Part shown: piece by piece, positions 1-64,000 of the stretch
Position numbering within the stretch: the first letter of the stretch is position 1
Layout of the letters: each line of letters begins with the position of its first letter
Source: an uncultured Candidatus Saccharibacteria bacterium
Lineage (GTDB): Bacteria > Patescibacteriota > Minisyncoccia > Minisyncoccales > Staskawiczbacteraceae
Assembly (NCBI GenBank): GCA_964479955.1
Contig: CAYZNK010000002.1
Coordinates: 71,489-135,488 of the forward strand
Length of the DNA stretch: 64,000 nucleotides
Direction of reading: 5' to 3'
Made by a program: the position numbers and the translations under genes
Notes under the pieces: model-generated
Databases searched by the model: none
The model's input: only the letters and a program-made list of their open reading frames with translations
Told to the model about the DNA's origin: nothing

Positions 1-345
1 TTTTTTTCATGGAAGTCATACGGGACAAAGCAAATTGAAAAAACCTGGGCCAAGATAAAAAGCAGGATTGATTCCGGGATTGAATCGGAATTAAAGCTTG
101 CCATAATTGAAGCAGATGATTTTTTAACCGGAATTTTAGACGAGAGGGGATATGAAGAGGGAGATTTTCAGGAAAAAATTAAAAACGCCGCAAATTCATC
201 AACCTTAAATTTGCCTCAAATCATTTGGGCGCACGAAACAAGGAATTCTGTTGTATATAATCCTGATTTTAAAATAAGCAAGGAAGACGCAATAAAAGTT
301 TTACAGACGTACAAAAACGCAATAGATAGTATGGGGTCTGCATAG
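1..345 (+). CDS. hypothetical protein, C-terminal fragment (5' end outside window)
   Basis: Frame 1 is open from base 1 to TAG at 343-345 (...KNAIDSMGSA*). A hairpin plus T-run follows. No family recognised. Confidence 0.5.
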   Translation, partial: FFSWKSYGTKQIEKTWAKIKSRIDSGIESELKLAIIEADDFLTGILDERGYEEGDFQEKIKNAANSSTLNLPQIIWAHETRNSVVYNPDFKISKEDAIKVLQTYKNAIDSMGSA

Positions 346-367
346 TTTTAATTTTTACAGCAAAATT

Positions 368-392
368 AACCGCTTTTCAGGGCGGTTTTTTT
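368..392 (+). terminator. intrinsic terminator
   Basis: aaccgc-ttttcag-gcggtt followed by a T-run. Confidence 0.6.
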
Positions 393-552
393 GTGTTAAG
401 ATTATTAAAATCGGATTTAGTCTACAGGGCTGGAGCTATAAGCAGTAAAACAGTGCTTATGGCAACAAGGCTTATCAGGACAGTCCATGTTATCCTGAAA
501 ATTGTTTTATGTTTGATTTTCATGGAAGTTATATTTTATAAAATATTATATA

Positions 553-963
553 ATGGATTTCAATAAAAAACAAAGGGGAGATATTTTTAAAAAGCTGTTT
601 TTAAAAGCCGGGGCTTTAATTATTACTCTTGTCCTTATAATTTTAATTATTGCAAATATTAAAATTTACAAAAAAAGAAAAAGCCTTGAGTCAGAAATTT
701 TAAGGTATGAACAGCAAATTCAGGAGCTAAAAGACAGAAATAAAGACATAGAAGAGCGTCTGGAAAACTCTGATAACTCAGAGTATATTGAAAAGATAGC
801 AAGAGAAGAGCAAGACATGCAAAAGCCCGGAGAAAGCGTAGTTGCTTTTATTATGCCAGATCAGCAAAACAAGCAAACGCCACAAGGAAATTTTGATTTC
901 ACTAATAAGTGGTTTGGCTGGGCGGCAAGTTTCTGGAGTCATATTTTAAGTATTTTTAAATAA
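553..963 (+). CDS. septum formation initiator (FtsB/DivIC-like)
   Basis: 136 aa with an N-terminal TM helix and a coiled coil. Contains a YIEKIAREEQDMQKPGE motif typical of FtsB/DivIC. Confidence 0.6.
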   Translation: MDFNKKQRGDIFKKLFLKAGALIITLVLIILIIANIKIYKKRKSLESEILRYEQQIQELKDRNKDIEERLENSDNSEYIEKIAREEQDMQKPGESVVAFIMPDQQNKQTPQGNFDFTNKWFGWAASFWSHILSIFK

Positions 964-989
964 TTTACACTGAAACAGTAGGTTGAAGT

Positions 990-1063
990 GCGGGTATAGT
1001 ATAATGGTAGTACACAACCTTCCCAAGGTTGGGGCGTGAGTCCGATTCTCATTACCCGCTCCA
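990..1063 (+). tRNA. tRNA-Gly(CCC), CCA encoded
   Basis: Manual cloverleaf: acceptor gcgggta/tacccgc, anticodon arm caacc-ttCCCaa-ggttg, T arm gtgag-tccgatt-ctcat. 74 nt. Confidence 0.85.
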
Positions 1064-1132
1064 AAATTAAACTTCCAGAACAACGAAAAAATTTTTATCG
1101 TGGAGCAGAATTGTATATATGTTCACGAATAA

Positions 1133-1204
1133 GCCGGAGTAACTCAGTGGTAGAGTAGCTACTTCGTAAGTAGCAAGCCGTGGGTTCAAATCCCACCTCC
1201 GGCT
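1133..1204 (+). tRNA. tRNA-Thr(CGU)
   Basis: Acceptor gccggag/ctccggc, anticodon arm gctac-ttCGTaa-gtagc, T arm gtggg-ttcaaat-cccac. No encoded CCA. Confidence 0.85.
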
Positions 1205-1299
1205 CAGTTGCCAAACACCTCACCCCGCCATGGCTGAGTGAGGTGTTTAGTTTGCAATGGTTGCTTTTTAAAATAATTTGTGTTATTATTAAAATGCGC

Positions 1300-1464
1300 G
1301 AAATTAATAATAAATCAATTGATATGCAGGCTCGGTTGAGCTGAGCACAGCTCCTTTTTAGGGAAAAGTATCCCGCGCCGCTTTTGCGGAATTAAAGCCG
1401 GCAGAAAAGTTATGCTCTCGAGCCCCAAGGGGCGTTGTGCGCGCAACAACGCCCCTCTTTTTTT
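1300..1464 (+). promoter_or_regulatory. structured leader or small RNA ending in a strong terminator, 30 nt upstream of prfB
   Basis: GC-rich block with local hairpins (gagct-gagcac-agctc) and a long-range ggctcg/cgagcc pairing. It ends in ggggcgttgtgc-gc-gcaacaacgcccc plus T7 (1429-1464). Confidence 0.4.
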
Positions 1465-1493
1465 ATATTTAAAAATATGATAATTTAAAATAA

Positions 1494-2613
1494 ATGGCAG
1501 AAAAAAACAGCAAAACAGAAGAATTGAAAAACAGGCTCCATCTTTTGATGGAGCGTCTTTGAGATTGATAGCAAAAAAATAAAGCTATCTGATTTGGAAA
1601 AGGAATCTTTAATGCCTGATTTTTGGAAAGACCCTCAAAAAGCGGCCGCAGTACAGCAGGAAATTTCTTTAATAAAAGAAGAAACTGAAGAAATAGAATC
1701 AACAGAAAAAGATTTGCTTGATTTGGAGTCTTTTGAAAAACTTTTATTAGAAGATAAAGAAATGGATCCGGAGATTGAAAAAAAACGGGGGGCCGTTGAA
1801 AAAAAAATAGAAAAGCAGGAATTTAAAGTTTTTCTCTCTGGAAAATATGATAAAAATAATGCTATATTGGAAATATACTCTGGGGCAGGAGGTCAGGATT
1901 CGCAGGATTGGGCAACAATGCTTTTGCGTATGTATGAAAAATATTGCGCAAGAAAAAGTTTCAAGATAAGCATTTTGCATCAGGCGTTTGGAGAGTCAGG
2001 AGGGCCAGAAGGAAGAATTGGCACAAAGAACGTTGTTGCGCAAATAAAAGGAAAATATGCATACGGATTTTTAAGAAGAGAAAGTGGCGTCCATAGGCTT
2101 GTAAGAATTTCTCCTTTTAATGCGCAAAAACTTAGGCACACTTCTTTTGCAATAGTTAATGTTCTGCCAGAATTGGATAACGCAGGCAATGAAATTAATA
2201 TTAGTCCGGATGATTTGAAAATTGATACATTTAAAGCTTCGGGTCCCGGCGGGCAATATGTAAATAAAACAGAGTCGGCTGTAAGGATAACGCATATTCC
2301 AACCGGAATTGTTGTTTCTTCGCAATCAGAGAGATTACAGGGGAGGAACAAAGAAAACGCAATGAAAATTTTGGAATCAAAACTTTACCAGTTAAAAGAA
2401 GAATCGCACGCAAAGGAATTAAAAGAAATAAAAGGAGACTTGGTTCCGGCAAGCTGGGGAAACCAAATAAGGTCATATGTTTTGCACCCTTATAAAATGG
2501 TTAAGGATTTGAGGACGCAGTATGAAACCTCAGACGCAGATTCTGTTTTGGAGGGAGATTTGGAGAAGTTTATAGAATCGCAACTGAGAACTATAACCAA
2601 CAAAAATGATTAA
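1494..2613 (+). CDS. prfB: peptide chain release factor 2 with programmed +1 frameshift: join(1494..1559,1561..2613)
   Basis: ORF0 MAEKNSKTEELKNRLHLLMERL ends at CTT TGA G (TGA 1560-1562). The +1 frame from GAG 1561 is the same frame as track ORF 1594..2613. SPF and GGQ motifs are present. Confidence 0.9.
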
Positions 2614-3286
2614 ATTTAATAATGTAACAAAAATTTATCCCCCAAAGTCAATTGTCCTGCAGGATATTTCTTTTGAGATAAAAAAGGGAGAGTTTGTTTC
2701 TGTGGTTGGAAAATCGGGGTCTGGAAAAACCAGCTTAACAAGGTTGATACTTGGTTTGGAAGAGCCCACAACAGGAGAGGTTTTTTTTGAAGACACAAAT
2801 ATGAGCAATATTGATTCTTTGCAGCTCCAGAAGATGAGAAGGAAAATTGGGGTTGTTTATCAGGATTATAAATTATTGCCCACAAAAACAGTTTGGGAAA
2901 ATGTTGCTTATGTTATGGCAGTGGAGGGCAAAAAAGACAGCGAAATAAATTCAGAAGTCCCAAAAATATTGAATATAATAGGGCTTGAGGGAAAAGAGTT
3001 AAATTTTCCTTCAGAGCTTTCAGGCGGAGAACAGCAAAGGCTTGCTATTGCCAGGGCGCTTGTAAATCATCCTGATTTAATTATTGCAGACGAGCCATGC
3101 GCAAACCTTGACCCTTATAACACATACGAAGTGATTTCGCTTTTACAAAAAATAAACCAGGCAGGCAAAACAATTATTCTTGCCACCCATGACAAAGAGA
3201 CAATAAACAAGTTAGGCAAAAGGGTGATTACCATTGAAAAGGGGAGAGTTGTAAGGGATGAAGAAGCCGGCAGGTTCATAATTTAA
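2606..3286 (+). CDS. ftsE: cell division ATP-binding protein FtsE
   Basis: Walker A GKSGSGKT, ABC signature LSGGEQQR and Walker B present. Followed by ftsX. Confidence 0.9.
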   Translation: MIKFNNVTKIYPPKSIVLQDISFEIKKGEFVSVVGKSGSGKTSLTRLILGLEEPTTGEVFFEDTNMSNIDSLQLQKMRRKIGVVYQDYKLLPTKTVWENVAYVMAVEGKKDSEINSEVPKILNIIGLEGKELNFPSELSGGEQQRLAIARALVNHPDLIIADEPCANLDPYNTYEVISLLQKINQAGKTIILATHDKETINKLGKRVITIEKGRVVRDEEAGRFII

Positions 3287-3418
3287 ATGAGGAAGGAGTG
3301 AAAATAAATTTTCACTCCGACCGAATGTAAAATTATATAAAAATTAAAATAGTTTTTCTATAATTTAAATGAGGAAGAAATGAAAATTTATTTTCATTTC
3401 GACTGAATGTAAAATTAT
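3278..3418 (+). repeat. tandem duplication (period 82 nt) of the ftsE stop region plus a hairpin
   Basis: ataatttaaatgagg...gaatgtaaaattat occurs twice. Hairpin 1 is ggagtgaaaa-taa-attttcactcc and hairpin 2 is gaaatgaaaa-ttt-attttcatttc (paired substitutions). Confidence 0.8.
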
Positions 3419-3452
3419 CAGGTTATAATCGTAAAATATTAAACCTTAAATA

Positions 3453-4367
3453 ATGATTACTTATTTAAAAAGGATTTTAAAATTTGCGTTTCAGGATTTT
3501 AACAGAAATAAGGGAATTTCCATTGCTGCAATTTTTGTTTTGATGATTACAATGATGCTTGTAAGCGGAATTTTTCTGACACAGGGAATGATGTCTTACT
3601 TAATTTCCGAAGTAAAAAATAAAATAGATATTACAGCATACTTTAAAGACGACACTTCAGAAGAAGAAATTTTGGCTGTCAAAGATGCAATATTGGCATC
3701 TTCTTCTGACATAAAAAACATAAAATATATTTCAAGGGAGCAGGCTCTGGTATCATTCAATCAAAAGCACGGAGACGATGCGGTTTTATTAAGGGCATTA
3801 GAGCAGGTTGGAGACAACCCGTTTTTGCCGTCTTTAAACATTGTCACAAATGGGGAGACAGCCCAGTATGAGCAGATTTCAAACACACTGGAAACTTCAA
3901 ATTATGCCAAGCTCATTGAAAAAGTTGATTATTCTGAAAAAAAAGATACAATAGAAAAGGTTTATTCAATTACCTCAAATGTCAATAAATTTGGCATAGT
4001 GGCCGGAATTGTTTTAATTATTATTGCAGTTTTAGTTGTTTTCAACACTATAAAGCTGGCTGTTGAGAGCTCAAAGGCGGAAATAAGTACAATGAGAATA
4101 GTTGGGGCTTCCGACTGGTTTGTAAAAGGGCCGTTTATAATCCAAGGGGTTATCTATGGGGTCATAGGATTTTTGATAAGCGCATTATTGCTGGGGATGT
4201 TTACTTATCTGCTCTCACCAAAAATTGCGCTAGTGCTTCCGGGATTTGATTTGTACGATTATTACTTTTCGCGATTTTGGCTCCTGTCTTTAATACAATT
4301 GATTTTTGGAGTTGGTGTGGGAATTGCCTCCAGCCTTATTGTAATAAAAAAGCATTTGGATATTTAG
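3453..4367 (+). CDS. ftsX: cell division permease-like protein FtsX
   Basis: 304 aa with an N-terminal TM, an extracytoplasmic domain and 3 C-terminal TMs. Sits downstream of ftsE. Confidence 0.85.
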   Translation: MITYLKRILKFAFQDFNRNKGISIAAIFVLMITMMLVSGIFLTQGMMSYLISEVKNKIDITAYFKDDTSEEEILAVKDAILASSSDIKNIKYISREQALVSFNQKHGDDAVLLRALEQVGDNPFLPSLNIVTNGETAQYEQISNTLETSNYAKLIEKVDYSEKKDTIEKVYSITSNVNKFGIVAGIVLIIIAVLVVFNTIKLAVESSKAEISTMRIVGASDWFVKGPFIIQGVIYGVIGFLISALLLGMFTYLLSPKIALVLPGFDLYDYYFSRFWLLSLIQLIFGVGVGIASSLIVIKKHLDI

Positions 4368-4381
4368 GAATTTAAAATCAT

Positions 4382-4452
4382 TGCGGGATCGTCTAATGGT
4401 AGGACATCGCCCTCTGGAGGCGAGTATCTTGGTTCGAATCCAAGTCCCGCAG
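4382..4452 (+). tRNA. tRNA-Gln(CUG)
   Basis: Acceptor tgcggga/tcccgca, anticodon arm tcgcc-ctCTGga-ggcga, T arm cttgg-ttcgaat-ccaag. 71 nt. Confidence 0.85.
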
Positions 4453-4454
4453 CA

Positions 4455-4619
4455 TTAGCAATCTTCAATATCTTTAGATATTGAAGATTGGTATTGTTAA
4501 GGCGGACTTTGTATGAGAACCAAGCCCCCGAATTGCGCCGAGCCAACAGGGAACCCCGCCACAGCGGGGCGAGGCGGCAATGCTTTCGAGAACTGCCTTC
4601 GAATCCAAGTCCCGCAGCA
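4455..4619 (+). repeat. tRNA-3'-end-associated hairpin element (copy at tRNA-Gln)
   Basis: Parts in order: a 15-bp AT palindrome (4459-4490), an inverted diverged copy of the tRNA-Gln 3' part, cccccgaattg, the hairpin cgaggc-ggcaat-gctttcg, then an exact 22-nt direct copy of the tRNA 3' end (4598-4619 = 4433-4454). Confidence 0.75.
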
Positions 4620-4739
4620 GTTTGAGTAAATTTTTAGGCGTTGCTAAATGCCTTAAAATTTACTCTTATAACAGCGGATTTTGTATAATAACCTTTAAAA
4701 TGGTTGAGTATATAATATTTCTATAGCGCGTTTTACTTT

Positions 4740-5372
4740 ATGAAAAATATTATGAAAAATAAAATAATAACAATAATAATCTTAATCGTTGTTGTTATAG
4801 TTTTGGCAGGAGGCATTGTTTATTATATAAAACAAAATAAACCAATGTCTGGAATCGGTATTACAGAAAATAATCAGACGGCTAATGAGGAGCAACTACC
4901 AAACAAAATAGTGACTGATGATTTTTCCATTACTCTTCCAATAGGATGGAGCAAAACTACTAATACGGTGCCAGGTGTTTTGGCTTTGGCTGCCAATCCT
5001 AATGAAAAGATTAATGACGAAGCAGCAGAAAAGATTAATTTTAAAAGTTATTTAGCAATAAGTTCCGAAGCGCTTTCCGGAAAAAATTTGGAAGAATATA
5101 TGCAATCTACCAAAAATGAAATACAAGCAACGATTTCCGGAACTATTTTTAGTAATGAAAATGCTTTAATAATAAACAATAGGTCTGCCCGCGCCGTTGA
5201 GGCAGAAATGACTCAGCAGGGAGTGGATTTTAAAGTTTTAATGGTTGTAATCAATGGAAACAGAGATAGTGTTTGGGTATTATCCTACAACACTACAAAA
5301 AATGATTGGGCTGGTTATAAAGATCATTTTGCCGAAAGCGCTAAAAGTTTTATCATAAAGAGTGAAAATTAA
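4740..5372 (+). CDS. membrane-anchored or exported hypothetical protein
   Basis: 210 aa with an N-terminal hydrophobic anchor. No motif recognised. Confidence 0.6.
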   Translation: MKNIMKNKIITIIILIVVVIVLAGGIVYYIKQNKPMSGIGITENNQTANEEQLPNKIVTDDFSITLPIGWSKTTNTVPGVLALAANPNEKINDEAAEKINFKSYLAISSEALSGKNLEEYMQSTKNEIQATISGTIFSNENALIINNRSARAVEAEMTQQGVDFKVLMVVINGNRDSVWVLSYNTTKNDWAGYKDHFAESAKSFIIKSEN

Positions 5373-5670
5373 AAATTGAAAAAAATCCGACAATAGAACA
5401 AAAAGACTTAATACCAATCTCAAGTCTTTTTTTAAGTTTATTTTTGTTTTATTCTTCTGTCTTTGCCGTGGCTTAAATCTAATCTTTTTGCCAAATTGGC
5501 AGGTATTGTTTTAACCCTTAAATTTTTTATAGGGCGGGGGATTGGTTTTTGCCCCTGATTTTTTTTGGAAAAATATTGATTCATGCCTTTATTATACACT
5601 AAAATTAAAAAGCTTTTAATTGCCAAAATTTTTTGTTAAAATAAAATAATAAAATTAAAATTTTAATATT

Positions 5671-5982
5671 ATGGCAAATATTGAAAAAAGAGACCCTGTG
5701 CTGGTTGTTATTTTAAGTATAATCACACTGGGCATATACATAATTTACTGGTTTGTAAAAACCAAAGAAGAAATGAAATCCCTTGGAGCCGATATTCCAA
5801 CAGCTTGGTTGATAATAGTTCCTGTTGCCAATGTTTATCTGCTTTATAAATACTGTGAAGGGTTTTCTGTTTATGTTAAAAAAGATAATATGGGGTCCGT
5901 ATGGTTTTTAGTTGCCTTGGCAATCCATATTTTAATAATTCCAATTATTCAAGTTGAGTTAAATAAATTGGCAGAAGCTTAA
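5671..5982 (+). CDS. small membrane protein (DUF4234-like)
   Basis: 103 aa with 3 TMs. The ILSIITLGIYIIYWF motif resembles DUF4234. Confidence 0.5.
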   Translation: MANIEKRDPVLVVILSIITLGIYIIYWFVKTKEEMKSLGADIPTAWLIIVPVANVYLLYKYCEGFSVYVKKDNMGSVWFLVALAIHILIIPIIQVELNKLAEA

Positions 5983-5985
5983 TTT

Positions 5986-6897
5986 ATGGCTTATTGGCTG
6001 ATTGTTATAATAATAGCGTATTTCTTTTTTGCTCTGTCTGCTCTTGGGGATAAGCTTGTTTTGGCTGGCCCCGCAAACCCCAAGGCATATGTGTTTTATG
6101 TTGGGTTATTGAGCATACTGGCTGTTTTTTTGATTCCGTTCGTTGGAATTAAAATTCCCACAACGGGCATGTTTTTTCTGATTGCACTTGATGCAATTAT
6201 TTTTTATATTGCTTTGTATTTTGGGTTTGTGGCAGTTGAAAAATTTGAGATTTCAAGGGTTGCTGTAACAATAGGGGCAACCCAGCCCATATTTATATTT
6301 TTTGTTTCATGGATTTTTTGGGGGTACCAGGGAATTGGATTTTTGGGATTTTTGGCGTTTATTTTTTTGTTTTTAGGAAGCATTATTGTTTCTTTTGACA
6401 AGAAGCTGGAATTTAAAAACAAATACCTGGCGCTTACTCTTTTTGCATCATTGATGTATTCTTTTGATTATTTGATGTCAAAATACATTTTTGAATATTT
6501 TTCCTTTTGGCACGGAATAATATTCAAAAGCGTATTTTTATTTTTAATTTCCATTAGCTTAATTTTAATAAAAAAGAACAGGCAGGAAATCTTAAAGAAA
6601 AATAAAAATTCAGAAAAACAGAAATCATTTGGCAAGTTATTTTTAGCAACGCAGGCATGCGGGGCAGGGGCTAATGTTTTGCAGAGTTTTGCTATTTTTC
6701 TAACGCCGGTGGGATTTTTGCCGGTTTTAAATTCATTAAGGGGATTGCAATATATTTTCTTGTTTACATTTACTTTGTTTATAACGCGTTTTTTCCCTAA
6801 AATCCTCAAAGAAAAAATTTCAAAGAAAACAATAACCAGAAAGGCATTTTCCATTCTTTTAATTATTCTTGGCCTGACGGCTTTGATTTTTTGCTAA
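5986..6897 (+). CDS. polytopic membrane protein, DMT/EamA-like
   Basis: 303 aa with about 10 hydrophobic helices. The family call is tentative. Confidence 0.45.
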   Translation: MAYWLIVIIIAYFFFALSALGDKLVLAGPANPKAYVFYVGLLSILAVFLIPFVGIKIPTTGMFFLIALDAIIFYIALYFGFVAVEKFEISRVAVTIGATQPIFIFFVSWIFWGYQGIGFLGFLAFIFLFLGSIIVSFDKKLEFKNKYLALTLFASLMYSFDYLMSKYIFEYFSFWHGIIFKSVFLFLISISLILIKKNRQEILKKNKNSEKQKSFGKLFLATQACGAGANVLQSFAIFLTPVGFLPVLNSLRGLQYIFLFTFTLFITRFFPKILKEKISKKTITRKAFSILLIILGLTALIFC

Positions 6898-6954
6898 ATA
6901 TTGACTTTAAGTGATTTTTTTATTAACCTATTATTAATCTAAACAAATTGAGCA

Positions 6955-7134
6955 AGCGTGCTTTTCCGGGGTGGCTTGGCAGATTCTTACCCCTTGACAT
7001 GCCAGAAGGTTAGGACCCTCCAAATTTTCCTGACTTTCTTTTGCCAGCCACCCTTTTGTTCTTTAAGGTTCCGCCCTTGGGCGGGTCCATCTTGCCCCGG
7101 GCCGCTGTGTCTTTATGACCCAGCGGCCTTTTTT
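6955..7134 (+). ncRNA. candidate structured small RNA, class unknown
   Basis: GC-rich island in an AT-rich spacer. Contains the helix ggggtggcttggcag/ctgccagccaccc and the hairpin ccgccc-ttg-ggcgg. Terminator is ggccgctg...cagcggcc plus T6 (7099-7134). Confidence 0.45.
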
Positions 7135-7179
7135 GATGAAATCTGAAAAATCTCACAGATTTGATTTACAGACAAGGGA

Positions 7180-7207
7180 TTGACAATCTTTTTTGTTTTG
7201 GTATGAT
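7180..7207 (+). promoter_or_regulatory. sigma70-type promoter
   Basis: TTGACA, 16-nt spacer, TATGAT. Confidence 0.55.
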
Positions 7208-7213
7208 TAAGAT

Positions 7214-7362
7214 AAACATCCTTGTGGGTGTGCTGGCGAACGGCGCTTGGAGCCCTTGCGCAGCCCTAGGCAAGGGCTCCTCTTTGCACTTTTATATTTC
7301 CTAATCATTCCGCTTTGAGCGGATTGCGTTCATTCTGGGGGTGCTGAAAAGTTCAGTACCCC
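7214..7362 (+). ncRNA. candidate structured small RNA, class unknown
   Basis: Lies downstream of the promoter above. Hairpins ggagcccttgc...gcaagggctcc and ccgc-tttga-gcgg. Strong terminator gggggtgctgaa-aa-gttcagtaccccc plus T-run. Confidence 0.5.
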
Positions 7363-7406
7363 CTATTTTTTTATAAAAAAAAGAAATAAAATAAAACTTT
7401 TATCAG

Positions 7407-7435
7407 TTGACCAACCTATATTTTTTTGTTAAAAT
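7407..7435 (+). promoter_or_regulatory. sigma70-type promoter of the tRNA-Ile locus
   Basis: TTGACC, 17-nt spacer, TAAAAT. Confidence 0.5.
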
Positions 7436-7455
7436 TTAAACAGGTTTTGTTGCTT

Positions 7456-7482
7456 GGGCATTAATTCAGTGGTAGAACGCTG
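7456..7482 (+). pseudogene. tRNA-Ile 5' fragment (positions about 1-28)
   Basis: gggcattaattcagtggtagaacgctg versus the gene's gggcgattagttcagtggtagaacgctg (1 indel, 1 mismatch). Confidence 0.7.
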
Positions 7483-7502
7483 AACTGGTTAGTGGAAATG
7501 GT

Positions 7503-7577
7503 GGGCGATTAGTTCAGTGGTAGAACGCTGTCCTGATAAGACAGAGGTCAAAGGTCCGATTCCTTTATCGCCCACCA
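7503..7577 (+). tRNA. tRNA-Ile(GAU), CCA encoded
   Basis: Acceptor gggcgat/atcgccc, anticodon arm ctgtc-ctGATaa-gacag, T arm aaagg-tccgatt-ccttt. 75 nt. Confidence 0.85.
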
Positions 7578-7622
7578 TTTCCACTAAAAGCGCACATATA
7601 AAAAATAAATAAAAAAGCTTTG

Positions 7623-7663
7623 TAAGACAGAGGCCAAAAGTCCGATTCCTTTATCGCCCACCA
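7623..7663 (+). pseudogene. tRNA-Ile 3' fragment (positions about 37-76 including CCA)
   Basis: taagacagaggccaaaagtccgattcctttatcgcccacca has 2 mismatches to 7537-7577. Confidence 0.75.
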
Positions 7664-7688
7664 AAGTTTTAAAAAACAAAACAAAAAT

Positions 7689-8033
7689 ATGAACAAAAAA
7701 AATCTTATAATATTATTAGCTGTTTTGGTTTTAGTATTGATTGTGGGGTTATTTTTGTTTAAAACTTTTGAAAACAATAATTCTGGAGTTGAAAATTCAC
7801 TTGGCGGAGCCAATACAGAATCTTTAAATAATGAAGATGAAAATCAAAATGAGACAACGCCGCAAATACAGGTAGAAGCAGAAGGACAAACGGGTCAGGG
7901 GGAGCTTCTTATTTGCGTTGACGAGTGCGGAAACGGGATTTGCCAAGAGCCTGCCCCGGATTGCGGAGAAGATGGAACTTATAACTGCGTATGCCCGGAA
8001 AATCCAGAGATTTGTCCGCAGGATTGTAATTAA
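7689..8033 (+). CDS. secreted or anchored small protein with a Cys-rich C-terminal module
   Basis: 114 aa with a signal/anchor. There are 9 Cys in the last 40 residues (CVDECGNGICQ...CPENPEICPQDCN). A terminator follows at 8040-8062. Confidence 0.65.
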   Translation: MNKKNLIILLAVLVLVLIVGLFLFKTFENNNSGVENSLGGANTESLNNEDENQNETTPQIQVEAEGQTGQGELLICVDECGNGICQEPAPDCGEDGTYNCVCPENPEICPQDCN

Positions 8034-8116
8034 AAAATAAACCGCCTTTTGGGCGGTTTTTGATTGCTTAATTGCGTATATAAAGGTAAAATTAAATAAT
8101 TAATCTTAAATTATAA

Positions 8117-8698
8117 ATGCCAGCTGAAGTAAAAATTTTAGTTAAAGGATACACTAATGCAGATTCTGCAGCGGAATTAGACAAAGAAAAAACTTGCGCT
8201 ACTGTAAGTCTTGTCAGGGACGGGGATTTGATAATGATTGTTGACCCGGGAGTTTTGGAAAACCGGCAGATTTTAATTGATGCATTAAAAAAAGAAGGAT
8301 TGGAAACAAAAGATATAAATGTTGTTTGTATAACCCATTCGCACATAGACCATTACTTAAATGCAGGGATATTTCCAAATGCAAAAATTTTGGAATTTTT
8401 TGGATTATGGGACGGAAATGCTGTCCAAGAATGGGATGGGCAGTTTTCTCCCAATATCAAAATTTTAAAGACGCCGGGACATGATTATACAAGCATAACG
8501 ATTTTTGTAAAAACAAAAGAGGGGGTTGTGGCAATATGCGGAGATGTTTTTTGGAAAGAAAATTTTCCCGAAAATCCGGAAGATGATATTTATGCCTCAG
8601 ACCATAAAAAGTTGAAAGAAAGCAGAAAAAAGGTTTTGGAATTATCAGATTGGGTAATACCCGGTCATTCGGGAATCTATAAACCGGCAAAAAAATAA
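8117..8698 (+). CDS. MBL-fold metallo-hydrolase
   Basis: HSHIDH (HxHxDH) motif in a 193-aa protein. Confidence 0.75.
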   Translation: MPAEVKILVKGYTNADSAAELDKEKTCATVSLVRDGDLIMIVDPGVLENRQILIDALKKEGLETKDINVVCITHSHIDHYLNAGIFPNAKILEFFGLWDGNAVQEWDGQFSPNIKILKTPGHDYTSITIFVKTKEGVVAICGDVFWKENFPENPEDDIYASDHKKLKESRKKVLELSDWVIPGHSGIYKPAKK

Positions 8699-8732
8699 AG
8701 GCCAAGTTTTTTAAACTTCAGCCAAAACGAAT

Positions 8733-10040
8733 ATGAATAAAAAAATATTATTTTTACTGTTTCTTGTAGGCTTTTGTTTTCTGATGCCATTGGCCATATC
8801 GGCGCACCGTCCGGTTATTGTTTTTTTATCTGAAGGAAATACACAGATACAAGAACCGCAAATTTCTCAAGCTTTTTATGATGAATTAAACGGAGTACCA
8901 AAAAGTTATTATATAGATTCTGGCGTTGATTTCAATCTATATATAAATCTTTTAGTTCCGGAATTTTCAAATAAAGACGGAAGATATTCAGCAAATATTT
9001 TTTTGATAACAAATGAATCCGAAGAGCAAATTTTTCAGCTTGACGGTTCTTTGGCTAAATGGGACGAATTTTATGAGCCTTTTGGCAGGGATTATTATTT
9101 AAAAGGACCTGAATCAGAAATTCCCCTTTCTTCTGGAAGCTACAGGATAGAGGTTTATTCTGCAGATAATGTCGGAAAATATGTCCTAGCTGTTGGTAAA
9201 GAAGAAAAGTATGATTTTCAGTCTTTGTTGAATATTTATTGGCAGTTACCACTGCTGAAAATCAAATTTTTTCAGACATCTGTTTGGGAATTTTTTCTTA
9301 CGCCCTTTGGAATAGCCGGAGTAGGAATTATAGGAGGCATTTTAATATTTATTGCTGTTTTAAATTATTTGATTCCCGCGGTAGTAGAAAAAATAAAGCA
9401 GAAAAAAGCTGGAGCAATTCTTTTAACTTCTTCTGGAATGAAGATGAAAGATGAAATAATAAAACTTTTGCAAAAGCCCGCTTATGACATAACTTTGGCA
9501 TTTATTACAACCGCCGCAAAACCGCAGGAAAATATTGATTATGCAAAGGAAGACTACAGGATTATGAAGGAGATGGGATTTAACATCCAGGAAGTTGATA
9601 TTGACAATAAAAAAGAGTCAGAACTAATGAAAATATTGGAATTAAAAGATATAATTTTTGTTGAGGGAGGAAATACATTTTATCTTTTGAGTTCAATGAG
9701 AAAATGCAATTTTGAAAAAATCGCTAAAAAATTGATTAAAAAAGGGAAGGTATACTTTGGTTCTTCGGCAGGAAGCATTGTTGCCGGAAAATCAATAAAA
9801 ACAGCCGGTTGGATTGGAGACGAGAATATAACCAAACTAAAAAATTTGAGGGGGCTAGGGTTGGTCTCGTTTAATATTTTTGTGCATTACAGCCCTGAAA
9901 TGGCAGAGAAAATAAAAAAGAAACTGCCTTTCAAGTGGCAGAGAAGAAAGTTTAAATTTTTGACAGATGAGCAGGCGATATTGGTGCAAAATAAAAATAC
10001 TATTTTATTGGGAGAAGGAGAAGAAATAATTATAAAATAA
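8733..10040 (+). CDS. membrane protein with a C-terminal peptidase S51 (PepE-like) domain
   Basis: Signal peptide, about 180-aa outer domain, a TM, then FVEGGNTFYLL...GSSAGSIVAG typical of S51 / class I amidotransferase-like proteins. Confidence 0.6.
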   Translation: MNKKILFLLFLVGFCFLMPLAISAHRPVIVFLSEGNTQIQEPQISQAFYDELNGVPKSYYIDSGVDFNLYINLLVPEFSNKDGRYSANIFLITNESEEQIFQLDGSLAKWDEFYEPFGRDYYLKGPESEIPLSSGSYRIEVYSADNVGKYVLAVGKEEKYDFQSLLNIYWQLPLLKIKFFQTSVWEFFLTPFGIAGVGIIGGILIFIAVLNYLIPAVVEKIKQKKAGAILLTSSGMKMKDEIIKLLQKPAYDITLAFITTAAKPQENIDYAKEDYRIMKEMGFNIQEVDIDNKKESELMKILELKDIIFVEGGNTFYLLSSMRKCNFEKIAKKLIKKGKVYFGSSAGSIVAGKSIKTAGWIGDENITKLKNLRGLGLVSFNIFVHYSPEMAEKIKKKLPFKWQRRKFKFLTDEQAILVQNKNTILLGEGEEIIIK

Positions 10041-10044
10041 TAAC

Positions 10045-10263
10045 ATGAAAATCAGCGTCAAGGCAAAACCAAATTCAAAGGAAGAAAAAATTGAAAAAAT
10101 AGATGAAACAAATTATGTTGTTTTTGTAAAAGAGCCTCCTGAAAAAGGCAAGGCAAACGGGGCTATAAGAAACGCTTTGGCGGTTTATTTTAAAATATCA
10201 TCTGCCAGGGTTAAAATTGTTGCAGGATATTCTTCAAGAAGCAAGATTATTGAGATACTTTAA
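10045..10263 (+). CDS. DUF167 (YggU) family protein
   Basis: 72 aa. KAKPNSK...PEKGKANGAIRNALA...VKIVAGYSSRSKIIEI matches the YggU pattern. Confidence 0.6.
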   Translation: MKISVKAKPNSKEEKIEKIDETNYVVFVKEPPEKGKANGAIRNALAVYFKISSARVKIVAGYSSRSKIIEIL

Positions 10264-10363
10264 CGGTCGCTCTCTAATTGAATAAAATAACAATTTGTGG
10301 TATAATATATTATCGCTGTTTTGCGGTAAAACAGCACGGCTCATTTACAAAAAGGACTTAAAC

Positions 10364-10696
10364 ATGAGACGGTTTCGACGCAAAGTTTTCTATGTTTTTG
10401 TGTTTGGCAGAAATGCCGATATAAGGGGAAGAATTGCAAGAAGGTTTCAACACGGAGAAGTTCGCATTCCAGGAACTTCTAGTTTTGAAGTAAGAATATG
10501 TTTAATAAAAAGCTTAAGAGAATTAAAGAGAGAGGTTAGAACGGCTACCCACTTTTATATTCTGGTGGATGCAGCTATGCCGGAAGACGAAAAGAAGGGT
10601 TTACATGACGCTTTGTGTGATGTCTGCGAGAATGAAACTGTTTCATTAAAGGCGGTAAATTTAATCCGCCAAGAAAGCGCTTTGTACGCTTTCTAA
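10364..10696 (+). CDS. orphan hypothetical protein (GC-richer cassette)
   Basis: ATG at 10364 is preceded by aaagga. Promoter is TTGAAT-17-TATAAT (10279-10307) and the terminator is gctttagc-cccg-gctaaagc plus T-run. The track start at 10295 lies inside the promoter. Confidence 0.55.
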   Translation: MRRFRRKVFYVFVFGRNADIRGRIARRFQHGEVRIPGTSSFEVRICLIKSLRELKREVRTATHFYILVDAAMPEDEKKGLHDALCDVCENETVSLKAVNLIRQESALYAF

Positions 10697-10781
10697 TTTG
10701 TACCTGTTGTTTTTGTATTTTTGCTTTAGCCCCGGCTAAAGCTTTTTTGTTTTTTTAAAAAGCGTTATAATAAATAAAAGT

Positions 10782-11066
10782 ATGGATTATATAACTTTAA
10801 TTCTTTATTTTTTAGCAGGCGTTGTCCAGGATTTTTTCTTTACATTAAATTCAAAGTACATTGCAAAAGAAAAAGTTTTGATGGCTGTTTTGTTTTCTTT
10901 TTTGACTATTTTGATGAGCATGCTTGTTTTATATAATATCTTAAATGATTTAGATTCAAGCAGGAGCCTTTTATCAATTATTGTTTATTCTGTTGGAATA
11001 GCCTGCGGAACCTATATTGCAATGAAAATACCTTCTCCAAAAAACAAAAAACGAAACAATAAGTAA
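10782..11066 (+). CDS. small membrane protein
   Basis: 94 aa with 3 hydrophobic helices. Family not assigned. Confidence 0.55.
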   Translation: MDYITLILYFLAGVVQDFFFTLNSKYIAKEKVLMAVLFSFLTILMSMLVLYNILNDLDSSRSLLSIIVYSVGIACGTYIAMKIPSPKNKKRNNK

Positions 11067-11232
11067 ATTGTCTCAATTTAATTGTTTAATTTTACTGCTT
11101 TTAATGAGGCATTTTTTTAAATAGCGCGCTTTAGTATTGACATTTTAAATATTTCTTTTAGAATAAAAATCAACGGATTTTTTGGTTCAAACCAAAAAAG
11201 ACATTTGGCTCTTTGAAAACGGAGACGGGAAA

Positions 11233-11745
11233 ATGGAAGAAACAAAAAGCTTTACGGAAAAGAGTTCAAGAGGGAGTTTTAACACGGAAGCTGTTTTCTT
11301 AAATGCTAAGCGCCTTGGGAACTTATGCAAAATTATTGCAGAATATTTTGCTTCCAAGGCAAAAAAAGAGGGAAAAATAATAGATGCGGTTGTGGGGCAC
11401 CAAATAATGGCTAGTTTTGTTGCCTATTGGCTGGCAGAAAAAGACCCAAGCGGGCATGATGTTTTGATTATTCCTGCAACTAAAAAGGAGATTTTTCATG
11501 AGCAAAAAAGACTCAGTGGTGTGATAATTGAACCCAGATATCGCATACACATGAAAAACAGGACGTGTTTGGTTGTTTGGGATAAGGCTGAGGCAGAAGA
11601 AATAGTAGAGATTTGCGAATCCGTGTATTTGATGATGGGTGACGTATTGGGGGTTGGCGTTTTTCGCAATGAGAGAAAGGGCGAAATCACTGCCGAATTT
11701 CTTGGTGTGCCGAAACTTTTTTGCGCAATTAACGGCGAGAAATAG
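11233..11745 (+). CDS. hypothetical protein, remote phosphoribosyltransferase-like pattern
   Basis: ATG at 11233 follows ggagacggg. Promoter TTGACA-16-TAGAAT lies at 11137-11164. CLVVWDKAEAEE occupies the place of a PRPP loop. Function uncertain. Confidence 0.45.
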   Translation: MEETKSFTEKSSRGSFNTEAVFLNAKRLGNLCKIIAEYFASKAKKEGKIIDAVVGHQIMASFVAYWLAEKDPSGHDVLIIPATKKEIFHEQKRLSGVIIEPRYRIHMKNRTCLVVWDKAEAEEIVEICESVYLMMGDVLGVGVFRNERKGEITAEFLGVPKLFCAINGEK

Positions 11746-11890
11746 TTATGGCAAGGCTTTAAATGCTGTGGGGAATCCCTGCGGCATTTTCTTTTCAAAT
11801 TTTATAAATATTGCACACATCAAATTCCAAGCCTTGATTTTATTATTCAACAAGGTAAACTGATATAATGATAATTAAAAGAATAAAGAA

Positions 11891-13480
11891 ATGCCCGCCA
11901 AGAAAAAAACAGCCAAGATACCCAAAAAGATTTTAAAAAACAGAAAAGCCCAAAAACCAGTTTTTAAAAAGGGGGTTTTACCAAAGAAAGCAAAGTCAAA
12001 GAAATTATTGCCATCTTTGAGTCAAAAATCCGGAAAAAAAACCGCATTGGCAAGCAACAAAAAATTAAAGAGGATAAAGCCGGAAAAATCACAAGAAAAA
12101 TCTCCTGAAAAACAAAATTTTGTTTTTTCTCCGGAAGCTGTTTTTAAGGCAAAAATAAAGGTTGTTGGAATAGGGGGTGGAGGCGGTTCAATTGTTTCAG
12201 AAATTGGAAAATATTTGGAAAAAGCAACTTTTTTGATTGCAGACACAGATATCAGGGCCTTAAAAAAAAGAACCGGAGTGAAACATCTTTGGTTTGGGGA
12301 AAAATTAACGCACGGCTTGGGAACAGGAGTTAATGTTGACTTGGCAAGACAGGCGGCTCAGGAAGCAAAAGAAAAATTTAAAAATATTTTTGAAGGTCAG
12401 GATATAGTAATTTTTATAGCTTCTCTTGGGGGAGGATTGGGGTCCGGAGCAACTCAGGTTTTTGTTGATGCCGCAAAGGAATTTAAAGGAATAACTCTGG
12501 GAATTTTTACTTTGCCGTTTAAGTTTGAAGGGAAGAATAAGAGCAAAATTGCGCTTGGAGCATTAAAGTCTTTGAAAGAATCCTTAAACATTTCACTTGT
12601 AATTCCAAATGAAAAAATATTTAAAGTCATAAATGTTAATACCCCCATAACAGACGCTTTTTCAATGGTTAACAGAAATTTAATAGGATTTTTGGAAAGT
12701 CTGATTGACTTGATTTACAATCCCGGAATAATTAATATTGATTTTGCGGACTTAAAGTCAATTTTAAAAGGGCAGGGGAATCAGGTGTTTTTAAACACCA
12801 TTGAGGAATCTGGTAAAAATAGGGCGGAAAAAACATGTCAAAATATTTTTACCAATCCATTATTACAAAACTCCAGCTTTACCGCTGAAAATATATTGTT
12901 TAACATATCTGGTTCAGAAAGCCTGTCTATGTTTGAGGTTGAAAAAATAAGCAGTAAAATTTCAGAATTAAATCCAAGAGCAAAAATTATTTTTGGAATT
13001 TCTAAAAATCCAAAATTGAAAGCCAGAATAAAGACAACTCTTTTGGCAACAGGGCCTGCAAAAAGCATAGATTTCCACAGGCATGAGCCGGGAGTAAATT
13101 CATCGGAAGCAGAATCCAAAGAAAGTCAGAATAAATTAAAAAACACAAACACCGCCAAACAAAATAAAAATAAATTAAATCAGAGAAATAAAAATAAGCA
13201 GCAAAACAATCCGCAGAAAATTTTAGAAAATAAATTAATTCCTGGCTTCAAAGAAAAAATCCTTGTATCATCTTCGCTTGCGGACAAAAGATTGGGCGCG
13301 ATTGATGAAGCGCTTTCTTCGGGCGATAATGGAAGCGGAACTTTTGCAAAACACGAAACAATAAGAAGGAGTGGGATAGAAATCAAAAAAGCCCAGGACC
13401 AAGAAGAAAAAAAGAAGCTGGAACAGGAAAAAGAATGGGAAATTCCGGCCTTTTTAAGGAGAATAAAATATAAGTCTTAA
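11891..13480 (+). CDS. ftsZ: cell division protein FtsZ with long basic N- and C-terminal extensions
   Basis: Contains VVGIGGGGGS and the tubulin signature SLGGGLGSGATQ. The first ~85 aa are Lys-rich. Confidence 0.9.
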   Translation: MPAKKKTAKIPKKILKNRKAQKPVFKKGVLPKKAKSKKLLPSLSQKSGKKTALASNKKLKRIKPEKSQEKSPEKQNFVFSPEAVFKAKIKVVGIGGGGGSIVSEIGKYLEKATFLIADTDIRALKKRTGVKHLWFGEKLTHGLGTGVNVDLARQAAQEAKEKFKNIFEGQDIVIFIASLGGGLGSGATQVFVDAAKEFKGITLGIFTLPFKFEGKNKSKIALGALKSLKESLNISLVIPNEKIFKVINVNTPITDAFSMVNRNLIGFLESLIDLIYNPGIINIDFADLKSILKGQGNQVFLNTIEESGKNRAEKTCQNIFTNPLLQNSSFTAENILFNISGSESLSMFEVEKISSKISELNPRAKIIFGISKNPKLKARIKTTLLATGPAKSIDFHRHEPGVNSSEAESKESQNKLKNTNTAKQNKNKLNQRNKNKQQNNPQKILENKLIPGFKEKILVSSSLADKRLGAIDEALSSGDNGSGTFAKHETIRRSGIEIKKAQDQEEKKKLEQEKEWEIPAFLRRIKYKS

Positions 13481-13503
13481 TTTTTTAAAAAAAATTTAAA
13501 AAT

Positions 13504-14388
13504 ATGGCAAAAGAATTGGAAATTAAAAAAGCAATCATTCCTTTGGCCGGTTTTGGAACAAGATTTTTGCCTTTGTCAAAATCATTGCCAAAAGAATTTT
13601 TTCCATTGGTTGACAAGCCGATTATCCAATATATTCTAAATGAGGTTAAAAAATCCGATATAGAAGAAGTAGTTTTTGTGGTAAGTCCAAGGCAAAAAAT
13701 GATTTTGGAGCATTTTAAAAAATCTCCTGATATAGAAAAATTTTTGGCAAAAAGAAACAAGCAGGAAATTTTAAAAGAGTTTAAAGAGTTTGAAAGCCTG
13801 TTTGAAGATATCACGTTTAATTTTGCCGTCCAAAAGGAAGCTTTGGGAGACGGTCATGCTCTATTGCAGGCCGCTCCAAAGATTAAAAATCAGCCGGTTG
13901 CCGTTTCTTTTGGAGATGATATTATTGACTGCGAAACCCCTGCTTTGTTGCAATTAATAAATATTTTTAAAACGTGTTCTGCGCCTGTAATTGGGTTGAA
14001 AGAATTGCCAAGAGAAAAAGTTCCGGCTTATGGATCTGTCGCAGTTGAAAAAATTGCCCATAATCTTTATAAAATCAAAAAAATAATTGAAAAGCCGTCT
14101 CCGTCTGAAATACGTTCAAATTTGGTGATAGCAGGAAAATATATTTTAACTCCGGATGTTTTTGATTATCTCAAAAAAGCCGAGCCCTCCCAAAAAGGGG
14201 AAATCATTTTGGCTGAAGTTTTTGACAAGATGCTGGATGACGGGAAAACAATTTACGGCTATGAACTAAAAGGCGAATGGCTTGAGTGTGGAGATAAAAT
14301 GAAATGGCTGAAGTCATTTTTGTACTTTTCTTTAAAAGACCCTAAATTTGGCAAGGAGTTAAAAGAGTATATAAAAACAATAAAGTAA
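13504..14388 (+). CDS. galU: UTP-glucose-1-phosphate uridylyltransferase
   Basis: AIIPLAGFGTRFLPLSKSLPKEF N-terminal signature. Confidence 0.85.
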   Translation: MAKELEIKKAIIPLAGFGTRFLPLSKSLPKEFFPLVDKPIIQYILNEVKKSDIEEVVFVVSPRQKMILEHFKKSPDIEKFLAKRNKQEILKEFKEFESLFEDITFNFAVQKEALGDGHALLQAAPKIKNQPVAVSFGDDIIDCETPALLQLINIFKTCSAPVIGLKELPREKVPAYGSVAVEKIAHNLYKIKKIIEKPSPSEIRSNLVIAGKYILTPDVFDYLKKAEPSQKGEIILAEVFDKMLDDGKTIYGYELKGEWLECGDKMKWLKSFLYFSLKDPKFGKELKEYIKTIK

Positions 14389-14441
14389 TATAAAATTTTC
14401 AACTCAATAGAAATTAAAAATTGTAAATTAGAAATTTGTTT

Positions 14442-15377
14442 ATGGTTTACGACTTAATAATCATTGGCGGAGGGCCGGCTGGAATAACAGCCGGAATTTA
14501 TGCCGGACGCCAACGGATGAATACGCTTTTGATAACAAAAGAGTTTGGCGGGCAGATGGCAAAAAAGGCTACAGAAGTTTGTAATTACCCGGGATTCCCA
14601 AAAGTTTCCGGAATTGAGCTTATAGAAAAATTTGTTGAGCATTTAAAAATACAGGAAACAGTTGAGATTAAAACAGCAGAAGTAGGAAAAATTGAAAAAC
14701 ATTCAGACGTTTTTACAATCATAACCACAGAGAACGAAAAGATAGAGGGCAGGTCTGTTATTATTGCAACAGGGGCTGACCCAAGGCCATTGGAGGCCAT
14801 AGGAGAAAAAGAGCTTATTGGTAAGGGTGTGGGATATTGCGTCACTTGCGACGGGCCTTTATTTAAAAATAAGACAGTGGCAGTTGTTGGCGGAGGAAAT
14901 TCCGGACTGGAAGCTGCTTTGTTTATGGCAAGGTATGCAAGTAAAATTTATGTTTTGGAATTTGGGTCAGAATTAAAGGCAGACCAGGAAAATAAAAATG
15001 ATGTTGAAAAATCAGATAAAATTGAGGTGATTATAAATGCGGCAGTAAAAGAAATCAAAGGGGACCCGTCAGCCGGTGGTATGGTTAGTTCTTTGGTTTA
15101 TGAAGACCAAATTTCAAAAGAAATGAAAACCCTAGAGGTTCAAGGGGTTTTTATAGAAATTGGCACACAACCTGCAACTTCTTTGGCAAAAGGCTTGGTT
15201 GATTTTACAAAAAGAGACGAAATTATGGTTGAAAGCGAATCTTTTGCAACAAAAACGCCGGGACTTTTTGCCGCCGGAGATAATAATTCGGGGCATCATA
15301 AACAAATAGTCACTGCCGCAGGAGAGGGATGCAAAGCGGCTTTGGCAGCTTACGAATATTTAAGGAAGTCAAAATAA
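14442..15377 (+). CDS. trxB: thioredoxin-disulfide reductase
   Basis: Has the GGGPAG FAD motif, the redox CVTCDG motif and GGGNSG. Confidence 0.85.
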   Translation: MVYDLIIIGGGPAGITAGIYAGRQRMNTLLITKEFGGQMAKKATEVCNYPGFPKVSGIELIEKFVEHLKIQETVEIKTAEVGKIEKHSDVFTIITTENEKIEGRSVIIATGADPRPLEAIGEKELIGKGVGYCVTCDGPLFKNKTVAVVGGGNSGLEAALFMARYASKIYVLEFGSELKADQENKNDVEKSDKIEVIINAAVKEIKGDPSAGGMVSSLVYEDQISKEMKTLEVQGVFIEIGTQPATSLAKGLVDFTKRDEIMVESESFATKTPGLFAAGDNNSGHHKQIVTAAGEGCKAALAAYEYLRKSK

Positions 15378-15378
15378 A

Positions 15379-16623
15379 ATGAGTAAAATAGTATCTGTAA
15401 CAGCAGAGGAAGTAAAAGATTCCAGGGGAAACCCTACCGTGAAAGCCATTGTGGAAACAGACAGGGGTGATTTTTTTGCAATGGTGCCAAGTGGGGCTTC
15501 AACAGGAAAAAATGAAGCTTTGGAATTAAGGGATGCGGATGGAAAAGGGGTTGAAAATGTCATTAAAAATGTAAACGAAATTATTGCTTCAAAGCTAAAG
15601 GGAAAAAATCCTGAAGATCAAAAAGAGATTGACAAACTTATGATCGAATTGGACGGAACAGAAAACAAGTCAAAATTGGGAGCAAATGCTATTTTGGCAG
15701 TATCTATGGCTGTTTGCAGGGCAGGAGCTGATGTAAAAAAGATTCCCTTATATAAACACATTGCAGAATTAGCGGAGAACGGGTCTCCGCTGTTTTCTCC
15801 TTTGCCGATGTTTAATATTTTGAACGGAGGAAGGCATGTCCGAAGGATTCTTACAGAAGGAGGAATCGCCGATAAATTGGATATTCAGGAATTTATGATA
15901 GTTCCGCATAAAAAAACAATGCAGGAAAATTTGATTATATGCAATGATATTTTTTTAAAATTAAAAGAAAATATCAGATTAAATTTTGGAGAAGACTGTC
16001 TTAATTTGGGAGATGAGGGGGGATTTGCTCCTCCTATTAAAAAAATAGACCAGGCATTATTTTTGCTCAAAAGTGTAAGCGAACTCCATAGCAAGGATGT
16101 AAAATTTGCCTTGGATTGTGCGGCTTCAGAATTTTATAAAAATGGCAAATATATATTGGAAGGGCAGGAGCTGGCTAAGTCGCAATTAATGGATTTTTAT
16201 AAAAATTTGGTAAAAGAATTTTCCATAATTTCTATTGAAGACCCGTTTTCAGAAGATGATTGGCAAGGATTTGAAGAAATTACAAAAGATTTAGGAAAAG
16301 AAATTATGATTGTGGGAGATGACCTGACAACAACAAACATTGAGAGGATTAAAGACGCCCACAACAAAAAAGCCATTAACGCCGTTTTAATAAAACTAAA
16401 TCAGATTGGGACTGTATCTGAAACAATTGACGCTATAAACATGACAAAAAGTTATGGCTGGAAAGTCATTGTTTCACATAGAAGCGGAGAAACTACGGAT
16501 GACTTTATTGCTGACTTGGCAGTTGGCGTTGGGGCTGACTTTATTAAAGCAGGCTCTCCCGCAAAAAAAGAAAGAATGGTAAAGTATCAAAGAGTAATAG
16601 AAATAGAAAAAGAAATAACATAA
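15379..16623 (+). CDS. eno: enolase
   Basis: SRGNPTV start and SHRSGETTD motif. Confidence 0.9.
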   Translation: MSKIVSVTAEEVKDSRGNPTVKAIVETDRGDFFAMVPSGASTGKNEALELRDADGKGVENVIKNVNEIIASKLKGKNPEDQKEIDKLMIELDGTENKSKLGANAILAVSMAVCRAGADVKKIPLYKHIAELAENGSPLFSPLPMFNILNGGRHVRRILTEGGIADKLDIQEFMIVPHKKTMQENLIICNDIFLKLKENIRLNFGEDCLNLGDEGGFAPPIKKIDQALFLLKSVSELHSKDVKFALDCAASEFYKNGKYILEGQELAKSQLMDFYKNLVKEFSIISIEDPFSEDDWQGFEEITKDLGKEIMIVGDDLTTTNIERIKDAHNKKAINAVLIKLNQIGTVSETIDAINMTKSYGWKVIVSHRSGETTDDFIADLAVGVGADFIKAGSPAKKERMVKYQRVIEIEKEIT

Positions 16624-16737
16624 AATAAAATCCCAAAGCCCAAAATCCAATGCCCACCCAATAATTAAGACGTTTTAGGATTTAGTCCGTCTAGGATTTA
16701 GTTGGGATTTGGAGTTTGGTATTTAGGATTTCAAAAT

Positions 16738-17400
16738 ATGGCTAAATTGTTTTTACAAAGGCATTTAAAATCACAATGGAATGTTGAAAACAGATTTTCC
16801 GGATGGGTGGATAATCCATTGTCTGAAGAGGGAATTTCGCAAGGGCAAGAGGCGGCCGATTTAATAAAAGACATTGAATTTGATAAAGTATATACTTCTC
16901 CATTATCTAGAAATAAACAAACAGTATCGCGTATTTTTCGGCTGGCCGGCGGGAAATACCCGGTATTTAAATATATGGACGGGAAAATGGGGAAATGGGG
17001 AAATATGTCAGGCCCTGAAAATTTTATGCCGGTTTATGTTTCTGAGGCATTAAACGAAAGATACTATGGAAAATTACAGGGGTTAAACAAATCAGAAACA
17101 ATAGAAAAATACGGAGAAGAACAAGTACATTTGTGGAGAAGAAGCTATAATATAGCTCCGCCGGGAGGGGAATCATTAAAAGATGTTTGTAAAAGAGTGA
17201 ATCCGTTTTTTAAAAAATATGCTGAAAAAGATTTGAAAGAGGGCAAAAATATTTTAATTGTTGCTAGCCACAATAGCTTGAGAGCCATAGTGAAATACGT
17301 TGAGAACATATCCAATGATAAAATAATGGATATTGAATTGCCCTTTGGGTCATTGATAAAATATGAATTTGAAAATAATAAATATAAAAAATTTGCATAA
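16738..17400 (+). CDS. gpmA: 2,3-bisphosphoglycerate-dependent phosphoglycerate mutase
   Basis: Contains RHLKSQWNVENRFSGW, LNERYYG and HNSLRAIVKY. ATG at 16738 was chosen over the TTG at 16702. Confidence 0.85.
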   Translation: MAKLFLQRHLKSQWNVENRFSGWVDNPLSEEGISQGQEAADLIKDIEFDKVYTSPLSRNKQTVSRIFRLAGGKYPVFKYMDGKMGKWGNMSGPENFMPVYVSEALNERYYGKLQGLNKSETIEKYGEEQVHLWRRSYNIAPPGGESLKDVCKRVNPFFKKYAEKDLKEGKNILIVASHNSLRAIVKYVENISNDKIMDIELPFGSLIKYEFENNKYKKFA

Positions 17401-17458
17401 AAACAATAATATATTATAATTGAAATTATTAACATCAAAAATTTAAATAAAAAATTAT

Positions 17459-18508
17459 ATGTTGGATAAAATAAAAGAAAAAGCAATAAACATTTTAGGT
17501 ATTATAATCGGTTTTATAAAAAAACAAGATAAGAAAACAATAACAATAGCGTCTGTGGTAATTGTTGTTATTTTGGCGGCTTTGCTGGCATTTATAAAAA
17601 CAGGTCCCGGATTTTCTGCTTTGAAATTTTGGACATTGGGCGATAAAAAAATTGCAGAAAAAGCAATAGAATATATAAATGATAATGACCTTGCAAGCTC
17701 TGAGGCTTCTTTAGTGAGCTACAGCAGAGAAAGCGGGCTTATTAAAATTAAAATAAAAATAGGGGCAACAGAATTTGATTCTTATATTACAAGGGATGGG
17801 AAATATTTGTTTCCCCAGGTAATTGAGATGAAGGAAGCAGAAGCCAAGAATACCGAAGAATCCACGCCTACTGTTTCTGTTGAAAGCTGTGAAGATATGA
17901 CAAAAACAGACAGCCCCATGCTTGAAGCATATGTGGTTTCAATGTGCCCTTATGGGTTACAGATGCAAAGGGCAATGGCTGACGCTGTAATCAGAGTGCC
18001 GGAATTGGCAAATTATATAAAAGTAAGATATATAGGTTCTGTTTCGGGAAATAAAATTACTGCAATGCACGGAGAAGATGAAGCAACAGAAAATTTCAGG
18101 CAAATTTGCATCAGGGAAGAACAGCCGTCAAAATATTGGAATTATGTTTCCTGCCAGATAAAAGCAGGGGATTCAAAGGGGTGCGAAGCACAGACAGGAG
18201 TAGATTCTTCAAAATTATCAGCTTGTTTGGCGGACAGCAGCAGGGGGATAGCCTATGCAAAAGAAGACTTTGATTTGAATTCCAAATATGGCGTAACAGG
18301 CTCTCCAACTTTGATGATGGCAGACTCCAGAATTTATGAGTCTTCTTTTGGTGGAAGGTCATCGGATGCAATAAAAGAAATAGTCTGTTGCGCGTCAACA
18401 ACAGAGCCGGGATTTTGTTCTCAAACACTTAATACAAGCTCAGCGGCATCGTCTTATTCAGAAAATTATTCAGGATCAGGCGCCACAACGTCAGCTAGCT
18501 GTCAATAG
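17459..18508 (+). CDS. membrane-anchored thioredoxin-fold (DsbA-like) protein with degenerate CPYG motif
   Basis: N-terminal TM. SMCPYG sits where CxxC is expected, and the C-terminal half has several Cys. Tentative. Confidence 0.4.
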   Translation: MLDKIKEKAINILGIIIGFIKKQDKKTITIASVVIVVILAALLAFIKTGPGFSALKFWTLGDKKIAEKAIEYINDNDLASSEASLVSYSRESGLIKIKIKIGATEFDSYITRDGKYLFPQVIEMKEAEAKNTEESTPTVSVESCEDMTKTDSPMLEAYVVSMCPYGLQMQRAMADAVIRVPELANYIKVRYIGSVSGNKITAMHGEDEATENFRQICIREEQPSKYWNYVSCQIKAGDSKGCEAQTGVDSSKLSACLADSSRGIAYAKEDFDLNSKYGVTGSPTLMMADSRIYESSFGGRSSDAIKEIVCCASTTEPGFCSQTLNTSSAASSYSENYSGSGATTSASCQ

Positions 18509-18510
18509 AA

Positions 18511-18744
18511 ATGATTAAAGTATATTCAACACCAACTTGCGTGTATTGCAAGACATTAAAAGGATATTTAAAAACAAACGGAAAAGAATTTGAAGATATT
18601 GATGTTTCCAAAGATGAATCAAAACTTCAGGAAATGATAAAAATGTCAGGCCAAATGGGGGTGCCTGTTTTGGATATTAACGGAGAAATTGTGGTTGGAT
18701 TTGATAAACCAAAAATTGATAAATTGCTTAATATTGTATCTTAA
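18511..18744 (+). CDS. glutaredoxin-like protein
   Basis: 77 aa with a CVYC active site near the N-terminus. Confidence 0.75.
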   Translation: MIKVYSTPTCVYCKTLKGYLKTNGKEFEDIDVSKDESKLQEMIKMSGQMGVPVLDINGEIVVGFDKPKIDKLLNIVS

Positions 18745-18768
18745 TATTAAAATAATAATTTTAAAATT

Positions 18769-19776
18769 ATGACAAAGGTTGCCATAAATGGATTTGGCCG
18801 AATAGGCCGCCAAACTTTTAGAAGGATATTGGAAAATCATTTAGAGCTGGATGTTGTTGCCATAAATGATTTAACAGATAATAAAACACTGGCTCATCTT
18901 TTAAAATATGATTCTGTTTATAAGACGTTAGATAAAGATGTAGGTTATGAAGATGACGGCATCTTGGTTGACGGCAAAAAATACAAAACTTTTTCAGAAA
19001 AAGAGCCAGAAAATTTGCCGTGGAAAGATTTGGGGGTTGATATAGTTTTAGAGTGCACAGGTCTTTTCACAAAAGCAGAGGACGCAAGAAAACATATTAA
19101 AGCCGGAGCCAAAAAAGTGATAATGTCAGCTCCGTCAAAAGATAAAGAAACCCCAGGTTTTGTGCTGGGGGTAAACGCTGATAATTTTGACCCAAAAACA
19201 GTTGATGTTATGGATATGGGTTCTTGCACAACAAACTGCGTGGCCCCCATTTCAAAAGTGCTAAATGATAACTTCAAGATAGTTAAAGGGTTTATGACAA
19301 CAATTCATAGTTATACAAATGACCAAAGAATTTTGGATCTGCCCCACAAAGATTTGAGAAGAGCAAGGTCAGCTGCAATAAATATAATTCCAACATCAAC
19401 GGGAGCTGCCAAAGCTCTTGGTAAAATGATTCCGGAGCTTGACGGAAAAATGGACGGAATTTCGGTAAGAGTGCCCACCCCAACTGTTTCATTGCTGGAT
19501 TTGGTTGTTCAAACAGAAAAACCAGCCACAAAAGAGGAAGTTAATGAAGTTTTCAAAAAAGCCGGCCAGTCAAAAGAATTAAAAGGAATTTTAAAAATTG
19601 AAGAAAACGAATTAGTTTCTTCTGACTTTATAGGAGACAGTTATTCTGCAATAGTTGATTTGGCAGAAACAATGGTAAAAGATAATATGATAAAAGTTGT
19701 TGCATGGTACGACAATGAGCGGGGGTATTCGTGCAGATTAGCCGAGTTTGCGGAGTTTGTGGGAAAGAGGTTGTAA
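18769..19776 (+). CDS. gap: glyceraldehyde-3-phosphate dehydrogenase
   Basis: INGFGRIGR and SCTTNC motifs. Confidence 0.9.
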   Translation: MTKVAINGFGRIGRQTFRRILENHLELDVVAINDLTDNKTLAHLLKYDSVYKTLDKDVGYEDDGILVDGKKYKTFSEKEPENLPWKDLGVDIVLECTGLFTKAEDARKHIKAGAKKVIMSAPSKDKETPGFVLGVNADNFDPKTVDVMDMGSCTTNCVAPISKVLNDNFKIVKGFMTTIHSYTNDQRILDLPHKDLRRARSAAINIIPTSTGAAKALGKMIPELDGKMDGISVRVPTPTVSLLDLVVQTEKPATKEEVNEVFKKAGQSKELKGILKIEENELVSSDFIGDSYSAIVDLAETMVKDNMIKVVAWYDNERGYSCRLAEFAEFVGKRL

Positions 19777-19800
19777 ATATTTGTTAAAATGTAAAAAAAG

Positions 19801-19835
19801 AGCGCCCAGGTGCCATTTGGCACGGGGCGCTTTTG
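19801..19835. terminator. bidirectional terminator shared by gap and the minus-strand cassette
   Basis: An A-run, then agcgccc-a-ggtgcc-attt-ggcac-g-gggcgct, then a T-run. Confidence 0.7.
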
Positions 19836-19846
19836 GGTAGCGGTTG

Positions 19847-20728
19847 CTACATAATAGAGAGTATTTCAATCTCCTCTCGGAGATTGTTGATTTCATCTGA
19901 GAGAAGGGAAATGACTCCCTCTGTCTCAGTGATTTGGGTTTTCAACGATATGCATTCCATTGCATATTGACGGCGGACTGTTATTGATTTGGCTTGTCGG
20001 TTCCAATAGTATCCGGGTGAAACCCAACTTGTATGAGCGTTGCGGGCCGCTTGGAGCATCTTGCTCCTGAGTTCAGCCAAGGTTGTTCTTTCTTCCTTCA
20101 GCTGGTTTTCCAGGCGTAAAAGAAGAACTCTTTTTTCAATCGAGTTTTCAGTAGGCTCGTCTACGGGTCCGATTGTTGACTGGTAGAACCCGCCAGACAA
20201 TGCCGTTGAGATTTCCTCAACCGCAACCTTAACCCGAGGATGGAAGTCCATGGGTTTTGACCGGACTTCCGAAAAGAAAACTCGCACAGGCTCGTTCATC
20301 TGGCGCAAGCACCAGAGAACGCGTTCTTTCATCTTTGAATTTCCTGTCGCAAAAGCGTCTGTGAGCTCTGATACAGCCGCCAAGTTTATAAGCTGTACGG
20401 CTGCTTCCTTGGCAACAGCTCCGTTTGAATCTCCAAGCGCCAAAATCAGCTCTTGGGTGCTTGGCGGAACGCGTATTGCCACTGGCGCAACAGGAACTGT
20501 TGATGCACTTGACGCCGCAGGCTCTTCTGCTGGAGGCCTTTCTGCTGTTGCATATGACTCTGGCACTGCTGGGGCCGTCACTGTTTCCGACGACTCCGAA
20601 GAAGACTCTGGTTTGGCTGGCTCCTTTTTACCCGAGCACGATTGCATGACTGCAAAAAGAATAACAATCAGCACGGCTATGCCTATCCAAGTCTTTTTAC
20701 TGAACAGGTCCACTTTCGGCAGTTTCAC
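19847..20728 (-). CDS. orphan lipoprotein-like protein with a HEAT-like repeat and C-terminal coiled coil (GC-richer cassette)
   Basis: 293-aa ORF in a visibly GC-richer block. GTG start is preceded by aaggagag. Has a signal/anchor ending in ...MQSCSG, a Pro/Ala/Ser/Glu-rich linker and an LILALGDSNGAVAKEAAVQL HEAT-like segment. Confidence 0.7.
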   Translation of the reverse strand: MKLPKVDLFSKKTWIGIAVLIVILFAVMQSCSGKKEPAKPESSSESSETVTAPAVPESYATAERPPAEEPAASSASTVPVAPVAIRVPPSTQELILALGDSNGAVAKEAAVQLINLAAVSELTDAFATGNSKMKERVLWCLRQMNEPVRVFFSEVRSKPMDFHPRVKVAVEEISTALSGGFYQSTIGPVDEPTENSIEKRVLLLRLENQLKEERTTLAELRSKMLQAARNAHTSWVSPGYYWNRQAKSITVRRQYAMECISLKTQITETEGVISLLSDEINNLREEIEILSIM

Positions 20729-20798
20729 TTTGACTCTCCTTATTGTGAATGTGCACAGGGGAAAACACCCCTAAATTTGACTTTTCATCTATATATTT

Positions 20799-20827
20799 AT
20801 CATATCATATTTTTAATTGTTTGTCAA
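20799..20827 (-). promoter_or_regulatory. sigma70-type promoter of the 19847..20728 cassette
   Basis: On the minus strand: TTGACA, 17-nt spacer, TATGAT. Confidence 0.6.
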
Positions 20828-20923
20828 TAGGTAAGATAGAAAGTTGTAAATATGGCATATGTGCATAATTCTGTTTGTTTGTTTTTGTTGTTTTTGTTAA
20901 AATATAATAATTTATAAAATAAT

Positions 20924-21493
20924 ATGAAAATCCAAGTTGAAGTTTCAGCCAGACACATACATATATCAGAAAAAGACGCAAAAATTATTTTTGGAGAAGA
21001 TTTTGAATTAACAAAACTAAAAGACCTTAGCCAGCCTTCTGAATTTGCGGCCAATGAAGTTTTGGATATTGAGGCAAATGGAAACAGAATTTCTAATATA
21101 AGGATTGTTGGTCCCGAGAGGGAAAAAACACAAATAGAGATAAGTAAAACAGATGCGTTTTACTTGGGTATAAACCCGCCCTTAAGATTGTCCGGGGATA
21201 TAGACGGCTCTGCGGGAATAAAAATAATCGGGCCAAAAGGGGGGCTGGAATTGCAGGAAGGGGTGATTATTGCAAAGCGACACATTCATTGCAACAAAGA
21301 CGAGGCCGATAGTTTAAAAATAAAAAACAATGATATTATCTCTGTTAAAATTGAAGGGGATAGAGCAGTTGTTTTTGAAAATGTGGCGGTAAGGGTTGGA
21401 GATAATTATAAGCTATCAATGCATATAGATACAGATGAAGGAAATGCCGCTGGAATTGACAAAATCGGCAGTGGTATAATTTTAAAAATTTAA
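20924..21493 (+). CDS. pduL: phosphate propanoyl/acetyl-transferase PduL
   Basis: Duplicated SARHIHIS / KRHIHC motifs. Confidence 0.8.
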   Translation: MKIQVEVSARHIHISEKDAKIIFGEDFELTKLKDLSQPSEFAANEVLDIEANGNRISNIRIVGPEREKTQIEISKTDAFYLGINPPLRLSGDIDGSAGIKIIGPKGGLELQEGVIIAKRHIHCNKDEADSLKIKNNDIISVKIEGDRAVVFENVAVRVGDNYKLSMHIDTDEGNAAGIDKIGSGIILKI

Positions 21494-21518
21494 AATTAGA
21501 AATTTAAAATTCGTTGAT

Positions 21519-22535
21519 ATGATACTTGTTTTAAATTGCGGAAGCCAATCCGTTAAATGGAAAATTTTTAGCGATAAATTAGAGCTTATAAGGGAAAATA
21601 AACTGGAATTTTTTGATATGTCTGATTTTGAAAGGATTTTAACCGATGAACTTTTAAAAATAAAGGAGGATGTTTCTTTGGTCGGGCACAGGGTTGTTCA
21701 TGGGGGTGAAAAATTCAGAAATCCCGCAGAAATAACAGATGAAACCTTAGAAGAGCTGGAGAAAATCAGTCATTTGGCGCCCCTACACAACCCTTATAAT
21801 ATTTTGGGAATTAAAATTTGCAAGAATATTTTTAAGCAAGCAAAACATATTGCTGTTTTTGATACGGAATTTTTTGCTGATTTGCCGGAGTACGCCCGTA
21901 CTTATGCTTTGCCAGAGTCAGTTTTAAAAGAACTTGGGATAAAAAAATATGGATTTCAGGGGATTTCCCATGAATATGTTGCCCAAAAAGCCGCTGAAAA
22001 ATTAGGAAGGCCGATTGAAGAATTAAGGATAATCACTTGCCATTTAGGCGGAGGGGCAAGTGTTTCTGCTGTTAAAAACGGGAAAGCAATTGATACCTCA
22101 ATGGGTTTTACTCCCCTGGAAGGGCTTGTTATGATGACAAGGTCCGGCAATATTGATGCGGGCATTGTATTTTATTTGGTAGAAAAATTTTCATTGGATA
22201 AAACCAAGGAAATTTTAAACAGAGAGTCAGGGATAAAAGGAATTTGCGGAGAAAGCGACATGCAAAAATTATTAAAAAGAATTGATGCCGGAAACAAGAA
22301 AGCTGAGCTGGCTTTTGATATTTTTGTCTATTCAATTAAAAAATATATCGGTGCATATTATGCTATTTTGGGGGGATGCGATACTTTGGTTTTTACCGGA
22401 TCTGTTGGTTCGGGAAACCCCAAAACGCGCGAGGCGGTTTGTAAAAATTTAAGTATTTTGTCTAATACAAAAATTTTATCAATTGAAACAGATGAAGAAT
22501 TGGCAATTGCCCAAAAAATTAACTCCGTTAAATAA
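21519..22535 (+). CDS. ackA: acetate kinase (short form)
   Basis: ILVLNCGSQSVKW start, HRVVHGG and ITCHLGGGASV motifs. 338 aa. Confidence 0.8.
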   Translation: MILVLNCGSQSVKWKIFSDKLELIRENKLEFFDMSDFERILTDELLKIKEDVSLVGHRVVHGGEKFRNPAEITDETLEELEKISHLAPLHNPYNILGIKICKNIFKQAKHIAVFDTEFFADLPEYARTYALPESVLKELGIKKYGFQGISHEYVAQKAAEKLGRPIEELRIITCHLGGGASVSAVKNGKAIDTSMGFTPLEGLVMMTRSGNIDAGIVFYLVEKFSLDKTKEILNRESGIKGICGESDMQKLLKRIDAGNKKAELAFDIFVYSIKKYIGAYYAILGGCDTLVFTGSVGSGNPKTREAVCKNLSILSNTKILSIETDEELAIAQKINSVK

Positions 22536-22604
22536 TTTTGTTCCGCAGAATAAATTTCAAAGAAATTTATTTAACGAGGTTAATAGAAACTAAATAATAA
22601 AATT

Positions 22605-25082
22605 ATGGAAGATAATAAGAGTATCAAAAATGTTTTATGGTTTTCGGAGCTTGGGATAAAGGATGTTCCGCTTGTTGGTGGGAAAAATGCTTCCTTGGGT
22701 GAGATGAGAAATAACTTGACCGCAAAAGGTGTTCCTATTCCTGATGGTTTTGCCACAACTGCGCCTGCTTTTTTTAAATTTTTGAAAGATACCGGGCTTG
22801 ATGGGAAAATTGAAAATATACTGAAAAATTTAGACACACATAATATAAAAGACTTGCAGACGGCCGGAAAAACTATCCGAACTTTAATTTTAGATTCAAC
22901 TTTGCCAGATGACCTGCAAAAAGACATTGTTGAAGCCTACCAAAAATTATCTTTGCAATATCAAACAGAAAATATTGATGTGGCAGTAAGGTCATCTGCA
23001 ACAGCTGAGGATTTACCGGGAGCCAGTTTTGCAGGTCAGCAGGAAACTTTTTTAAATATTTCAGGGCCAGAAAATGTTGTTTTGGCTGTTAAAAAATGTT
23101 TTGCTTCTTTGTTTACGGACAGGGCAATTGCATACAGAAAGGAAATGGGATTTTCTCATATGCAAGTGGGGCTTTCTGCGGGAGTACAAAAAATGGTAAG
23201 GTCTGACTTAGCTTCATCTGGAGTTATGTTTTCTTGCGACACAGAATCCGGATTTGGAGATGTTGTGTTAATCAACGCAAGTTATGGGCTTGGAGAAAAT
23301 GTTGTTTTGGGAAGGGTTGAGCCTGACCAATATTATGTTTTTCAAACAACTTTAAAAAAAGGATTTAAGCCTGTTTTGCAAAAACATGTTGGTTCAAAGA
23401 TGATTAAAATGATTTACGAAAAACAATCAGCATTAGGTAGGGGAAATAGCACCAAAAATATTACCACAACTAAAAAAGAAAAAGAAAGCTTTGTTTTGAC
23501 TGACGAAGAAATTTTGCAACTGGCAAAATATTCTTTGATTGTGGAAGAGCATTATAAAAGAGAAATGGATATGGAGTGGGCAAAAGACGGCAAGGACGGA
23601 AAACTTTATATTGTCCAGGCAAGGCCAGAGACCGTTCAAAGCAAAAAGAATTTGAAAGTTCTTGAAGAATACATGTTGCAAGTATCAAAAAACAACTTGC
23701 CGACTGACGGACAAAAACCAAAAATATTGGTGGCAGGATTAAGTGTGGGCAGTAAAATTGGAGCTGGAACAGCCCATAAAATAATGGATGCAAAGAATAT
23801 CACCGAATTTAAAAAAGGAGAAGTTTTGATTACAGATATGACAGACCCCGACTGGGTGCCTGCGATGAAATTGGCTTCAGCTATTATTACAGACGAGGGA
23901 GGCAGAACTGCCCATGCGGCAATTGTGTCCCGCGAATTAGGAATTCCATGCATTGTTGGCACAAAAAACGCCACAAAAATTATTAAGTCCGGTAACCCCG
24001 TAACAGTTGACTGCTCCCAAGGAGAGATTGGAAAAGTTTATGAAGGCAAAATTCCTTTTGAAATAAAGAAAACAGATATTTCAAATATTCCTGAAACAAA
24101 AACAAAAATTACAATGAATGTGGGCGAGCCGTCAAATGCGTTTAACTTAAGCTTTATTCCAAATGACGGAGTTGGTTTGGCAAGAGAAGAATTTATAATT
24201 GCAAATGAGATAAAAATTCATCCAAACGCTTTAATAAACTACAAAAAATTAAAACCCACCTTAAGAAAAAAAATTGATGCTTTGATGCTTGGATATGAAA
24301 ATAAAACCCAATTTTATGTTGATAAATTAGCTGAGGGGGTTGGAAAAATAGGGGCGGCTTTTTATCCAAAACCTGTTATTGTGAGGTTTTCGGATTTTAA
24401 AACAAATGAATATAGGTCTTTGGTAGGAGGAGAAATTTATGAGTCAGAAGAGGAAAATCCAATGATTGGATTTAGAGGAGCTTCCAGATATTATGATGAA
24501 AGGTTTAAAGACGCCTTCATATTGGAATGCAAAGCAATTAAAAAAGTCCGTGAAGAATTTGGCTTGGATAATGTTATTCCAATGGTTCCTTTTTGCAGAA
24601 CAGTTGAGGAAGGAAAAAAGGTTTTGCAAATAATGGAAGGGCAGGGGTTGAAAAGGGAACCCTTCGCCCCGCAGAGTGGGGCTCAGGGTCACATAAATCC
24701 TTTAAGGATTTATGTGATGTGTGAAATTCCTTCTAATGTTATTTTGGCTGAAAAATTTTTGGAAATTTTTGATGGATTTTCAATTGGTTCAAATGACTTA
24801 ACCCAATTGACTTTAGGATTGGACAGAGATAATTCGGGTTTGGCGCCAATTGGAAATGAAAAAAATGAGGCAGTAAAAGAGCTCGTTGAAGAAGCAATAA
24901 GAGTTTGCCAAAATAACGGAAAATATATTGGAATTTGCGGACAAGCGCCTTCTGACTTTCCTGATTTTGCGCAGTTTCTTGTTGAAAAAGGCATTGAGTC
25001 AATTTCATTAAATCCGGATTCTGTTTTAAAAACTAAAATTGCAATTGCAGAGACAGAAAGAGTAAATAAATTAAAGAAATAA
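22605..25082 (+). CDS. ppsA: phosphoenolpyruvate synthase (pyruvate, water dikinase)
   Basis: 825 aa with the phosphohistidine region GGRTAHAAIVSRELGIP and the C-terminal MCEIPSN...GSNDLTQ motif. Confidence 0.9.
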   Translation: MEDNKSIKNVLWFSELGIKDVPLVGGKNASLGEMRNNLTAKGVPIPDGFATTAPAFFKFLKDTGLDGKIENILKNLDTHNIKDLQTAGKTIRTLILDSTLPDDLQKDIVEAYQKLSLQYQTENIDVAVRSSATAEDLPGASFAGQQETFLNISGPENVVLAVKKCFASLFTDRAIAYRKEMGFSHMQVGLSAGVQKMVRSDLASSGVMFSCDTESGFGDVVLINASYGLGENVVLGRVEPDQYYVFQTTLKKGFKPVLQKHVGSKMIKMIYEKQSALGRGNSTKNITTTKKEKESFVLTDEEILQLAKYSLIVEEHYKREMDMEWAKDGKDGKLYIVQARPETVQSKKNLKVLEEYMLQVSKNNLPTDGQKPKILVAGLSVGSKIGAGTAHKIMDAKNITEFKKGEVLITDMTDPDWVPAMKLASAIITDEGGRTAHAAIVSRELGIPCIVGTKNATKIIKSGNPVTVDCSQGEIGKVYEGKIPFEIKKTDISNIPETKTKITMNVGEPSNAFNLSFIPNDGVGLAREEFIIANEIKIHPNALINYKKLKPTLRKKIDALMLGYENKTQFYVDKLAEGVGKIGAAFYPKPVIVRFSDFKTNEYRSLVGGEIYESEEENPMIGFRGASRYYDERFKDAFILECKAIKKVREEFGLDNVIPMVPFCRTVEEGKKVLQIMEGQGLKREPFAPQSGAQGHINPLRIYVMCEIPSNVILAEKFLEIFDGFSIGSNDLTQLTLGLDRDNSGLAPIGNEKNEAVKELVEEAIRVCQNNGKYIGICGQAPSDFPDFAQFLVEKGIESISLNPDSVLKTKIAIAETERVNKLKK

Positions 25083-25088
25083 AATTTT

Positions 25089-26123
25089 ATGTACGATATT
25101 ATAACTTTTGGGTCAGCGGCGCAGGATATAGGGATAAAATCAAAGGACTTTAAGGTTTTTGGAGATAATAAAGAATTTGCAACCGGGCAGGGGATTTGTT
25201 TTACGCTTGGTTCAAAGATAAACATTCAGGATATAAGCTTTACGTCAGGGGGAGGGGGGAGCAATGTTGCTGTTGCCTTTGCAAGGCAGGGTTTTAAAAT
25301 CGCTTTTTGCGGAGCGGTTGGGGCAGACAATACCGGCAGAGAAATAATAAAGGAATTAAAAAAAGAAAAAGTGGATGTTAGATTTGTGGTTGAAAAAAAA
25401 GAAAAACAAACAAATCAATCAATCATAATTTTTGATGAAAGCCAGGAGAGGACAATTTTAACATATAGGGGGGCGGCAGAATTATTGACAAGAGAAGATA
25501 TTCCATGGAAAAAAATAAAAGCAAGATGGATATATTTGGCTCCCATGACCGGTTTATTGTGCCTGCCTGACGGCAGACAGACGACACTCTTTGAAGATAT
25601 TGTTAACTTTGCCGCTGAAAATAAGATTAAAATTGCAATCAATCCTTCAAAACAGCAGTTGTCTCTGCCTGAAAATATGTTAAAAAATATTTTGCAAAAA
25701 ACAGATGTCTTGTTTTTAAATCAGGAGGAAGCGTCTTTTTTGACAAAGATTCCTTTTGAAAATGAAGAAGAAATTTTTAAAAAGACAGATGAATTGTGTT
25801 CCGGTGTTGTTGTTATGACAAAAGGCGGCCAGGGAGTTGTTGTTTCAGACGGTAAATATCTTTATTCTGCTTTGCCCAATAATGACAGAAAAATTGTTGA
25901 CACAACGGGGGCAGGAGATTCTTTTGCCGCAGGGTTTTTATCTGACTACATAAGACATAACGGAGATATAGAAAAATCCATACAATTTGGACTTGCAAAT
26001 TCAGAGGCAAATTTGGCAGAAGTTGGAGCAAAAACAGGGCTCTTAAAAAAAGGAGATAATTTTAGCAGGGTTAATGTTGCCAAAGAAGATTGCGGGGAAA
26101 ATAATTTATGCATAAAAAAATAA
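25089..26123 (+). CDS. PfkB-family carbohydrate kinase
   Basis: VDTTGAGDSFAAGF signature. Confidence 0.75.
   Translation: MYDIITFGSAAQDIGIKSKDFKVFGDNKEFATGQGICFTLGSKINIQDISFTSGGGGSNVAVAFARQGFKIAFCGAVGADNTGREIIKELKKEKVDVRFVVEKKEKQTNQSIIIFDESQERTILTYRGAAELLTREDIPWKKIKARWIYLAPMTGLLCLPDGRQTTLFEDIVNFAAENKIKIAINPSKQQLSLPENMLKNILQKTDVLFLNQEEASFLTKIPFENEEEIFKKTDELCSGVVVMTKGGQGVVVSDGKYLYSALPNNDRKIVDTTGAGDSFAAGFLSDYIRHNGDIEKSIQFGLANSEANLAEVGAKTGLLKKGDNFSRVNVAKEDCGENNLCIKK
25562..25586 (+). repeat. CCTGCCTG...CAGRCAGR palindromic element, copy inside the kinase CDS
   Basis: cctgcctgacggcagacagacgaca, translated in frame as CLPDGRQTT. Confidence 0.65.
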
Positions 26124-26127
26124 AGTA

Positions 26128-27030
26128 ATGCAGAGCCTTAAATATTATTTTTACAAAGCTAAAAACAAAAAGTGGGCTGTTCCGCAGTTTAATTTTTCTG
26201 ATTACACCCAGTTAAAGGGGATAGCAAATAAATGCAGCCAAATGAGGTCTCCTTTTATTTTGGGAACCTCTGAGGGCGAAAGTAAATTTTTTGGGTTGCA
26301 GGAAGCCGTGGTCTTGCGTAATACATTACGTAATACGTTACATATCCCGATTTTTTTAAACTTAGACCACGGAAAATCTTTTGAGTATATAAAAAAAGCA
26401 ATAGATGCAGGGTATGATATGGTGCATTTTGACGGTTCAAAATTGCCCATTGAAGAAAATATAGAGATGACAAAGCAAGTTAAAAAATATGCCAAGCATA
26501 AGCAAGGACTGTTTTCTTGCAGGAATATTTTAGTTGAAGGAGAAATAGGAAAAATCGCCACTGATTCTTCAAAAGTTTATGAAGGCAAATTTAAAATTAA
26601 TGAAGAGGATTTAACCTCTCCAATTGATGCCCAAAAATTTGTAAAAGAAACGGCAGTTGATTTGCTGGCAGTTTCAATTGGAAATTTTCACGGAATAGAG
26701 TCCTCTGGAATAAATCCGCCCTTAAGGCTGGATGTTTTAAAGAGTATAAGGGAAACCCTTCGACAAACTCAGAGTAAAACTAAAAATATATTTTTGGTTT
26801 TACACGGCGGGTCAGGAATTTCCGAGGAGAATATTAAAGAAGCAATAAAACAAGGGATTATTAAAATAAACATAAATACTGAATTAAGGCTGGCTTTTTC
26901 AAATAAATTAAAGTCCGAACTTTCAAAAGATGAAATTGTGCCGTATAAATATTTGGCAGAGCCGCAAAGAGAAGTTGAAAAAATAGTTGAGTCAAAAATT
27001 ACCCTGTTTGGCAGCGCAAATAGGGTGTAG
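26128..27030 (+). CDS. fba: class II fructose-bisphosphate aldolase
   Basis: LNLDHGKS and LHGGSG motifs. Confidence 0.85.
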   Translation: MQSLKYYFYKAKNKKWAVPQFNFSDYTQLKGIANKCSQMRSPFILGTSEGESKFFGLQEAVVLRNTLRNTLHIPIFLNLDHGKSFEYIKKAIDAGYDMVHFDGSKLPIEENIEMTKQVKKYAKHKQGLFSCRNILVEGEIGKIATDSSKVYEGKFKINEEDLTSPIDAQKFVKETAVDLLAVSIGNFHGIESSGINPPLRLDVLKSIRETLRQTQSKTKNIFLVLHGGSGISEENIKEAIKQGIIKININTELRLAFSNKLKSELSKDEIVPYKYLAEPQREVEKIVESKITLFGSANRV

Positions 27031-27129
27031 GGTTTACTTTTTAAAAGAAATATATTAATATATTTAATTATCCTGGCAAAGGCGTAATTTGGGCAATAAG
27101 CTCATTTTTGTTATTGCAGGATTCAAAAA

Positions 27130-27351
27130 ATGGCAAAAATAAAATTAGAAAGAGAAAAATGCATTGGTTGCGGGTCATGTACAGCAATATGCTCAAAATA
27201 TTTTGAAATGGCAGAAGACGGGAAGTCTCACATAAAAGACTCCGTAAAAGACGAAGGGACAAATATAGAAGAATTGGAAACAGAAAAAATAGAATGCGCA
27301 GAAACAGCATCAGAATCATGCCCGGCTCAGTGCATACAAATAGAAAAATAA
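27130..27351 (+). CDS. small ferredoxin
   Basis: CIGCGSCTAIC ... CPAQCI. Confidence 0.75.
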   Translation: MAKIKLEREKCIGCGSCTAICSKYFEMAEDGKSHIKDSVKDEGTNIEELETEKIECAETASESCPAQCIQIEK

Positions 27352-27412
27352 AAAACAAAGCACAAAAACCAAAGATAGAATTTTAATCTTGGATTTTTAA
27401 ATTAAATTTACT

Positions 27413-28072
27413 ATGATTTCGTTATCAGCAAAAATTAGAAAAGAAACAGGCAGAAAAACAAGCATACTGAGAAATGCGGGAAGAATTCCGGCTGTTGTTT
27501 ATGGTCACAAAAAAGACAATGTTCTTTTGGATTTAGACTCAAGGGAATTTGAAGAAGTTTACAAGAAAACAGGAGAAAGCTCTTTGATTGAATTAAGCGT
27601 AGAGGGGGAAAAGCAAAAAAAACTTGTTTTGATTCATGATATGCAAAAAGACCCTGTTTCAGATAAGATAGCTCACATTGATTTTTTCCAGGCGGCTTTG
27701 GATGAGGAAACAGAGGTAAGCGTTCCCTTGGTTTTTGAAGGAGAATCTTCGGCCGTCAAAGATTTGGGGGGAACCTTAGTTAAAAACATATCTGAAGTTC
27801 AAGCAAAAGCACTGCCACAAAACTTGCCGCATGAAATTAAGGTTTCAATTGAATCACTGAAAACTTTTGAAGACCATATTTTGATAAAAGATTTAGTTTT
27901 GCCAAAAGATGTAAAAATTATAGCTAGGCCCGAAGAGATTGTTGCTTCTGTTTTGGAACCGTCTAATGTTGAAGAAGAACTAGCAGAAGAAATAAAAGAA
28001 AACGTTGAAGACGTACAAAAAGTTGAAAAAGAAAAGAAAGAAGAAGAGCCAGTAGAGCAAGAAGAGAAATAA
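27413..28072 (+). CDS. rplY: 50S ribosomal protein L25/Ctc
   Basis: RKETGRKTSILRNAGRIPAVVYG start and an acidic C-terminal tail. A terminator follows at 28080-28105. Confidence 0.85.
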   Translation: MISLSAKIRKETGRKTSILRNAGRIPAVVYGHKKDNVLLDLDSREFEEVYKKTGESSLIELSVEGEKQKKLVLIHDMQKDPVSDKIAHIDFFQAALDEETEVSVPLVFEGESSAVKDLGGTLVKNISEVQAKALPQNLPHEIKVSIESLKTFEDHILIKDLVLPKDVKIIARPEEIVASVLEPSNVEEELAEEIKENVEDVQKVEKEKKEEEPVEQEEK

Positions 28073-28122
28073 TTCACAGCCCCGCCTTGGCGGGGTTTTT
28101 TTTATATGATATAAAAAAATAA

Positions 28123-29541
28123 ATGGCATTCTATAAACAAATTTTAACAACATTAGCGCTGGTCGGAATTTTTATTCCATTTTTTGCTTTGGCTGAAGAT
28201 TTGGAAACTACATGCCTTTCAATATCTGAATCAGAAAATGGATGCTCTGGGATGTCAGATCCTGCATGCAGAGAGCTTCTGCAAAAGTGCGCTGACTACT
28301 ATGACCAACAATCAGCCAAAATTACAGAAGATATTTCAAAAACTTCAGAACAAAAAACAACCCTGCAAACCCAAATATCTTCCTTAAAAAAGAAAATAAA
28401 AAATTTAAGCTACGAAATTAATCAGAGTAGCGTGATGGCAAAAAGCCTTAATATACAGATAGCGGATACAAAAGAATCAATAGAAAAAACATCGGAGGAT
28501 ATTAATGACGCCCAATATCAGATTAAGAGTGTTTTAAGGTCTATTTATGAAGAGGACCAGAAATCTTCTTTGGTTGTTTTATTGGAAGGAAGTTTATCCG
28601 ATTTTTTTAGTAATATTATTTATTTGGAGGGATTAAATTCAAAAATTGGCGACTTAATGGAAAGCACCCAAAATCTGCAGAATTACCTTGAAAATCAGAA
28701 AACTCAGATGGACAATGAAGTAGACCAACTGCAGAAAACAATTGCCTTGCAGTCTGCCCAAAAAGCAGAAAACGAGGCTAATAAAAAAACACAGGAAACA
28801 TATTTACAACTTACGGAAGCCCAGTATCAGGAACAGCTTGCAAGTAAAACAGAAATAGAAAAAAACAAAGCCAAGATTCAAGCTTTAATGTTTTCTTTGG
28901 CAGGCACTGATGATACAGAGGCGCCAAGTTTTGGCGAAGCAATAGAAATTGCAAAGAATGTCGGGAGCCTGGTTGGGATAAGGCCGGCATTCCTGCTGGC
29001 AATTATCAGTCAGGAATCCGCAATTGGGCGAAATGTAGGGCAATGCTATTTGTCAGACCCCGCAACCGGATCTGGAAAAAAAATATCAACAGGGGCAACA
29101 GTAATAAGAGTTATGAAACCGACAAGGGATGTACAGCCGTTCCTTTCTATTACAAATTCTCTTGGCAAGGACTCGTATAAAACTCCGGTTTCTTGTTGGA
29201 TACCTGCTTATGTTTCGGGAGTTCCGTACGGCTGGGGAGGGGCAATGGGGCCTGCTCAGTTTATTGCTTCTACATGGAATTTGTATGCTGATAAATTAAA
29301 AGCATTGCTGGGGCATACAGCAGACCCATGGTCAATCAGAGATTCTTTTACGGCTTCGGCTGTATATTTGTATGAATTGGGCGCTGGCGCTAAAACAACG
29401 GCAACAGAAAACAAGGCCGCTGCAAGATATTATGGTGCAGCAGGTTCTTATAATGCCAGCGTCATGAACCGGGCAAACTGTATTCAAACATTTATTGATG
29501 CGGGCACAATGTCAACTTATTGCCAAAATCTTATCTTTTAA
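28123..29541 (+). CDS. secreted coiled-coil protein with a C-terminal lytic-transglycosylase-like domain
   Basis: Signal peptide and a ~230-aa coiled coil. Contains ISQESAIG and GWGGAMGPAQFIASTW (SLT_2-like). Confidence 0.6.
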   Translation: MAFYKQILTTLALVGIFIPFFALAEDLETTCLSISESENGCSGMSDPACRELLQKCADYYDQQSAKITEDISKTSEQKTTLQTQISSLKKKIKNLSYEINQSSVMAKSLNIQIADTKESIEKTSEDINDAQYQIKSVLRSIYEEDQKSSLVVLLEGSLSDFFSNIIYLEGLNSKIGDLMESTQNLQNYLENQKTQMDNEVDQLQKTIALQSAQKAENEANKKTQETYLQLTEAQYQEQLASKTEIEKNKAKIQALMFSLAGTDDTEAPSFGEAIEIAKNVGSLVGIRPAFLLAIISQESAIGRNVGQCYLSDPATGSGKKISTGATVIRVMKPTRDVQPFLSITNSLGKDSYKTPVSCWIPAYVSGVPYGWGGAMGPAQFIASTWNLYADKLKALLGHTADPWSIRDSFTASAVYLYELGAGAKTTATENKAAARYYGAAGSYNASVMNRANCIQTFIDAGTMSTYCQNLIF

Positions 29542-29592
29542 AATCTATAAATTAAAAACCGCCTGATATAAAATACAAAAGGCGGTTTTTAA

Positions 29593-30459
29593 TTATTTCG
29601 GCTTTTCTTCTTTTGATATCTGGAAAGCTTTTATAACCGGTTCTAAATCTCCGTCAACTATTTTTTCCAAATTATGCCAGCTTTTGTTTATTCTGTGGTC
29701 TGTAATTCTGTTTTGAGGATAGTTATATGTTCTTATTTTTTCTGACCGTTTCGCCCAGCCAATTTGTTCTCTTCTTTCTATGGTTAATTTTGATAAATCA
29801 GCTTCTTCTTGTTTCCTTAATAGCCTGGCAGAGAGTAAAGACAAAGCCGTTTCTTTATTCTGCATTTGGTTCCTTTCTGATTGACAGGTAACAACAAGGC
29901 CTGTTGGCTTATGGACAATTCTTACAGCTGACTCTGTTTTGTTTACATATTGTCCGCCGGGACCTGAAGCTTTGTAAGTTGAAATTTCCAGATCAGAAGG
30001 GGAGATATTCACTTCGGTTTTTTGGGGTTTTAACAAAACCGCAACAGTTGCGGTTGAGGTGTGAACCCTGCCTTGCTTTTCTGTTCTGGGGATTCTCTGA
30101 ACCCTATGGACACCGCCTTCATTTTGCAATTCATCATAAGTTCCATTACCTGATAATTCAAAAATAATTTCTTTATATCCGCCTATCGTTGACTGATTGG
30201 AATCCAAAATTCTTTCTTTCCACCCTTTTTTTTGTCCGTATTTAGAGTACATTCTATATAAGTCAGCTGCAAAAAGACCGGCTTCATCTCCTCCTGTGCC
30301 TGCACGTATTTCAATAATCGCTGACTGCTTTTCTCCGGATTCAAAATTAGCGGACATCAAGTCTCCGTTGTTTTTCATTTGTTCTCCGTAGTTTTTCCAA
30401 TCTTCTGCTGTAAACTTTGAAAAATCTGGTTGTTCCATTTTATTCATAAATATTATCAC
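29593..30459 (-). CDS. prfA: peptide chain release factor 1, N-terminally short
   Basis: GGQ motif and RIPRTEKQGRVHTS (PxT position). Only 288 aa, and the AGTGGDEAGLF motif sits at about residue 55. Confidence 0.8.
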   Translation of the reverse strand: MIIFMNKMEQPDFSKFTAEDWKNYGEQMKNNGDLMSANFESGEKQSAIIEIRAGTGGDEAGLFAADLYRMYSKYGQKKGWKERILDSNQSTIGGYKEIIFELSGNGTYDELQNEGGVHRVQRIPRTEKQGRVHTSTATVAVLLKPQKTEVNISPSDLEISTYKASGPGGQYVNKTESAVRIVHKPTGLVVTCQSERNQMQNKETALSLLSARLLRKQEEADLSKLTIERREQIGWAKRSEKIRTYNYPQNRITDHRINKSWHNLEKIVDGDLEPVIKAFQISKEEKPK

Positions 30460-30622
30460 AAAGAGTATATATTGGCAAACTCGTCAGGCAGTAGAATTTT
30501 GGCTTGCTTCGCAAATGGCCGGAGGTCAGCTAAAATTTTACTGCCCGGCTTGATTTTAGAAAGATTTTCTGTTATAAAAATATTGGTTTTGTTATTTAAA
30601 ATAACAAGAGAGGAGGGTATCA

Positions 30623-30835
30623 ATGCCATACTGCAATACCTGTAAAAAAGAAAATAATGACGCTTTGCTTTCAGACGGAAGAAGGTGCTTAAAGTGCCAA
30701 AGAGTGATGGATAACTCAACTGACAACTACTGCAGAATTTGTTCGGAAAAAGAATCTGTTTGCCAGCTTTGTGGCGCCTCTATTGACCCTACAAAGAAAG
30801 GATTTTTTAATGGGGCAGGTTTTAAGTTTCCCTAA
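30623..30835 (+). CDS. small zinc-ribbon protein (4 CxxC pairs)
   Basis: 70 aa with a strong gaggaggg motif 5 nt before the ATG. Candidate promoter TTGATT-17-TATAAA. Terminator gggcgg...cgccc. Confidence 0.6.
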   Translation: MPYCNTCKKENNDALLSDGRRCLKCQRVMDNSTDNYCRICSEKESVCQLCGASIDPTKKGFFNGAGFKFP

Positions 30836-30947
30836 CTAAGTATGGGCGGACGACTGTTCGCCCTTTATATTTAATCCCCGTAGGTTGCCTTTTTCAAAAA
30901 AGTTTGCTATTATAAAAACTATTAAATACTAATCTGTACAAATAGCT

Positions 30948-30981
30948 AATACGTATTGTAATACGTATTACAATACGTATT
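30948..30981. promoter_or_regulatory. operator-like array: 3 copies of the palindrome AATACGTATT at 12-nt spacing
   Basis: Copies at 30948-57, 30960-69 and 30972-81. The whole array is a near-perfect ~38-bp palindrome ending 17 nt upstream of the rpmE ATG. Confidence 0.55.
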
Positions 30982-30998
30982 AATTAGGTAGAATAATA

Positions 30999-31226
30999 AT
31001 GAAAAAAGATATTCATCCAAAATATTACCCAAATTCATCGGTCCGTTGCGCATGCGGGAATTCTTTTAGTGTTGGCTCTACCAAGGAATTTATAGAAACT
31101 GAAGTTTGTTCAAACTGCCATCCATTTTATACCAAAAAAGAAAAAATAATGGATACAACTGGAAGAGTTCAAAAATTCAAAGAAAGGCTTGCAAAGAAAA
31201 AAACAACATCAAAAAAGAAGAAATAA
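30999..31226 (+). CDS. rpmE: 50S ribosomal protein L31
   Basis: MKKDIHPKYY start with two Cys pairs (CACGN / CSNCHPFYT). Confidence 0.9.
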   Translation: MKKDIHPKYYPNSSVRCACGNSFSVGSTKEFIETEVCSNCHPFYTKKEKIMDTTGRVQKFKERLAKKKTTSKKKK

Positions 31227-31349
31227 TATTTAATAAAAGAGGTAAAGCCCTGAGCGACAGCAAAGCGACAAGTCGAAGGGTTTGTATAATTCTTGCGTTC
31301 TTATTTTAATAAGCCCGCACGCAATTATATCCAAATCTCTTACAAATAA

Positions 31350-32054
31350 ATGGCAAAAGGAGAAATTAAAATCAATGTTGAAGAAATGGCAGCGGCCGGA
31401 GTTGGCTTTGGTCATAAAGTTTCAAAGCTTCATCCAAAAATGAAGCAGTATGTGTCTGGCATTAAAAACAATGTCCACACTTTTGATTTAAACAAAACAG
31501 CCATTGAGCTTCAGAAAACGCTTAACTTCATTTCAAAGTTTGTTTCTGAAAATAAACAGATAATATTTGTTGGCACAAAAATCCAGGTACGGGAAATGGT
31601 CAAGTCAGCCGCAAAAGAATGCGGAGTTCCTTATGTTACAGAAAGGTGGCTTGGGGGAACTTTCACAAATTTTGAAACAATTTCAAAAAGGGTTGAATAT
31701 TACAAACAGTTGGAAAGAAAAAAATTGACAGGAGAGCTGGAAAAATATACAAAAAAAGAAAGGCTTATGTTTGATAGAGAAATAGAATCCCTAAGGGTCA
31801 AGTTTGAAGGGATAAAAGATATGGCAAAACTTCCTGATGCGGTTTTTATTTTTGATATGATAAAAGATGAAACATGCGTAAGGGAAGCAAAAATCAAAAA
31901 AATAAAAATTATTGGAATAGCGGATACAAATACAAATCCAGATGTTGCGGACTATCCAATACCCGCAAACGATGACTCAATATCTTCTGTTGGATATATA
32001 TTAGAAAAGACAACAGAGGCAATATTAAACGCAAAAGAAACAATAAAAAAATAA
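31350..32054 (+). CDS. rpsB: 30S ribosomal protein S2
   Basis: GVGFGHKVSKLHPKM and RWLGGTFTNF motifs. Confidence 0.9.
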   Translation: MAKGEIKINVEEMAAAGVGFGHKVSKLHPKMKQYVSGIKNNVHTFDLNKTAIELQKTLNFISKFVSENKQIIFVGTKIQVREMVKSAAKECGVPYVTERWLGGTFTNFETISKRVEYYKQLERKKLTGELEKYTKKERLMFDREIESLRVKFEGIKDMAKLPDAVFIFDMIKDETCVREAKIKKIKIIGIADTNTNPDVADYPIPANDDSISSVGYILEKTTEAILNAKETIKK

Positions 32055-32139
32055 TTTAAGCTAAACCAAAACTCAAAAACCAAAACTCAAAAATATAAAC
32101 TAATTTTGGTCTTTGGTATTTGGTCTTTGATCTTTTTCA

Positions 32140-32724
32140 ATGGTTACTATTGAGCAAATCAAAAAACTTCGCGACGAAACAGGAATTTCTTTGGCAGAAA
32201 TCAAAAAGGCCTTGGAAGAATCAGGAGGAGATGTTGACAAAGCTAGGGATATTTTGAGGATAGTGGGGCAGAAAGTTCTTTATAAAAAAACAGACAGGGA
32301 GACAAGGGCAGGGTTAATTGAATCTTATATCCATCCAACTGGAACAACGGGCGTTTTGCTTGATATAAGATGTGAAACTGATTTTGTTGCTAAAAATCCT
32401 GATTTTAAAAATTTGGCCCATGAAATTTGTTTGCAAATAGTTGCAATGAAGCCTTTGTATGTAAAAGAAGGGGAAATTCCGGAAGAAGCTTTGGATGGAG
32501 AAACTAAAATTTATAAAGAACAGTTGAAAGATTCCGGAAAACCGGAAAATATAGTAAACCAAGTTTTAGAAGGCAAACTAAAAAAATACAAACAGGAAAT
32601 TTCTTTGTTGTCTCAGCCGTGGATTAAAGATGACGCAAAAACAATCCAGAATTTAATTGAGGATACTGTTGGGAAAATAGGGGAGAACATAGAGATAAAA
32701 AGATTCAGCCGTTTTGAAATTTAA
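32140..32724 (+). CDS. tsf: elongation factor Ts (short form)
   Basis: IKKLRDETGISLAEIKKALEESGGD UBA-like start. Lies downstream of rpsB. Confidence 0.85.
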   Translation: MVTIEQIKKLRDETGISLAEIKKALEESGGDVDKARDILRIVGQKVLYKKTDRETRAGLIESYIHPTGTTGVLLDIRCETDFVAKNPDFKNLAHEICLQIVAMKPLYVKEGEIPEEALDGETKIYKEQLKDSGKPENIVNQVLEGKLKKYKQEISLLSQPWIKDDAKTIQNLIEDTVGKIGENIEIKRFSRFEI

Positions 32725-32748
32725 TTTCATATTAAAATTTTTTAGCAG

Positions 32749-33066
32749 ATGATAGAATTATTTTTTTTAATAATTTTAATCGTAAGCTTTGGAGGGATAG
32801 TATTTATTGCTCAGCGCCATTTTAGCGATTTGAATTCTTTGCCCAAGAATGCAACTCACGGGATAAAAAAACACCGTATTATCCTGAATATAGAAGATAA
32901 GCTAAAAGATATTTTTCTTATCATTGAAAAACAGGTGTACTTGCATAAATTTCTTTCCTGGTTAAGGTCAATTATATTGAAGCTTGAGGTTAAGATTGAT
33001 TATTTTTTGCATAATATACGCAAAAAAGCCCAGCAAATTGATAAGATAAGAAAAGAAAAGAAATAG
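32749..33066 (+). CDS. small membrane-anchored hypothetical protein
   Basis: 105 aa with one N-terminal TM. Confidence 0.5.
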   Translation: MIELFFLIILIVSFGGIVFIAQRHFSDLNSLPKNATHGIKKHRIILNIEDKLKDIFLIIEKQVYLHKFLSWLRSIILKLEVKIDYFLHNIRKKAQQIDKIRKEKK

Positions 33067-33077
33067 AAAAATTTGGC

Positions 33078-33149
33078 GCCATTCTAGCTCAACAGCAGAG
33101 CAATGCTTTTGTAAAGCATAGGTTCCGAGTGCAAATCTCGGGAATGGCT
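33078..33149 (+). tRNA. tRNA-Thr(UGU)
   Basis: Acceptor gccattc/gaatggc, D arm gctc-aacagca-gagc, anticodon arm atgct-ttTGTaa-agcat, T arm ccgag-tgcaaat-ctcgg. 72 nt. Confidence 0.8.
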
Positions 33150-33208
33150 CATTGTGCGACAAGAGCCTCTTACGAGGCTTTTGTTTTAATTTATGGTATA
33201 ATATATTA

Positions 33209-34024
33209 ATGCCACGAGATTTTTATAACAACATAGAATATAAAGAAAGGCAGAGTGCGATAATGAAAGATAATTGGAAAAAGGGGGTTTTTGATTCTTT
33301 GCGAAAGAGTTTAAAAAGAAAATGTAAAATTTGTAATAAAATTTTTGAAGTTAAGCCAAGCAATCCAAAAATTTATTGCTCTCATAAATGTTCTGCCGTA
33401 GCAAGTAATACTGGTAGAATTCAATCAGAAGAGACAAAATTAAAAATTAGAAAAGCTTCGTTGGGCCGAAAAAGTCCTTATAAGGGAATAACAAAAACAC
33501 CAAGAGTTAATATTGTTTGTGAAAATCCCAAATGCAAAAAAGAATTTTTAGCAGAAAAATTTAGAAATAGAAAATATTGTAGCAACAAATGCCACATGGC
33601 AGTAACTGGTGGAAAGCCGACCTCGCCAAGAGCTTCAAGGGGCATGGCAGGAATCAGAAAAGATATAAACGATAAAATTTATTTTTATTCGCGCTGGGAA
33701 GCAAATTATGCGCGCCTGCTGAATTATATTGGAATTGAATGGGAATACCAGCCAAAAACTTTTGATTTAAAAACTCAGCACTACACGCCGGATTTTTATT
33801 TGCCCAAAGCCGACACTTATATTGAAATTAAAAATTTTTTGTGGAAATATTCTAAAATTCGCGACGAAAAATTTAGAAAATTATATCCCGCCATAAAACT
33901 AACTTTACTTTTGAAAGACGATTATTTAAAATTAGAAAATAAATATTCACATTTAATCAAAAACTGGGAATACAGAAATAGTCCATTTGAAGGTGGGTGT
34001 AAAATTCAAAAATTAATTGTTTAA
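33209..34024 (+). CDS. free-standing nuclease-like protein: Zn-ribbon repeats, NUMOD3-like motif and a C-terminal PD-(D/E)xK motif
   Basis: Contains CKICNK...YCSHKC, CENPKCKK...YCSNKC, SEETKLKIRKASLGRKSPYKG and YTPDFYLPKADTYIEIK. The ATG at 33209 lies 7 nt after TATAAT (33197-33202), so it may be leaderless. Confidence 0.55.
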   Translation: MPRDFYNNIEYKERQSAIMKDNWKKGVFDSLRKSLKRKCKICNKIFEVKPSNPKIYCSHKCSAVASNTGRIQSEETKLKIRKASLGRKSPYKGITKTPRVNIVCENPKCKKEFLAEKFRNRKYCSNKCHMAVTGGKPTSPRASRGMAGIRKDINDKIYFYSRWEANYARLLNYIGIEWEYQPKTFDLKTQHYTPDFYLPKADTYIEIKNFLWKYSKIRDEKFRKLYPAIKLTLLLKDDYLKLENKYSHLIKNWEYRNSPFEGGCKIQKLIV

Positions 34025-34034
34025 AATTGCATTT

Positions 34035-34325
34035 ATGAAGCAATTAATCATAGGCATAATAGTAAATACCCTGTTTTTTGGCTATATGGCTATTTTAAAT
34101 GAAAAAACAGGCATTATTTTATCGAGAACAAAATTTTATAAAATATTAGACATAATTGCAACAACTGGCTATTCGTTTAGTTTTTTTATTATTATATTAT
34201 CGCCTGGGAATTTAATTGTAAATATCATAATTTGTCTCTTCCTACAATTCTTCATGAATCATGTTATTTGGGGTAGTCTATCGGGAATCATTATTGGAAA
34301 TGCTATAAAAAATAAATTAAAATAA
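34035..34325 (+). CDS. small membrane protein
   Basis: 3 hydrophobic helices. The start is ambiguous (34017 or 34035). Confidence 0.5.
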   Translation: MKQLIIGIIVNTLFFGYMAILNEKTGIILSRTKFYKILDIIATTGYSFSFFIIILSPGNLIVNIIICLFLQFFMNHVIWGSLSGIIIGNAIKNKLK

Positions 34326-34329
34326 ATTT

Positions 34330-34887
34330 ATGGAGCAAGAAAAAATTTTATCACTGCCGATTGAATTAAAGTTTTTTAATCAGGCAGTTACTTTTACAAT
34401 AATTTCAGTTGTTTCTTTTTTTGTTCCCTTTTTTATGGGGCATCCGCAATGGCTGGTTGGCATAATTGTAAATGCCGGATTGTTTTTATCCGCGTTATAT
34501 CTGCCAAAAAAATATTTTTTGCCAATTGCAATTTTTCCAAGCTTAGGAGTCTTGGCAAGAGGATTGGTTTTCGGCCCGCTTACAGCTTTTCTAATTTATT
34601 TTTTGCCGTTTATTTGGTTGGGAAACTTAGTTTTAATTTTAGTATTCAGATTTATTTATTCTAATTTTTTTCAAAATTTTGGGATTGCCGCAATTGTTTC
34701 AGCAATAGTGAAGTTTGCTATGTTGTTTCTGATAGCCAATATTTATTTTAAATTTAATTTTGCGCCGGCAGTTTTTTTGCAGTTAATGGGATTAAACCAG
34801 CTTGCCACAGCCTTAGCTGGCGGAGCAATTGCTTTTATATTTTTAAAATTTAACTTATCTGCCGATAAGGTAGAAACTAAAAATTAA
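34330..34887 (+). CDS. polytopic membrane protein
   Basis: 185 aa with 5-6 TMs. Family not assigned. Confidence 0.55.
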   Translation: MEQEKILSLPIELKFFNQAVTFTIISVVSFFVPFFMGHPQWLVGIIVNAGLFLSALYLPKKYFLPIAIFPSLGVLARGLVFGPLTAFLIYFLPFIWLGNLVLILVFRFIYSNFFQNFGIAAIVSAIVKFAMLFLIANIYFKFNFAPAVFLQLMGLNQLATALAGGAIAFIFLKFNLSADKVETKN

Positions 34888-35682
34888 ATGCCAGAAGAAT
34901 TATCGCCAGAAGCAAGTGAATTAATGGGTTTGATTGATCGTCGGGAAAAAATAGTTGCCATGTTGGCCCCCTCTTTTCCTGTTGTTTTTAATTATCCTGA
35001 AATTGTGGGAATGTTAAAAAGGCTTGGCTTTAAATATGTAGTTGAAGTGGCAAGGGGGGCCGAAGAAACAAATAAACAGCTTTTGGCCCTGATGAAACTG
35101 CACCCTGACAGAAAATATATAACAAATCCCTGTCCAACTATTGTACGGTTGATAAGGAATAAGTATCATTATCTTGTAAGATATTTATCTCCCATTGATT
35201 CTCCTATGATAGCTACAGCCAAAATTGTTGCAAAAGATTATCCAAAATACAAAAAAGTTTTTATAGGACCCTGCCTAGCAAAAAAACTTGAGGCAAAAGA
35301 AGATTATCCGGAGCTTGATATTTTAGTGTTAACATACAAAGAATTACAGGATATCTTTAAATATAAAAATATATCTCCTGAAAAAAAGGACGTATCTGCG
35401 CATTTTGATTTAATAGGGCAGGAAACAAGGCTGTATCCTGTTTCAGGGGGATTGTCCCAGTCTTCTGCAATAATTAAAAAATTTACAGATCCTGAATACG
35501 ATGTAATTTCCGGGCCAGAGCTTTCAAAAAAAGCTTTGGATGAGTTTATTGCCAATTATGACTTGAAAATTTTGGATATTTTAAATTGCGACGGGGGATG
35601 CATAAATGGGCCTGGAATTGTTTCATCGGATTCCCTTGACAGGAGAAGGCAAAAGGTTATAAATTATTGGAATAAGCGTTAG
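34888..35682 (+). CDS. [FeFe]-hydrogenase large-subunit C-terminal-domain-like protein
   Basis: MLAPSFP, NPCPT, FIGPCLAKK and CDGGCINGPG motifs. Confidence 0.6.
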   Translation: MPEELSPEASELMGLIDRREKIVAMLAPSFPVVFNYPEIVGMLKRLGFKYVVEVARGAEETNKQLLALMKLHPDRKYITNPCPTIVRLIRNKYHYLVRYLSPIDSPMIATAKIVAKDYPKYKKVFIGPCLAKKLEAKEDYPELDILVLTYKELQDIFKYKNISPEKKDVSAHFDLIGQETRLYPVSGGLSQSSAIIKKFTDPEYDVISGPELSKKALDEFIANYDLKILDILNCDGGCINGPGIVSSDSLDRRRQKVINYWNKR

Positions 35683-35685
35683 CTA

Positions 35686-35713
35686 TTGACAAGAATTTAT
35701 TTTGGATTAAGAT
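35686..35713 (+). promoter_or_regulatory. 16S rRNA promoter
   Basis: TTGACA, 16-nt spacer, TAAGAT. The same -10 hexamer occurs at the 23S promoter. Confidence 0.6.
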
Positions 35714-36094
35714 ACATATATAACAATTAAAAACATAAAGACAAAATCACTATATATTCTTCCCGTCATTGCGGGATCCCCCGCTAAGCGGGGGAAAAAC
35801 TAAACAGCGTTTTAAGAATATCCGTGAAGGCAGGTTTTAAAGGTCTGTCTTCACGGGTATTTTTTCTTCTTGGCTGAACGGAAAGCCTTTTGATAATTGA
35901 ATAATGGAAACCAGTTTTAAAAACTGGGAAAAAATTGAATTAGCGGAGTGTCCACAGTACTGAAAATTTCTACGAAAATTTTAGCGCTGAGAGAATTCAC
36001 TTCGTGTAATTCGTTTCTTAAAGTTGTTTCGAATCAAAGCTTGTCGAGTGCTTAACTCGACAGTAGTTTATTCTAACTAGAGTAATCAACTTTT

Positions 36095-37556
36095 TTTTGA
36101 GAGTTTGATCCTAGCTCAGGGTGAACGCTGGTAACGTGGATACCGGCATGCAAGTCGAGCGGACCGCAAGGTCAGCGGCGAACGGCATAGTAACACGTGG
36201 GTACAAACCCTTTTCTCGGGTATAGCCAGCCGAAAGGTTGGGTAATTCCCGATAGTTCTCGCAAGAGTAAAGTCGCAAGACGGAAAAGGATTGGCCCGCG
36301 GCCTATCAGATTGTTGGCAGGGTAACGGCCTACCAAGTCTATGACGGGTAGGGGGCGTGAGAGCGCGACCCCCATGAATGGCACTGCGACACGGGCCATA
36401 CTCCTACGGGAGGCTGCAGTCGAGAATCTTCCGCAATGGGCGAAAGCCTGACGGAGCGACGTTACGTGAATGAAGAAGCCCTTCGGGGTGTAAAGTTCTT
36501 TTATGTGGGAATAAGTTATTGAAGGTACCACATGAATAAGAGGATCCTAATTCTGTGCCAGCAGGAGCGGTAATACAGAATCCTCAAGCGTTACCCGGAT
36601 TTATTGGGCGTAAAGGGTCCGTAGGTGGTAAAGTAAGTTTTGAGTTAAACCTCATCGGCTTAACCTTTGAGCTATTCAAAATACTGCTTTACTTGAGGGC
36701 GTTATGGGTGAACGGAACCGACGGAGTAGGGGTGAAATCCGTTGATATCGTCGGGAACACCAAAAGCGAAGGCAGTTCACTGGGGCGACCCTGACACTGA
36801 GGGACGAAAGCGTGGGTAGCAAAAAGGATTAGATACCCTTGTAGTCCACGCCGTAAATGATGAATACTAGCTATTGGCAGTGTCGACCCTGCCAGTGGCG
36901 AAGCTAACGCGTTAAGTATTCCGCCTAGGAAGTACGGTGGCAACACTAAAACTCAAAGGAATAGACGGGGACTCACACAAGCGGTGGACCATGTGGCTTA
37001 ATTCGACAACAAACGAAGAACCTTACCAGGTCTAGAAATCTGCATGAAAGCCTTCAGAAACGTTGGCCCTTCACAAGACATGCAGACAGGTGCTGCATGG
37101 TTGTCGTCAGTTCGTGTCTTGAGACGTACCGTTAATTCGGGTAACGAACGCAACCCTTGCCGTGTGTTTTAAATGTCACACGGGACTGCCCGAGATAATT
37201 GGGAGGAAGGCGAGGATGACGCCAAATCAGCATGGCCCTTTGATGACCTGGGCCGCACACGTGGTACAATGGCCGGTACAATGGGTTTCGATGCCGCAAG
37301 GCGGAGATTAATCTCATCAAAACCGGTCTCAGTTCGGATTGAGGGCTGAAACCCGCCCTCATGAAGCTGGAATCGCTAGTAATCGCCAATCAGCTATGTG
37401 GCGATGAATACGTTCCTGAGTCTTGTACTCACCGCCCGTCAAGCCAAGCGAGCTGGGGATAGCCGAAGTGCCCGCAAGGGCCCTAAGCTAGATTCAGTAA
37501 GAGGGGCTAAGTCGTAACAAGGCACGGCTAGCGGAAGCTGGTCGTAGATCATTTTT
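36095..37556 (+). rRNA. rrs: 16S rRNA (stand-alone; no linked tRNA or 23S)
   Basis: Starts near gagagtttgatcctagctcag and ends ...aagtcgtaacaaggcacggctagcggaagctggtcgtagatcattttttt. Flanked by a processing stem (36013-36036 pairs with 37690-37713) and a terminator at about 37762-37790. Confidence 0.9.
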
Positions 37557-37840
37557 TTAAAATTTTGTATAGAAACCTTTTGGTTTATATACAAAATGGA
37601 ATGTAGTCGGCTCAGAGTGATTCGATAAACTCAGTTCGATGAGTATATCGAATTGTTCTGAAGCATTTTAGCAGATTTGCTTGAAAATCGCATTCGAAAC
37701 AACTTTAAGAAACTAATTTTTCCACAGAAAAATTATCCTGAGATTTTCGAAGGGTAAGACATTACTCCGTCAAAAGCGGAGTTTTGTTTTGATTAAGGTT
37801 GTTCTTGAAAATTAGTTGGAAAAGAATTAAGCTATCTTAT

Positions 37841-38284
37841 ATGGTTCAATATTTTACCTGTGAGGGTTTGCAAAAAATTAAAGACGAATTAAAAGACATA
37901 AAAGAAAATCAGGTGAGAGAAACAAAAAAGCTTATTAAAGAAGCGGCGGCTTTTGGCGACTTAAAAGAAAATGCTGCGTACCACGACGCAAGGGATAAGA
38001 TGTCTTTTTTGAAAGGCAGGATTGAACAATTGGAATGTGCAATCAACGAGGCTGTGATAAGAGAGAAAGATGGAAATGATACGGTTCAGATTGGCTCTGA
38101 AATAAAAATTTTATTTGGCAACTCAGAAGAGAATTATACAATTACATCTCCTACAGAGGCTGATGTTTTAAAAAACAAAATTTCTTATCAGTCGCCCTTG
38201 GGTAAAGAGCTCATGGGTAAAAAAGTGGGTGATAAATTTAAATTCAACGGTAAAACAGAAATAAAAATCTTAGAAATAAAATAA
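37841..38284 (+). CDS. greA: transcription elongation factor GreA
   Basis: GDLKENAAYHDARDK motif. ATG at 37841. Confidence 0.85.
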   Translation: MVQYFTCEGLQKIKDELKDIKENQVRETKKLIKEAAAFGDLKENAAYHDARDKMSFLKGRIEQLECAINEAVIREKDGNDTVQIGSEIKILFGNSEENYTITSPTEADVLKNKISYQSPLGKELMGKKVGDKFKFNGKTEIKILEIK

Positions 38285-38400
38285 ATTATAAAAAACAGAC
38301 GATAGATTTGCCTGTTTTTTTAATTATTCACACTTTTACTATTGCATTGTTTCATTTTTTTTATTTTAATTAAAAAATAGTTTTTATTTTTTTAAAAAAA

Positions 38401-39555
38401 ATGCAATATGATTTTATTGTCATTGGAGCTAACGGAGTGCAGGGAAAAATAGTTGCAAAAGACCTTTTACTTAGTGGATACTCTGTCCTTTTAGCTGCGA
38501 CCGATGACTATAATTTAGACTCTTTGATTGATTTGAAAAAATCGGATTTTACAAATCTTAATTTGGAAAACATTACAAAGGCAAAAAGGGTGATAAAAAA
38601 ATCCGGTGCCCCCGTTGTTGTTAATTGCTCAATAGATGATTACAATTTAGTCGTCACAAAGGTTTGCTTGGAGCTTGGGGTCAATTATATTGATTTGGGC
38701 TCTGAAGAAGATATGACATATGAGCAGTTAAAACTAGATAAAGATTTTAAGGAAAAAAGCATAATAGCCATAACGGGGCTTGGTTCAACTCCAGGAATAA
38801 ACAATGTGATGTTAAGGTCAATTAAAGATGAGTTTGACGCGATAGAAACAGTTAAGCTTGGTTTTGCGTGGAGTTCTAATATGGATAAATTTGTTGTTCC
38901 GTTTTCCATAGATGCTATTGCCTGCGAATTTTCAGAGCCTGCCAAGGTTTTTGAAAACGGAAAATATGTAGAAAAAATGCCAGAAGATTGCAAAGAAAAT
39001 TTTGAGTACAGGGGTCTTGAAAAGCAAAGAACTTTGTTTACAAAACATATAGAGCATCATACATTCCGCGATTTTTTACGAGACAAAGGTATTAAAAATA
39101 TTTTTGTTTATTCAAGTTTTCCCGAATTTTCGTATAGGACAATAAAAACCTTGATCGACTTGGGGCTTGTTTCAAAGCAAAAAATAGATTTTCAAGGGAC
39201 TAAAATCAGTCCGCTTGATTTTACTTCAGAAGCTTTAAAAAGAATTCCTTTTCCTGAAAAATATAAAGAAAAAGAAGTTATATGGCTCAATGTTTCAGGC
39301 AAGAAAGACAGCAAAGACAAGGCTATAAAAATGGAAGCTTTGGCTGAAACTTTGCCAGGATGGGAAGATGCAACCTGTAACATTGATACCGGAATGCCCG
39401 CTTCAATAGCAGCCCAGATGATTTTAAAAGGAGAAATTCCAGAAAAGGGAGTTTTTACGCCAGAGTTTGTGATTCCTCCGGAGCCCTTTTTTAAAGAGCT
39501 TAGTAAAAGAAAGATATTTATTTATAAAGACGGAAAAGTAATAAACCAAAACTAA
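38401..39555 (+). CDS. saccharopine-dehydrogenase-like NAD(P)-binding protein
   Basis: FIVIGANGVQGKIV Rossmann start. 384 aa. Confidence 0.5.
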   Translation: MQYDFIVIGANGVQGKIVAKDLLLSGYSVLLAATDDYNLDSLIDLKKSDFTNLNLENITKAKRVIKKSGAPVVVNCSIDDYNLVVTKVCLELGVNYIDLGSEEDMTYEQLKLDKDFKEKSIIAITGLGSTPGINNVMLRSIKDEFDAIETVKLGFAWSSNMDKFVVPFSIDAIACEFSEPAKVFENGKYVEKMPEDCKENFEYRGLEKQRTLFTKHIEHHTFRDFLRDKGIKNIFVYSSFPEFSYRTIKTLIDLGLVSKQKIDFQGTKISPLDFTSEALKRIPFPEKYKEKEVIWLNVSGKKDSKDKAIKMEALAETLPGWEDATCNIDTGMPASIAAQMILKGEIPEKGVFTPEFVIPPEPFFKELSKRKIFIYKDGKVINQN

Positions 39556-39600
39556 CTAAAAACCACCTTAGATCAGGTGGTTTTTTTGTGTTTTAAAATT

Positions 39601-39696
39601 CTGGTGGACCCGGGGAGGAGTTGCCCGAAGGCATTGCTGTCGCCTTCGGCGCCACAATTCGGGGGGATTCTCCCCGCGCCACTAAATAAAATTTAG
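39601..39696 (-). repeat. tRNA-3'-end-associated hairpin element (copy at tRNA-Ala)
   Basis: Minus-strand order: AT palindrome actaaat-aaa-atttagt, inverted copy ggcgcggggagaatc, ccccccgaattg, hairpin gaaggc-gacagcaat-gccttc, then a direct copy ctccccgggtccac plus CA. 39604-39617 is identical to 39696-39709. Confidence 0.7.
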
Positions 39697-39767
39697 TGGA
39701 CCCGGGGAGAATCGAACTCCCAGCTTCTCGTTGCAAACGAGATGTGTTGCCACTATACCACGGGCCC
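39697..39767 (-). tRNA. tRNA-Ala(UGC)
   Basis: Acceptor gggcccg/cgggtcc with the G3:U70 pair, anticodon arm tctcg-ttTGCaa-cgaga, T arm gggag-ttcgatt-ctccc. Confidence 0.8.
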
Positions 39768-39859
39768 TCATATTGATTTTTATTTTATCTTAATTCTCGG
39801 TTTTTTTCAAGTTAATTGATGTTTGTTGTAAAAGATGATAATTTTAAATCAAATCAGAT

Positions 39860-41899
39860 ATGTGGCAGAGCTTTAGAAAAAATCCCAGCAACAATGCGGT
39901 TTTGACAATTGAAGATAATGGTTTTAAAAAATCAGAAACTTTTGTTTTTAAAACGGGCGGATTGATTTGGGCAACGCCGGTAATTGATGAAAAAGAAACA
40001 ATATATGTGGGGTCAGCAGACAAATATTTTTATTCAATTGACAACACGGGAAACTTAAATTGGAAGTACAAAATTACAGATAGTTTGGACTCTTTGATAG
40101 ATTCTGCGGGAGTTATACTGGATGACAAAGTTGTTATTCCCGGAGGAGATGGGTATATCCACGCAGTTAACAGGGAGACAGGAGAGTTGATTTGGAAATT
40201 TAAAGCTTATCACGCAAAAGATTCAGAGCAAGCAAGCGGCGAATTAGTCAATTCTCTTGAAGGAAATATAGCAATAAATAACGGCCTTTTGTATGCGGGT
40301 TCAGACAATGGCTATATGTATTGCTTGGACAAAAACGGCAAAGAAATCTGGAATTTTAAAACAGGGATGATGATTTGGTCTTGCCCCTGTTTTTTTGATG
40401 AAAAAATAGCATTTGGGTCTTTAGACGGATATTTATATTTGCTGGATTCTTCAAACGGGAAACTATTAGATAAGAAAAAAATAGGGGAGATAAAGGCCTC
40501 ACCTGTTTATGACAAAGAAAATAATTTGATATTTGTGGGCACAAGCTCTGGAAAAATGTATTCCTTCAAAATACTTCAGGGAAAATTAAAAAAGAGATGG
40601 GTTTTAAATTTTAAAAAAGAAATTTATTCTTCTGCTGCATATTATCAAAACAATCTTTATTTTGCCGCAGGAAATAGTTTTTATTCTGTGGATTATAACG
40701 GAAAAACTTTGTGGAAGTACAATACATTTTCTAAAGTTTCATCTTCTCCTGTTATTATTGAAGGCCAAGGCGTAATTTTTGGGGCAGAAAACGGAAAACT
40801 TTATGCTTTGAATTTTGAGGGCCAAAGAATTTGGTCTTTCAAAACTTCAGACGGTTTGCATAAGGTAAATTTGGATTCTTCTCCTGCCATAAGCAAAAGT
40901 GGAAACATATATGTTGGCTCTTATAATGGAAATGTTTATAAAATTCCCTATGAATATTGCCTAAAAAATAACGATGAAAAATGCGAGTTTGGCGGCATAT
41001 CTGATGAGCCAATTTATGAAGGCAAAAATTTTAAATTTGAAGACGCAGACTCAAATTTAAAAGACAATTTTGGGGCGGGCCTGTCAGAACCATTAAGAAT
41101 TAAAATGTTTGCCTTTAAAAATGGAAGCTACTTGGAAAATTCTGCTTTGAATTCTGTAAAAATAAGCGTAAGCCCCAATGTAAGCTTTACATATCAAATA
41201 TCTTCTGACGGAAAATACATAGATATTATTCCAAATGATTTTTGGCAAGAAAAAACAGATTACAAAATATCTATAAAAGCAAATTATTATCAAAAAACTA
41301 ATTTTATTTTTGATTTATTTAAGAGTTTCTTTTTGCCCAAAATTGAAGGCACTTTAAGTTTTTCAACAAAAGAAAAAGGATGTGAAAATTTTCAAGAGCA
41401 AAAGTTTTTTATAAAAGACCTTTCTTTGTATCAGCCTTTGGCAATGAATACTTTGGTGGCGGCTGCCCTAGACGGGCAAAAATACATTGCAGAGTTTTCA
41501 TTAAAAGAAGAAAATAAAATTGGAATAATTTTAAACCCGGCATATGAATCTGACGGAAAATTTTTAAAAATGCCCGCCTCATCGGCGGGTGAAAAAATTC
41601 AAAGCAGGCAGATAGTTTTGAGCGGAATTTTAAACGGAAAATATTTTGTTGCAAAGGGAAGCCTTGAATTGTCTGCAATGGGCGGAACAATACCATTTAA
41701 AGATGCAGTATTTTCCGGTAAAATTGAAAACAACAAAATTGAAAACGGAATGTTTTTTACAAAAATAAACTGCCTTAAAATAAAGGGAAACTCAAAAAAT
41801 TACAATTTGCCGTTTAATATAATAAGCGAAATCTGCGGCAGAGACCTTAATATAACAGTTCTGGCGGGTTTTTCAGGAGAAAGCATTGTTGAATTTTAA
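39860..41899 (+). CDS. PQQ-like beta-propeller repeat protein
   Basis: Repeated YVGS.DG.(L/M)Y.(L/I)D...G...W blades. 679 aa. Confidence 0.7.
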   Translation: MWQSFRKNPSNNAVLTIEDNGFKKSETFVFKTGGLIWATPVIDEKETIYVGSADKYFYSIDNTGNLNWKYKITDSLDSLIDSAGVILDDKVVIPGGDGYIHAVNRETGELIWKFKAYHAKDSEQASGELVNSLEGNIAINNGLLYAGSDNGYMYCLDKNGKEIWNFKTGMMIWSCPCFFDEKIAFGSLDGYLYLLDSSNGKLLDKKKIGEIKASPVYDKENNLIFVGTSSGKMYSFKILQGKLKKRWVLNFKKEIYSSAAYYQNNLYFAAGNSFYSVDYNGKTLWKYNTFSKVSSSPVIIEGQGVIFGAENGKLYALNFEGQRIWSFKTSDGLHKVNLDSSPAISKSGNIYVGSYNGNVYKIPYEYCLKNNDEKCEFGGISDEPIYEGKNFKFEDADSNLKDNFGAGLSEPLRIKMFAFKNGSYLENSALNSVKISVSPNVSFTYQISSDGKYIDIIPNDFWQEKTDYKISIKANYYQKTNFIFDLFKSFFLPKIEGTLSFSTKEKGCENFQEQKFFIKDLSLYQPLAMNTLVAAALDGQKYIAEFSLKEENKIGIILNPAYESDGKFLKMPASSAGEKIQSRQIVLSGILNGKYFVAKGSLELSAMGGTIPFKDAVFSGKIENNKIENGMFFTKINCLKIKGNSKNYNLPFNIISEICGRDLNITVLAGFSGESIVEF

Positions 41900-41964
41900 T
41901 AAAAATTGATGATATTTATTGGGTTTATTATTGAAAAGCCGTCCTTAATTGGGCGGTTTTTGCG

Positions 41965-41993
41965 TTGACAAAAAATAGCGCAACGAGTAAAGT
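41965..41993 (+). promoter_or_regulatory. sigma70-type promoter of cassette 42057..43073
   Basis: TTGACA, 17-nt spacer, TAAAGT. Confidence 0.55.
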
Positions 41994-42056
41994 AAAAATG
42001 TGTTCTTTACATATTGCCCTAAATAGCTGGGCGTAATCAAGTTTGGGAGTTTTGCC

Positions 42057-43073
42057 ATGAGTAATGTTGTTTCCACAAAGTCTGTAGAAGAAGCGAAACC
42101 CGTTCACCCGTTGGCTAATTTTATGCCAACATCTTTCCAGTCGTTTGACGATTGGCTTGCAAGGTGGAATAGTGCTACAGTTACGCAGGAAAGATTGGGA
42201 TTGCTTCATTGTATGCAAACTATTGAATATTGGCTTGAGAAAACCGAGCAATCCGTGTTTTTTCTTCTTGACGTAGCTAACGGATGGGAAACAGGAAACC
42301 CTTTTCGTTGTTATCATCGTCATTACAATGCTGATGACATCAATAAGAGTCGCGAAATCATTTCGCGCAAGGCATTTGATGTCTTATGCGTTAAATTGTT
42401 TGCTTCTGGCAAACAAGATTACCCGCCTTTATGGTGGTGGATGTTGGAAAAACAAGAGACTTTTGACAAACTTCTTAACTTTTGCGGCCCCGAAGCTAGG
42501 AATTATTATAAACCGTTTGCAGGAGGGCAGGTGAGCCACCAGGTGGAGGTGTATGGCAGTTTTCTGCAAGAGTTTAGCCGTTTGGGATGGACTTATTCGC
42601 GGCGCTCCAATAGACAAGGCGAGGTTGCAAACGAGGATGAAATTCGGGCGCGCCTTGTTGCTGCCCGACCTCAATTTATAGATATCCTTAGGTATTTGGG
42701 TCAACTTAATTGGCTTAATCGGCCGATGGGTTGTTATGGTGGTGACTTTCCAGAGCTTGATAAACCCTCTATTAGTAAATTGAGGGAAATCGTTTTTGAG
42801 ACAGAATTATTGCTCCCCCCACAGGATTTTCATTCGCCGGCAGAGCATAGCCGTAAGCCGAAGAATTTGCGCGAAGCTATTCTCGGAGCTTCTGTTGCTG
42901 CAGAAGTTCTTGTATTAAATGATATCCGTCTGGCAGAGCGCAATAGAATTAAGGCAGCTTGGAGAAAATCTAGGCGCAAACACGAAAATATGGAACGTAT
43001 AAGCCGCCTGGAAAAAATTGAAAAAGCAAAAAGGACTTTGGATGAGGAGGCCGCGCGGCTTACCGGCCAATAG
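42057..43073 (+). CDS. orphan hypothetical protein (GC-richer cassette)
   Basis: 338-aa ORF with tgggag 7 nt before the ATG. Trp-rich with a basic coiled-coil tail. Terminator cctccgc...gcggagg plus T7. No family recognised. Confidence 0.7.
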   Translation: MSNVVSTKSVEEAKPVHPLANFMPTSFQSFDDWLARWNSATVTQERLGLLHCMQTIEYWLEKTEQSVFFLLDVANGWETGNPFRCYHRHYNADDINKSREIISRKAFDVLCVKLFASGKQDYPPLWWWMLEKQETFDKLLNFCGPEARNYYKPFAGGQVSHQVEVYGSFLQEFSRLGWTYSRRSNRQGEVANEDEIRARLVAARPQFIDILRYLGQLNWLNRPMGCYGGDFPELDKPSISKLREIVFETELLLPPQDFHSPAEHSRKPKNLREAILGASVAAEVLVLNDIRLAERNRIKAAWRKSRRKHENMERISRLEKIEKAKRTLDEEAARLTGQ

Positions 43074-43120
43074 GGATTTTAGTTTGAGTCCCAATCCTCC
43101 GCTGATACATTAAGCGGAGG

Positions 43121-43187
43121 TTTTTTTATTGCAATTTTATAAAATAAAAGTTAAATTAAATAAATTGAAATATGAGCTTATCAATTC
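43121..43187 (+). repeat. duplicated copy of the ychF promoter and first 5 codons (decayed copy)
   Basis: About 65 nt with 4 mismatches to 43669-43733. It reads ATGAGCTTATCAATT and then diverges to a stop. Confidence 0.8.
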
Positions 43188-43370
43188 AGCTTTGTGATTA
43201 AAATCCTACCGCGGAGATATGAAAAAATTATAACAAGTCGAGACGAATAGGAAAGAATCGTTCATTTAATATTGGTTTGATAGGGTGATGCTTGGTTGAC
43301 ATTAGCGATTTCAAGTGATAAAGTTTTAATTGGCTCTTCTTAACTCTAAACAAGAAAGGAAAGGTGAGTC

Positions 43371-43610
43371 ATGGCAAATAAAATGCCAACAGTTTATCAA
43401 CTTATACCGCCACTCGCGGTAAGAATGACCCAAGAAGTTCACATCGGAATGGGCCCTGAAGGATTTTCCCTCAAAAAGCACGAACGAGGAATTGCTTCTG
43501 GTACTCTCGGATTTTGCACAATCGAAGGGAGACCCAGATTGGGATTCCAGGTCACTTTCGCGGGTTTGGACTTTGTTCTTCCACAAGAGTTCATAGAGCT
43601 CGTTCCGTAA
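43371..43610 (+). CDS. orphan small protein (GC-richer cassette)
   Basis: 79 aa with aggaaaggtgag just before the ATG. Promoter TTGACA-17-TAAAGT at 43296-43324. Terminator ggggtggctgaacagtcaccc plus T-run. Confidence 0.6.
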   Translation: MANKMPTVYQLIPPLAVRMTQEVHIGMGPEGFSLKKHERGIASGTLGFCTIEGRPRLGFQVTFAGLDFVLPQEFIELVP

Positions 43611-43668
43611 TAAAGTGAATCTCAATCCTTCCATGGTTTGTGCCTATGGGGTGGCTGAACAGTCACCC

Positions 43669-43733
43669 TTTTTTATTGCAATTTTGTGAAATAAAAGTTA
43701 AATTAAATGAATTGAAATATGAGTTTATCAATT
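43669..43733 (+). repeat. native copy of the duplicated ychF 5' region
   Basis: See 43121-43187. Confidence 0.8.
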
Positions 43734-44789
43734 GGGATTGTGGGGTTGCCGAATGTGGGCAAGTCTACTTTATTCAAAACTCTAACTAAAAAGGAAGTTG
43801 ATATCGCAAACTATCCTTTTTGTACCATTGACCCTAATGTTGGGGTTGTTTTGGTTCCTGACCAGAGGGTTGATAAGTTAGCTGAAATATCAAAATCAAA
43901 AAAGAAAATTTATGCAACAGTGGACTTTGTGGATATTGCGGGCCTTGTAAAAGGAGCTTCGCAAGGAGAGGGTTTGGGAAACAAATTTTTGTCGCATATC
44001 CGCGAAGTGGATGCTGTGCTTTACGTTTTGCGGGCATTTAAAAATTCAGATATTATAAATACCCAACAGGATATTGACCCCTTAAGAGATAAAGAAATTT
44101 TGGATGTGGAGCTTATTTTAAAAGATTTGGAAACAATAAATAAAAGAATTGACGGATTAGAAGGTGATGTAAGAGCAGGAAAAAAAGATGCGATTAAGGA
44201 AATGGCTATTTTGCAAAAAGCAAAAGAATTTTTAACTCAGGAAAAATTATTGTGCGACATTAATTTTTTAGATGAAGAAAAAGAAATTTTAAATAGTTTT
44301 CAGCTTTTGACCTTAAAGCCAAGATTGTATTTGTTGAACGGAAAAGAGGAAGAAATAGAAGAGAGCGTAATGCAGTCCTTCGCCTCGGGCTTGGGACAAA
44401 AAAATTCCGTTTTTTTGGACGTGCAATCTGAATACGAGAGCGAAGGATTATCGCCAGAAGAAAGAGTTGAACTGGGATTGCCCGGATTGTCTGAAACAGA
44501 TGTTTTGGTAAAAAAATCTTATGAGCTTTTAAGTCTTATAACTTTTTTGACAACAGGAGAAGATGAAACACGAGCATGGACAATAAAGAGAGGGGATATG
44601 GCCCCTGTTGCGGGAGCTGCAATTCATAGCGATTTTCAGGAAAAATTTGTAAAAGCAGAAGTTGTTTTTTGGGAAGATTTAATTAAGAGCGGAGGGTACG
44701 CCAAAGCCCGCGAAAAAGGACTTATTCGCACAGAGGGAAAAGAATATGTTGTGCAAGATGGCGATGTCATCGAGTTTAAGCATGGTTAA
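43719..44789 (+). CDS. ychF: redox-regulated ATPase YchF
   Basis: [12 protein letters not shown] and [10 protein letters not shown] motifs with a C-terminal TGS-like end. Confidence 0.9.
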
Positions 44790-44932
44790 AATATATTAAA
44801 ATATATAAAGATTCAATCATACTGAGGAGCGTTAGCGACGAATGGGTTATTGAATTTAGACACGGATAACATCAACGAATAACGAATTCCGCCTGCGGCG
44901 GATTACGAATATACGAATTCATAAAAGCGAAA

Positions 44933-45235
44933 ATGGAATTTACTATCAATAATATAGAAGAAAATGTTGTAGTTGTTGCCAGGAGAATTGGTTATTTGAT
45001 TATTGATACAAAAGAAAATGGGGAATATAATTTAGTTAGGAGATTAACGCAGGGAAATTATCCAAGGTTTCATATTTACGCAAAAGTTCAGGGAGATAAA
45101 TATATTTTTAGTTTGCACTTAGACCAAAAAGCTCCCATATATAAAGGGAGTCATGCGCACAGCGGAGAATATGCCGGGCCTGTTGTGGACGCTGAAGCAG
45201 ATAGAATTTGCGAAGTGTTAGGAAAATCAGAATAA
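44933..45235 (+). CDS. hypothetical protein
   Basis: 100-aa ORF with AT-rich backbone composition. No family recognised. Confidence 0.55.
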   Translation: MEFTINNIEENVVVVARRIGYLIIDTKENGEYNLVRRLTQGNYPRFHIYAKVQGDKYIFSLHLDQKAPIYKGSHAHSGEYAGPVVDAEADRICEVLGKSE

Positions 45236-45370
45236 AACCCTATCACCAATTTCAGCCAAGTTAAAAGGTAAGATATACTTTGAAGGCGAAGTGCCTTCGG
45301 CTGTTAATTTTGTAATATAAAGTCAGCGGTGAAATTGGTGAGGGGTTATTGCGACGGTAAGGTATAAATC
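45236..45370. repeat. hairpin-core element, copy A
   Basis: About 80% identical by eye to 57591-57732. Terminal inverted repeat is aaccctatcaccaatttc / gaaattggtgaggggtt, and the inner hairpin is gaagg-cgaagtg-ccttc. Confidence 0.75.
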
Positions 45371-45499
45371 CTTCGACTTCGCTCAGGCCTTCGGCTCTGA
45401 TAGTCTCGGACTCGAAGAGATATTTTCTGCGGAAAATAAAAGCCCTGCAAACCGTAGAAGAGCAGTGAGCAGGGCATAAAGAAGGATGAATCCGACGGA

Positions 45500-45823
45500 T
45501 TATTCAACGTATCCGCAAGAGTTTTCAATGGAGTAGTAAAGAGTGATTTCTGCACCCTCCTTGATCTTTTCGTGACAGAATTCTCCTTTGCAAGATAATC
45601 CTTTTATCCTGCAGACCAATTTGAAAAGCTGGAATTTGGTTTCGTCAAAGACGATAGACATCACCTCTGCTGAAATGGCAGTTGACTTCTCCTGATAAGA
45701 CAGGAAGAAAACAGGAAGATTTCCGGGACGCCTTTTAATGAGGGCTTCCCATAAGGGTAGGTTGGTTGGACCGTCTTTGACCAAGATTTTTTCCGTTTCT
45801 ATTTCCAATGCGGCGTTACTCAT
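45500..45823 (-). CDS. orphan hypothetical protein (GC-richer cassette)
   Basis: 107 aa with agggaga 5 nt before the ATG. Terminator gccctgc...gcagggc plus T-run at 45440-45478 (minus strand). Confidence 0.65.
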   Translation of the reverse strand: MSNAALEIETEKILVKDGPTNLPLWEALIKRRPGNLPVFFLSYQEKSTAISAEVMSIVFDETKFQLFKLVCRIKGLSCKGEFCHEKIKEGAEITLYYSIENSCGYVE

Positions 45824-45871
45824 TGCAATCTCCCTAAAGAGCGTGTTTTGTAAATTTACTCCCTATTATTT

Positions 45872-45900
45872 ATTATATCATAATAAAATACCTATGTCAA
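45872..45900 (-). promoter_or_regulatory. consensus sigma70-type promoter of cassette 45500..45823
   Basis: On the minus strand: TTGACA, 17-nt spacer, TATAAT. Confidence 0.65.
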
Positions 45901-45947
45901 ATCTTTCACCATTGAAAAATACTTTTTAAAAATAAACATAAAGAATC

Positions 45948-46760
45948 ATGAATTTATATAATCTAAAGCAAAAATACAGCCAGTATGATGAAGATTCAAT
46001 ATTAAAAGTTTTATATGAAGATAATCATATAATTGCCGTTGTAAAGCCAGCTAGTGTTTTAACGCAAGCTGATGGGTCAGGAGAAAAATGTTTAATGGAC
46101 ATTGTTAAAGATTATTTAAAAGAAAAATATAAAAAACCGGGAAATATTTTTTTGGGATTGGTGCATAGGTTAGACAAGCCGGTGCAGGGGATTGTGCTGT
46201 TTGCAAAAACTTCAAAAGGGGCTTCAAGGCTGTCAGAGCAGTTTAGAAACCACACTATACAAAAAACTTACCACGCTGTTGTTTTTGGCAAGCCAAAAAT
46301 GGACAAGGGAGAAATTAAAGAAAAAATAAATAAAATTTCTTTTTTTGCAGAAGGCTTTGCAGAAAAATCAGATAAAGAGCTTTTGGAAGAAATTAAAAAG
46401 GCAACAAAAACAAGGACAGCTGAGCTTAGCTGGGAAGTTATAAAATGTGGAAAACCCTTCGACACGGCTCAGGGCAAAAGTTGTTACACACTTTTGAAAG
46501 TTTTACCAAAGACCGGAAGGTTTCATCAAATAAGGGTGCAAATGGCAAATATGGGAAACCCTATTTTGGGAGATAGAAAATATATCCCCGATTCTATTAC
46601 CTGCCTGTCCGGCAGGCAGGTGCGACAAACTAAAGATATATGGAAAGATGAAAAATCAATTGCGCTGGCTGCTACGGGAATTGTTTTTAAAACAGCCACA
46701 GGAGATAAACAAATCAGCTTGGAAATTCCTTTACCTGAAGAATGGAAAAAATATATATAG
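45948..46760 (+). CDS. RluA-family pseudouridine synthase
   Basis: HRLDKPVQGIVLFAKT catalytic motif and FHQIRVQM. Carries two GC-rich in-frame inserts. Confidence 0.8.
   Translation: MNLYNLKQKYSQYDEDSILKVLYEDNHIIAVVKPASVLTQADGSGEKCLMDIVKDYLKEKYKKPGNIFLGLVHRLDKPVQGIVLFAKTSKGASRLSEQFRNHTIQKTYHAVVFGKPKMDKGEIKEKINKISFFAEGFAEKSDKELLEEIKKATKTRTAELSWEVIKCGKPFDTAQGKSCYTLLKVLPKTGRFHQIRVQMANMGNPILGDRKYIPDSITCLSGRQVRQTKDIWKDEKSIALAATGIVFKTATGDKQISLEIPLPEEWKKYI
46600..46629 (+). repeat. CCTGCCTG...CAGGCAGG palindromic element, copy inside the RluA-family CDS
   Basis: cctgcctg-tccgg-caggcagg-tgcgacaaa with a 9-bp perfect stem, translated as CLSGRQVRQ. Confidence 0.7.
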
Positions 46761-47001
46761 GTATAGCCAAACGCCTTATATTTCATCTGCTAGTTTGCGG
46801 GATATCAATCCTTCGACACGGCTCAGGATCTCCGCTCGTTGTTGCTCGCTACGAGTTATCCACAGTGTTAAGGGTTGATTTGTTTTTTCAAAATAGGGAT
46901 AATAATATAATATGCAAAAAGGTCGATTTATCCGTTAAATCGCCGAAAGGCATCGGATAATTTAGATTTAATTTGCTTTATCAACTAATATAATAAAAAA
47001 T

Positions 47002-47688
47002 ATGACATATAGTGAATGGTTTTTATCAATTATCCAGCCGTTTTTGCAGGAATTTATATTCTTTTTGGCTAATTTGTTATTAGCTATTATTGTTTTCGTA
47101 ATAGGATATCTGATTTCTGCTGGAATTGGGAAATTGATATCAGAAATATTAAGAAGCCTAAGGTTTAACAAGCTCTTTGAAAAAGAGGGATGGAGAAAGG
47201 CATTGCAAAGGGCAAACATAGAGGTTAACCCTGCCGAATTTATAGGGGCAATTTTCAAATGGATTTTTGTGGTTGTTTCTTTGGCAGTTGCCGTTGATGT
47301 TTTAAACCTTACAATGTTTACAGGGCTTTTGACGCAGGTGATTAATTACTTGCCAAACCTGATTGCAGCCGTATTGGTATTTATTGTTGCAATAATCATT
47401 TCTGATATTATAGAAAAAATTGTCAGGATTACAGTTGAAAGATTAAAAGTAAATTATGGATATGTTGCTTCGTCAATTGTAAAATGGGCAATTTGGGTTT
47501 TTGCTTTTTTCTTGATATTGGACAGCCTTTTGCCTGCATCTCTTTTGGTTAAAACCTTGTATACCGGAATAGTTTACGGAGTAATAGGAGCTTTGGCATT
47601 AGGCATTGGATTGGCAATTGGACTGGGCGGAAAGGAAACTGCCGCAAAAATTATTTCAGAAATGCACAGAAGGTTTGAAGAAAGATAA
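47002..47688 (+). CDS. membrane protein with TM-helix repeats (mechanosensitive-channel-related pattern)
   Basis: 228 aa with 5-6 TMs. Tentative family call. Confidence 0.45.
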   Translation: MTYSEWFLSIIQPFLQEFIFFLANLLLAIIVFVIGYLISAGIGKLISEILRSLRFNKLFEKEGWRKALQRANIEVNPAEFIGAIFKWIFVVVSLAVAVDVLNLTMFTGLLTQVINYLPNLIAAVLVFIVAIIISDIIEKIVRITVERLKVNYGYVASSIVKWAIWVFAFFLILDSLLPASLLVKTLYTGIVYGVIGALALGIGLAIGLGGKETAAKIISEMHRRFEER

Positions 47689-47921
47689 AACATAGATATT
47701 TGACTGCCTCATTATTTTGAGGCTTATAAAAGATAAACGCTCTCCTTAAAGATTTTGGAGAGTGAAACAAAAAGACGCGTACGTACCGCGCCTTTTTGTT
47801 TATATCCATACTACATTTTATTGTGCGATAGCTGTCAAATTCATTTAGAATTTTGAAAACAAAAAGAGAGCTGGTCAGTGCTCTTATTGTTTAACGACCG
47901 GCAACTTACTGTCGCCTTGAT

Positions 47922-48068
47922 TTAATCAGGAAGTAAAGCGCCGCACCTGTTGCAGGAATGCAACACTCGGCCGTACTTATATCGATGGGGGATTGGCGTG
48001 TGGTATCCGCCATTGGGACAGCCACAAAGCCATACAACACGAATGTACTCCCAAATCTTTTTTAGCAT
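47922..48068 (-). CDS. orphan 48-aa zinc-ribbon-like peptide (GC-richer cassette)
   Basis: Own translation: MLKKIWEYIRVVWLCGCPNGGYHTPIPHRYKYGRVLHSCNRCGALLPD*. aaaggaaaa lies upstream. Minus-strand terminator is agagc-actgacca-gctct plus T-run. Below the ORF-track size cutoff. Confidence 0.4.
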   Translation of the reverse strand: MLKKIWEYIRVVWLCGCPNGGYHTPIPHRYKYGRVLHSCNRCGALLPD

Positions 48069-48345
48069 GGCAGTTTTTCCTTTCTTGTTATAGAAAATTT
48101 GACTCGCCGATATGTGGTTGGTAGATTAACTACTATTAAGTTAATAATATCATATATAAAATACTTTGTCAATAGTAAATTTAAGATTGAGAAAGATTAA
48201 AAATTTAAAATTCCGACTGAACACAGCGGGGGCGGTTTGGCTATTGAGTCTTCACCATTTGTAACGGAGAACTTGCGATAGGTGTTTAAACAAACCTTGT
48301 AAATAGCAATACCATAGATTTTTTTCATTGGGAAATGGTGAAGAC

Positions 48346-48374
48346 TTGACAGGGGTTTAAAAATAAATTAAGAT
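48346..48374 (+). promoter_or_regulatory. 23S-5S rRNA promoter
   Basis: TTGACA, 17-nt spacer, TAAGAT. The right arm of a 14-bp inverted repeat abuts the -35 element. Confidence 0.55.
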
Positions 48375-49020
48375 ATAATTACATGATGAAAAAACAAACC
48401 AATAAATTTAACAAAACAAGCGGATGATTGTCTGACTTTTTGTGTTAGTAGATGACCGCTTGAATAAGCGGTTTTAAATTTATTGAAAATCAGTTTGCCG
48501 GCGATTGAAAATATAAATTGTTTTCAGCCGCGGGTTAATTGATTGAAGCGGAAGCAAAGATTGCTTTTTGAAAATTTAACCCTGTTAAATGTTTTAAATA
48601 ACAAATTGCCTACCAGCAATTTTTAACAGGTTCTTCCCAATTAATTTTAGACATGGGGTCTTTTTAATTGGGGAAAGTAGGTAAGTCCTGTTAAAATTTT
48701 AACAGGATAAAGCATAAAATTAAGTTCACATTTGCGTTGATGATTCAGCGCAAAAAAGTAAACTTACGCAAAAAGATAAGCTTAACAATTAAGTTTATCG
48801 AAGGATAGGTTATAAGCGAATGGCGGATGCCTTGGGATATTGATGCGATGAAGGACGTGGCGTGCCTGCGATAAGCATCGGGGAGGTGGCTAGCAACCTT
48901 TGATCCGGTGATTTCCGAATGGGAAAACCTTATTGTGTTAATCCACAATAACCCCGCCTTGGCGGGGAGCGTACCCGGTGAAGTGAAACATCTCAGTAGC
49001 CGGAGGAAAAGAGAACAAAA

Positions 49021-49289
49021 GTCCTACAACTTACAAATTTTATCAATTTAGCGAAGCGAATTTTGAGACAAATTCGCGACGCGAGGAGCAGTGCGTGCCA
49101 AGTGGCACGAGAGCGACGAAGCAACAAAGAATTTGGCCAAAATTCGTTCGCCCGAAGGGAAACGAAAAAAATGGCTGATTTCTTTGTTGCAACTTCGTTA
49201 ACGTAGTTAACACTATGTTTCCTCGTTGCGCCTCGAAATCATCACATTTTTTCGTTTCTAAATATGACGAAATTTGTAAGTTGTAGGAC
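49021..49289 (+). other. 23S insertion sequence 1 (IVS-like), closed by a 20-bp perfect helix
   Basis: gtcctacaacttacaaattt (49021-40) pairs with aaatttgtaagttgtaggac (49270-89). It lies between GAGGAAAAGA and AGTAGTGGCGAGCGAA. Confidence 0.75.
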
Positions 49290-49346
49290 AAGTTATATCC
49301 TTAGTAGTGGCGAGCGAAAAGGATACAGCCTAAACTAATTTTTTTA

Positions 49347-49505
49347 CACCGCTACTTTTTGATAATTTTCGTAACGAAATAAAATAATTTTGCGCGAGAA
49401 TTTGGAAATGCAAGGAGGTTTGCCAAGTGGCAAGCCGACGAGCAGTTACAAATTTGTAGCCGAAATTATTAATTGCAGTAGAAAAGTTATCAGAAAGTAG
49501 CGGTG
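49347..49505 (+). other. 23S insertion sequence 2 (IVS-like), closed by a 19-bp helix
   Basis: caccgctactttttgataa pairs with ttatcagaaagtagcggtg (one G-U pair). It shares a gccaagtggca...cgacga.gca block with insertion 1. Confidence 0.7.
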
Positions 49506-49861
49506 AAATTAGGGTTGTAAGGTTGTAGCGTCAGGAGCGTTATTTATTCTTCGTATAGTCGAAGAACGAATAATGCTTGCTGAGAGAGAAAATTTAGATA
49601 AAGGTTTTAATAGAAGCACTCTGGAAAGAGGCGCCATAGAAGGTAATAGCCCTGTATATAAAAAAACTATTTATGCTCTTTGCTATGATACTTGAGTACT
49701 GTCGGGCATGATAACCTGGCAGGAATCTACCGGAACTATCCGGTAAGGCTAAATAATCAATATCACCGATAGTGAACCAGTACCGTGAGGGAAAGGTGAA
49801 AAGCAGGGGGTTGACCCCGATGAAATAGTACCTGAAACCATTTGCTTACAAAGAGTCGGAG

Positions 49862-49943
49862 GTCTTCACCTTTTGGGTGTTGAGTTTAATTGTGGAACAA
49901 AACAATTTCCACAAAAATAATTTGACCTTCAAAAGGTGAAGAC
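49862..49943 (+). other. 23S insertion sequence 3 in the helix-25 region
   Basis: gtcttcacctttt pairs with aaaaggtgaagac, a 13-bp perfect stem. Confidence 0.7.
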
Positions 49944-50586
49944 TGACGGCGTGCTTTTTGTAGAACGAGCCAACGAGTTTGAATAATCAATAGTCTAAGC
50001 CCTTACGGGGCGGAGGCACAGCGAAAGCGAGTGTTAAAAGCGCGAAAAATTATATTGGTTGTTCAAGACCCGAAGCCAGACGAGCTTACCGCGAGCAGGA
50101 TGAACCCGGGCGAAAGCCAGGGGGAGGTCCGAACCAGTGAGTCGTGCAATTCTCTTGGATGACTTGTGGTAAGGAGTGAAAAGCTAATCGAGTTTGGTAA
50201 TAGCTGGTTCTTCCCGAAACAGCTTTGGGGCTGGCGTGTACAAACTATTTTCCGGGGGTAGAGCACTGAATAGAATTCCGTGGAGTTTCTCCAGGTCTTC
50301 TAATCAAACTCCGAATACCGGAAAAACTATGTATGCAGTAAGAACGCGGGGGCTAAGCTCCGCGCTCAAAACGGAAACAGCCGAGATCATCGTCTAAGGT
50401 CCCTAAATTAGGCTAAGTGCTAAGAAGGAGGTATTTTACCCTTGACAGGCAGAAAGTTAGCTTAGAGGTAGCTATCTTTTAAAGAGTGTGTAACAACCCA
50501 CTGCCCAAACTTTCCCGCTTGCGGGAGAGAGGGGTGAGATGCGCCAAAGATTTCCGGGGCTAAAGTCTAATACCGAAGACATGGAT

Positions 50587-50712
50587 TCATTCGCATCACA
50601 CTGCGTGTGATGTTAAATGACCAAAAACCAAAAACCAAAAATATTTAATATTTTGGGATTTGAGAATTGGAATTTGGGAATTTAAGCATCGTGCGAAGCG
50701 CGATGCGAGTGA
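50587..50712 (+). other. 23S insertion sequence 4 in the helix-45 region
   Basis: tcattcgcatc pairs with gatgcgagtga. It contains a CA-repeat / UG-repeat hairpin (50621-50683). Confidence 0.65.
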
Positions 50713-51003
50713 GTGGTAGGGAAGCATTCTGAGGGCATTGAAGCAGGAGGGTAACCGACTGTGGAGCGCTCAGAAGAGAGAATGTTGGCCTGAGTAACCG
50801 CATTGCGCGTGAAAGCCGCGCACACCGAAAGTCCAAGGTTTCCTTGGCAATGGTATTCAACCAAGGGTTAGGCGGTCCTAAGGCAAACCTGAAAGGGGTA
50901 GCTGACGGACAGTTGGTTAATATTCCAACCCTTTTTTATCCGTTCAATAAAGTGCGGAATTTAGTAGGTAAAGCGATTTATTGGATTATCGTTGTTAGTC
51001 AGA

Positions 51004-51030
51004 CCTGTCTGCCGTCAGGCAGGCGCAAGA
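51004..51030 (+). repeat. CCTGYCTG...CAGGCAGG palindromic element, copy inside 23S
   Basis: cctgtctg-ccgt-caggcagg-cgcaaga. Confidence 0.6.
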
Positions 51031-51420
51031 ATGGCTAACGGAAGGTCTCTTTATGGGGCTGACTTTACTGAGCAAGTTTCCAAGAAAAGCTTTATTTAAA
51101 TAGGATAAAGAAACCGTACCGTAAACCGACACAGGTGGACAAGCGTAAGTATGCTAAGGTGAACGGGTGAAACCTCGTTAAGGAACTCGGCAAATCAGTG
51201 GCCGTAAGTTCGCAATATGGCCTGCCCGACACGCAAGTGTTTAGGGCTGCAACAAACGTACTTCAACCGACTGTTTATCAAAAACACAGCTCTCTGCTAA
51301 CTCGTAAGAGGATGTATAGGGGGTGAGGCCTGACCAGTGTTGGAATGTTAAGTTTGGGGGTCCAAGCCGCAAGGTTTGGGCTCACTGAATGAAGCACCAA
51401 TGAACGTCGGCGATAACTAT

Positions 51421-52151
51421 AGACTGACGATTGTAGTTATAAAATTTGGCTATATGCTGGAAACTCCGGGTATGTTGAACTACTATCCGTTACTATGATA
51501 AAATATATAGTAATGGAAGTAAAAATGTTTAAACGCGGACAATCAGCAGGAAAGACTTTTGACGAGAAACTCGCTAACTACTTGAGCGGTTTTACTGATG
51601 GCGAAGGAAGCTTCAATATTTCAGTAATTAATCGTGAGAAAGACTATAAACACGGCTGGAAAATCAGCTTGTGTTTCAATATTTCTCAAAAAGATGACAC
51701 AATACCAAGATTATTTAAGGATTTTCTTGATTGCGGTAAAATAAGATACCGCAAAGATGGAATTTGTTATTTTGATGTTAGAAAAACAAAAGATTTAACA
51801 AATATTGTTGTGCCATTCTTTAAAAAATTTCCAGTGCGTTCAAAGAAAAATGAAACTTTTCAGATTTTTTGTGAGGCGTTGGAGATTGTTAAATGTAAAA
51901 AACATTTAACAAAATCCGGAATGAAAAAAATTCTGGATTTGAGAAATAAAATTGTAGTTGGCAGAAAAAGAAAGTATACAAATTCAGAGATACTTTCTAC
52001 TTATAATCAAAAGAATCCTCAGAGACTATACGCCAAACCCCGCTTAGCGGGGAAGATATAGTCCGACCTGCATAGCGATATGCAGAATATAATAGAAATA
52101 TTATATCAAGATACTAAAACTGACTTAATTTAGTATTAGTAACATAAAAAG
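51421..52151 (+). mobile_element. group I intron in the helix-69 loop (after the U equivalent to E. coli U1917)
   Basis: The exon ends ...gataactaT and resumes aatcgtccaaaggtagcg. Intron guide gtagttat (51433-40) pairs with the 8 exon nt ataactat via G-U at the splice site. The intron ends in G and has the core motif aagatatagtccgacc. Confidence 0.8.
51495..52061 (+). CDS. LAGLIDADG homing endonuclease (intron-encoded)
   Basis: YLSGFTDGEGSFNISV motif. The ORF lies inside intron 1 and ends within the core motif. Confidence 0.8.
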   Translation: MIKYIVMEVKMFKRGQSAGKTFDEKLANYLSGFTDGEGSFNISVINREKDYKHGWKISLCFNISQKDDTIPRLFKDFLDCGKIRYRKDGICYFDVRKTKDLTNIVVPFFKKFPVRSKKNETFQIFCEALEIVKCKKHLTKSGMKKILDLRNKIVVGRKRKYTNSEILSTYNQKNPQRLYAKPRLAGKI

Positions 52152-52815
52152 AATCGTCCAAAGGTAGCGTAATCCCTTGCCGGGTAAGTTCCGGCCCGCA
52201 TGAATGGCTTAACGAGTTGAAGACTGTCTCAACGAGGTGCCCGGTGAAAATGCAATAGCAGTGAAGATGCTGCTTACCTGCGGCTAGACGGGAAGACCCC
52301 GGAAGCTTTACTGTAGTTTGATATTGGGTTATGGTTTTTAATGCGTAGCGTAGTGGGGAGGATATGAAACGGCATTTTCGGATGTCGCGGATCCGCCAAT
52401 GAAACACCCATCTTTGGGAATTATAATTCTAATCCACGCCTCAACGGCGGGTGACAGTGTTAAACGGGCAGTTTAAGTGGGGCACTTGCCTCCTAAAAAG
52501 TAATGGAGGCGTTTAAAGGTCAGCTAGCTTCGGATGGAAATCGAAGCGATAGTGTAAAGGCAAAAGCTGGCTTTACTGCAAGACGGCTATGTCACGCAGT
52601 TGCGAAAGCAGAACTTAGTGAACCGACTTGTTTTTATAGAAAACAAGAAGATCATCAGCCAAAAGCTACTCCGGGGATAACAGGCTGGTAGAGCCCGAGC
52701 GTCCATAGCGACGGCTCTGTTCGGCACCTCGATGTCGGCTCAACTTATCCTGGGGCTGGAGCAGGTCCCAAGGGTCCGGCTGTTCGCCGGTTAAAAAGTT
52801 ACGCGAGCTGGGTTC

Positions 52816-52846
<31 letters not shown>

Positions 52847-52884
52847 ACCGCAGGCGTTGAGTTTTGAGGAGATTTGTTCCTAGT

Positions 52885-53667
52885 AAAATTTTGCTACTTC
52901 GTAAAGTAATTTACGATGACAATTCGGCTAATAACGGTGAAACCTTAAAAGTTATGGTTCGTTGATAATCATTATTGAATTCGGTCCAATAATAATGGTA
53001 CAATTAACTTGAGGACCAATAATAATTTAAGGCAATACCGTGGGAAGTCAATCTAAAATAAATTTATCATATATAGCAGGTTTTCTGGACGGAGATGGCA
53101 GTCTTATGTTTCAAATAAAGAAGCGCAAAGATTGCAAATTAAAAAGTAGATTTATGGCAACTGTTTGTTTTTACCAAGACGGTCGCCACGAAAAACCACT
53201 TTTTTGGATCAAAAGAATTCTCGGTATCGGTTTTATTTCCCGTCGTAAAGATGGAATGACCGAACTGAGAATAAATGGCTTTAAACAAGTAAAAGAAATT
53301 TTGCAAAAGTTAATGCCGTTCATTAGATTTAAAAGAGAACAGGCAAAAGCCCTTTATGGAGCTGTTAGTCTTTTAAATCAAAAAGAAACAAGGTTATTAG
53401 ACAAAAAAGATTTACTAAAATTAGTGAATTTTATAATAACCATCCAAAAAAATAATTACATCGCCAGAAAAAAGAAAACCAAAGCAGATATTTTTAAAAT
53501 TTTAGGTCTGACCCCGTAACGACTGATCCTGAGTCCTGAGTTTATTGAAGGACGAAGGAGAGATAGAAGTGAGATATCTTCTATAACATGCCGACTCCCC
53601 AATTCGCCAGTTGGCGAAAGGGAGAAGATATAGTCTATGCACGTGGTGACACGTGGTTTAAAACATG
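52885..53667 (+). mobile_element. group I intron inside the sarcin-ricin loop (after the U equivalent to E. coli U2656)
   Basis: The exon reads ...ttcctagT | intron | ACGAGAGGACCGG. Guide gcta (52893-96) pairs with exon tagt via G-U. The intron ends in G and has the core motif agaagatatagtc. Confidence 0.7.
53040..53519 (+). CDS. LAGLIDADG homing endonuclease (intron-encoded)
   Basis: YIAGFLDGDGSLMFQI motif. 159 aa with a GTG start, inside intron 2. Confidence 0.8.
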   Translation: MGSQSKINLSYIAGFLDGDGSLMFQIKKRKDCKLKSRFMATVCFYQDGRHEKPLFWIKRILGIGFISRRKDGMTELRINGFKQVKEILQKLMPFIRFKREQAKALYGAVSLLNQKETRLLDKKDLLKLVNFIITIQKNNYIARKKKTKADIFKILGLTP

Positions 53668-53985
53668 ACGAGAGGACCGGAATGAACTGACCTCTGGTGT
53701 ACCAGTTGTTCTGCCAAGAGCATCGCTGGGTAGCTAAGTCGGGAATAGATAAGCGCTGAAAGCATATAAGCGCGAAACTAACTCCAAGATGAGAACTCAA
53801 GACCCTTAAAGGTCTAATGATTCCCCGCAGATGACGGGGTTGATAGGCTCCAGGTGTAAGTCCCGTAAGGGATTCAGCCGGGGAGTACTAATAAATCATT
53901 TATCCTTCGATATACTTAGTTTTTAAGTTATCGGGTAAGTTTACAGAACTTAATTTTAAATTTTCAAATCCGGAAATTGAGTTTT

Positions 53986-54098
53986 CCGGTGGCGACTATG
54001 CTGGAGTTGTCCCACCTGATCCCATTCCGAACTCAGAAGTGAAATACTCTAAGGCCGATGGTAGCGCTTATGCGCGAGAGTAGGTAGTTGCCACCAGA
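53986..54098 (+). rRNA. rrf: 5S rRNA
   Basis: ccggtggcgactatgc...cccattccgaactcagaagtgaaa...gtaggtagttgccaccag. Confidence 0.85.
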
Positions 54099-54113
54099 GA
54101 ACTCAATAAAAAA

Positions 54114-54143
54114 AACGCCTTAAAAATCAAGAGCGTTTTTTTT
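54114..54143 (+). terminator. terminator of the 23S-5S unit
   Basis: aacgc-cttaaaaatcaaga-gcgtt plus T8. Confidence 0.6.
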
Positions 54144-54204
54144 GTTGCATATTAAAAGATGTTGATGTAAAATAACTTTGATTACCTTAAATTGTTTTTA
54201 TCAA

Positions 54205-55041
54205 ATGGAATTTTTTGCGCCCAAAACAAACAACAAGAAAAAGAAAATAAAAAAAATAGCTGTAATTACAGTTATTCTGTGCATAGTTATTTTTACAGTT
54301 GCTTTTTTTAATTTCCAAATAAAGAATTTTTTTTATACTTCTTCCCAGCCAATCAGAAATTATTTTTTGTCAGCAGGATTATCAGCTTCAAATCAGATTA
54401 ATTCTTTATTCAATTTTTCAAAAGTATACAGAGAAAACGAAGAGCTTAAAGAAAAAAATTACGAACTTTTAGCAAAAATATCATTGTTGCTTAAAAATCA
54501 GGAAGAAAATAGGGCCATAAACGACGTATTTCCTGTCTGCCAGGAAAAAAGTTTTACCGTTGTCATGGCAAAGATGTCAGGGTATGACAATCAGGATATG
54601 ATTTCTATAGACAGAGGAGCAGAAGATGGCATAGAAGAGGGCATGCCTGTTATAAATCAGCACAATGTCCTTTTTGGAAAAATATATAAAGTTTATAAAA
54701 ATTTTTCCCAGGTGATGCTCATTTCAAATAAAAACAGTGTTGTAAGCGCTCAAATTCAGCAGCAGAATTTAGAAGATATTGCAGTTAAGGGTTCAATAAA
54801 AGGAGAGGGGGGTCTTTCTGCTCTCTTGGACCTTGTCCCAATTGACTCTCCTATAAGTTCCGGCCAGACATTGACAGTGTCCGCGCTTGACCAGACGTTT
54901 CCAAAAGATATCTTAGTGGGAGAAATATCCGAAGTTTTGAAAAATGATCAAAAGCCTTTTCAACAGGCAAAAATAAGTCTGTTTTTTGATCTAAAAAACG
55001 CAGAAAACCTGTTTGTTATAACAAATTATAAGAAAAATTAA
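54205..55041 (+). CDS. mreC: rod shape-determining protein MreC
   Basis: N-terminal TM and a coiled coil. Lies upstream of mreD and PBP2. ATG at 54205 was preferred over the TTG at 54178. Confidence 0.75.
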   Translation: MEFFAPKTNNKKKKIKKIAVITVILCIVIFTVAFFNFQIKNFFYTSSQPIRNYFLSAGLSASNQINSLFNFSKVYRENEELKEKNYELLAKISLLLKNQEENRAINDVFPVCQEKSFTVVMAKMSGYDNQDMISIDRGAEDGIEEGMPVINQHNVLFGKIYKVYKNFSQVMLISNKNSVVSAQIQQQNLEDIAVKGSIKGEGGLSALLDLVPIDSPISSGQTLTVSALDQTFPKDILVGEISEVLKNDQKPFQQAKISLFFDLKNAENLFVITNYKKN

Positions 55042-55583
55042 TGTGGATAAAAATTTTAATCTCTGCCATTTTGTTTTATTTTATCGTGCTTCTGCAGAAC
55101 AGTTTTTTTGTTTATTTTAATATTTTTGGGGCGGTTCCAAACTTTATTTTTATTTTTTTCTTTTTTCTGGTTTTCTTCAGCAAAAAAAAAGATTATTATG
55201 AAACAATTTTTTATTCTCTGACTGCCGGGTTTTTTTCGGATATTTTTTCCCCATTCAAAATGGGAATTTCAATTGCTCTGCTTTTAATGATTGGGGTTCT
55301 GATTAAGAAAGTTATTTTAACTTTAAGAGAAAGGGAGGAAAAATATCCTCTTATTTATTTTGTTGCAATATTTACAGCATCATTTTTGGCTTATTGCGTA
55401 TCGCTGGAGATTTACTTGTGCATTTTAAGCCAATGCCAAATTTTATCAATTTTTAGCGCAAGCTTTTTAACAGAATTTTTTTATACGCTATTTTTTGCGG
55501 CGCTTATTTTTTTAATTTGCAAAAAATTTTTGAAAAATAAAAAAGACAGCTTGCAAACAGGCTTATTAAAAAATGTTTTCTAA
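55041..55583 (+). CDS. mreD: rod shape-determining protein MreD
   Basis: 180 aa with about 5 TMs. The start overlaps the mreC stop and the gene sits between mreC and PBP2. Confidence 0.65.
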   Translation: MWIKILISAILFYFIVLLQNSFFVYFNIFGAVPNFIFIFFFFLVFFSKKKDYYETIFYSLTAGFFSDIFSPFKMGISIALLLMIGVLIKKVILTLREREEKYPLIYFVAIFTASFLAYCVSLEIYLCILSQCQILSIFSASFLTEFFYTLFFAALIFLICKKFLKNKKDSLQTGLLKNVF

Positions 55584-57495
55584 TAAATACAGATTAAAAA
55601 AGGCTTTTGCCGACATTGAAACACACGAAGTTTTTTTGGACAAACTGGCAAAAGCAAAAGAGCAGGAACTTGGAATATCGGAAAAAAAGTTGGAAGTTCC
55701 TTTGCAGGAAAAAATATCCTATGTGCTTTTGTTTATTTTTTTGCTGATAGAGATTATTTTCTTGTCAAAAACTTTTTACCTACAAATTATTGACGGAAAA
55801 AAGCTTTATACTGCAGCAGAAAATAATAAAGGAAACGAAAGCCTTATAATTCCGGAAAGGGGAATAATATACGACATTAACTTAAAAAAACTTGTTTCAA
55901 ATTCTCCTGCCTATGACCTGGTTTGTGACAAAAGGTTTTTTTCATATTCATCTTTGCAGGCAATAAGCGAAATAAATTCAATATCGGAAATATTGGGGTT
56001 AAATCCAATGGAATTGCAAAAACAAATTGAAAATTCAAAATCTTCTGAAATTATTATTTCAGAAGGATTGGACCATGAAAGCCTTCTTGTTTTAGAGTCT
56101 AAAATAGGAAACCTTGAAGGGTGCAGAATAGTTCAAAACACAATAAGGAATTATCAATATGGGCAGATTCTCTCGCATATTTTGGGATATATGGGGAGAA
56201 TAAACAGCGATGAATACAGTAATCTTAAAGGGTATGCCATAAATGATAAAATTGGGAAATTGGGGATTGAAAAATATTATGAAGATTATCTAAGAGGAAC
56301 GCCGGGACAATCAAGAATTATAAAGTCTGCAACAGGGGAAAAGGAGCAGAAAGAAACAATTTCAGAGCCTGTTGCCGGCAATAATCTGGTTTTAAACATA
56401 AACGCGGACTTACAAAAAAAAGTTTATGAGGCCTTAGAATCAAGTATAAAAAATCTTGGCTCAAAAAAGGGGGCTGCAGTTGCAATAGACCCAAGGACAG
56501 GGGCTGTTTTAGCTCTGGTTTCTTATCCTTCTTATGACGACAATTTATTTTCAGGCGGAATTTCTTCTGAAGATTACAGCCTTATAGAAAAAGAAGAATC
56601 TCTTTTTAACAGGGCGATTCAAGCAAAATATCCTACTGGCTCTACAATCAAGCCTTTTGAAGCCGCAGGGGCTTTGGAGGAAAATATTATTTCTCCGGAA
56701 AAAAAGATAAACGACATAGGCTATATAGAAGTCAAAAGCAAATACGACCCCAATGTTGTCTGGAGGTATGGAGGGGTAACGCCCCATGGATGGGTTGATA
56801 TGAAAGAAGCCATTGCTGTTTCTTCAAACATATATTTTTATACAGTTGGCGGAGGCTATGAAGACCAGCAGGGATTGGGACCCGCAAGAATCAAAGAATA
56901 TCTTGAATTATTTGGCTGGGGAAAGAAAACAGGGGTTGACCTGCCCAATGAATTTGAGGGATTTATACCAACTCCGGAATGGAAACAGCAGAATATAAAA
57001 GAATCCTGGTGGGACGGAGACACTTATAACCTTTCAATTGGACAAAGCTATCTTGAAGTAACTCCTTTGCAAGTGGCTTATGCATATTCTGCAATTGCAA
57101 ACAGCGGAACTTTGTATAAGCCCCAGATTATAAACAAAATAATTGAATCGGCGGAGAACAATGACATATTATTAAAAAGTTTTGCGCCTGAAATTATTAG
57201 AGAAAATTTTATTGATAAAGAAAATTTGCAAATTGTAAGAGAGGGCATGAGAGATTGCGTTCAGGAAAGCTATGGCTCTGCATATTATTTAAACAGCTTG
57301 CCCGTTGACGTTGCGGCAAAAACAGGTACAGCAGAAACTGGCAGAGACGGATATTACAACGCATGGATTTCAACTTTTGCTCCATATGAAAATCCGGAAA
57401 TTGTTTTTGTTGCCACAATTGAAAATGTTGAGGGATTAAGGTCTGCAACTCTGCCGGTTGCGTATAATGTACTTGACTGGTATTTCAGTAGATAA
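55573..57495 (+). CDS. mrdA: penicillin-binding protein 2 (elongation transpeptidase)
   Basis: STIKPF (SxxK), SSN and KTGTAE motifs. 640 aa. Confidence 0.85.
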   Translation: MFSNKYRLKKAFADIETHEVFLDKLAKAKEQELGISEKKLEVPLQEKISYVLLFIFLLIEIIFLSKTFYLQIIDGKKLYTAAENNKGNESLIIPERGIIYDINLKKLVSNSPAYDLVCDKRFFSYSSLQAISEINSISEILGLNPMELQKQIENSKSSEIIISEGLDHESLLVLESKIGNLEGCRIVQNTIRNYQYGQILSHILGYMGRINSDEYSNLKGYAINDKIGKLGIEKYYEDYLRGTPGQSRIIKSATGEKEQKETISEPVAGNNLVLNINADLQKKVYEALESSIKNLGSKKGAAVAIDPRTGAVLALVSYPSYDDNLFSGGISSEDYSLIEKEESLFNRAIQAKYPTGSTIKPFEAAGALEENIISPEKKINDIGYIEVKSKYDPNVVWRYGGVTPHGWVDMKEAIAVSSNIYFYTVGGGYEDQQGLGPARIKEYLELFGWGKKTGVDLPNEFEGFIPTPEWKQQNIKESWWDGDTYNLSIGQSYLEVTPLQVAYAYSAIANSGTLYKPQIINKIIESAENNDILLKSFAPEIIRENFIDKENLQIVREGMRDCVQESYGSAYYLNSLPVDVAAKTGTAETGRDGYYNAWISTFAPYENPEIVFVATIENVEGLRSATLPVAYNVLDWYFSR

Positions 57496-57503
57496 ATTTA
57501 TTG

Positions 57504-57533
57504 CCTGCCTGCCGGTAGGCAGGTACGACAAAA
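57504..57533 (+). repeat. CCTGCCTG...AGGCAGG palindromic element, intergenic copy
   Basis: cctgcct-gccggt-aggcagg-tacgacaaaa. Confidence 0.65.
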
Positions 57534-57590
57534 TAGTCATTGCGGTTTCTGACACCGCAATGACTATTTTTATTTGCAGCAGATAAAATA

Positions 57591-57732
57591 AACCCCATCA
57601 CCAATTTCATTCAAATAAAAGGTAAGACATAGTTTTGAAAGGCGAAGCGCTTTCGGCTGTCAGTGTTGCGATACAAAGTCAGTGGTAAAATTGGTGAGGG
57701 GTTTTGCGGCGGTAAATGTAATTATCCGCCGC
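57591..57732. repeat. hairpin-core element, copy B
   Basis: Terminal inverted repeat aaccccatcaccaatttc / aaaattggtgaggggtt and inner hairpin gaaag-gcgaagcg-ctttc. Homologous to 45236-45370. Confidence 0.75.
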
Positions 57733-58449
57733 AAAAAAAAGAGCGCCGTGCTATGCTCTTCCCAGTGCCGCCTTATGGAATTGGGCGGGGATTTTTTAAG
57801 GGTGAGCGATAAACACGGCGCAAAATGCAGCAAAGCCTCATTTTCGAGAGCTCGTAGGGATAGGGTTTTCCACCATAACAGGTACCGTCCCCGTAGCCCA
57901 ACATCACTGCATTTGAATGATAGACTGACAGGAGGCCCGCTTGTGCACAACAACGGGCTTTTGTGTTTGCGTTCTTGCCGCAGGCAAACTCTTTACGGGC
58001 GGTACAATATTTCCGCCGGTTGAAGCTGTGCCACACTAAGTTGGCCAAATATCAAACCGTGTGGATGGGATGCCCCATTTGCTCTGCTCAACTGCGTCTA
58101 GGAGCATAATGGGATATTCTGGGCTGATCCTTCACTTCCGCTAGATCCCGCGAACTTAGTTGAGCTGAGTTGCGATACGCAAGGTAAGTGAAGGACTGCA
58201 TCAGCGCAGTAGAATTTTTCCAATTTCACGGTAGTCGCTATAGGATGCGAAATCCTGCCAACTCCCTGTCAGTCTTGTATGAAAAGTGCATGCGAGTTTC
58301 TTGCTTGGTCCTTTACAGGATGGGGAGAAACTCTATTTTTTGTTTTGCAACACTAGTCTGTACCCCAAAACTAGCGAAGATTCCAGCTGTCTTTTTTTCG
58401 AGGCATCTCCCGCCGGAATTTACGGAAATGCACGCTATTTTGAAAAGAT
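57733..58449 (-). ncRNA. candidate ~700-nt non-coding transcript, or a decayed cassette; class unknown
   Basis: GC-richer block with a minus-strand promoter at 58456-58484 and a weak stem plus U8 at 57733-57759. It has only overlapping 90-113 aa ORFs on both strands with non-protein-like sequences. Several long-range helices are present (for example tccttcactt / aagtgaagga). Confidence 0.4.
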
Positions 58450-58455
58450 GTTTTT

Positions 58456-58484
58456 ATCTTAGCATATAGCAATTCTCCTGTCAA
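58456..58484 (-). promoter_or_regulatory. sigma70-type promoter driving the 58449->57733 unit
   Basis: On the minus strand: TTGACA, 17-nt spacer, TAAGAT. A second TTGACA lies 20 nt upstream. Confidence 0.55.
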
Positions 58485-58600
58485 GGGTTGTGCTAGTTTG
58501 TCAAGTTTGTTATTATTAATAAAATAAAATATTTAAAAAAATAAAAATATAATTATTTAGCAGAAAGTTGATTTTTAAAGTTGAATTTCTGCTACCCGAT

Positions 58601-60058
58601 ATGGCAACTATTGATGAATTAAGAAAAATTAGAATTGAAAAATTAAGAAAACTGCAGGCAGCCGGAATTTTGGCATACCCGGCAAAAACCAATAGAACCC
58701 ACACCATAAAAGAAGCCTTAGAGCAGTTTTCAAAGTTGGAAAAATCAAAAGAAACAATTGTTTTGGCAGGCAGGATAATGGCGCAAAGGGGGCACGGAAA
58801 AGCTTCTTTTATTGATATATATGACGGAGATAAAATTCAGGTAATTTTAAAAGAAGATAAATTGGGGGAAAAAGGATACAAGTTTTTTGCAGATATTTTT
58901 GACATTGCTGATTTTGTTGAGATAAAAGGAACGCTTTTTACAACTCAAAAAGGAGAAAAAACAATTGAGGCAGAAGATTATAAAATGTTGGCAAAAACCC
59001 TATTGCCTTTGCCTGAAAAATGGCACGGAATTTGCGATGTTGAAGAATGTTTGAGAAAAAGATATTTGGACATTCTGTTTAATCCGGAAGTAAAAGAAAT
59101 GGTTGAAAAGAGAACTGTTTTTTGGGCCTCAATGCGTGAATTTTTGGTTAAAAAAGGATTTATGGAAGTTGAAACGCCTGTTTTGGAAACAACACCCGGG
59201 GGAGCTGATGCCAGACCCTTTATAACTCATCACAACGCATTGGATATGGACTTATATTTAAGGATTTCAATGGGTGAATTATGGCAAAAAAAATTGATGG
59301 TTGCAGGTTTTCAAAAGACATTTGAAATTGGAAGGCAGTTCAGAAACGAGGGCATGGACCAAGAGCATTTGCAGGATTATACGCAGGTAGAATTTTATTG
59401 GGCGTATGCTGACGCGCAGATGGGCATGGAGTTGGCAGAACAAATGTATAAATATGTTGCAGAAAAAACTTTTGGAAAATTAAAATTTAAAATCCGAGGA
59501 CTTGATGTTGATTTTGGAAAAAAGTGGGAAAAGTATGACTATAAAACAGAAATATCAAAGCACACAAAAGTGAATATAGAAGAAGCAAGCTTGAATGAAA
59601 TGGAAAAAGCTTTGCAAAAATTGGAGATTGAATACGATAAAAAAGGGTTTAATAAGATAAGGGCAATGGATTGCTTGTGGAAATATTGCCGCAAAAAAAT
59701 TGCAGGACCGGGATTTTTAGTGCATCAGCCAATAGATCTTGACCCTTTGGCAAAAAAAGACGAAAAAAATCCAAATTATTCTCAAAGATTCCAGATAATT
59801 ATTGCAGGGTCAGAAATGGGAAAGGGATACTCTGAATTAAACGACCCCATTGACCAGGAAAAAAGATTTCAGGAACAACAGGAATTGCGCGAAAAGGGAG
59901 ATGAAGAGGCGCAGAGATACGACAAGGATTTTGTTGAGGCTTTAGAGCATGGCATGCCTCCAACCTGCGGATTTGGGGTTTCTGAAAGACTGTTTGCATT
60001 TTTAATGGATAAGCCCGCAAGAGAATGCCAGATTTTTCCTTTGATGAGACCAAAATAA
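58601..60058 (+). CDS. lysS: lysine-tRNA ligase (class II)
   Basis: FRNEGMD motif 2 region, GGADARPF, and a C-terminal motif 3 region. ATG at 58601. Confidence 0.9.
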   Translation: MATIDELRKIRIEKLRKLQAAGILAYPAKTNRTHTIKEALEQFSKLEKSKETIVLAGRIMAQRGHGKASFIDIYDGDKIQVILKEDKLGEKGYKFFADIFDIADFVEIKGTLFTTQKGEKTIEAEDYKMLAKTLLPLPEKWHGICDVEECLRKRYLDILFNPEVKEMVEKRTVFWASMREFLVKKGFMEVETPVLETTPGGADARPFITHHNALDMDLYLRISMGELWQKKLMVAGFQKTFEIGRQFRNEGMDQEHLQDYTQVEFYWAYADAQMGMELAEQMYKYVAEKTFGKLKFKIRGLDVDFGKKWEKYDYKTEISKHTKVNIEEASLNEMEKALQKLEIEYDKKGFNKIRAMDCLWKYCRKKIAGPGFLVHQPIDLDPLAKKDEKNPNYSQRFQIIIAGSEMGKGYSELNDPIDQEKRFQEQQELREKGDEEAQRYDKDFVEALEHGMPPTCGFGVSERLFAFLMDKPARECQIFPLMRPK

Positions 60059-60123
60059 AACTAAATCGCGAATTAAACGCCTCATACTGGTCCGCCGACT
60101 GGCGGATGAGGCGTTTGTGTTGC

Positions 60124-60378
60124 TTAAAATAGTAAAAAAAAGCCCCTTTTGCAAACTCGGGGCATAAAAGAGGCAACTTGATGTATTCCGCAAAAATTTT
60201 CTTTTCCGGCAGTTTCAATAATTTTTTGCCAGAAAAGAGATATGAGGAATATTGCGAGCGCGTTAAAGAACAAAATCTTGGGCACCCATAACAGAGAGAC
60301 AGGAGCATGATGCTCCAAAGCTATCCCTGCTACTACATAACTGATTGAAACTGCGCAGGTGATGAGATTTTTTTTCAT
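60124..60378 (-). CDS. small two-TM protein, paralog 1
   Basis: 84 aa with gggggaag before the ATG and promoter TTGACA-17-TATTAT. Loop motif ALEHHAPV. Caveat: the 3' end overlaps a terminator-like hairpin. Confidence 0.45.
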   Translation of the reverse strand: MKKNLITCAVSISYVVAGIALEHHAPVSLLWVPKILFFNALAIFLISLFWQKIIETAGKENFCGIHQVASFMPRVCKRGFFLLF

Positions 60379-60436
60379 TTTTCTTCCCCCGTTGAGTGTT
60401 CTGTATATTTTATAATATTATGTGTTAAGTTTTTTG

Positions 60437-60622
60437 TCAAGGGTTTGGCTGGATTTTTTTTATTGTTAGAATTGTAATCCAGAGACCAAAGAATATTGAG
60501 GTTAAAATAATGGCCTCATCCCACCAGCAGTCCGGAGTTTTGAGAGGCGATAAAGAAAGGATGAATAAAAAGTATATGATCAGAACTGAAATCATTAGGG
60601 TTGTTTTGAGGAAAACGGACAT
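60437..60622 (-). CDS. small two-TM protein, paralog 2
   Basis: 61 aa with tggaga before the ATG and the same TM-loop-TM layout. Confidence 0.45.
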   Translation of the reverse strand: MSVFLKTTLMISVLIIYFLFILSLSPLKTPDCWWDEAIILTSIFFGLWITILTIKKIQPNP

Positions 60623-60801
60623 GATTATGTCTCCAGGTAAAGATATAAATTAAATTGTCCAACGAGCTGTTTTTATTTTATTATTTATAAAGTATTTGTG
60701 TCAAGCATATGCAAAAAAAGACCCCGTAAAATCGCTTGCGCTATTGCGGGGTATATAATAAGGCCGATAGGCCACCTTTTGTTGGGACATTTTTGCCATA
60801 T

Positions 60802-61113
60802 CTAATTTATCTGGAGTAGGCGGTCGTATTTCTCGCAATAACTATTTGGCAAACCGCAGCAAGAGAGGTAGCGAAGTTTCTTTTGGCTAATCGGAAACAC
60901 TTCGCCACATTTATTGCACCGGAAGGTTTCTCCAATTTTCACGATTTTGGCAAACAAAAACTTGACTACCGGTATGCCGCCAAACAGGACAGTTATAACC
61001 AAACATGCGTCAATAATCGGCACCGGAGTATGTATTTCCAGCGCAAGAGTCAGGAGAACAAACCATCCAACGAGCATCAATGTCACCAGGGTAATCTTCA
61101 GGATTTCAAGCAT
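60802..61113 (-). CDS. small two-TM protein with a C-terminal Cys cluster, paralog 3
   Basis: 103 aa with aaggaaaag before the ATG. Loop motif ALEIHTPV, then CNKC...CC...C. Terminator accccg...cggggt plus T7. Confidence 0.55.
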   Translation of the reverse strand: MLEILKITLVTLMLVGWFVLLTLALEIHTPVPIIDACLVITVLFGGIPVVKFLFAKIVKIGETFRCNKCGEVFPISQKKLRYLSCCGLPNSYCEKYDRLLQIN

Positions 61114-61343
61114 CGTCTTTTCCTTTTAAAATAGGGGATTGTATGTTAAAGTTCAATATATTTTTATATCATATCTTTTATTTATTAGTCAAGATGTTGT
61201 AGGGTTTGTTTAACTTTGATATTATAAATAAATAATGTAATTTTATAAGATAAATAGAAGTTGCCCCTCGCCCCTCGTCGCTTTGCTCCTCGGGGTTTGC
61301 TGACCTGCGGGCTCGGGACGATTTCTTACTTCGTAGAAATCGC

Positions 61344-62591
61344 ATGTTAGATATTAATTTTATAAGAAATAACCCAGACAAAGTTAAACAGGCCTGCAAG
61401 AATAAAAATGTCCAAATTAGCGTTGAGCTGGTTTTGGATTTGGATAAAGAAAAAAGACAATTGCTTACAGAGATTGAAAATTTAAAGGCAGAACAAAATA
61501 AAATTTCAAGGGGAGGAAAGGACAACAAAGTTTTAATTAGCCAGGCAAAAGAAATAAAAGAAAAAATAAAATCCCTGGAACCTGATTTGGAAAGGGTTGA
61601 CTTGGAATTTAAAGATTTGCTTTTGCAGTTGCCCAACATTCCGTTTGAAGATGCACCCGTTGGCAAGGATGATTCTGAAAATGTTATTGTGCGACAAGTC
61701 GGGAAAAAACCAATTTATTTGGGATTCAAGCCAAAAGACTATATGGAATTGGGAGAAAAGTTAGATGTTATTGATACTGAAAGAGCAGGAAAAGTTGCGG
61801 GTTCAAGATTCGGATATTTAAAGGGTTCTTTGCCTTTGCTTGAATTTGCTTTAATAAAATTGGTAATGGACACAGTGATAAAAGAGGGGTTTATACCTGT
61901 GATTCCTCCTGTTATGCTAAAAAATCAAATGGCAAGAGGTACGGGATATTTTGAGGCAGCTGACGAAAAAGAGGCATATTATTTGCCGCAAGATGATATG
62001 TATTTGGCAGGAACTTCGGAGCAGTCGCTGGTTTCAATGCACGCAAACGAAATTTTAGAATTAAAAAATTTGCCAAAAAGATATGTTGGGTTCTCAACAT
62101 GTTTTAGAAGAGAAGCGGGGAGTTATGGAAAAGATACAAGGGGAATTTTAAGGGTCCACCAGTTTGATAAGCTGGAAATGGTAATTTTTTCAAAGCCGGA
62201 AGACTCAAAAGAAGAACATAAATTGCTTTTATCAATCGAAGAAAAATTGATGAAAGCTTTAAAATTGCCTTATCGGGTTATAAATATTTGCACAGGAGAT
62301 TTAGGAAGGCCGGCTGCAAAAAAATATGACATTGAAACATGGCTACCATCAGAAGGAAAATACAGGGAAACGCATTCTTGTTCAAACTGCACGGACTTTC
62401 AAGCAAGAAGACTGAATATAAGATGTAAAGATGGTAAAAATAAAATAAATTTTGTACATACACTAAATGGAACAGCTTTTGCAATAGGAAGAATTTTAAT
62501 AATGATAATGGAAAATTATCAGCAGAGAGACGGTTCAATAAAGGTGCCGAAGGTTTTGCAAAAATACGCAGGAATAAAAAAAATAAAATAG
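61344..62591 (+). CDS. serS: serine-tRNA ligase
   Basis: N-terminal coiled coil, FRREAGSYGKDTRG and TLNGTA motifs. Confidence 0.9.
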   Translation: MLDINFIRNNPDKVKQACKNKNVQISVELVLDLDKEKRQLLTEIENLKAEQNKISRGGKDNKVLISQAKEIKEKIKSLEPDLERVDLEFKDLLLQLPNIPFEDAPVGKDDSENVIVRQVGKKPIYLGFKPKDYMELGEKLDVIDTERAGKVAGSRFGYLKGSLPLLEFALIKLVMDTVIKEGFIPVIPPVMLKNQMARGTGYFEAADEKEAYYLPQDDMYLAGTSEQSLVSMHANEILELKNLPKRYVGFSTCFRREAGSYGKDTRGILRVHQFDKLEMVIFSKPEDSKEEHKLLLSIEEKLMKALKLPYRVINICTGDLGRPAAKKYDIETWLPSEGKYRETHSCSNCTDFQARRLNIRCKDGKNKINFVHTLNGTAFAIGRILIMIMENYQQRDGSIKVPKVLQKYAGIKKIK

Positions 62592-62594
62592 CCA

Positions 62595-63344
62595 GTGGAA
62601 AAAATAATCAACGGAATCAAAACAAATTATTTAGTTTTTGGAGAAGGCAAGCCCTTTTTGATTTTGCATGGATGGGGGTCTGCGTCTAACAGGTGGATTG
62701 TTGAGGCTGAAATAATAGCCAAAAAAGGATATAAAGTTATTGTGCCCGACTTGCCAGGATTTGGAGAAAGCGGAAAACTGACAAGGCCGTGGAAAGTTAA
62801 TGATTATGTAAAATGGGCAGAAGATTTTTTAGATAGTCTTGAGGTGCAAAATTTTTATCTATTAGGGTACTCGTTTGGTGGAGCCTTGGCTGCAAAAATA
62901 GCCATTAAGTATCCGCAAAGAGTGCAAAAACTTTTTTTGGCGGCATCTGCTGTCATAAGAAAGAAGACGGCAAAGAAAAGTTTTGCCGGGAAATTGGCAA
63001 AAATTGTAAAGATATTTTACTTTCTGCCCCTTTATTCTTTTTTTAGGAAAGCGGTATACAAATTTATCATAAGAAAAAGCGACTATATATACACAGAGGG
63101 AATAATGAAAGAAACGTATTTGAATATAATAGAGGACGATGTCTCATACAAGCTGTCGTTTATAAAAGTTTCCACTGTTATCATCTGGGGGGACAGAGAC
63201 CAGTCAGTTCCCATTGAAAACGCCAAGACAATAAATCAAAAAATAAAAAATTCAAAACTGATAATAATACCCGGGGCAGACCATTTAATGCATAAAAATT
63301 TACCGGAAACTTTAGCTGAGAAGATAACCGACAATTTGGATTGA
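62595..63344 (+). CDS. alpha/beta hydrolase
   Basis: HGWG and the GYSFGG nucleophile elbow. GTG start. Confidence 0.7.
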   Translation: MEKIINGIKTNYLVFGEGKPFLILHGWGSASNRWIVEAEIIAKKGYKVIVPDLPGFGESGKLTRPWKVNDYVKWAEDFLDSLEVQNFYLLGYSFGGALAAKIAIKYPQRVQKLFLAASAVIRKKTAKKSFAGKLAKIVKIFYFLPLYSFFRKAVYKFIIRKSDYIYTEGIMKETYLNIIEDDVSYKLSFIKVSTVIIWGDRDQSVPIENAKTINQKIKNSKLIIIPGADHLMHKNLPETLAEKITDNLD

Positions 63345-63390
63345 TAAATTTTAGAAAACTGGCCAATAAAAAAGCTATTAAATTTTTCTT

Positions 63391-64000
63391 ATGTTTCTTT
63401 TTTTTAATATTGTTTGTTACATCAGAAACTCAAAATATATTTTGTTTTGGTTGTATTTGTGGCAGTTAAAAGAATATCATATAGGGAGATTTTTAGACCA
63501 TTTCAGAACACATAACGGCAAAAAGCTTATAGTTAACCCTCTTTTTCTGGCAAAGATTGCTCTTTTAATATTATTTTATTTTTTGTCATCAAAATCTTGG
63601 GCGTGGTATTCTTTACTTTCCATAATTTATCTTTTTGAATCAATTTTGTTCTTGGGGCAAATATTCAAAAAAACATATAAGAGCCCGGTCAGAACAACCA
63701 AAATTTTGTTTTTGACATGCGCTTCTTTTTCCGTTGCTATAATTTATTTTTCCCTGATTTTAATATTTTCTCCATTTCAATTATTCCCGTTTTGGTTTTT
63801 ACTTTTTGATATTTTGGCTCCTATTTTTGTTTCTTTTCCGGTGCTTTTATTTCAGCCGTTATCTGTTTTTGCAAGAAATATTATTTTAAAAAAAGCTAAG
63901 GATAAAATTTCTAAATTCAAGGATTTAAAAGTTATCGCCATTACGGGGTCATACGGAAAAACAACAACAAAAGAGTTTTTAACAACCATTCTATCTCAAA
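63391..64000 (+). CDS. murF: Mur ligase (MurF-like) with N-terminal membrane domain, 5' part (runs off the window)
   Basis: Own translation from ATG 63391 is open to the window end. It has 5-6 hydrophobic helices and then VIAITGSYGKTTTKEF (Mur ligase P-loop). Confidence 0.65.
   Translation, partial: MFLFFNIVCYIRNSKYILFWLYLWQLKEYHIGRFLDHFRTHNGKKLIVNPLFLAKIALLILFYFLSSKSWAWYSLLSIIYLFESILFLGQIFKKTYKSPVRTTKILFLTCASFSVAIIYFSLILIFSPFQLFPFWFLLFDILAPIFVSFPVLLFQPLSVFARNIILKKAKDKISKFKDLKVIAITGSYGKTTTKEFLTTILSQ

Follow-up and report, generated by a model that had tools for sequence, protein, structure and literature searches.

A dispersed, terminator-proximal palindromic repeat family in Staskawiczbacteria-type CPR genomes and its relation to a neighbouring 107-aa gene

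Does a long hairpin that lies downstream of a small orphan gene mark the border of a mobile cassette, or have separate sequences come to lie side by side? The question is raised by a spacer in a 64-kb stretch of DNA from an uncultured CPR bacterium (hereafter the window, meaning that whole stretch), where a palindromic sequence, element A, lies between a gene for a 100-aa protein and a convergent minus-strand gene for a 107-aa protein. The window is AT-rich, with a GC content of about 37%, and holds rRNA genes 11 kb apart (16S at 36093-37559; 23S at 48803-52881, 4079 nt long compared with 2925 nt for the model). A 2.4-kb Logan contig (L001) is identical to window positions 43812-46188. Among the few homologues of the window's proteins that are named, several belong to 'Candidatus Staskawiczbacteria' or to Patescibacteria metagenome bins, which suggests a Parcubacteria-type CPR bacterium as the source.

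A sequence-only reading of this DNA had described, on the minus strand, a perfect TTGACA-17-TATAAT promoter, an agggaga Shine-Dalgarno (SD) sequence, a 107-aa open reading frame (ORF) of no recognisable family, a gccctgc...gcagggc terminator with its U-run, a copy of a dispersed GC motif, and a hairpin element abutting the stop codon of the convergent gene. All of these parts are present (Table 1). The SD sequence AGGGAGA lies 5 nt ahead of the ATG, and the ORF has no match in Pfam or NCBIfam. Scans for tRNA and tmRNA gave no match at this locus (locus A) or at locus B, where the window holds a second copy of the element.

Table 1. Positions of the features at loci A and B in the window
Feature	Position	Strand	Comment
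Convergent upstream gene, 100 aa	44933..45235	+	Widely conserved CPR protein
Element A, 112-nt palindromic repeat	45236..45347	+	Starts directly after the TAA of 44933..45235
Remnant of hairpin 2 (5′ arm and loop), AT-rich	45348..45369	+	Homologous to 57704-57727 of B
GC-rich mini-repeat copy (CCTTCGAC..GCTCAGG..)	45370..45419	+	Interrupts hairpin 2
Short AT hairpin ATTTTC-TGCG-GAAAAT and A-run	45420..45441	-	T-run of the terminator of the 107-aa gene
Intrinsic terminator GCCCTGC-20 nt-GCAGGGC	45442..45475	-	Followed by TTTTATTTT on the minus strand
107-aa protein gene	45500..45823	-	Taxon-restricted; under purifying selection
Sigma-70 consensus promoter TTGACA-17-(TG)TATAAT of the 107-aa gene	45872..45900	-	12/12 match and TG extension
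Element B, paralogous copy	57592..57703	+	83% identity to A
Intact hairpin 2 of B, TTTTGCGGCGG..CCGCCGCAAAA	57704..57736	+	
Neighbour of B, roughly 700 nt, GC-rich (~50%)	57740..58484	-	No credible ORF

Element A folds at -43.5 kcal/mol (z = -7.2). Its closing stem consists of 6 bp, a bulged A and 12 bp (AACCCU-A-UCACCAAUUUCA / UGAAAUUGGUGA-GGGGUU), and its central core is GGCGAAGUGCCUUCGGCUGU. The alignment with the second copy, which folds with z = -4.2, covers 127 nt (57591-57715; E = 4e-31). Searching a species-representative genome collection with the arm pattern ATCACCAATTT-N65-95-AAATTGGTGAG yielded copies in Staskawiczbacteria and in unclassified metagenome-assembled genomes (MAGs), and the same pattern lengthened by two G's yielded copies in 15 metagenome contigs. 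After removal of duplicates, 17 distinct canonical copies were left, spread over the window, further MAGs and contigs from metagenomes. One diverged copy (L011, positions 10853-10964) was added by a profile search that covered about 235 kb and then about 70 kb more. Pattern matches in Lactobacillus (L004) and Litorilituus (L008) were dropped; they showed no similarity beyond the search pattern itself. Further elements of the A/B type, which the sequence-only reading had left to be looked for, thus do exist in related genomes, and we conclude that the element is a real dispersed, multi-copy family of Staskawiczbacteria-type CPR genomes. Its density is low, at about one copy per 10-30 kb: two copies lie within 4.5 kb at locus L016 and two within 12 kb at L011, and the window holds exactly two in 64 kb. 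Where copies lie close, 2-12 kb apart, housekeeping genes stand in between.

Read on the plus strand, the canonical copies share one anatomy: a 5′ stem AACCCC, a bulged A and UCACCAAUUUCA; a variable segment of ~30 nt; a core GGCGAAGYG(..)CYUCGNCUGUC; a second variable segment; and a 3′ arm AAAUUGGUGA-GGGGUU. The core motif GCGAAGYG..C.GTC is invariant among the canonical copies although it lies outside the search pattern, and in some copies 10 nt of the core are duplicated. Arms of 16-18 bp, AACCCCAUCACCAAUUU / AAAUUGGUGAGGGGUU, form terminal inverted repeats in all copies. Stem conservation in most copies is imposed by the search pattern, and evidence of selection for pairing comes mainly from one diverged copy and two G·U variants. 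The stem of the diverged L011 copy (ACCCCCACACCAAUCU / AGAUUGGUGUGGGGGU) has lost the bulge and stays perfectly paired over 16 bp owing to two compensatory pair changes; the only other arm variants, in A and in L016b, are G·U pairs on the plus strand. RNAalifold supports just the closing stem and a tiny core hairpin, with no conserved interior structure. Summed folding energies (-620 kcal/mol for the plus strand versus -581 kcal/mol for the other) show a slight, inconsistent strand preference. Most copies are followed by the U-rich sequence AUUUUNCUUUUU; an exception is copy A, where the following sequence, AUUGCGACGG, is not rich in U.

The family resembles no catalogued RNA and carries no visible mobility partner in the material covered. 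Rfam gave nothing at the gathering threshold across the whole window, and only noise at E up to 10 at loci A and B. As a check on viral origin, we searched IMG/VR and found no match to either the arm pattern or the core pattern. Across the window and 33 loci, about 300 kb in all, the arms do not recur around a transposase or any other partner. Target-site duplications are absent: the flanks (..AAUAA | .. | UUAUU..) are inverted and just prolong the palindrome. Orientation relative to GC skew, as a measure of replication-strand bias, was 8/18, with no bias. One copy, that in L009, has a gene for a Y1_Tnp-family protein (E = 2.7e-6) at a distance of 0.7 kb, on a single side; the window has none. 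The sequence d(GCGAAGC), an exceptionally stable mini-hairpin in single-stranded DNA (ssDNA; PMC13037366), occurs on the plus strand in the core of most copies. A relative sharing only the arms (CCCAUCACCAAUUU / AAAUUGGUGAGGG, around an AT-rich interior) occupies the rpsK-rpsD spacer of at least three Nomurabacteria species, where it is transcribed in the opposite sense.

The placement of the copies is highly regular. All canonical copies point the same way relative to a convergent terminator, with about 36 nt between its T-run and the element, and at 17/17 canonical copies the order on the 3′ side is the same: element, an AT hairpin of ~35 nt, an A-run, a GC hairpin and a convergent unit. The A-run and GC hairpin constitute an intrinsic terminator for the convergent transcript. 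The stem of the AT hairpin varies by copy (ATTTTAC..GTAAAAT, GATTGGCA..TGCCAATC or TTGCGGCGG..CCGCCGCAA). A strict terminator test, which asks for a perfect stem (6 bp or more, of which 4 or more are GC pairs) and then 5 T's in 8 nt, was passed by 8 of the 17 copies, compared with 3.1% of 130-nt windows of background sequence. In six of these eight, 34-38 nt separate the end of the T-run from the element, and most of the copies that failed have imperfect hairpins and T-runs as judged by eye. On the upstream side the setting varies. Co-directional genes precede nine of 15 copies, and several of these genes have a stop codon that abuts or overlaps the element; at the other six copies the upstream gene is divergent. 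The diverged L011 copy lies between two co-directional genes, with no convergent unit as neighbour. The fixed orientation and ~36-nt spacing suggest either structure-guided insertion, comparable to the use of terminator stem-loops by group IIC introns, or strong filtering of tolerated sites in compact genomes.

The neighbouring units themselves have little in common. In an all-against-all comparison of neighbouring ORFs across loci we found no common family: they include an Ig-domain protein, a double zinc ribbon, a weak DUF4177 match and orphan ORFs. Elsewhere the neighbour is a set of tRNA genes (L006, L016), the ORF-less unit at B, or, at L003, a 548-aa recombinase that is IS110-like, though its similarity to IS110 proteins is weak (E = 0.022), and that has about 390 nt of GC-rich non-coding sequence on its 3′ side. 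The expectation that elements co-occur with orphan cassettes was borne out for the presence of a convergent unit, found at 17/17 copies, but not for its content, since some of the cargo consists of tRNAs or this recombinase. What the neighbours do share is composition: over 500 nt, mean GC is 47% on the terminator side and 37% on the other, with the same sign at 13/13 testable loci (Wilcoxon p = 0.0002). Arm-like half-sites at the far end of the units occur at chance level (35 versus 41 expected, with up to 3 mismatches).

Where the repeated unit ends can be read from the two window copies. The AT-rich segment after element A is homologous to the corresponding part of B and is therefore part of the repeated unit. 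Homology between A and B takes in the 5′ arm and loop of this AT hairpin and then stops, so the unit ends before the terminator. The terminators beside the copies are not homologous to one another, and that at A already exists in the empty site described below.

At locus A, related genomes allow the order of events to be considered. A search of 5.8 billion non-redundant database sequences gave 3 cluster representatives for the 107-aa protein, and the ORF is an orphan only by virtue of its narrow taxonomic range. These three lie in three related genomes that share the gene order YchF, 100 aa, 107 aa (minus strand), RluA and MscS. The 107-aa orthologues are of equal length and 87% and 73% identical, and substitutions fall mostly at third codon positions (7/6/20 and 20/14/43 at first, second and third positions); the ORF is a genuine gene under purifying selection. 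A predicted structure of the protein, built from only 3 sequences, reached a pLDDT of 46, too poor for a fold search. The expression signals are kept as well: in L026, everything from the -35 box through the 5′UTR to the SD is conserved, and in L030 TTGACA and TATAAT are retained with an 18-nt spacer, and the 5′UTR and SD are similar. The terminator stem-loop of the gene is also found in both L026 and L030, and a profile search found the element absent from L026, L027 and L030. The gene thus occurs without the element, and so predates it or is at least independent of it.

The comparison with the closest relative (L026/L027, about 87% DNA identity) places the difference precisely. From the point at which the 100-aa gene diverges to the A-run of the terminator, the relative has 22 nt and the window about 210 nt (45223-45432), a difference that marks the element and the GC motif as later insertions. 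The extra segment comprises 4 new C-terminal codons and a stop, element A, the partial AT hairpin and the GC motif, and the last 4 codons and stop of the 100-aa gene, a gene with 493 homologues (several of the named ones from Staskawiczbacteria), are altered relative to its ortholog exactly at the start of that segment. The simplest history at A is that gene and terminator were there first and the repeat arrived later. The spacer is in any case a variable region: a distant relative, L028, has other small genes at that spot, among them what we take to be a HicAB-like pair. The proposal that the element marks a cassette boundary fails at this locus. The layout on which it was based recurs at 17/17 copies, but at A itself the gene is conserved in relatives that lack the element.

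Locus B bears on the same proposal. The sequence-only reading had held that a unit at 57.6-58.5 kb has the same cargo, terminator and element layout as that at A. The layout is indeed repeated, with a promoter of the unit's own (TTGACA-17-TAAGAT at 58484..58456), a terminator (57740-57759 and T8) and the element, but "same cargo" did not hold: blastn and tblastx comparisons of the A unit with the B unit found only the ~125-nt element in common, with no DNA or translated similarity beyond it. The ORF-lets in the B unit have no match in Pfam or NCBIfam, and the neighbour of B is probably a non-coding RNA of roughly 700 nt.

Empty sites, which were also to be sought, were found at A (L026/L027 and L030), at the 16S-greA spacer (empty in the window) and at the PBP2-lysS spacer (empty in L034). 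In the 16S-greA spacer, L006 has a copy together with two tRNA-like genes; that of the window is 120 nt long with no copy. The PBP2-lysS spacer, which holds element B in the window, also contains the element in L022, is just 28 nt long in L034, and in L033 holds a 188-aa gene with no element detected. What L034 lacks between PBP2 and lysS is a block of 1.1 kb (57496-58600) that includes element B. At the prfB-rpmE spacer, L018 has a copy and the window has a different small unit and no copy. The relative represented by L022, L031 and L032 has B and, if L026 is the same organism, lacks A; we infer that identity from their common sample. Element and neighbour are thus absent together at the B locus and at the 16S-greA site, and this co-absence keeps a weaker form of the cassette idea alive.

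The GC motif behaves as a separate sequence. The motif CCTTCGACNNNGCTCAGG occurs in the window at 45370, 46456 and 46810 (3 matches, with 0.44 expected), in agreement with its earlier description as dispersed, and it recurs in L011. The copy at 46456 is an in-frame 9-aa insert (PFDTAQGKS region) in the gene for an RluA-type pseudouridine synthase and is absent from three orthologues. The motif is distinct from the element and is a third independent player at A.

On balance, and with only slightly better than even confidence, we favour the reading that three independent things lie side by side at this locus: the 107-aa gene, a dispersed palindromic repeat of MITE/ERIC/REPIN-like character, and the GC mini-repeat. 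The repeat would be a non-autonomous unit made up of the ~112-nt hairpin and the ~35-nt AT hairpin. It would have entered the few bases between the convergent genes, replacing the last codons and stop of the 100-aa gene, and the GC-rich mini-repeat would later have landed in the AT hairpin. An enzyme acting in trans, for which the core and the conserved arms with their bulged base would be the recognition features, may move the copies, and these may either choose terminator-proximal sites or survive only there. Once inserted, the long stem could terminate flanking transcripts, or serve as a hairpin for their processing or stabilisation; a stem of 18 bp or more with a U-rich tract could terminate or stabilise a co-directional transcript, and could block antisense read-through. 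The bulge, the lack of target duplications, the d(GCGAAGC) core and the Y1_Tnp gene near one copy hint at a mechanism acting on ssDNA. Against it stand the missing orientation bias relative to GC skew and the lack of any partner enzyme linked to copies in the sequence covered. Element and neighbour could instead travel together, given the GC-rich flank at 13/13 loci and their joint absence at two.

On a rival reading the element would be an attC-like site, and convergent unit and element together would form a mobile cassette inserted into spacers by a site-specific recombinase. The constant order of unit, terminator, ~35-nt hairpin and element at 17/17 copies fits this, as do neighbours that are GC-richer than the genome at 13/13 loci and unrelated between loci (both as in integron cassettes), the loss of the whole 1.1-kb block in L034, the lack of both tRNAs and element from the 16S-greA spacer of the window, and a bulge in the stem like that of folded attC sites. 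Yet the 107-aa gene is in place without the element in L026/L027 and L030, the ends of the element do not match the core sites RYYYAAC/GTTRRRY, tandem arrays and an adjacent integrase are absent from all copies, the terminators next to copies are non-homologous with that at A pre-existing in the empty site, and the diverged copy L011b lies between co-directional genes with no such neighbour. We consider this reading unlikely. To the same degree we doubt a more novel form of it, a CPR cassette system of a previously unknown type in which a trans-acting recombinase would read the hairpin, placed in each case one hairpin length past the terminator of the unit, as folded ssDNA, and small self-contained units (a strong consensus promoter, then a small ORF, tRNA or non-coding RNA, then a terminator) would be shuttled into spacers between housekeeping genes.

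A different kind of explanation makes the element a functional structured RNA kept by selection, either a multi-copy small RNA gene or a cis-acting 3′-UTR hairpin that serves as terminator, stabiliser or RNase III site. It would account for the strong folding of both window copies, for a conserved core and stem around a variable interior, for the confinement of both stem variants (A and L016b) to G·U pairs on the plus strand, which also folds slightly better, for the U-rich tract after most copies, and for the position of nine copies of 15 directly after a co-directional gene, whose stop codon several of them touch or overlap. The remaining six are divergent from the upstream gene, however, and the Nomurabacteria relative in the rpsK-rpsD spacer is transcribed oppositely. 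There is no conserved promoter upstream, -10-like boxes lie too near the stem, RNAalifold finds no conserved interior structure, Rfam offers no family match, and presence and absence at orthologous sites would be unusual for a needed RNA; we rate this explanation as unlikely. Very unlikely, in our view, is that the element belongs to the host and acts as a landing pad on which foreign DNA arrives, such as the target of an IS110/IS1111-type recombinase (the part that REP sequences play for IS621), with GC-rich units accumulating beside it. In its favour, the L003 recombinase and its GC-rich 3′ sequence adjoin a copy, and the GC-rich flank is on one side only. But only one such recombinase was seen among 17 loci, and its similarity is weak; locus A shows the opposite order, gene first and element later; and tRNA operons that look native are among the neighbours.

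In the small, compact genomes of CPR/Patescibacteria, the family shows that tight spacers accept selfish or regulatory hairpin repeats, and that such repeats can rewrite the C-terminus of a gene, as in the 100-aa gene. It also provides a handle on a wider pattern in which many small, strongly promoted accessory units are wedged between housekeeping genes. In strain typing, and in the search for variable spots in CPR metagenome bins, its conserved arms and core serve well as a probe. In our literature searches we came across no account of repeat families or MITE-like elements for CPR/Patescibacteria.

Several known systems share part of this character. Integron attC sites are likewise imperfect palindromes (the 57-141-nt class) with a bulged base in the stem, positioned 3′ of small, often ORFan and compositionally foreign units that are transcribed towards them. 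Unlike these, the element ends in AAAUAAC-CCC and GGG-GUUUAUU on the strand of the unit, neither of which fits the core sites R″ RYYYAAC and R′ GTTRRRY; its copies form no tandem arrays and have no intI beside them, the units have their own promoters and terminators, the gene at A exists without the site in L026, L027 and L030, and joint gain or loss is mixed across loci. Group IIC introns insert just downstream of intrinsic-terminator stem-loops in fixed orientation, and the element too lies beyond a terminator stem-loop in fixed orientation; in contrast to the introns, it is about 150 nt long and has no intron domains (Rfam at E up to 10) and no reverse transcriptase. The GC motif invites comparison with the Rickettsia palindromic elements (RPE), since both can sit in-frame inside a protein gene, but the motif is far shorter (about 25-50 nt), GC-rich and unrelated in sequence. 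With DDE-derived MITEs the element shares terminal inverted repeats, several copies and insertion polymorphism between relatives, but no direct target-site duplication surrounds its copies.

Closer likenesses are found among extragenic hairpin repeats. Like REP/REPIN sequences mobilised by RAYT (of the IS200/IS605-type Y1 HUH class), the element is a non-autonomous extragenic hairpin with no target duplications and an extrahelical base; a Y1_Tnp gene lies 0.7 kb from the L009 copy, and d(GCGAAGC) is on the plus strand. It differs in having arms without an internal palindrome or a GTAG-type 5′ tetranucleotide, in its low density and in showing no replication-strand bias, and no RAYT flanked by copies was seen in the window and the loci covered. 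ERIC/IRU, the 127-bp enterobacterial repetitive intergenic consensus, and the Correia/NEMIS elements of Neisseria are imperfect non-coding palindromes of ~110-130 nt that are intergenic, often at gene 3′ ends, and variable at orthologous sites, with a long stem that is a possible terminator or RNase III substrate. The element is likewise an imperfect, non-coding, intergenic palindrome, often 3′ of genes and variably present at orthologous sites, and its long stem could also be a terminator or an RNase III substrate. It has no sequence similarity to either and no TA/TSD signature as in Correia, and it is set apart by its CPR host, its fixed position and orientation relative to a neighbouring terminator and its conserved GCGAAGC core. 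Most likely, then, the element is a newly described family of the ERIC/Correia/REPIN kind.

At 43122-43733 in the window, a self-contained 482-nt unit is flanked on both sides by a 65-nt direct repeat whose copies are 94% identical and span a post-terminator T-run, the promoter of ychF and its first five codons. In L028, one of the compared loci from related CPR MAGs and metagenome contigs, the 5' end of the gene for the RluA-type pseudouridine synthase appears to be duplicated in the same manner, around genes that we read from their sequence as HicAB-like. Together, these repeat-flanked units suggest that small units enter by an insertion that duplicates 60-90 nt of the target.

Coordinates of small units, element relatives and associated genes (window positions unless a compared locus is named)
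Feature	Position	Strand	Contents or setting
482-nt unit	inside 43122-43733		TTGACA-17-TAAAGT promoter, SD, 79-aa ORF (43371..43610), terminator
~700-nt GC-rich (~50%) unit	57740-58484	minus	TTGACA-17-TAAGAT promoter, own terminator
Extra tiny unit	L030 3655-3940	minus	between 101-aa gene and terminator of 107-aa gene
548-aa GC-rich protein and downstream non-coding stretch	L003 5960-7994	minus	directly beside element copy
Arms-only relatives	L002 1219-1316; L007 2152-2249; L010 7784-7881; also L019, L023, L024		
Intact tRNA-Ile gene	7503-7577		partial duplications of gene halves around it, 7451-7663

The ~700-nt unit beside element B, one of the window's two palindromic hairpin repeats, contains no credible ORF and has no Rfam match. 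The L022 orthologue retains two sequence blocks as well as promoter and terminator, with the middle ~400 nt replaced, and one hairpin differs between the two by two compensatory pair changes (CCGCC..GGCGG vs CUACC..GGUAG). The unit probably represents a non-coding RNA, so far unclassified. The entire block that holds it is missing from L034, where PBP2 and lysS lie 28 nt apart. The neighboring lysS-serS spacer is another site of small-unit accumulation: it spans 1.3 kb in the window (60059-61344) and 1.2 kb in L031 and L032, where 3-4 small ORFs are called in it, most of them in minus orientation, and only 10-146 nt separate the two genes in L033 and L034.

In the ribosomal-protein operon of Nomurabacteria, the spacer between rpsK and rpsD carries the element's arms, CCCATCACCAATTT and AAATTGGTGAGGGA, around an AT-rich interior of ~70 nt, and the arms are conserved in at least three species. 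This structure may be an old element copy that has been domesticated, or it may be an RNA structure of the ribosomal-protein operon.

The window's 16S gene (36093-37559) is separated from its 23S gene (48803-52881) by 11 kb of protein genes, and the 23S gene measures 4079 nt against a model length of 2925 nt and must therefore contain large insertions or introns. The 16S gene of L006 is interrupted and holds a putative LAGLIDADG-like ORF, recognized by an LTDGEGSF motif. The half-gene duplications around tRNA-Ile (7451-7492 vs 7499-7540, 79% identical; 7537-7577 vs 7623-7663, 95% identical) match the type of scar that integration into a tRNA gene leaves behind, and in L021 an element copy lies ~80 nt from the orthologous tRNA-Ile.

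The window's RluA-type synthase (gene at 45948..46760) is extended by 15 aa at its N terminus and contains two inserts, both absent from three orthologues: one of 9 aa, in frame and encoded by the GC-rich mini-repeat CCTTCGACACGGCTCAGGGC (46456-46482), and one of 7 aa, TCLSGRQ (about 46640-46665). A second family of GC-rich mini-palindromes, TGCCTGCCTGNCGGCAGGCAG-like, has copies at 25554-25580, 51005-51031 (within the 23S rRNA gene) and 57497-57520, one of the family lying directly 3' of the PBP2 stop codon. At 3278-3418, a hairpin-containing 59-nt sequence (ATAATTTAAATGAGGAAGGAGTGAAAATAAATTTTCACTCC...) occurs twice, the copies being 88% identical and 82 nt apart.

The 548-aa protein of L003 has no Pfam match and shows weak, motif-level similarity to IS110-family recombinases (PDB 9mty, E = 0.022); the ~390 nt of GC-rich non-coding sequence after its gene may encode a guide or bridge RNA at the 3' side. 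In L030, a relative with an orthologue of the window's 107-aa gene, the extra tiny unit combines a TTGACA-17-TAAGCT promoter, a hydrophobic 18-codon ORF (MVITGLVAIAYVRWKDDW) and a terminator, an arrangement reminiscent of a type I toxin.

Follow-up and report, generated by a model that had tools for sequence, protein, structure and literature searches.

A conserved hairpin-forming repeat family in Parcubacteria-type CPR bacteria, sited beside intrinsic terminators

Two long hairpins of similar sequence, element A (45236-45370) and element B (57591-57734), lie at gene 3' ends in the 64-kb stretch of DNA analysed here (the window). They raise the question of whether such a pair is mobile DNA, a structural module of the host, a recombination site, or a pair of ordinary terminators that happen to look alike. 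The window was examined together with ~220 kb of related loci (given L numbers below).

Elements A and B and their family

The window is of low GC content (~35%) and belongs to the Patescibacteria (CPR); the nearest named relatives of its YchF and PBP2 are Candidatus Staskawiczbacteria. It contains six tRNA genes, and its rRNA genes are unlinked (16S at 36093-37559, 23S at 48803-52881 and 5S at 53988-54096), 16S standing 11 kb from 23S. Insertions of ~1.1 kb are present in the 23S gene, including a LAGLIDADG endonuclease ORF (51495-52061), and a second LAGLIDADG-like ORF lies between 23S and 5S (53040-53519). Two release-factor genes with PCRF and RF-1 domains (1594-2613, + strand; 29593-30459, - strand) have in common an inverted 53-nt stretch of 92% identity (2233-2285 and 29921-29973). 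A 65-nt direct repeat, 94% identical (43122-43186 and 43669-43733), copies the YchF promoter and first codons and brackets ~480 nt with a small GC-rich ORF (43371-43610) and its own terminator; this segment (43122-43733) has the look of a gene insertion with its target duplicated on either side.

A and B were 83% identical over 128 nt (BLAST), with a mean column identity of 86%, close to the figure of about 80% in the first-pass annotation. That annotation had also described both as long hairpins with bulged terminal arms, and this description was borne out: folding on the + strand gave z = -6.9 for A and -4.4 for B against shuffled sequence, and the arms form a 16-bp stem interrupted by a single bulged A. 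In element A (+ strand) the 5' arm AACCCTATCACCAATTTCA (45236-45254), in which a C-to-T change leaves a U:G wobble opposite the 3' arm, is followed by the core (45286-45305: mini-hairpin GCGAAGT, mini-hairpin GCCTTCGGC, then CTGTT), the 3' arm AAATTGGTGAGGGGTT (45332-45347) and a second hairpin beginning ATTGCGACGG (45348-45432). Element B (+ strand) has the 5' arm AACCCCATCACCAATTTCA (57591-57609), the core (57642-57661: GCGAAGC, GCTTTCGGC with a U:G wobble, then CTGTC), the same 3' arm AAATTGGTGAGGGGTT (57688-57703) and, abutting it with no spacer, the second hairpin TTGCGGCGG-13 nt-CCGCCGCAA (57704-57734). The homology between A and B runs past the long hairpin into the second one (TTGCGRCGGTAA...), to ~45372 and 57734, so the unit extends beyond the arms. 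The second hairpin of A is split in the window by an extra hairpin insertion of ~58 nt (~45371-45428) that contains GCCTTCGGCT, and is intact in the orthologous L002 copy (6054-6088). Another small hairpin insertion (57523-57581) is a near-perfect 41-nt palindrome between TA...TA; this one and that at ~45371-45428 are missing from the orthologous copies in L024 and L002.

Further copies were sought in genome and metagenome collections with the pattern ATCACCAATTT-N65-95-AAATTGGTGAGG, which demands 23 arm bases. Exact matches were found at seven loci in reference genomes (two in Staskawiczbacteria, three in Nomurabacteria and one MAG with two copies) and at 15 further loci in metagenomes. An nhmmer profile and a covariance model (R1) recovered all pattern-found copies and added copies with altered arms (L018 3880-3992, L013 10853-10964 and L023 10791-10933). 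At least 19 distinct copies were obtained from Staskawiczbacteria, Nomurabacteria and other Patescibacteria; as the collections were scanned with a single arm-dependent pattern, this number is a lower bound, and since most copies were found in that way the invariance of the arms partly reflects the method of discovery. Rfam searches of A, B, their flanks and 17 related loci, at the gathering score and at E <= 10, returned only rRNA and tRNA matches, viral contigs searched with the arm pattern and a core pattern gave no match, and in the literature on CPR repeats and MITEs and on terminator-targeting MITEs no account of these sequences was found. A and B belong to a so far undescribed family of hairpin-forming repeats, strongly conserved, non-coding and specific to Parcubacteria-type CPR bacteria.

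The unit measures ~150-165 nt, of which the long hairpin takes 112-128 nt. On the + strand (F) the common plan is the 5' arm AACCCCATCACCAATTTCA, ~30 variable nt, the core, ~28 partly conserved nt and the 3' arm AAAATTGGTGAGGGGTT, followed without spacer by the second, AT-rich hairpin, then by an A-run and a GC-rich hairpin. The core reads GCGAAGYG-N-CTTCG-N'-CTGTC, with a 10-nt internal duplication in some copies. The 16-bp base of the long hairpin, AACCCC-A-TCACCAATTT / AAATTGGTGA-GGGGTT, is near-invariant, with AAC at the 5' base conserved in 16 of 18 copies and GTT at the 3' base in 17 of 18. The Nomurabacteria version lies in the rpsK-rpsD spacer, inside an operon and with no terminator; like the copy L023b, it keeps the arms and a second hairpin, but its interior is AT-rich and unstructured and has no core. 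Copy density is low (~1 per 30-50 kb), and copies within one genome are old, with diverged interiors and no recent near-identical pairs.

Paired structure and the strand that folds

When the family was aligned, a model consisting of the arms and two mini-hairpins was paired in 99% of cells, against only 30-54% in slid controls, and none of 500 shuffles reached the observed covariation score. Compensatory arm changes comprised UA->AU and UA->CG; in L013b both sides of two arm pairs had changed in these ways and the bulge was closed, and the same arm variant was present in L023b. The core pair N:N' was CG 10 times, GU four times, and AU and GC twice each. In the second hairpin at least eight different stem sequences were found, every one of them pairing (for example ATTTTAC/GTAAAAT, ATTTGAC/GTCAAAT, GTTTTGC/GCAAAAC and TTGCGGCGG/CCGCCGCAA). 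A single 6-bp core hairpin, GCGAAG/CTTCGN, was tried and performed worse than the two mini-hairpins (86% of cells paired, no covariation). The compensatory change first read between A and B (GAAGG/CCTTC against GAAAG/CTTTC) did not survive the wider alignment, in which that helix was paired in 51-58% of cells, no better than slid controls.

All 11 one-sided changes produced G:U on the + (F) strand, and none produced C.A. Wobble pairs thus arise on the + strand only, so this is the strand under selection to fold. Folding energies agreed weakly (mean -36.7 kcal/mol for the + strand vs -34.7 for the - strand, p = 0.07); the wobble asymmetry is the more informative of the two for choosing the folded strand.

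Triloop mini-hairpins with stems of 2-3 bp are weak in RNA. GCGNAGC forms an unusually stable DNA mini-hairpin (PMC13037366), of which the GCGAAGC of the family is an exact match, with the second triloop hairpin coming next. This motif is known for its physical chemistry in phage origins and synthetic DNA, not from a genomic repeat family. On both grounds, the folded single strand may be DNA.

Position beside terminators and occupancy in relatives

An intrinsic terminator on the opposite (R) strand, beside the second hairpin, was detected at 16 of 17 loci by one or other of two independent scripts; taken script by script the counts were 13/19 and 11/17, and three control combinations of flank and strand gave 2-5. 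In 10 of 11 cases the distance between the 3' arm and the start of the terminator's T-tract is 41-48 nt. The element always has one fixed direction relative to the terminator, the unit lies in the A/T tract at the terminator's foot, and in nearly all loci the neighbour on this side is transcribed toward the element. Beside A the terminator consists of an A-run and the GC hairpin GCCCTGC...GCAGGGC (45433-45475, - strand) and serves the minus-strand ORF 45500-45823; since it also occurs in relatives that are free of the element, it is target context and not a part of the repeat. Beside B an A-run and the hairpin AGAGC...GCTCT (57733-57759, - strand) form the terminator of a ~700-nt non-coding region (57760-58450).

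The terminator-side neighbours are mutually unrelated, as genes and as DNA: a 107-aa ORF adjoins A and the ~700-nt non-coding region adjoins B, while the neighbour in L009 is an rRNA-tRNA operon, that in L007 a TIGR array, and those at other loci small GC-rich genes. The left neighbour may run in either direction. Element orientation relative to local GC skew was mixed, and replication-strand bias was rejected as a cause. A promoter belonging to the unit was likewise rejected: -10-like boxes often abut AACCCC, but there is no conserved -35 and the spacing does not suit a transcript that starts at the stem.

Several of these flanks have features of their own. The terminator-side sequences (e.g. 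L013 350-950, L015, L017, L020 and L011) are GC-rich (0.43-0.56 vs ~0.35), hold unrelated small ORFs or are non-coding, and look foreign or structured. The region 57760-58450 (- strand), ~700 nt of ~50% GC with no conserved ORF and no Rfam match, has a sigma-70-like promoter (58484-58456), a terminator (57740-57759) and blocks conserved in L024, L028 and L029; it is possibly a large non-coding RNA of a new type. In L007 a 548-aa protein of the TIGR-Tas endonuclease family (6348-7994, - strand; NF052498, E = 3.9e-36), of a size like the published CsTasR, has downstream of it a textbook stem-loop tigRNA unit (6084-6139, - strand: stem, CGA, 9 nt, TG, loop, CGA, 9 nt, TG, stem), and the family copy sits directly beyond the array's terminator on the opposite strand.

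Comparison showed each of the two window copies to be missing from its site in close relatives, a polymorphism that the first-pass annotation had thought worth looking for. Site A is filled in L002 (YchF 84% identical) and empty in L003/L004 and L005, where gene order and terminator are kept and the gap is only ~70 nt. Site B is filled in L028 and L024. It is empty in L029 (PBP2 90% identical), where the PBP2 stop codon TAA directly abuts the A-run of the terminator (AAAAAAGAGCGCC...), and also in L030 and L031. The PBP2-identity tree ((W,L028),L024),L029, in which W is the window, is consistent with B having been gained once, though the empty sites may instead have arisen by deletion between A-runs. 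The left boundary of the unit is approximate, filled B alleles carrying ~38 extra nt on that side. No clear target-site duplication could be read, because both junctions are A-rich. In two orthologous pairs the arms had changed at 3 of 72 sites and the interiors at 28 of 114 (p = 2e-4), a difference that is suggestive only, since one of the pairs came from the arm-dependent pattern.

A scan of 56 window ORFs against Pfam found no transposase, integrase (intI included), Y1 or other HUH enzyme, other recombinase or reverse transcriptase; the ORFs were housekeeping genes, had no family match or encoded LAGLIDADG homing endonucleases. Candidate mobility enzymes were not seen beside the other family copies either, nor was an autonomous partner IS with family ends in the ~285 kb of sequence examined.

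Mobile repeat, host module and other readings

The reading that we prefer, held at roughly even probability, is that A and B represent a non-autonomous mobile repeat that seeks terminators and acts through a folded single strand. It draws on the dispersed copies, their clean presence or absence beside a pre-existing terminator, their single orientation, their invariant ends with free interiors, subfamilies with no core among them, and the strand-specific folding. The unit consists of two directly abutting hairpins, a long one with conserved bases and a short AT-rich one in which pairing is kept while the sequence varies; within the long hairpin, the 16-bp base and the triloop pair (GCGAAGY, G-N-C-TTC-G-N'-C, CTGTC) are conserved and the remainder is free. 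A trans-acting enzyme would recognise the folded single strand and insert the unit, its target being the T/A tract that adjoins a terminator hairpin. After insertion, the unit would supply a hairpin and a U-rich tract in the opposite direction, which may explain both why it is tolerated and why its stem is conserved.

Some of the evidence pulls the other way. The Nomurabacteria version, in an operon spacer with no terminator, speaks against mobility of this kind. A purely selfish element is disfavoured by the want of a partner enzyme in the sequence examined or of a readable duplication and by old copies with conserved arms; for the same reasons a role in the host remains a serious rival. Such an element would also not be expected to change more slowly in its arms than in its interior after insertion, a pattern that fits host function or gene conversion. 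A host structural module that does not move, acting in place as a conserved RNA (small RNA or 3'-UTR element) or as a hairpin bound by protein, is possible but doubtful; it might terminate or insulate on the + strand, back-to-back with the terminator of the neighbour, or offer a conserved CPR protein a site for binding or processing. Consistent with it are arms and core that are near-invariant across genera between interiors saturated with change, arms ~6 times slower than interiors in the orthologous pairs, wobble pairs confined to one strand, the slightly better folding of that strand, and a T-rich tract such as TTATTTTACTTTTTAT after the long stem in most copies, which is terminator-like for + strand transcripts. 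Yet the unit is dispensable at both loci, as the empty sites in close relatives show, and no conserved -35/-10 promoter stands at a constant distance upstream. In at least four solid loci (L009, L014, L017 and L023) the left neighbour is transcribed away, so that no + strand transcript is expected to enter the element. A 16-bp stem closing 80 nt would moreover be an unusual intrinsic terminator, and mini-hairpins of 2-3 bp are weak in RNA. The mobile and host-role readings appear compatible, as with REP/BIME, and need not exclude each other.

The remaining explanations assign the family to known classes or deny that it is one. That A and B are attC-like sites, solitary or in ORF-less cassettes, of a new CPR integron-like tyrosine-recombinase system is improbable. 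The likeness to attC pointed out in the first-pass annotation is fair as a structural analogy: the imperfect hairpin of 112-128 nt falls within the attC range (57-141 nt), AAC and GTT are conserved at the base of the stem, one base (a bulged A) is extrahelical, the centre is variable, and the unit stands 3' of a gene that reads toward it, the folded strand being that gene's bottom strand. Membership of the class does not follow. In attC, R'' (RYYYAAC) and R' (GTTRRRY) are mutually complementary, whereas the family has GTT followed by ATTT, TTGC or TTTT (R' = GTTATTT or GTTTTGC), and the bases outside AAC/GTT are not complementary. Neither intI nor a tyrosine recombinase is present in the window, and the obligatory second, abutting hairpin has no attC counterpart. 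An attC cassette moves with its ORF and is arrayed through intI/attI; the family copies are solitary among housekeeping genes, never arrayed, and at both polymorphic sites only the element is lacking, the gene next to it and that gene's terminator being still in place. Guide RNAs, whether stem-loop tigRNAs for a Tas protein or IS110-type bridge-like RNAs with the variable stretches as spacers, are very improbable. Stem-loop tigRNAs come from the same bacterial group and have a similar layout (terminal stem, variable stretch, small central stem, variable stretch, terminal stem), and the L007 copy adjoins the TasR-family gene. That is the only such case, and the link is by position only: the copy lies past the terminator of the array on the other strand, there is no Tas gene in the window, and neither L007 nor the flank of B has TIGR-like tandem arrays. 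When stems were scanned for pairs of box C, 9-10 nt and box D, the L007 unit at 6084-6139 was recovered and no family copy; tigRNA stems diverge where those of the family are invariant, the family interiors are longer (76 nt vs ~40 nt in the L007 unit), and the variable stretches match their own flanks or the window no more than controls do.

A similarly slim chance attaches to common ancestry with the elements linked to tRNA-Ala and tRNA-Gln, for example as tRNA-derived or tRNA-targeting sequences with one core hairpin. The core match on which the first-pass annotation based this connection is real as a string: GAAGGCGA...TGCCTTCGG is exact in A and the Ala-linked element, GAAGGCG-N-GCCTTCG occurs twice in the window (0.00 expected), and the relaxed AGGCG-N-GCYTTCG four times (0.13 expected). 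Relatedness was not upheld. The bases in common (GAAGG / CCTTCGG) differ among family copies, where they make up no conserved helix; the tRNA-linked elements lack the family invariants GCGAAG and CTGTC, and with E <= 10 allowed neither nhmmer nor the covariance model gave a match at 4572 or 39626. The window contains CTTCGG 29 times against 14 expected and GCCTTCGG four times, so such GC hairpins are common there; and the L009 copy that stands behind a tRNA has its core antisense to the tRNA, opposite to the tRNA-linked elements. On these sequence comparisons the resemblance is treated as convergence or chance. The likeness of the 5' arm to a tRNA 3' end with CCA found no tRNA to go with it, none ending in ...CCCCATCACCA being present in the window or the related loci examined. 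Least probable, to the point of being hardly credible, is that A and B themselves resemble each other by chance or are ordinary bidirectional terminators with no family identity. Their place at gene 3' ends, between A-rich and T-rich flanks, would suit it. Against it stand the at least 19 copies from different genera with 35 or more identical bases and a conserved core in common, and an arm 18-mer which, with up to three mismatches, matches the window four times, all at the places foreseen from A and B, where chance would give 0.12. Nor do the elements correspond to the simple terminators lacking a conserved core that the first-pass annotation had considered, since the core is conserved in relatives.

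The tRNA-linked sequences are of interest in themselves. The Ala-linked element is related to the Gln-linked one and is almost unchanged in L003. Directly after tRNA-Ala lies an 85-nt structured sequence (window 39602-39695, - strand; L003 2836-2924; z = -3.3) that ends in a copy of this tRNA's 3' end with encoded CCA, the tRNA gene itself having no CCA. It is near-identical in a relative whose proteins are only ~80% identical, and the sequence that follows tRNA-Gln (4515-4620) is related to it. Downstream of tRNA-Ile, tRNA-Gln and tRNA-Ala the 3' halves of tRNAs are partially duplicated (7623-7663 vs 7537-7577; 4598-4619 vs 4433-4454), and such duplications recur in relatives (L009 7450-7700; L017 5050-5170); they look like integration scars or tRNA-like minihelices.

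Close parallels among known systems are the MITEs and similar hairpin repeats (Correia elements, ERIC, RUP), which are likewise small, non-coding, dispersed in intergenic DNA and present or absent between relatives, and whose conserved inverted ends fold into a long hairpin, as do the 16-17-bp arms of the family (99% paired). MITE subfamilies may have unrelated interiors; the Nomurabacteria type and L023b, with arms and no core, are a parallel. At the family's A-rich junctions no target duplication is readable, and no cognate IS is known. Unlike in MITEs, the inverted repeats are not the very ends, as homology and the second hairpin continue past the 3' arm. The strictly fixed orientation by intrinsic terminators, the co-variation of the arms and their conservation after insertion, and the low copy number also set the family apart. 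REP/BIME sequences resemble it in lying after gene 3' ends, often between convergent genes, with conserved structure, and are regarded as enzyme-spread sequences that the host also puts to use. REP units measure 20-40 nt, are each self-palindromic, carry a GTAG motif and have a RAYT partner, none of which was seen in the family: its arms are not self-palindromic, GTAG is absent, and the window has no Y1 transposase. Group IIC introns, too, are found directly behind intrinsic terminators in a single relative orientation; in contrast to them, the family has no ribozyme domains (no Rfam match at E <= 10), is about ten times smaller (~150-165 nt) and folds on the strand antisense to the direction of the terminator.

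The abutting hairpins can also be read as a rod-shaped circle opened on one strand, between ...GTAAAAT and AACCCC. A more specific form of the mobile reading can be framed from this, in which the ~165-nt unit is a rod-shaped single-stranded circle that a candidate CPR enzyme pastes strand-specifically into the T/A tract at the foot of a terminator, reading the bulged stem and the GCGAAGC-type DNA mini-hairpins. We consider this form unlikely; if true, the family would represent mobile DNA of a new and very small kind.

The genomes of CPR/Patescibacteria are tiny, and repeats and mobile DNA are believed to be scarce in them. With the misleading tie to tRNA-associated sequences removed, those sequences merit separate study. 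The family is easily modelled (covariance model R1), may be used as a marker for recent insertion or loss in metagenome-assembled genomes, and offers a natural test case for the biological role of GCGNAGC DNA mini-hairpins as well as an entry point toward the partner protein. A conserved, structured, polymorphic and terminator-specific family that extends over several candidate genera suggests an unrecognised cis element in these bacteria and, probably, an unrecognised enzyme.

Follow-up and report, generated by a model that had tools for sequence, protein, structure and literature searches.

How does one short GC-rich hairpin come to stand within a PfkB-family kinase gene, an RluA-family pseudouridine synthase gene, a 23S rRNA gene, and an intergenic spacer of a single bacterial genome? 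The window analyzed here, a stretch of 64,000 nucleotides, has a GC content of ~36%, nearly all of its genes have + as the coding strand, and the best named homologs of its proteins are those of Candidatus Staskawiczbacteria and other Patescibacteria, at 64–70% identity, for which reason the organism is taken to be a probable CPR bacterium. The 16S, 23S, and 5S rRNA genes are not joined in a single operon (Table 1), and the ORFs that were scanned comprise housekeeping genes together with two LAGLIDADG ORFs and one NUMOD3 nuclease-like ORF. The original prediction, made from the sequence of the window, placed a palindromic element of ~30 nt ending in TRCGACAAA at four positions; all four copies are present where it placed them, and the peptides that it gave for the two coding copies agree with the translations. 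The four sequences are probably copies of an ultra-short, non-autonomous insertion sequence, the unit of which is CCTGCCTGCCGGCAGGCAGG, a perfect DNA palindrome of 20 nt.

Table 1. Positions in the window of the hairpin copies, the genes that host them, and the rRNA genes.
Feature	Position	Strand	Basis or remark
PfkB-family kinase ORF	25089-26123		
Kinase copy CCTGCCTGACGGCAGACAGA, older, partly decayed	25562-25581	.	Orthologs and DNA junctions
16S rRNA gene	36093-37559		
PQQ beta-propeller ORF hosting the 18-nt hairpin	39860-41899		
Second-family hairpin, 18 nt, GCCCGCCTCATCGGCGGG, GC-rich, in frame	41572-41589	.	Not in L001
RluA-family pseudouridine synthase ORF	45948-46760		
RluA copy CCTGCCTG-T-CCGGCAGGCAGG, palindromic, 21 nt (canonical 20-mer with an added T)	46600-46620	.	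Exact indel vs. L001
Native RluA coding sequence TGCGACAAA, target-side flank	46621-46629	+	Unchanged in the L001 empty allele
23S rRNA gene	48803-52881		~1,150 nt longer than the bacterial model
23S copy CCTGTCTGCCGTCAGGCAGG, 20-nt insert in the terminal loop of a short domain III helix	51004-51023	.	Comparison with L089
5S rRNA gene	53988-54096		
Spacer copy CCTGCCTGCCGGTAGGCAGG, one C>T from canonical	57504-57523	.	Pattern match; identical in L218

The palindromic unit

As single-stranded DNA, the 20-mer folds into an 8-bp stem with a 4-nt loop, and it is free of stop codons in all six frames. Its GC content (~70–80%) is far above that of the window, as had been predicted. A frequency at chance level had been named beforehand as the mark of a spurious pattern, and the pattern CCTGCCTGN{3,8}AGGCAGG gave 3 matches at 2 loci, far above the 0.00 expected from 100 shuffles; a scan at a Hamming distance of ≤5 recovered every 20-nt copy and nothing else convincing. 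Stems of 7–9 bp, with a G·U pair in the rRNA copy, had also been foreseen, which holds for the RluA copy (8 bp), the spacer copy (7–8 bp), and the 23S copy (8 bp with one G·U in the RNA fold) but not for the kinase copy, in which 5 bp are left. In a search of Rfam, neither the hairpins nor the non-coding region nearby matched any family.

Filled and empty alleles

Three of the four copies, those in RluA, 23S, and the kinase, are proven insertions. The strain-level comparison used sample SRR8925719, from which the Logan assembly contig L001 is 95–97% identical to window positions 39738–49794. The RluA site reads CCTGCCTGTCCGGCAGGCAGG|TGCGACAAA, encoding ..TCLSGRQVRQ.., and at this site L001 and the window differ by exactly CCTGCCTGTCCGGCAGGCAGG, with no duplication and with identical flanks (ctatta|tgcgacaaac) in both. 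The insert adds the residues TCLSGRQ and changes M to V; it is not present in L089, and the seven residues are missing from 25 of 25 aligned orthologs, in which the [VM]RQ that follows is conserved. The RluA tail TGCGACAAA, which had been taken as part of the element, is flank, because the insert-free L001 allele and the orthologs have it. In this gene, TRCGACAAA represents the native codons V/M-R-Q-T, conserved in orthologs, and the motif is exact in only two of the four copies. In an AlphaFold model, the insert corresponds to residues 218–224 and lies within the only internal segment with pLDDT <50, without secondary structure. Sample SRR8925719 evidently contains at least two strains, one of which is identical to the window over some stretches. 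While L001 is without the RluA copy, the contigs L217, L218, and L219 from the same sample carry the kinase, spacer, and 23S copies, respectively, and among the four window copies only that of RluA is polymorphic between these strains.

The kinase site reads CCTGCCTGACGGCAGACAGA|CGACAC, encoding ..CLPDGRQTT.., with a net gain of 21 nt, or seven residues (LPDGRQT). Most kinase orthologs have LLC-D.. without these residues, where the window has LLC[LPDGRQT]T.., and the empty site is found in the DNA of L216 as TTATTGTG|CGACA. At the same junction, L092 carries the canonical CCTGCCTGCCGGCAGGCAGG and L214 a decayed copy. The filled alleles each show a net gain of 21 nt, made up of 20 nt and one extra base before TTTGAA, and the variants at this codon position read LPAGRQA, LPDGRQT, and VPEGGQA. 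The kinase copy is identical in the strain contig L217 (97.1% identical to the window) and is missing from L213 (89% identical), which has a different insert one codon upstream instead. A native origin of the kinase peptide, to which a gap-free alignment to PDB kinases had pointed, was ruled out by the close orthologs and their DNA. The structural model places the insert in coil, with helix 155–158 on one side and helix 167–177 on the other; a position in surface loops had been expected of both coding inserts, and both peptides do map to coil, that of RluA in the low-confidence segment described above.

The 23S site reads CCTGTCTGCCGTCAGGCAGG|CGCAAG. Compared with L089 (96.6% identical), the window has exactly 20 nt more, inserted between GTTAGTCAGA and CGCAAGAATGG without duplication, and the insert folds as its own 8-bp stem-loop within the loop of the native helix; it is also present in the Logan contig L219. 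A cmscan alignment of the copy to a consensus helix, by which it would be native, was rejected, since L089 shows a clean 20-nt insertion. With the boundary slid by one base, the insert reads CTGTCTGCCGTCAGGCAGGC; reverse-complementing the kinase copy gives the same sequence at 20/20 positions, and the two copies have in common two derived changes that are missing from the canonical sequence. Hence either one of the two copies served as the template of the other, or both were copied from the same variant.

The spacer copy reads CCTGCCTGCCGGTAGGCAGG|TACGACAAAA, starts 8 nt after the stop codon of PBP2/mrdA, and is followed just downstream by a 15-bp terminator-like inverted repeat (57530–57570). 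It is missing in L037 and L038 (93% and 90% protein identity, respectively), and because the spacer is rearranged there, the exact boundaries of this copy cannot be set.

The filled and empty alleles give a unit of 20 nt in place of the ~30 nt first proposed. This natural length is that seen in rRNA, and both coding copies are 21-nt outcomes, reached in RluA by an extra T in the loop and in the kinase by one extra base downstream of the copy. The reading frame is kept because of these rare 21-nt outcomes and not because of the length of the element itself. As both coding copies are in frame and stop-free, read-through translation would be the simple expectation. At the two exact junctions (RluA and 23S), there is no target-site duplication and the flanks are unaltered. 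The data show that insertion of the 20-nt palindrome is real, recently active, templated, and precise, with a flank-dependent choice of site. The idea of a mobile or templated hairpin that is tolerated within coding and rRNA sequence is borne out by the exact indels in RluA and 23S and by the DNA junctions of the kinase orthologs. Surviving copies are located in a protein loop (RluA), an inter-helix coil (kinase), an rRNA hairpin loop, and a spacer; insertions may be frequent and mostly purged by selection, in which case only rare in-frame, loop-located events would persist in genes.

Distribution among bacteria and phages

Outside this genome, at least 125 sites in at least 120 species of many phyla, with one genome taken per species, match the 20-mer exactly, as do 42 sites in viral contigs (35 stretches). 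The expectation at uniform base composition is ~0.5 sites (596 Gb/4^20), and three composition-matched control palindromes gave 0 matches. By record title, the matches listed include 36 from CPR, 38 from Bacteroidota, 1 from Ignavibacteria, 10 from Omnitrophota, 8 from PVC, 12 from Gammaproteobacteria or Pseudomonadota, 3 of Thermodesulfovibrio type, 6 that are delta-proteobacterial or from Bdellovibrionales or Thermodesulfobacteriota, 1 from Elusimicrobia, 1 from Chloroflexi, and 4 unclassified. The lineage specificity that had been predicted thus applies to the inserts at their sites, which are missing from the 25 RluA orthologs and from most kinase orthologs, but not to the sequence itself. 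Among the matches listed, 168 exact copies elsewhere were placed relative to long ORFs, and ~70% of them are not within one. A subset of copies stands within duplicated tRNA 5′ fragments beside small GIY-YIG nuclease ORFs, often directly ahead of them, which speaks for insertion. The association is not a general one, with only ~6 of 165 sites having a GIY-YIG ORF within 150 nt; TIGR-Tas arrays were set aside as unrelated, being tandem arrays. The one-transition variant of the spacer type is found at 14 viral sites. In the literature searched, the exact 20-mer led to nothing on the element, and of three shorter substrings, one matched unrelated zebrafish NF1 work only.

Could these matches be artefacts of sequencing, adapters, or assembly? 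An identical 20-mer with unrelated flanks, usually present once per contig and in many projects, has the appearance of one. Such an origin is nevertheless barely credible, given in-frame variants of conserved length across lineages and studies and decayed versions at the same codon position. The 20-mer is likewise found, among the matches listed, in at least seven cultured isolates (Bacteroidota) and at least one single-cell genome, as well as in contigs with names suggesting long-read assemblers, and two different assemblies contain the element; Winogradskyella echinorum KCTC 22026 and Aquiflexum lacus are among the cultured carriers. We know of no adapter or linker sequence that it matches.

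It is also very improbable that the hairpins are immobile functional signals, selected site by site as RNA stabilizers, processing sites, terminators, or protein-binding sites. Copies inside coding regions, an rRNA loop, and tRNA-gene fragments speak against such a role, as do a hairpin without a T-run after it and a kinase copy decayed to 5 bp, and it is hard to see unrelated contexts converging on an identical 20-mer. The C>T variant, which is G·U-compatible, occurs in mixed orientation relative to the coding strand with no bias, and there is therefore no G·U signal at the RNA level; this too counts against selected signals. The observations that would suit them are the position of the spacer copy, with a stop codon before it and a terminator-like repeat after it, phage copies that in some cases precede sequences resembling ribosome-binding sites, and the occurrence of some copies in the leaders of GIY-YIG ORFs.

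Flanks and the choice of target

To their left, the RluA, spacer, and kinase sites share TT(T/C)ATTR, and to their right, (TR)CGACA. In register, the flanks of RluA and the spacer match at 16/24 positions (P = 0.00035), and 14/24 positions (P = 0.006) match between RluA and the kinase, between the spacer and the kinase, and between RluA and the reverse-oriented 23S site; a second copy in L092 is again preceded by ATTTATT. These common flanks lie outside the insert, because the empty RluA allele carries them, and the TRCGACAAA-type tail has the character of a target-site preference.

Similar relationships are found in other genomes, where 13 of 35 pairs of same-contig copies had at least 14/24 flank matches, compared with a between-genome 99th percentile of 12; in L178, L224/L225, L002, and L123, the outer flanks are alike only at chance level. 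Copies within a genome often have ~12 nt per side in common, and the flanks are unrelated between genomes. Across 165 sites, no universal target motif or tag was detected, the sole signal being an A at −1 (41% of sites), and a search for target-site duplications found perfect direct repeats of ≥5 nt at 9 of the 165, mostly within heptamer tandem repeats. Local alignment scores within background led to the rejection of the targets as pseudo-sites of the I-CeuI-type LAGLIDADG intron in 23S. In phages, flank similarity may partly reflect common intergenic signals, for example, ribosome-binding sites.

Possible routes of propagation

A homing-like mechanism is preferred, with low confidence, because it explains genome-specific flanks around a universal core, the exact copying of variants, and the lack of duplications. 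A break or nick would arise at a short sequence resembling the half-sites around an existing copy, and repair would copy across the filled copy via short flank homology. The extruded hairpin would evade correction, the insertion would split the site, and no host function would be required of the hairpin. This explanation does not account for the identity of the core across phyla. Further points against it are that RecA-type recombination normally uses more than ~12 nt of homology per side, that the hairpin targets are unlike the homing site of the 23S LAGLIDADG intron, that the RluA flanks are without co-conversion from the other known copies, and that a Pfam scan of 30 window ORFs, limited to these 64 kb, revealed no transposase, RAYT, or Y1 HUH protein.

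An HUH/Y1 enzyme of the RAYT or TnpA type, encoded elsewhere, might instead mobilize the hairpin in the manner of REPs or IS200/IS605 elements, excising or copying it and placing it beside a short recognized sequence without target duplication; this is unlikely. Copies of IS200/IS605 have a target tetranucleotide in common, to which the flank motif common to the copies here could correspond, and precise insertion with unchanged flanks and no target-site duplication, as well as the extragenic location of most copies, would fit an enzyme of this kind. The length of 20–21 nt falls in the REP range of 20–40 bp (PMC3733652). However, the element contains no GTAG/CGTC tag, the adjoining minus-strand GTCG being native target sequence, and two-sided flanks of ~12 nt that are genome-specific around an identical core are unlike a target that is read by the element. 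The lack of a Y1 transposase among the scanned ORFs and the species specificity of RAYT/REP pairs, compared with a core identical across phyla, are also against it.

Less likely again is templated mutation independent of any dedicated enzyme, in which flank–hairpin–flank strands would pair, at the replication fork, with loci of similar split homology, by oligonucleotide-like recombination or template switching, and an unrepaired looped-out hairpin would become the insertion. In yeast heteroduplexes, palindromic loops are known to evade mismatch repair, and MutS/MutL are missing from many CPR genomes; both would favor such events. Genome-specific flank similarity around a universal core, the exact copying of a resident variant, and the lack of target-site duplications agree with this route as they do with a homing-like one. 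It is weakened by the filled RluA allele, which retains its own flank bases where those of the spacer and kinase differ from them and so shows no co-conversion, and by a donor-to-target distance of 25 kb (kinase to 23S) that is beyond typical local template switching. In addition, it offers no reason for the universality of one sequence over the control palindromes.

In a broader reading, which is possible though more doubtful than the insertion-sequence status of the window copies, CCTGCCTGCCGGCAGGCAGG would be a pan-bacterial, phage-borne unit, the smallest self-propagating insertion unit yet described, with flanks that specify the next target and with horizontal transfer between phyla. A flank–hairpin–flank transcript or single strand might then provide a handle and two guides for a nuclease or an annealing protein.

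Comparison with known palindromic elements

The element resembles REPs, RPEs, and fungal mitochondrial GC clusters, yet it departs from each in defining traits, whether the tag, the size, the taxon, or the terminal repeats. RPEs are palindromic selfish DNA of ~100–150 bp, found in one genus as several long families, that is inserted in frame in housekeeping and RNA genes and tolerated as a surface peptide. Similarly, the hairpin is inserted in frame in protein genes, with seven extra residues in coil in both RluA and the kinase. Unlike RPEs, the inserts measure 20–21 nt, the host is CPR/Patescibacteria-like, and the 20-mer occurs in at least nine other taxonomic groups. Of the frame preservation first compared with that in Rickettsia, the in-frame 7-residue inserts therefore stand, whereas membership of the RPEs, with size and taxon both wrong, does not.

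The MITE combination of terminal inverted repeats with a fixed-length target duplication is not found here, the two exact junctions being without duplication. Palindromes derived from IS200/IS605, which insert 3′ of a fixed tetra- or pentanucleotide and have subterminal hairpins at each end, are likewise without duplication; the element here is a single hairpin with genome-specific, two-sided flanks of ~12 nt. Intrinsic terminators are excluded as a model in that no T-run follows any of the four copies, three of which are inside genes. As in REPs, a class of dispersed, mostly extragenic, non-autonomous palindromes of 20–40 bp (PMC3733652), the copies are short and scattered; most of those elsewhere are outside long ORFs, and 3 of the 4 in the window are in genes. 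In contrast to REP/RAYT systems, the element is without a GTAG/CGTC tag, its core does not vary between phyla and is not species-specific, copies occur within genes and rRNA, and the copy number per genome is apparently modest. Among the 30 ORFs of the 64-kb window that were scanned, no RAYT gene, the partner of REPs, was seen.

Organellar genomes offer further parallels. Yeast mitochondrial GC clusters are GC-rich palindromes, mostly intergenic, that occur in frame and strain-polymorphic in var1, and they are regarded as mobile, involved in gene conversion, and located near tRNA genes (PMC8811140). The element shares with them a GC-rich palindrome in an AT-rich genome, polymorphism, and an in-frame position in a gene, and with both GC clusters and the PstI palindromes of Neurospora mitochondria it shares a short, GC-rich, scattered form. 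GC clusters, however, are tens of bp long, imperfect, species-variable, and organellar, with AG/TAG terminal repeats that are read as target duplications, whereas the element here is a perfect 20-nt palindrome without such repeats, identical across phyla, and found in bacteria and phages. The byps of Magnusiomyces mitochondria, which are skipped by the ribosome and need not keep the reading frame (PMC8811140), are also GC-rich palindromic inserts in coding regions of an AT-rich genome, but both coding copies here preserve the frame (21 nt) and are stop-free. Sponge mitochondria have repetitive hairpin-forming elements and those of Fusarium have palindromic microsatellites, small repeats with repeated organelle invasion (PMC2800124, PMC7218506). 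Unlike the 20-mer, these are organellar, sequence-variable, and lineage-restricted.

Short palindromic selfish DNA is therefore already known, from REPs in proteobacteria, RPEs in Rickettsia, and fungal mitochondrial GC clusters. What is new is a 20-base unit with clean filled and empty alleles between co-occurring strains, evidence of templating between copies (one from the other or both from the same variant), and an identical sequence shared by phages and widely separated bacteria, cultured Bacteroidota among them. If true, the element would provide a tractable system for minimal DNA propagation, since carrier isolates exist, would account for part of the unusual GC-rich insertions in peptides and rRNA that characterize CPR genomes, and would serve as a simple annotation marker of recent insertions that split or extend genes. 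Were the pan-bacterial reading also to hold, the unit would be an unnoticed general source of 7-residue protein loops and of extra stem-loops in rRNA and tRNA remnants.

Other hairpin inserts in the lineage

The 20-nt palindrome is accompanied by a second family of hairpins, represented in the window by the 18-nt GCCCGCCTCATCGGCGGG within the PQQ beta-propeller ORF. The YchF gene of L001 contains an 18-nt hairpin that is identical at 17/18 positions, in reverse orientation, at the position matching window 44066, where the window has none. Overall, three hairpin indels distinguish the window from L001 in the ~20 kb compared, two of which belong to the 18-nt family, and this polymorphism too supports the insertion-sequence reading. 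Other GC-rich mini-inserts (CCTTCGAC..GCTCAGG) differ between relatives, and GC-rich perfect hairpins in the window number 15 vs. 1.5 expected, an over-representation of ~10-fold.

The 20-nt palindrome in other taxa

In contigs from other taxa, the exact 20-mer was found within tRNA-gene 5' fragments that are present in duplicate, where it lies in the D-loop or the anticodon arm, and this arrangement recurs far more often than chance would allow. In L033, one of these contigs, an intron apparently splits the second copy of the fragment, where tRNA prediction gave no call. In several unrelated genomes, short tandem repeats with a period of 7–8 nt surround the same 20-mer, which accounts for the apparent 7-nt direct repeats on either side of it.

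Coordinates of hairpins, repeats, rRNA genes, and associated ORFs in the window and in contigs from other genomes
Feature	Location	Context
20-mer in tRNA 5' fragment	L129 2100-2480	Small GIY-YIG ORF next, then second 5' fragment copy leading into intact tRNA
20-mer in tRNA 5' fragment	L198 3680-4060	Small GIY-YIG ORF next, then second 5' fragment copy leading into intact tRNA
20-mer in tRNA 5' fragment	L033 490-900	Small GIY-YIG ORF next, then second 5' fragment copy
20-mer in tRNA 5' fragment	L122 3610-3790	No intervening ORF
20-mer in tRNA 5' fragment	L107 4020-4165	No intervening ORF; different tRNA downstream
20-mer in 7-8 nt tandem repeats	L010 8396; L174 346; L193 1815; L025 897; L157 5848	
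18-nt family	window 41572-41589	In frame, PQQ-propeller gene; window only, not sister strain L001
18-nt family	L001 4312-4329 (= window position 44066)	Reverse orientation, YchF gene; sister strain only
Third mini-insert family	window 45367-45389	
Third mini-insert family	window 46447-46467	Within RluA, encodes ..KPFDTAQGK..
Third mini-insert family	window 46807-46836	
16-nt hairpin	window 28080-28095; 48952-48967	
CCCCGC..GCGGGG hairpins	window 4554; 52038	
126-nt repeat	window 45235-45360; 57590-57715	
16S	window 36093-37559	
23S	window 48803-52881	
tRNA-Ala	window 39696-39767	Opposite strand
LAGLIDADG ORF	window 51495-52061	In 732-nt intervening sequence of 23S
Second LAGLIDADG-type ORF	window 53040-53519	Between annotated 23S 3' end and 5S gene
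ORF with NUMOD3 motif	window 33152-34024	Begins immediately after tRNA-Thr
Defence-type block	L089 3275-7969	EcoRI-type methylase, AAA/SMC-like ATPase, NYN, GmrSD

Other hairpin, insert, and repeat families

Ultra-short hairpin inserts of a second family measure 18 nt and have the form GCCCGCC-N4/5-GGCGGG[C]; there is one copy in the window and one in the co-occurring sister strain L001, and the two are identical at 17 of 18 positions. A third family of GC-rich mini-inserts shares the core CCTTCGAC(ACG/TTC)GCTCAGG, and its presence or absence varies among relatives. Alignments of RluA and kinase orthologs also revealed several further G/A/R/P/S-rich peptide inserts at other positions.

The 16-nt hairpin CCCCGCCTTGGCGGGG occurs in two identical copies, one of which is terminator-like and followed by a T-run while the other lies within the 23S gene; the CCCCGC..GCGGGG hairpins are related to it. 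In addition, a 126-nt repeat is present in two copies (83% identical); its ends are complementary (AACCCCATCACCAATTT ... AAATTGGTGAGGGGTT) and it contains a hairpin, one copy being located ∼65 nt downstream of the 20-mer hairpin in the spacer after mrdA. This repeat, which is also kept in L037, a relative at 93% protein identity, is possibly a MITE or else a structured RNA, and it matched no Rfam family. A stretch of ∼1 kb (window 57600-58560) lacks a convincing ORF and is kept in relatives, but with numerous small indels; nothing in Rfam matched it, even with the threshold relaxed to E ≤ 1.

rRNA genes and variable gene content

The 23S rRNA exceeds the model length by about 1,150 nt. It has two insertions close to its 5' end (about 272 and 160 nt), further expansions, and a 732-nt intervening sequence at an I-CeuI-type site (..GATAACTAT^ATCGTCCAAAGGTAGCG). 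About 11 kb of protein genes separate the 16S and 23S genes and the tRNA-Ala gene is on the opposite strand, so the rRNA genes are unlinked.

Gene content also differs from that of L089, a relative with a 96.6%-identical 23S, in which a defence-type gene block corresponds to window ∼41900-43700; in its place, the window has a different ORF of 338 aa with no Pfam match. The NUMOD3 ORF has a C-terminal region resembling PD-(D/E)XK nucleases (..TPDFYLP..YIEIK..), and its product is possibly a homing-type nuclease.

Follow-up and report, generated by a model that had tools for sequence, protein, structure and literature searches.

A probable mobile group I intron with a LAGLIDADG endonuclease gene in the sarcin-ricin loop of a Patescibacteria 23S rRNA gene

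The window analysed here, a stretch of DNA of 64,000 nucleotides, carries a 23S rRNA gene whose sarcin-ricin loop is split by an inserted block of 783 nt on the plus strand, leaving CCUAGU upstream and ACGAGAGGACC downstream of the insert. We conclude that this block is, with high probability, a mobile group I intron of the type found in CPR rRNA genes, inserted after the nucleotide that corresponds to U2656 of E. coli. It combines the hallmarks of the class, namely a P1 helix with a U•G pair, a terminal G, a P3-P8 core with the P3/P7 pseudoknot, and a J8/7-P7 element. A first-pass annotation of the same DNA had already proposed a 783-nt group I intron with a LAGLIDADG gene at this place. The block was confirmed from the sequence, and the proposed class is upheld by the covarying core and by the Pfam match of the encoded protein.

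The Rfam models located the rRNA genes of the window as follows:

36093-37559, 16S rRNA gene
48803-53899, 23S rRNA gene
53988-54096, 5S rRNA gene

When the whole window was searched, the LSU match stopped at 52881; rRNA gene finders truncate the 23S gene at the L2656 intron. No intron interrupts the 16S gene, which is situated 11 kb upstream of the 23S gene. Protein ORFs and a tRNA gene occupy the gap, and the rRNA genes therefore do not form one compact operon. Neighbouring genes encode ordinary bacterial proteins, that is, FtsZ, MreC, penicillin-binding protein 2, and PEP synthase. All named relatives of the FtsZ protein belonged to Candidatus Staskawiczbacteria (57-76% identity). Together with the relatives of the endonuclease described below, this identifies the host as a CPR (Patescibacteria) bacterium.

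The junctions read ...TTGTTCCTAGT / intron AAAATTTTGCTACTT...AAAACATG / 3′ exon ACGAGAGGACCGG, and the wider flanks of the block are ...GATTTGTTCCTAGT on the 5′ side and ACGAGAGGACCGGAATG on the 3′ side. The Rfam bacterial LSU model aligned CCUAGUA, then a 792-nt insert, and then GGAAUG, which is the 3′ strand of helix 95. The insertion thus lies within the helix 95 loop, and the exons around it were otherwise fully conserved in this alignment. On E. coli rrlB, TAGTACGAGAGGACC corresponds to positions 2653-2667, with A2660 and G2661 at the expected places, so that the final base of the 5′ exon is U2656 (site L2656). The LSU model and the rrlB numbering therefore agree with the position after U2656 given by the first-pass annotation. 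The extent of the intron is defined by these features:

52885-53667, plus strand, whole group I intron (from the sequence, the LSU model, the rrlB numbering, and homologues)
53667, plus strand, terminal guanosine (omega G), a G in 108 of 108 complete homologues among the matches listed
53668, first base (A) of the 3′ exon, equivalent to E. coli A2657

Since an A stands first in the intron and also in the 3′ exon, any alignment leaves an ambiguity of one base. Alignment alone can therefore not decide whether the insertion follows U2656 or A2657, as a published label, 'position 2657', might suggest. However, only the U2656/A2657 boundary gives a 5′ exon with a final U and an intron with a final G, a rule obeyed by all 108 complete homologous introns among the matches listed. 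With an insertion after A2657, the intron and the 5′ exon would each end in A, which would break both the U•G pair of P1 (kept in 104 of 106 relatives) and the terminal G (108 of 108) among the matches listed. The covariation of P9.0 beside the terminal G and the U•G pair of P1 fix both splice sites and favour U2656/A2657, and we regard a boundary after A2657 as extremely unlikely.

Homologous introns were collected with two sequence patterns. A genome scan used the 14-base pattern GACGAGAGGACCGG, which consists of G followed by ACGAGAGGACCGG. Among the 120 matches listed, 114 were chance matches from GC-rich genomes, and the true ones comprised five same-site introns and one sarcin-ricin-loop variant. 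The five introns resided in CPR assemblies (Paceibacterota, Yanofskybacteria, two labelled Saccharibacteria, and one more). A metagenome scan with a 26-base pattern, spanning the junction and the 5′ end of the intron, matched at least 120 contigs, so that the arrangement seen in the window is no product of chance. At least 108 complete same-site introns, 282-877 nt long and with or without an ORF, were cut from these contigs. In 108 of 108 complete introns among the matches listed, CCTAGT preceded the intron and G preceded ACGAGAGGAC. The main alignment, made with MAFFT after trimming of the P6 loop, comprised 106 unique homologous cores among the matches listed, and slid pairing partners served as controls. 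A second, independent MAFFT alignment of 18 sequences (the window core and 17 short introns) was evaluated by pair counting and 500 shuffles.

The resulting structure model consists of the following elements:

52881-52896, plus strand, P1, formed by exon UAGU (52881-52884, E. coli 2653-2656) and intron A1-A2 with UUGCUA (52891-52896)
52900-52915, plus strand, P2 hairpin of 6 bp with a GUAA loop
52924-52928, plus strand, P3 5′ strand, UCGGC, partner GCCGA at 53590-53594
52934-52938, plus strand, P4 5′ strand, ACGGU, partner ACCGU at 53037-53041
52943-53032, plus strand, P5 and its long arm, with 52943-52949 paired to 53026-53032
53040-53519, plus strand, LAGLIDADG endonuclease gene (159 aa, single motif), which fills the P6 loop
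53042-53049, plus strand, P6 5′ strand, GGG[AA]GUC, partner GACCCC at 53510-53515
53510-53515, plus strand, P6 3′ strand, GACCCC, which doubles as the last ORF codons
J6/7, with the sequence GUAA
53519-53524, plus strand, P7 5′ strand, A[C]GACU with a bulged C, partner AGUCU at 53632-53636
53527-53559, plus strand, P7.1 hairpin (minimum-energy fold)
53563-53584, plus strand, P7.2 hairpin (minimum-energy fold)
53590-53594, plus strand, P3 3′ strand, GCCGA
53595-53624, plus strand, P8, with a CUCCC/GGGAG outer stem and a UUCGCC/GGCGAA inner stem
53625-53636, plus strand, J8/7 and P7 3′ strand, AAGAUAU and AGUCU, family-invariant
53637-53639, plus strand, P9.0 5′ strand, AUG, partner CAU at 53664-53666 directly before the terminal G
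53640-53655, plus strand, P9 hairpin of 6 bp with a GUGA loop

These elements include those on which the first-pass annotation had based its proposal. CCUAGU, and hence a final U, precedes the intron, the guide GCTA was found at intron positions 9-12, the core motif AGAAGATATAGTC at 53623-53635, the terminal G as the last base, G53667, and the 159-aa ORF in the P6 loop.

The pairing was well preserved across the family. In the main alignment, the P1 pairs were canonical in 104-106 of the 106 unique homologues. The wobble U52884•G52893 at the 5′ splice site was a U•G in 104 of the 106 among the matches listed, the intron-side pair varied between AU, GU, and GC, and P1 was 97.2% paired by pair count in the 18-sequence alignment. 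P2 was 99.8% canonical in the 106 sequences with four to six pair types per position, and the 18-sequence alignment revealed compensatory changes in five of its six pairs. For P3, we observed 97.5% canonical pairs (106 sequences; variants UA/GC/AU/CG, CG/UA, and GC/AU) versus 12-31% in the slid controls. P6 was 99.8% canonical in the same alignment, and its two pairs closest to the L6 loop showed compensatory changes (from UA to AU or CG in one, from CG to UA or AU in the other). P9.0 reached 91% (106 sequences; types AU/GU/GC, CG/UA/AU, and GC/AU) versus 13-14% when slid by one position in either direction, and all three of its pairs showed compensatory changes in the 18-sequence alignment. 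P9 was 100% canonical in the 106 sequences with compensatory changes in five of six pairs; its fold was weaker, with z = -1.75 and 17 of 200 shuffles folding equally well. Sliding P2, P3, P6, P9, and P9.0 by one or two columns lowered the canonical fraction in the 106 sequences to 12-68%. The basal pairs of P5 covary (CG/UA/GU), as do the five pairs of the P8 outer stem, four of which carry compensatory changes in the 18-sequence alignment. Taken as a whole, 98.1% of the cells of the 18-sequence alignment were paired, versus 35-43% after sliding, and 24 pairs had changed on both sides. Neither the pairing nor the covariation score observed was equalled in any of the 500 shuffles.

P4 and P7 were both 100% paired in the 106 sequences. 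P4 was invariant except for a change from GC to GU in five sequences, and P7 was invariant except for its outermost pair, A53519-U53636, which changes from AU to UA in two sequences. Covariation can therefore neither support nor contradict either helix. P7 is the presumed guanosine-binding helix, an assignment that we base on its position and its likeness to P7 of the Tetrahymena intron. In the peripheral regions, thermodynamic folding gave -21.7 kcal/mol (z = -3.3) for the P5 arm and -16.4 kcal/mol (z = -4.8) for P8. The minimum-energy fold of 53525-53589 consists of two hairpins (-19.6 kcal/mol, z = -3.0), and two hairpins between P7 and P3′ were present in every relative inspected by eye. 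Within the P5 arm, the GGUCC/GGACC pairing hardly varies and is 85% canonical, but a different pairing competes with it. P7.1, P7.2, the inner P8 stem, and the P5 extension did not align in register with MAFFT (48-77% paired in the 106 sequences, near the slid controls), and we therefore claim no covariation for them. For P10, at most one base pair was found.

An Rfam search of the whole window and of the 23S gene yielded no group I match for the L2656 intron. A narrow permissive search returned RF00028 with 27.9 bits (E = 1e-4), below the gathering score of 50, and aligned only J8/7-P7-P9 confidently. RF00028 recognises only 45% of CPR 23S insertions (PMC11270868). The shortfall reflects how far one general model can reach; a score above its threshold does not define group I RNA as a class. 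Because the Rfam match was below threshold, family membership was established by the comparative analysis. Regarding the subgroup, Michel and Westhof are said to have used P7.1/P7.2 hairpins between P7 and P3′ as a mark of subgroup IA. Membership of the intron in IA3 is likely, given that its relatives are inserted at sites of the LSU 2500/2593 type and that its endonuclease is similar to I-CreI.

The 159-aa protein contains one LAGLIDADG_1 domain (Pfam PF00961, 39 bits versus a cut-off of 23.1). Its best solved relatives were I-CreI, I-MsoI, and I-CvuI, with E = 1e-10 to 1e-23. FLDGDGS aligns with the catalytic motif FVDGDGS of I-CreI, including the catalytic acidic residue with which the motif helix ends, and the longer motif YIAGFLDGDGS was at least 95% conserved in 75 ORFs of same-site introns. 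We obtained 2,520 homologues of the endonuclease (E <= 1e-5). The best 120 of these 2,520 were almost all 159 aa long, and their named sources (Daviesbacteria, Staskawiczbacteria, and 'Patescibacteria group') are CPR. Palindromic symmetry of the intron-less target DNA was dropped as evidence for a homodimer: 4 of 11 positions about the insertion are palindromic, no better than at neighbouring offsets.

Gene and ribozyme share sequence at both ends of the ORF. The GUG start overlaps the P4′/P6 junction, the UAA stop lies inside J6/7, and a Shine-Dalgarno-like AAGG (53030-53033) overlaps the P5 3′ strand at its 3′ end. Relatives without an ORF, such as L080, retain the P6 strands and the RNA elements overlapped by the ORF. 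These elements are therefore parts of the ribozyme, around which the gene has been fitted. In 53026-53049 and 53510-53519, the ribosome-binding site, the GUG, the last codons, and the stop are built from P5, P4, P6, and J6/7, so that folding of the core and translation of the ORF should be mutually exclusive. The P6 loop ranged from 6 to 549 nt among the matches listed, and 75 of 113 same-site introns among these matches had an ORF of at least 140 aa, the others being empty or decayed. This is the usual cycle of gain, decay, and loss of a homing endonuclease.

According to our model, exon UAGU of the precursor rRNA would pair with the internal guide GCUA in P1, and the U2656•G pair would mark the site of cleavage. 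This 5′ splice site would be attacked by an external guanosine bound in P7, and P9.0 would then put the terminal G53667 into the same pocket, whereupon the exons would be ligated. Ligation would restore the universal AGUACGAGAGGA loop; the predicted RNA junction is CCUAGU-ACGAGAGG, with ...UUCCUAGU joined to ACGAGAGGACC and a loop reading CCUAGUACGAGAGG. The endonuclease presumably acts as a homodimer that cuts intron-less sarcin-ricin-loop DNA, for example the 40-bp GATTTGTTCCTAGTACGAGAGGACCGGAATG, and repair of the cut DNA would copy the intron in. The intron is probably self-splicing. EF-Tu and EF-G must contact the sarcin-ricin loop. Splicing, exon ligation, and DNA cleavage by this system are strongly favoured because the core covaries and an unrepaired sarcin-ricin loop is incompatible with translation. 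That efficient splicing is essential for this rRNA, as the first-pass annotation had stated, can reasonably be inferred from the position of the intron. Since the 50S precursor would be inactive until the intron leaves the loop touched by EF-Tu and EF-G, guanosine-dependent splicing might also be read as a last checkpoint that ties ribosome activation to nucleotide supply in these bacteria with reduced genomes, rather than as the activity of a neutral parasite. We consider such a role very unlikely; the pattern of presence and absence and the decaying ORFs look like ordinary turnover of a selfish element.

Other fates of the insert have to be weighed against splicing. RNase III-processed intervening sequences occur in the 23S rRNA of many bacteria, and CPR 23S genes, including the 5′ domain of the present one with several examples, carry non-intron insertions. 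Excision of the block in this manner, without ligation, would leave the 23S rRNA broken within the sarcin-ricin loop. Ribosomes are inactivated by one break there, such as the alpha-sarcin cut after G2661, and an intervening sequence of the RNase III type has no need of a covarying group I core, a U•G pair, a terminal G, or P9.0. We regard excision alone as highly improbable. The same holds, to the same degree, for an intron that is retained in the mature rRNA or an rRNA operon that is a dead copy. Retention has a precedent in the L1931 23S group I intron of Simkania negevensis, which stays unspliced (Everett et al. 1999, cited in PMC11270868). However, with 783 nt inserted between U2656 and A2657, the loop to which the translational GTPases bind would be lost, the exons are otherwise fully conserved, and more than 100 lineages show clear structural selection on the core and P9.0. 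Moreover, CPR genomes usually have one rRNA operon (PMC11270868).

Somewhat more weight, though still little, can be given to the idea that the intron is not truly self-splicing and needs the LAGLIDADG protein as a maturase. Maturase-like activity is known for a LAGLIDADG protein from a 23S intron of Thermotoga (PMC3984707), and the location of the start codon and the ribosome-binding site within P4/P5/P6 couples translation and folding. Yet 38 of 113 same-site introns among the matches listed lack an ORF of at least 140 aa and have the same core and splice-site features. A protein encoded in cis is therefore not generally required, which leaves an intron whose RNA core probably splices by itself as the preferred reading.

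The site itself is known. Tsurumaki et al. (2024, J Bacteriol, PMC11270868) surveyed 348 CPR 23S genes, of which 82% carried insertions, and recognised 14 sites of frequent insertion. LAGLIDADG_1 proteins were located predominantly at positions 1917, 1931, 1952, 2593, 2604, and 2657 (23IS6-8 and 23IS12-14). 23IS14, 'position 2657', is listed there as a group I site that is often occupied in CPR 23S genes and is rich in LAGLIDADG_1, and group I introns at this site, among others, were previously unreported in bacteria (PMC11270868). The intron described here shares with 23IS14 the gene, the site within 1 nt, a group I-like RNA, a LAGLIDADG_1 ORF, and a CPR host. The labels 2657 and 2656 differ because alignment to E. 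coli cannot resolve the repeated A. Thus, the L2656 intron is an ordinary member of a published class. The 23IS14 paper (PMC11270868) offers no secondary-structure model and is silent on the sarcin-ricin loop, and the enzyme that it assayed comes from a different site, 23IS7; the P1-P9 model with covariation for L2656 introns was derived in the present analysis.

Position 2656 is absent from the text and the intron table of an archaeal survey (Nawrocki et al. 2018, PMC6125680) and from a 2014 review of bacterial group I introns, and our literature search found no earlier report of an intron at L2656 or in the sarcin-ricin loop except the CPR survey (PMC11270868). The first-pass annotation had noted that the site is missing from common catalogues. 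This is true of the classical ones, which lack L2656, yet the site is now published and very common in nature. The novelty thereby implied does not stand, given the description of 23IS14 (PMC11270868) and the recurrence of the site in more than 100 metagenome contigs and several CPR genomes. As a discovery, the intron thus carries little weight, since introns at L2656 are abundant in CPR bacteria and already catalogued. The structure model with its covariation could seed a dedicated covariance model for a family that the general Rfam model misses. The putative I-CreI-type enzyme, whose presumed target is conserved in nearly all bacteria, could interest meganuclease engineers.

Two further systems resemble the L2656 intron. 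The Chlamydomonas reinhardtii chloroplast 23S intron that encodes I-CreI likewise interrupts the large rRNA in domain V/VI and is of group I, subgroup IA3; its ORF has a location comparable to that of the P6-loop ORF here. I-CreI, I-MsoI, and I-CvuI are single-motif LAGLIDADG proteins of about 160 aa, like the present protein, to which their similarity is moderate and extends over 100-130 residues. In contrast, the insertion sites differ (2593 versus 2656), and therefore so do the guide sequence and the DNA target. Archaeal and bacterial IA3/IB4 introns at LSU positions 1917, 1923, 1931, 2500, and 2593 (Nawrocki et al. 2018, PMC6125680) share the lifestyle of the L2656 intron: they are of group I, bear homing-endonuclease genes, and interrupt universally conserved rRNA sequences in uncultured lineages with small genomes.

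The L1917 site of this set is also occupied in the present 23S gene, so that the L2656 intron is indeed the second of its kind in the gene, as the first-pass annotation had reported. The first intron, at 51421-52151, follows E. coli U1917 (exon ...AACTAT / AGACTG...AAAAAG / AATCGTCC) and contains an ORF for a 188-aa LAGLIDADG_1 protein at 51495-52061 (Pfam, 82.7 bits). Its match to RF00028 was below threshold (38.5 bits). The core does not contain the motifs GTAACGACT and ACCGTGGGAAGTC of the L2656 family and therefore represents a different ribozyme lineage. Further insertions without group I-like character were located at about 49020-49291, 49346-49505, 49531-49590, and 50504-50714. Those in the 5′ domain measure about 272, 160, and 60 nt and fall at LSU model positions of about 229, 290, and 312, while at 50504-50714 the stretch equivalent to E. 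coli 1106-1186 is longer by about 130 nt. We found no convincing ORF and no Rfam match in these insertions, which may be expansion segments or intervening sequences of the RNase III type.

Three of the metagenome and genome matches deserve mention. An intron-less 23S gene (L112, oriented about 2900-2950) reads ...GGCTGACCTTAGGACGAGAGGACCGGG in place of the universal CCUAGUACGAGAGG, and the alteration affects the very bases of the sarcin-ricin loop that flank the L2656 insertion site. Either an error of sequencing or a genuine variant could explain the change, and a genuine variant might be an allele that resists homing. In a MAG with the label Candidatus Saccharibacteria (L052, oriented 422-1240), there is a same-site intron whose ORF is split by a frameshift into 89-aa and 87-aa parts, and this endonuclease gene is a decaying copy; Saccharibacteria were nearly free of such introns in the 2024 survey (PMC11270868). 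Finally, a contig of Candidatus Yanofskybacteria (L079, JACPNL010000019.1, oriented 3304-6849) carries four introns in the last few hundred exon bases of the 23S gene. Two of the three introns at other sites share the core motifs AACGGTG, ACCGTGGGAAGT, CCCCGTAACGACT, and TATAGTCT with the L2656 intron. Apparently, one ribozyme lineage has colonised several rRNA sites by means of a changed guide sequence.
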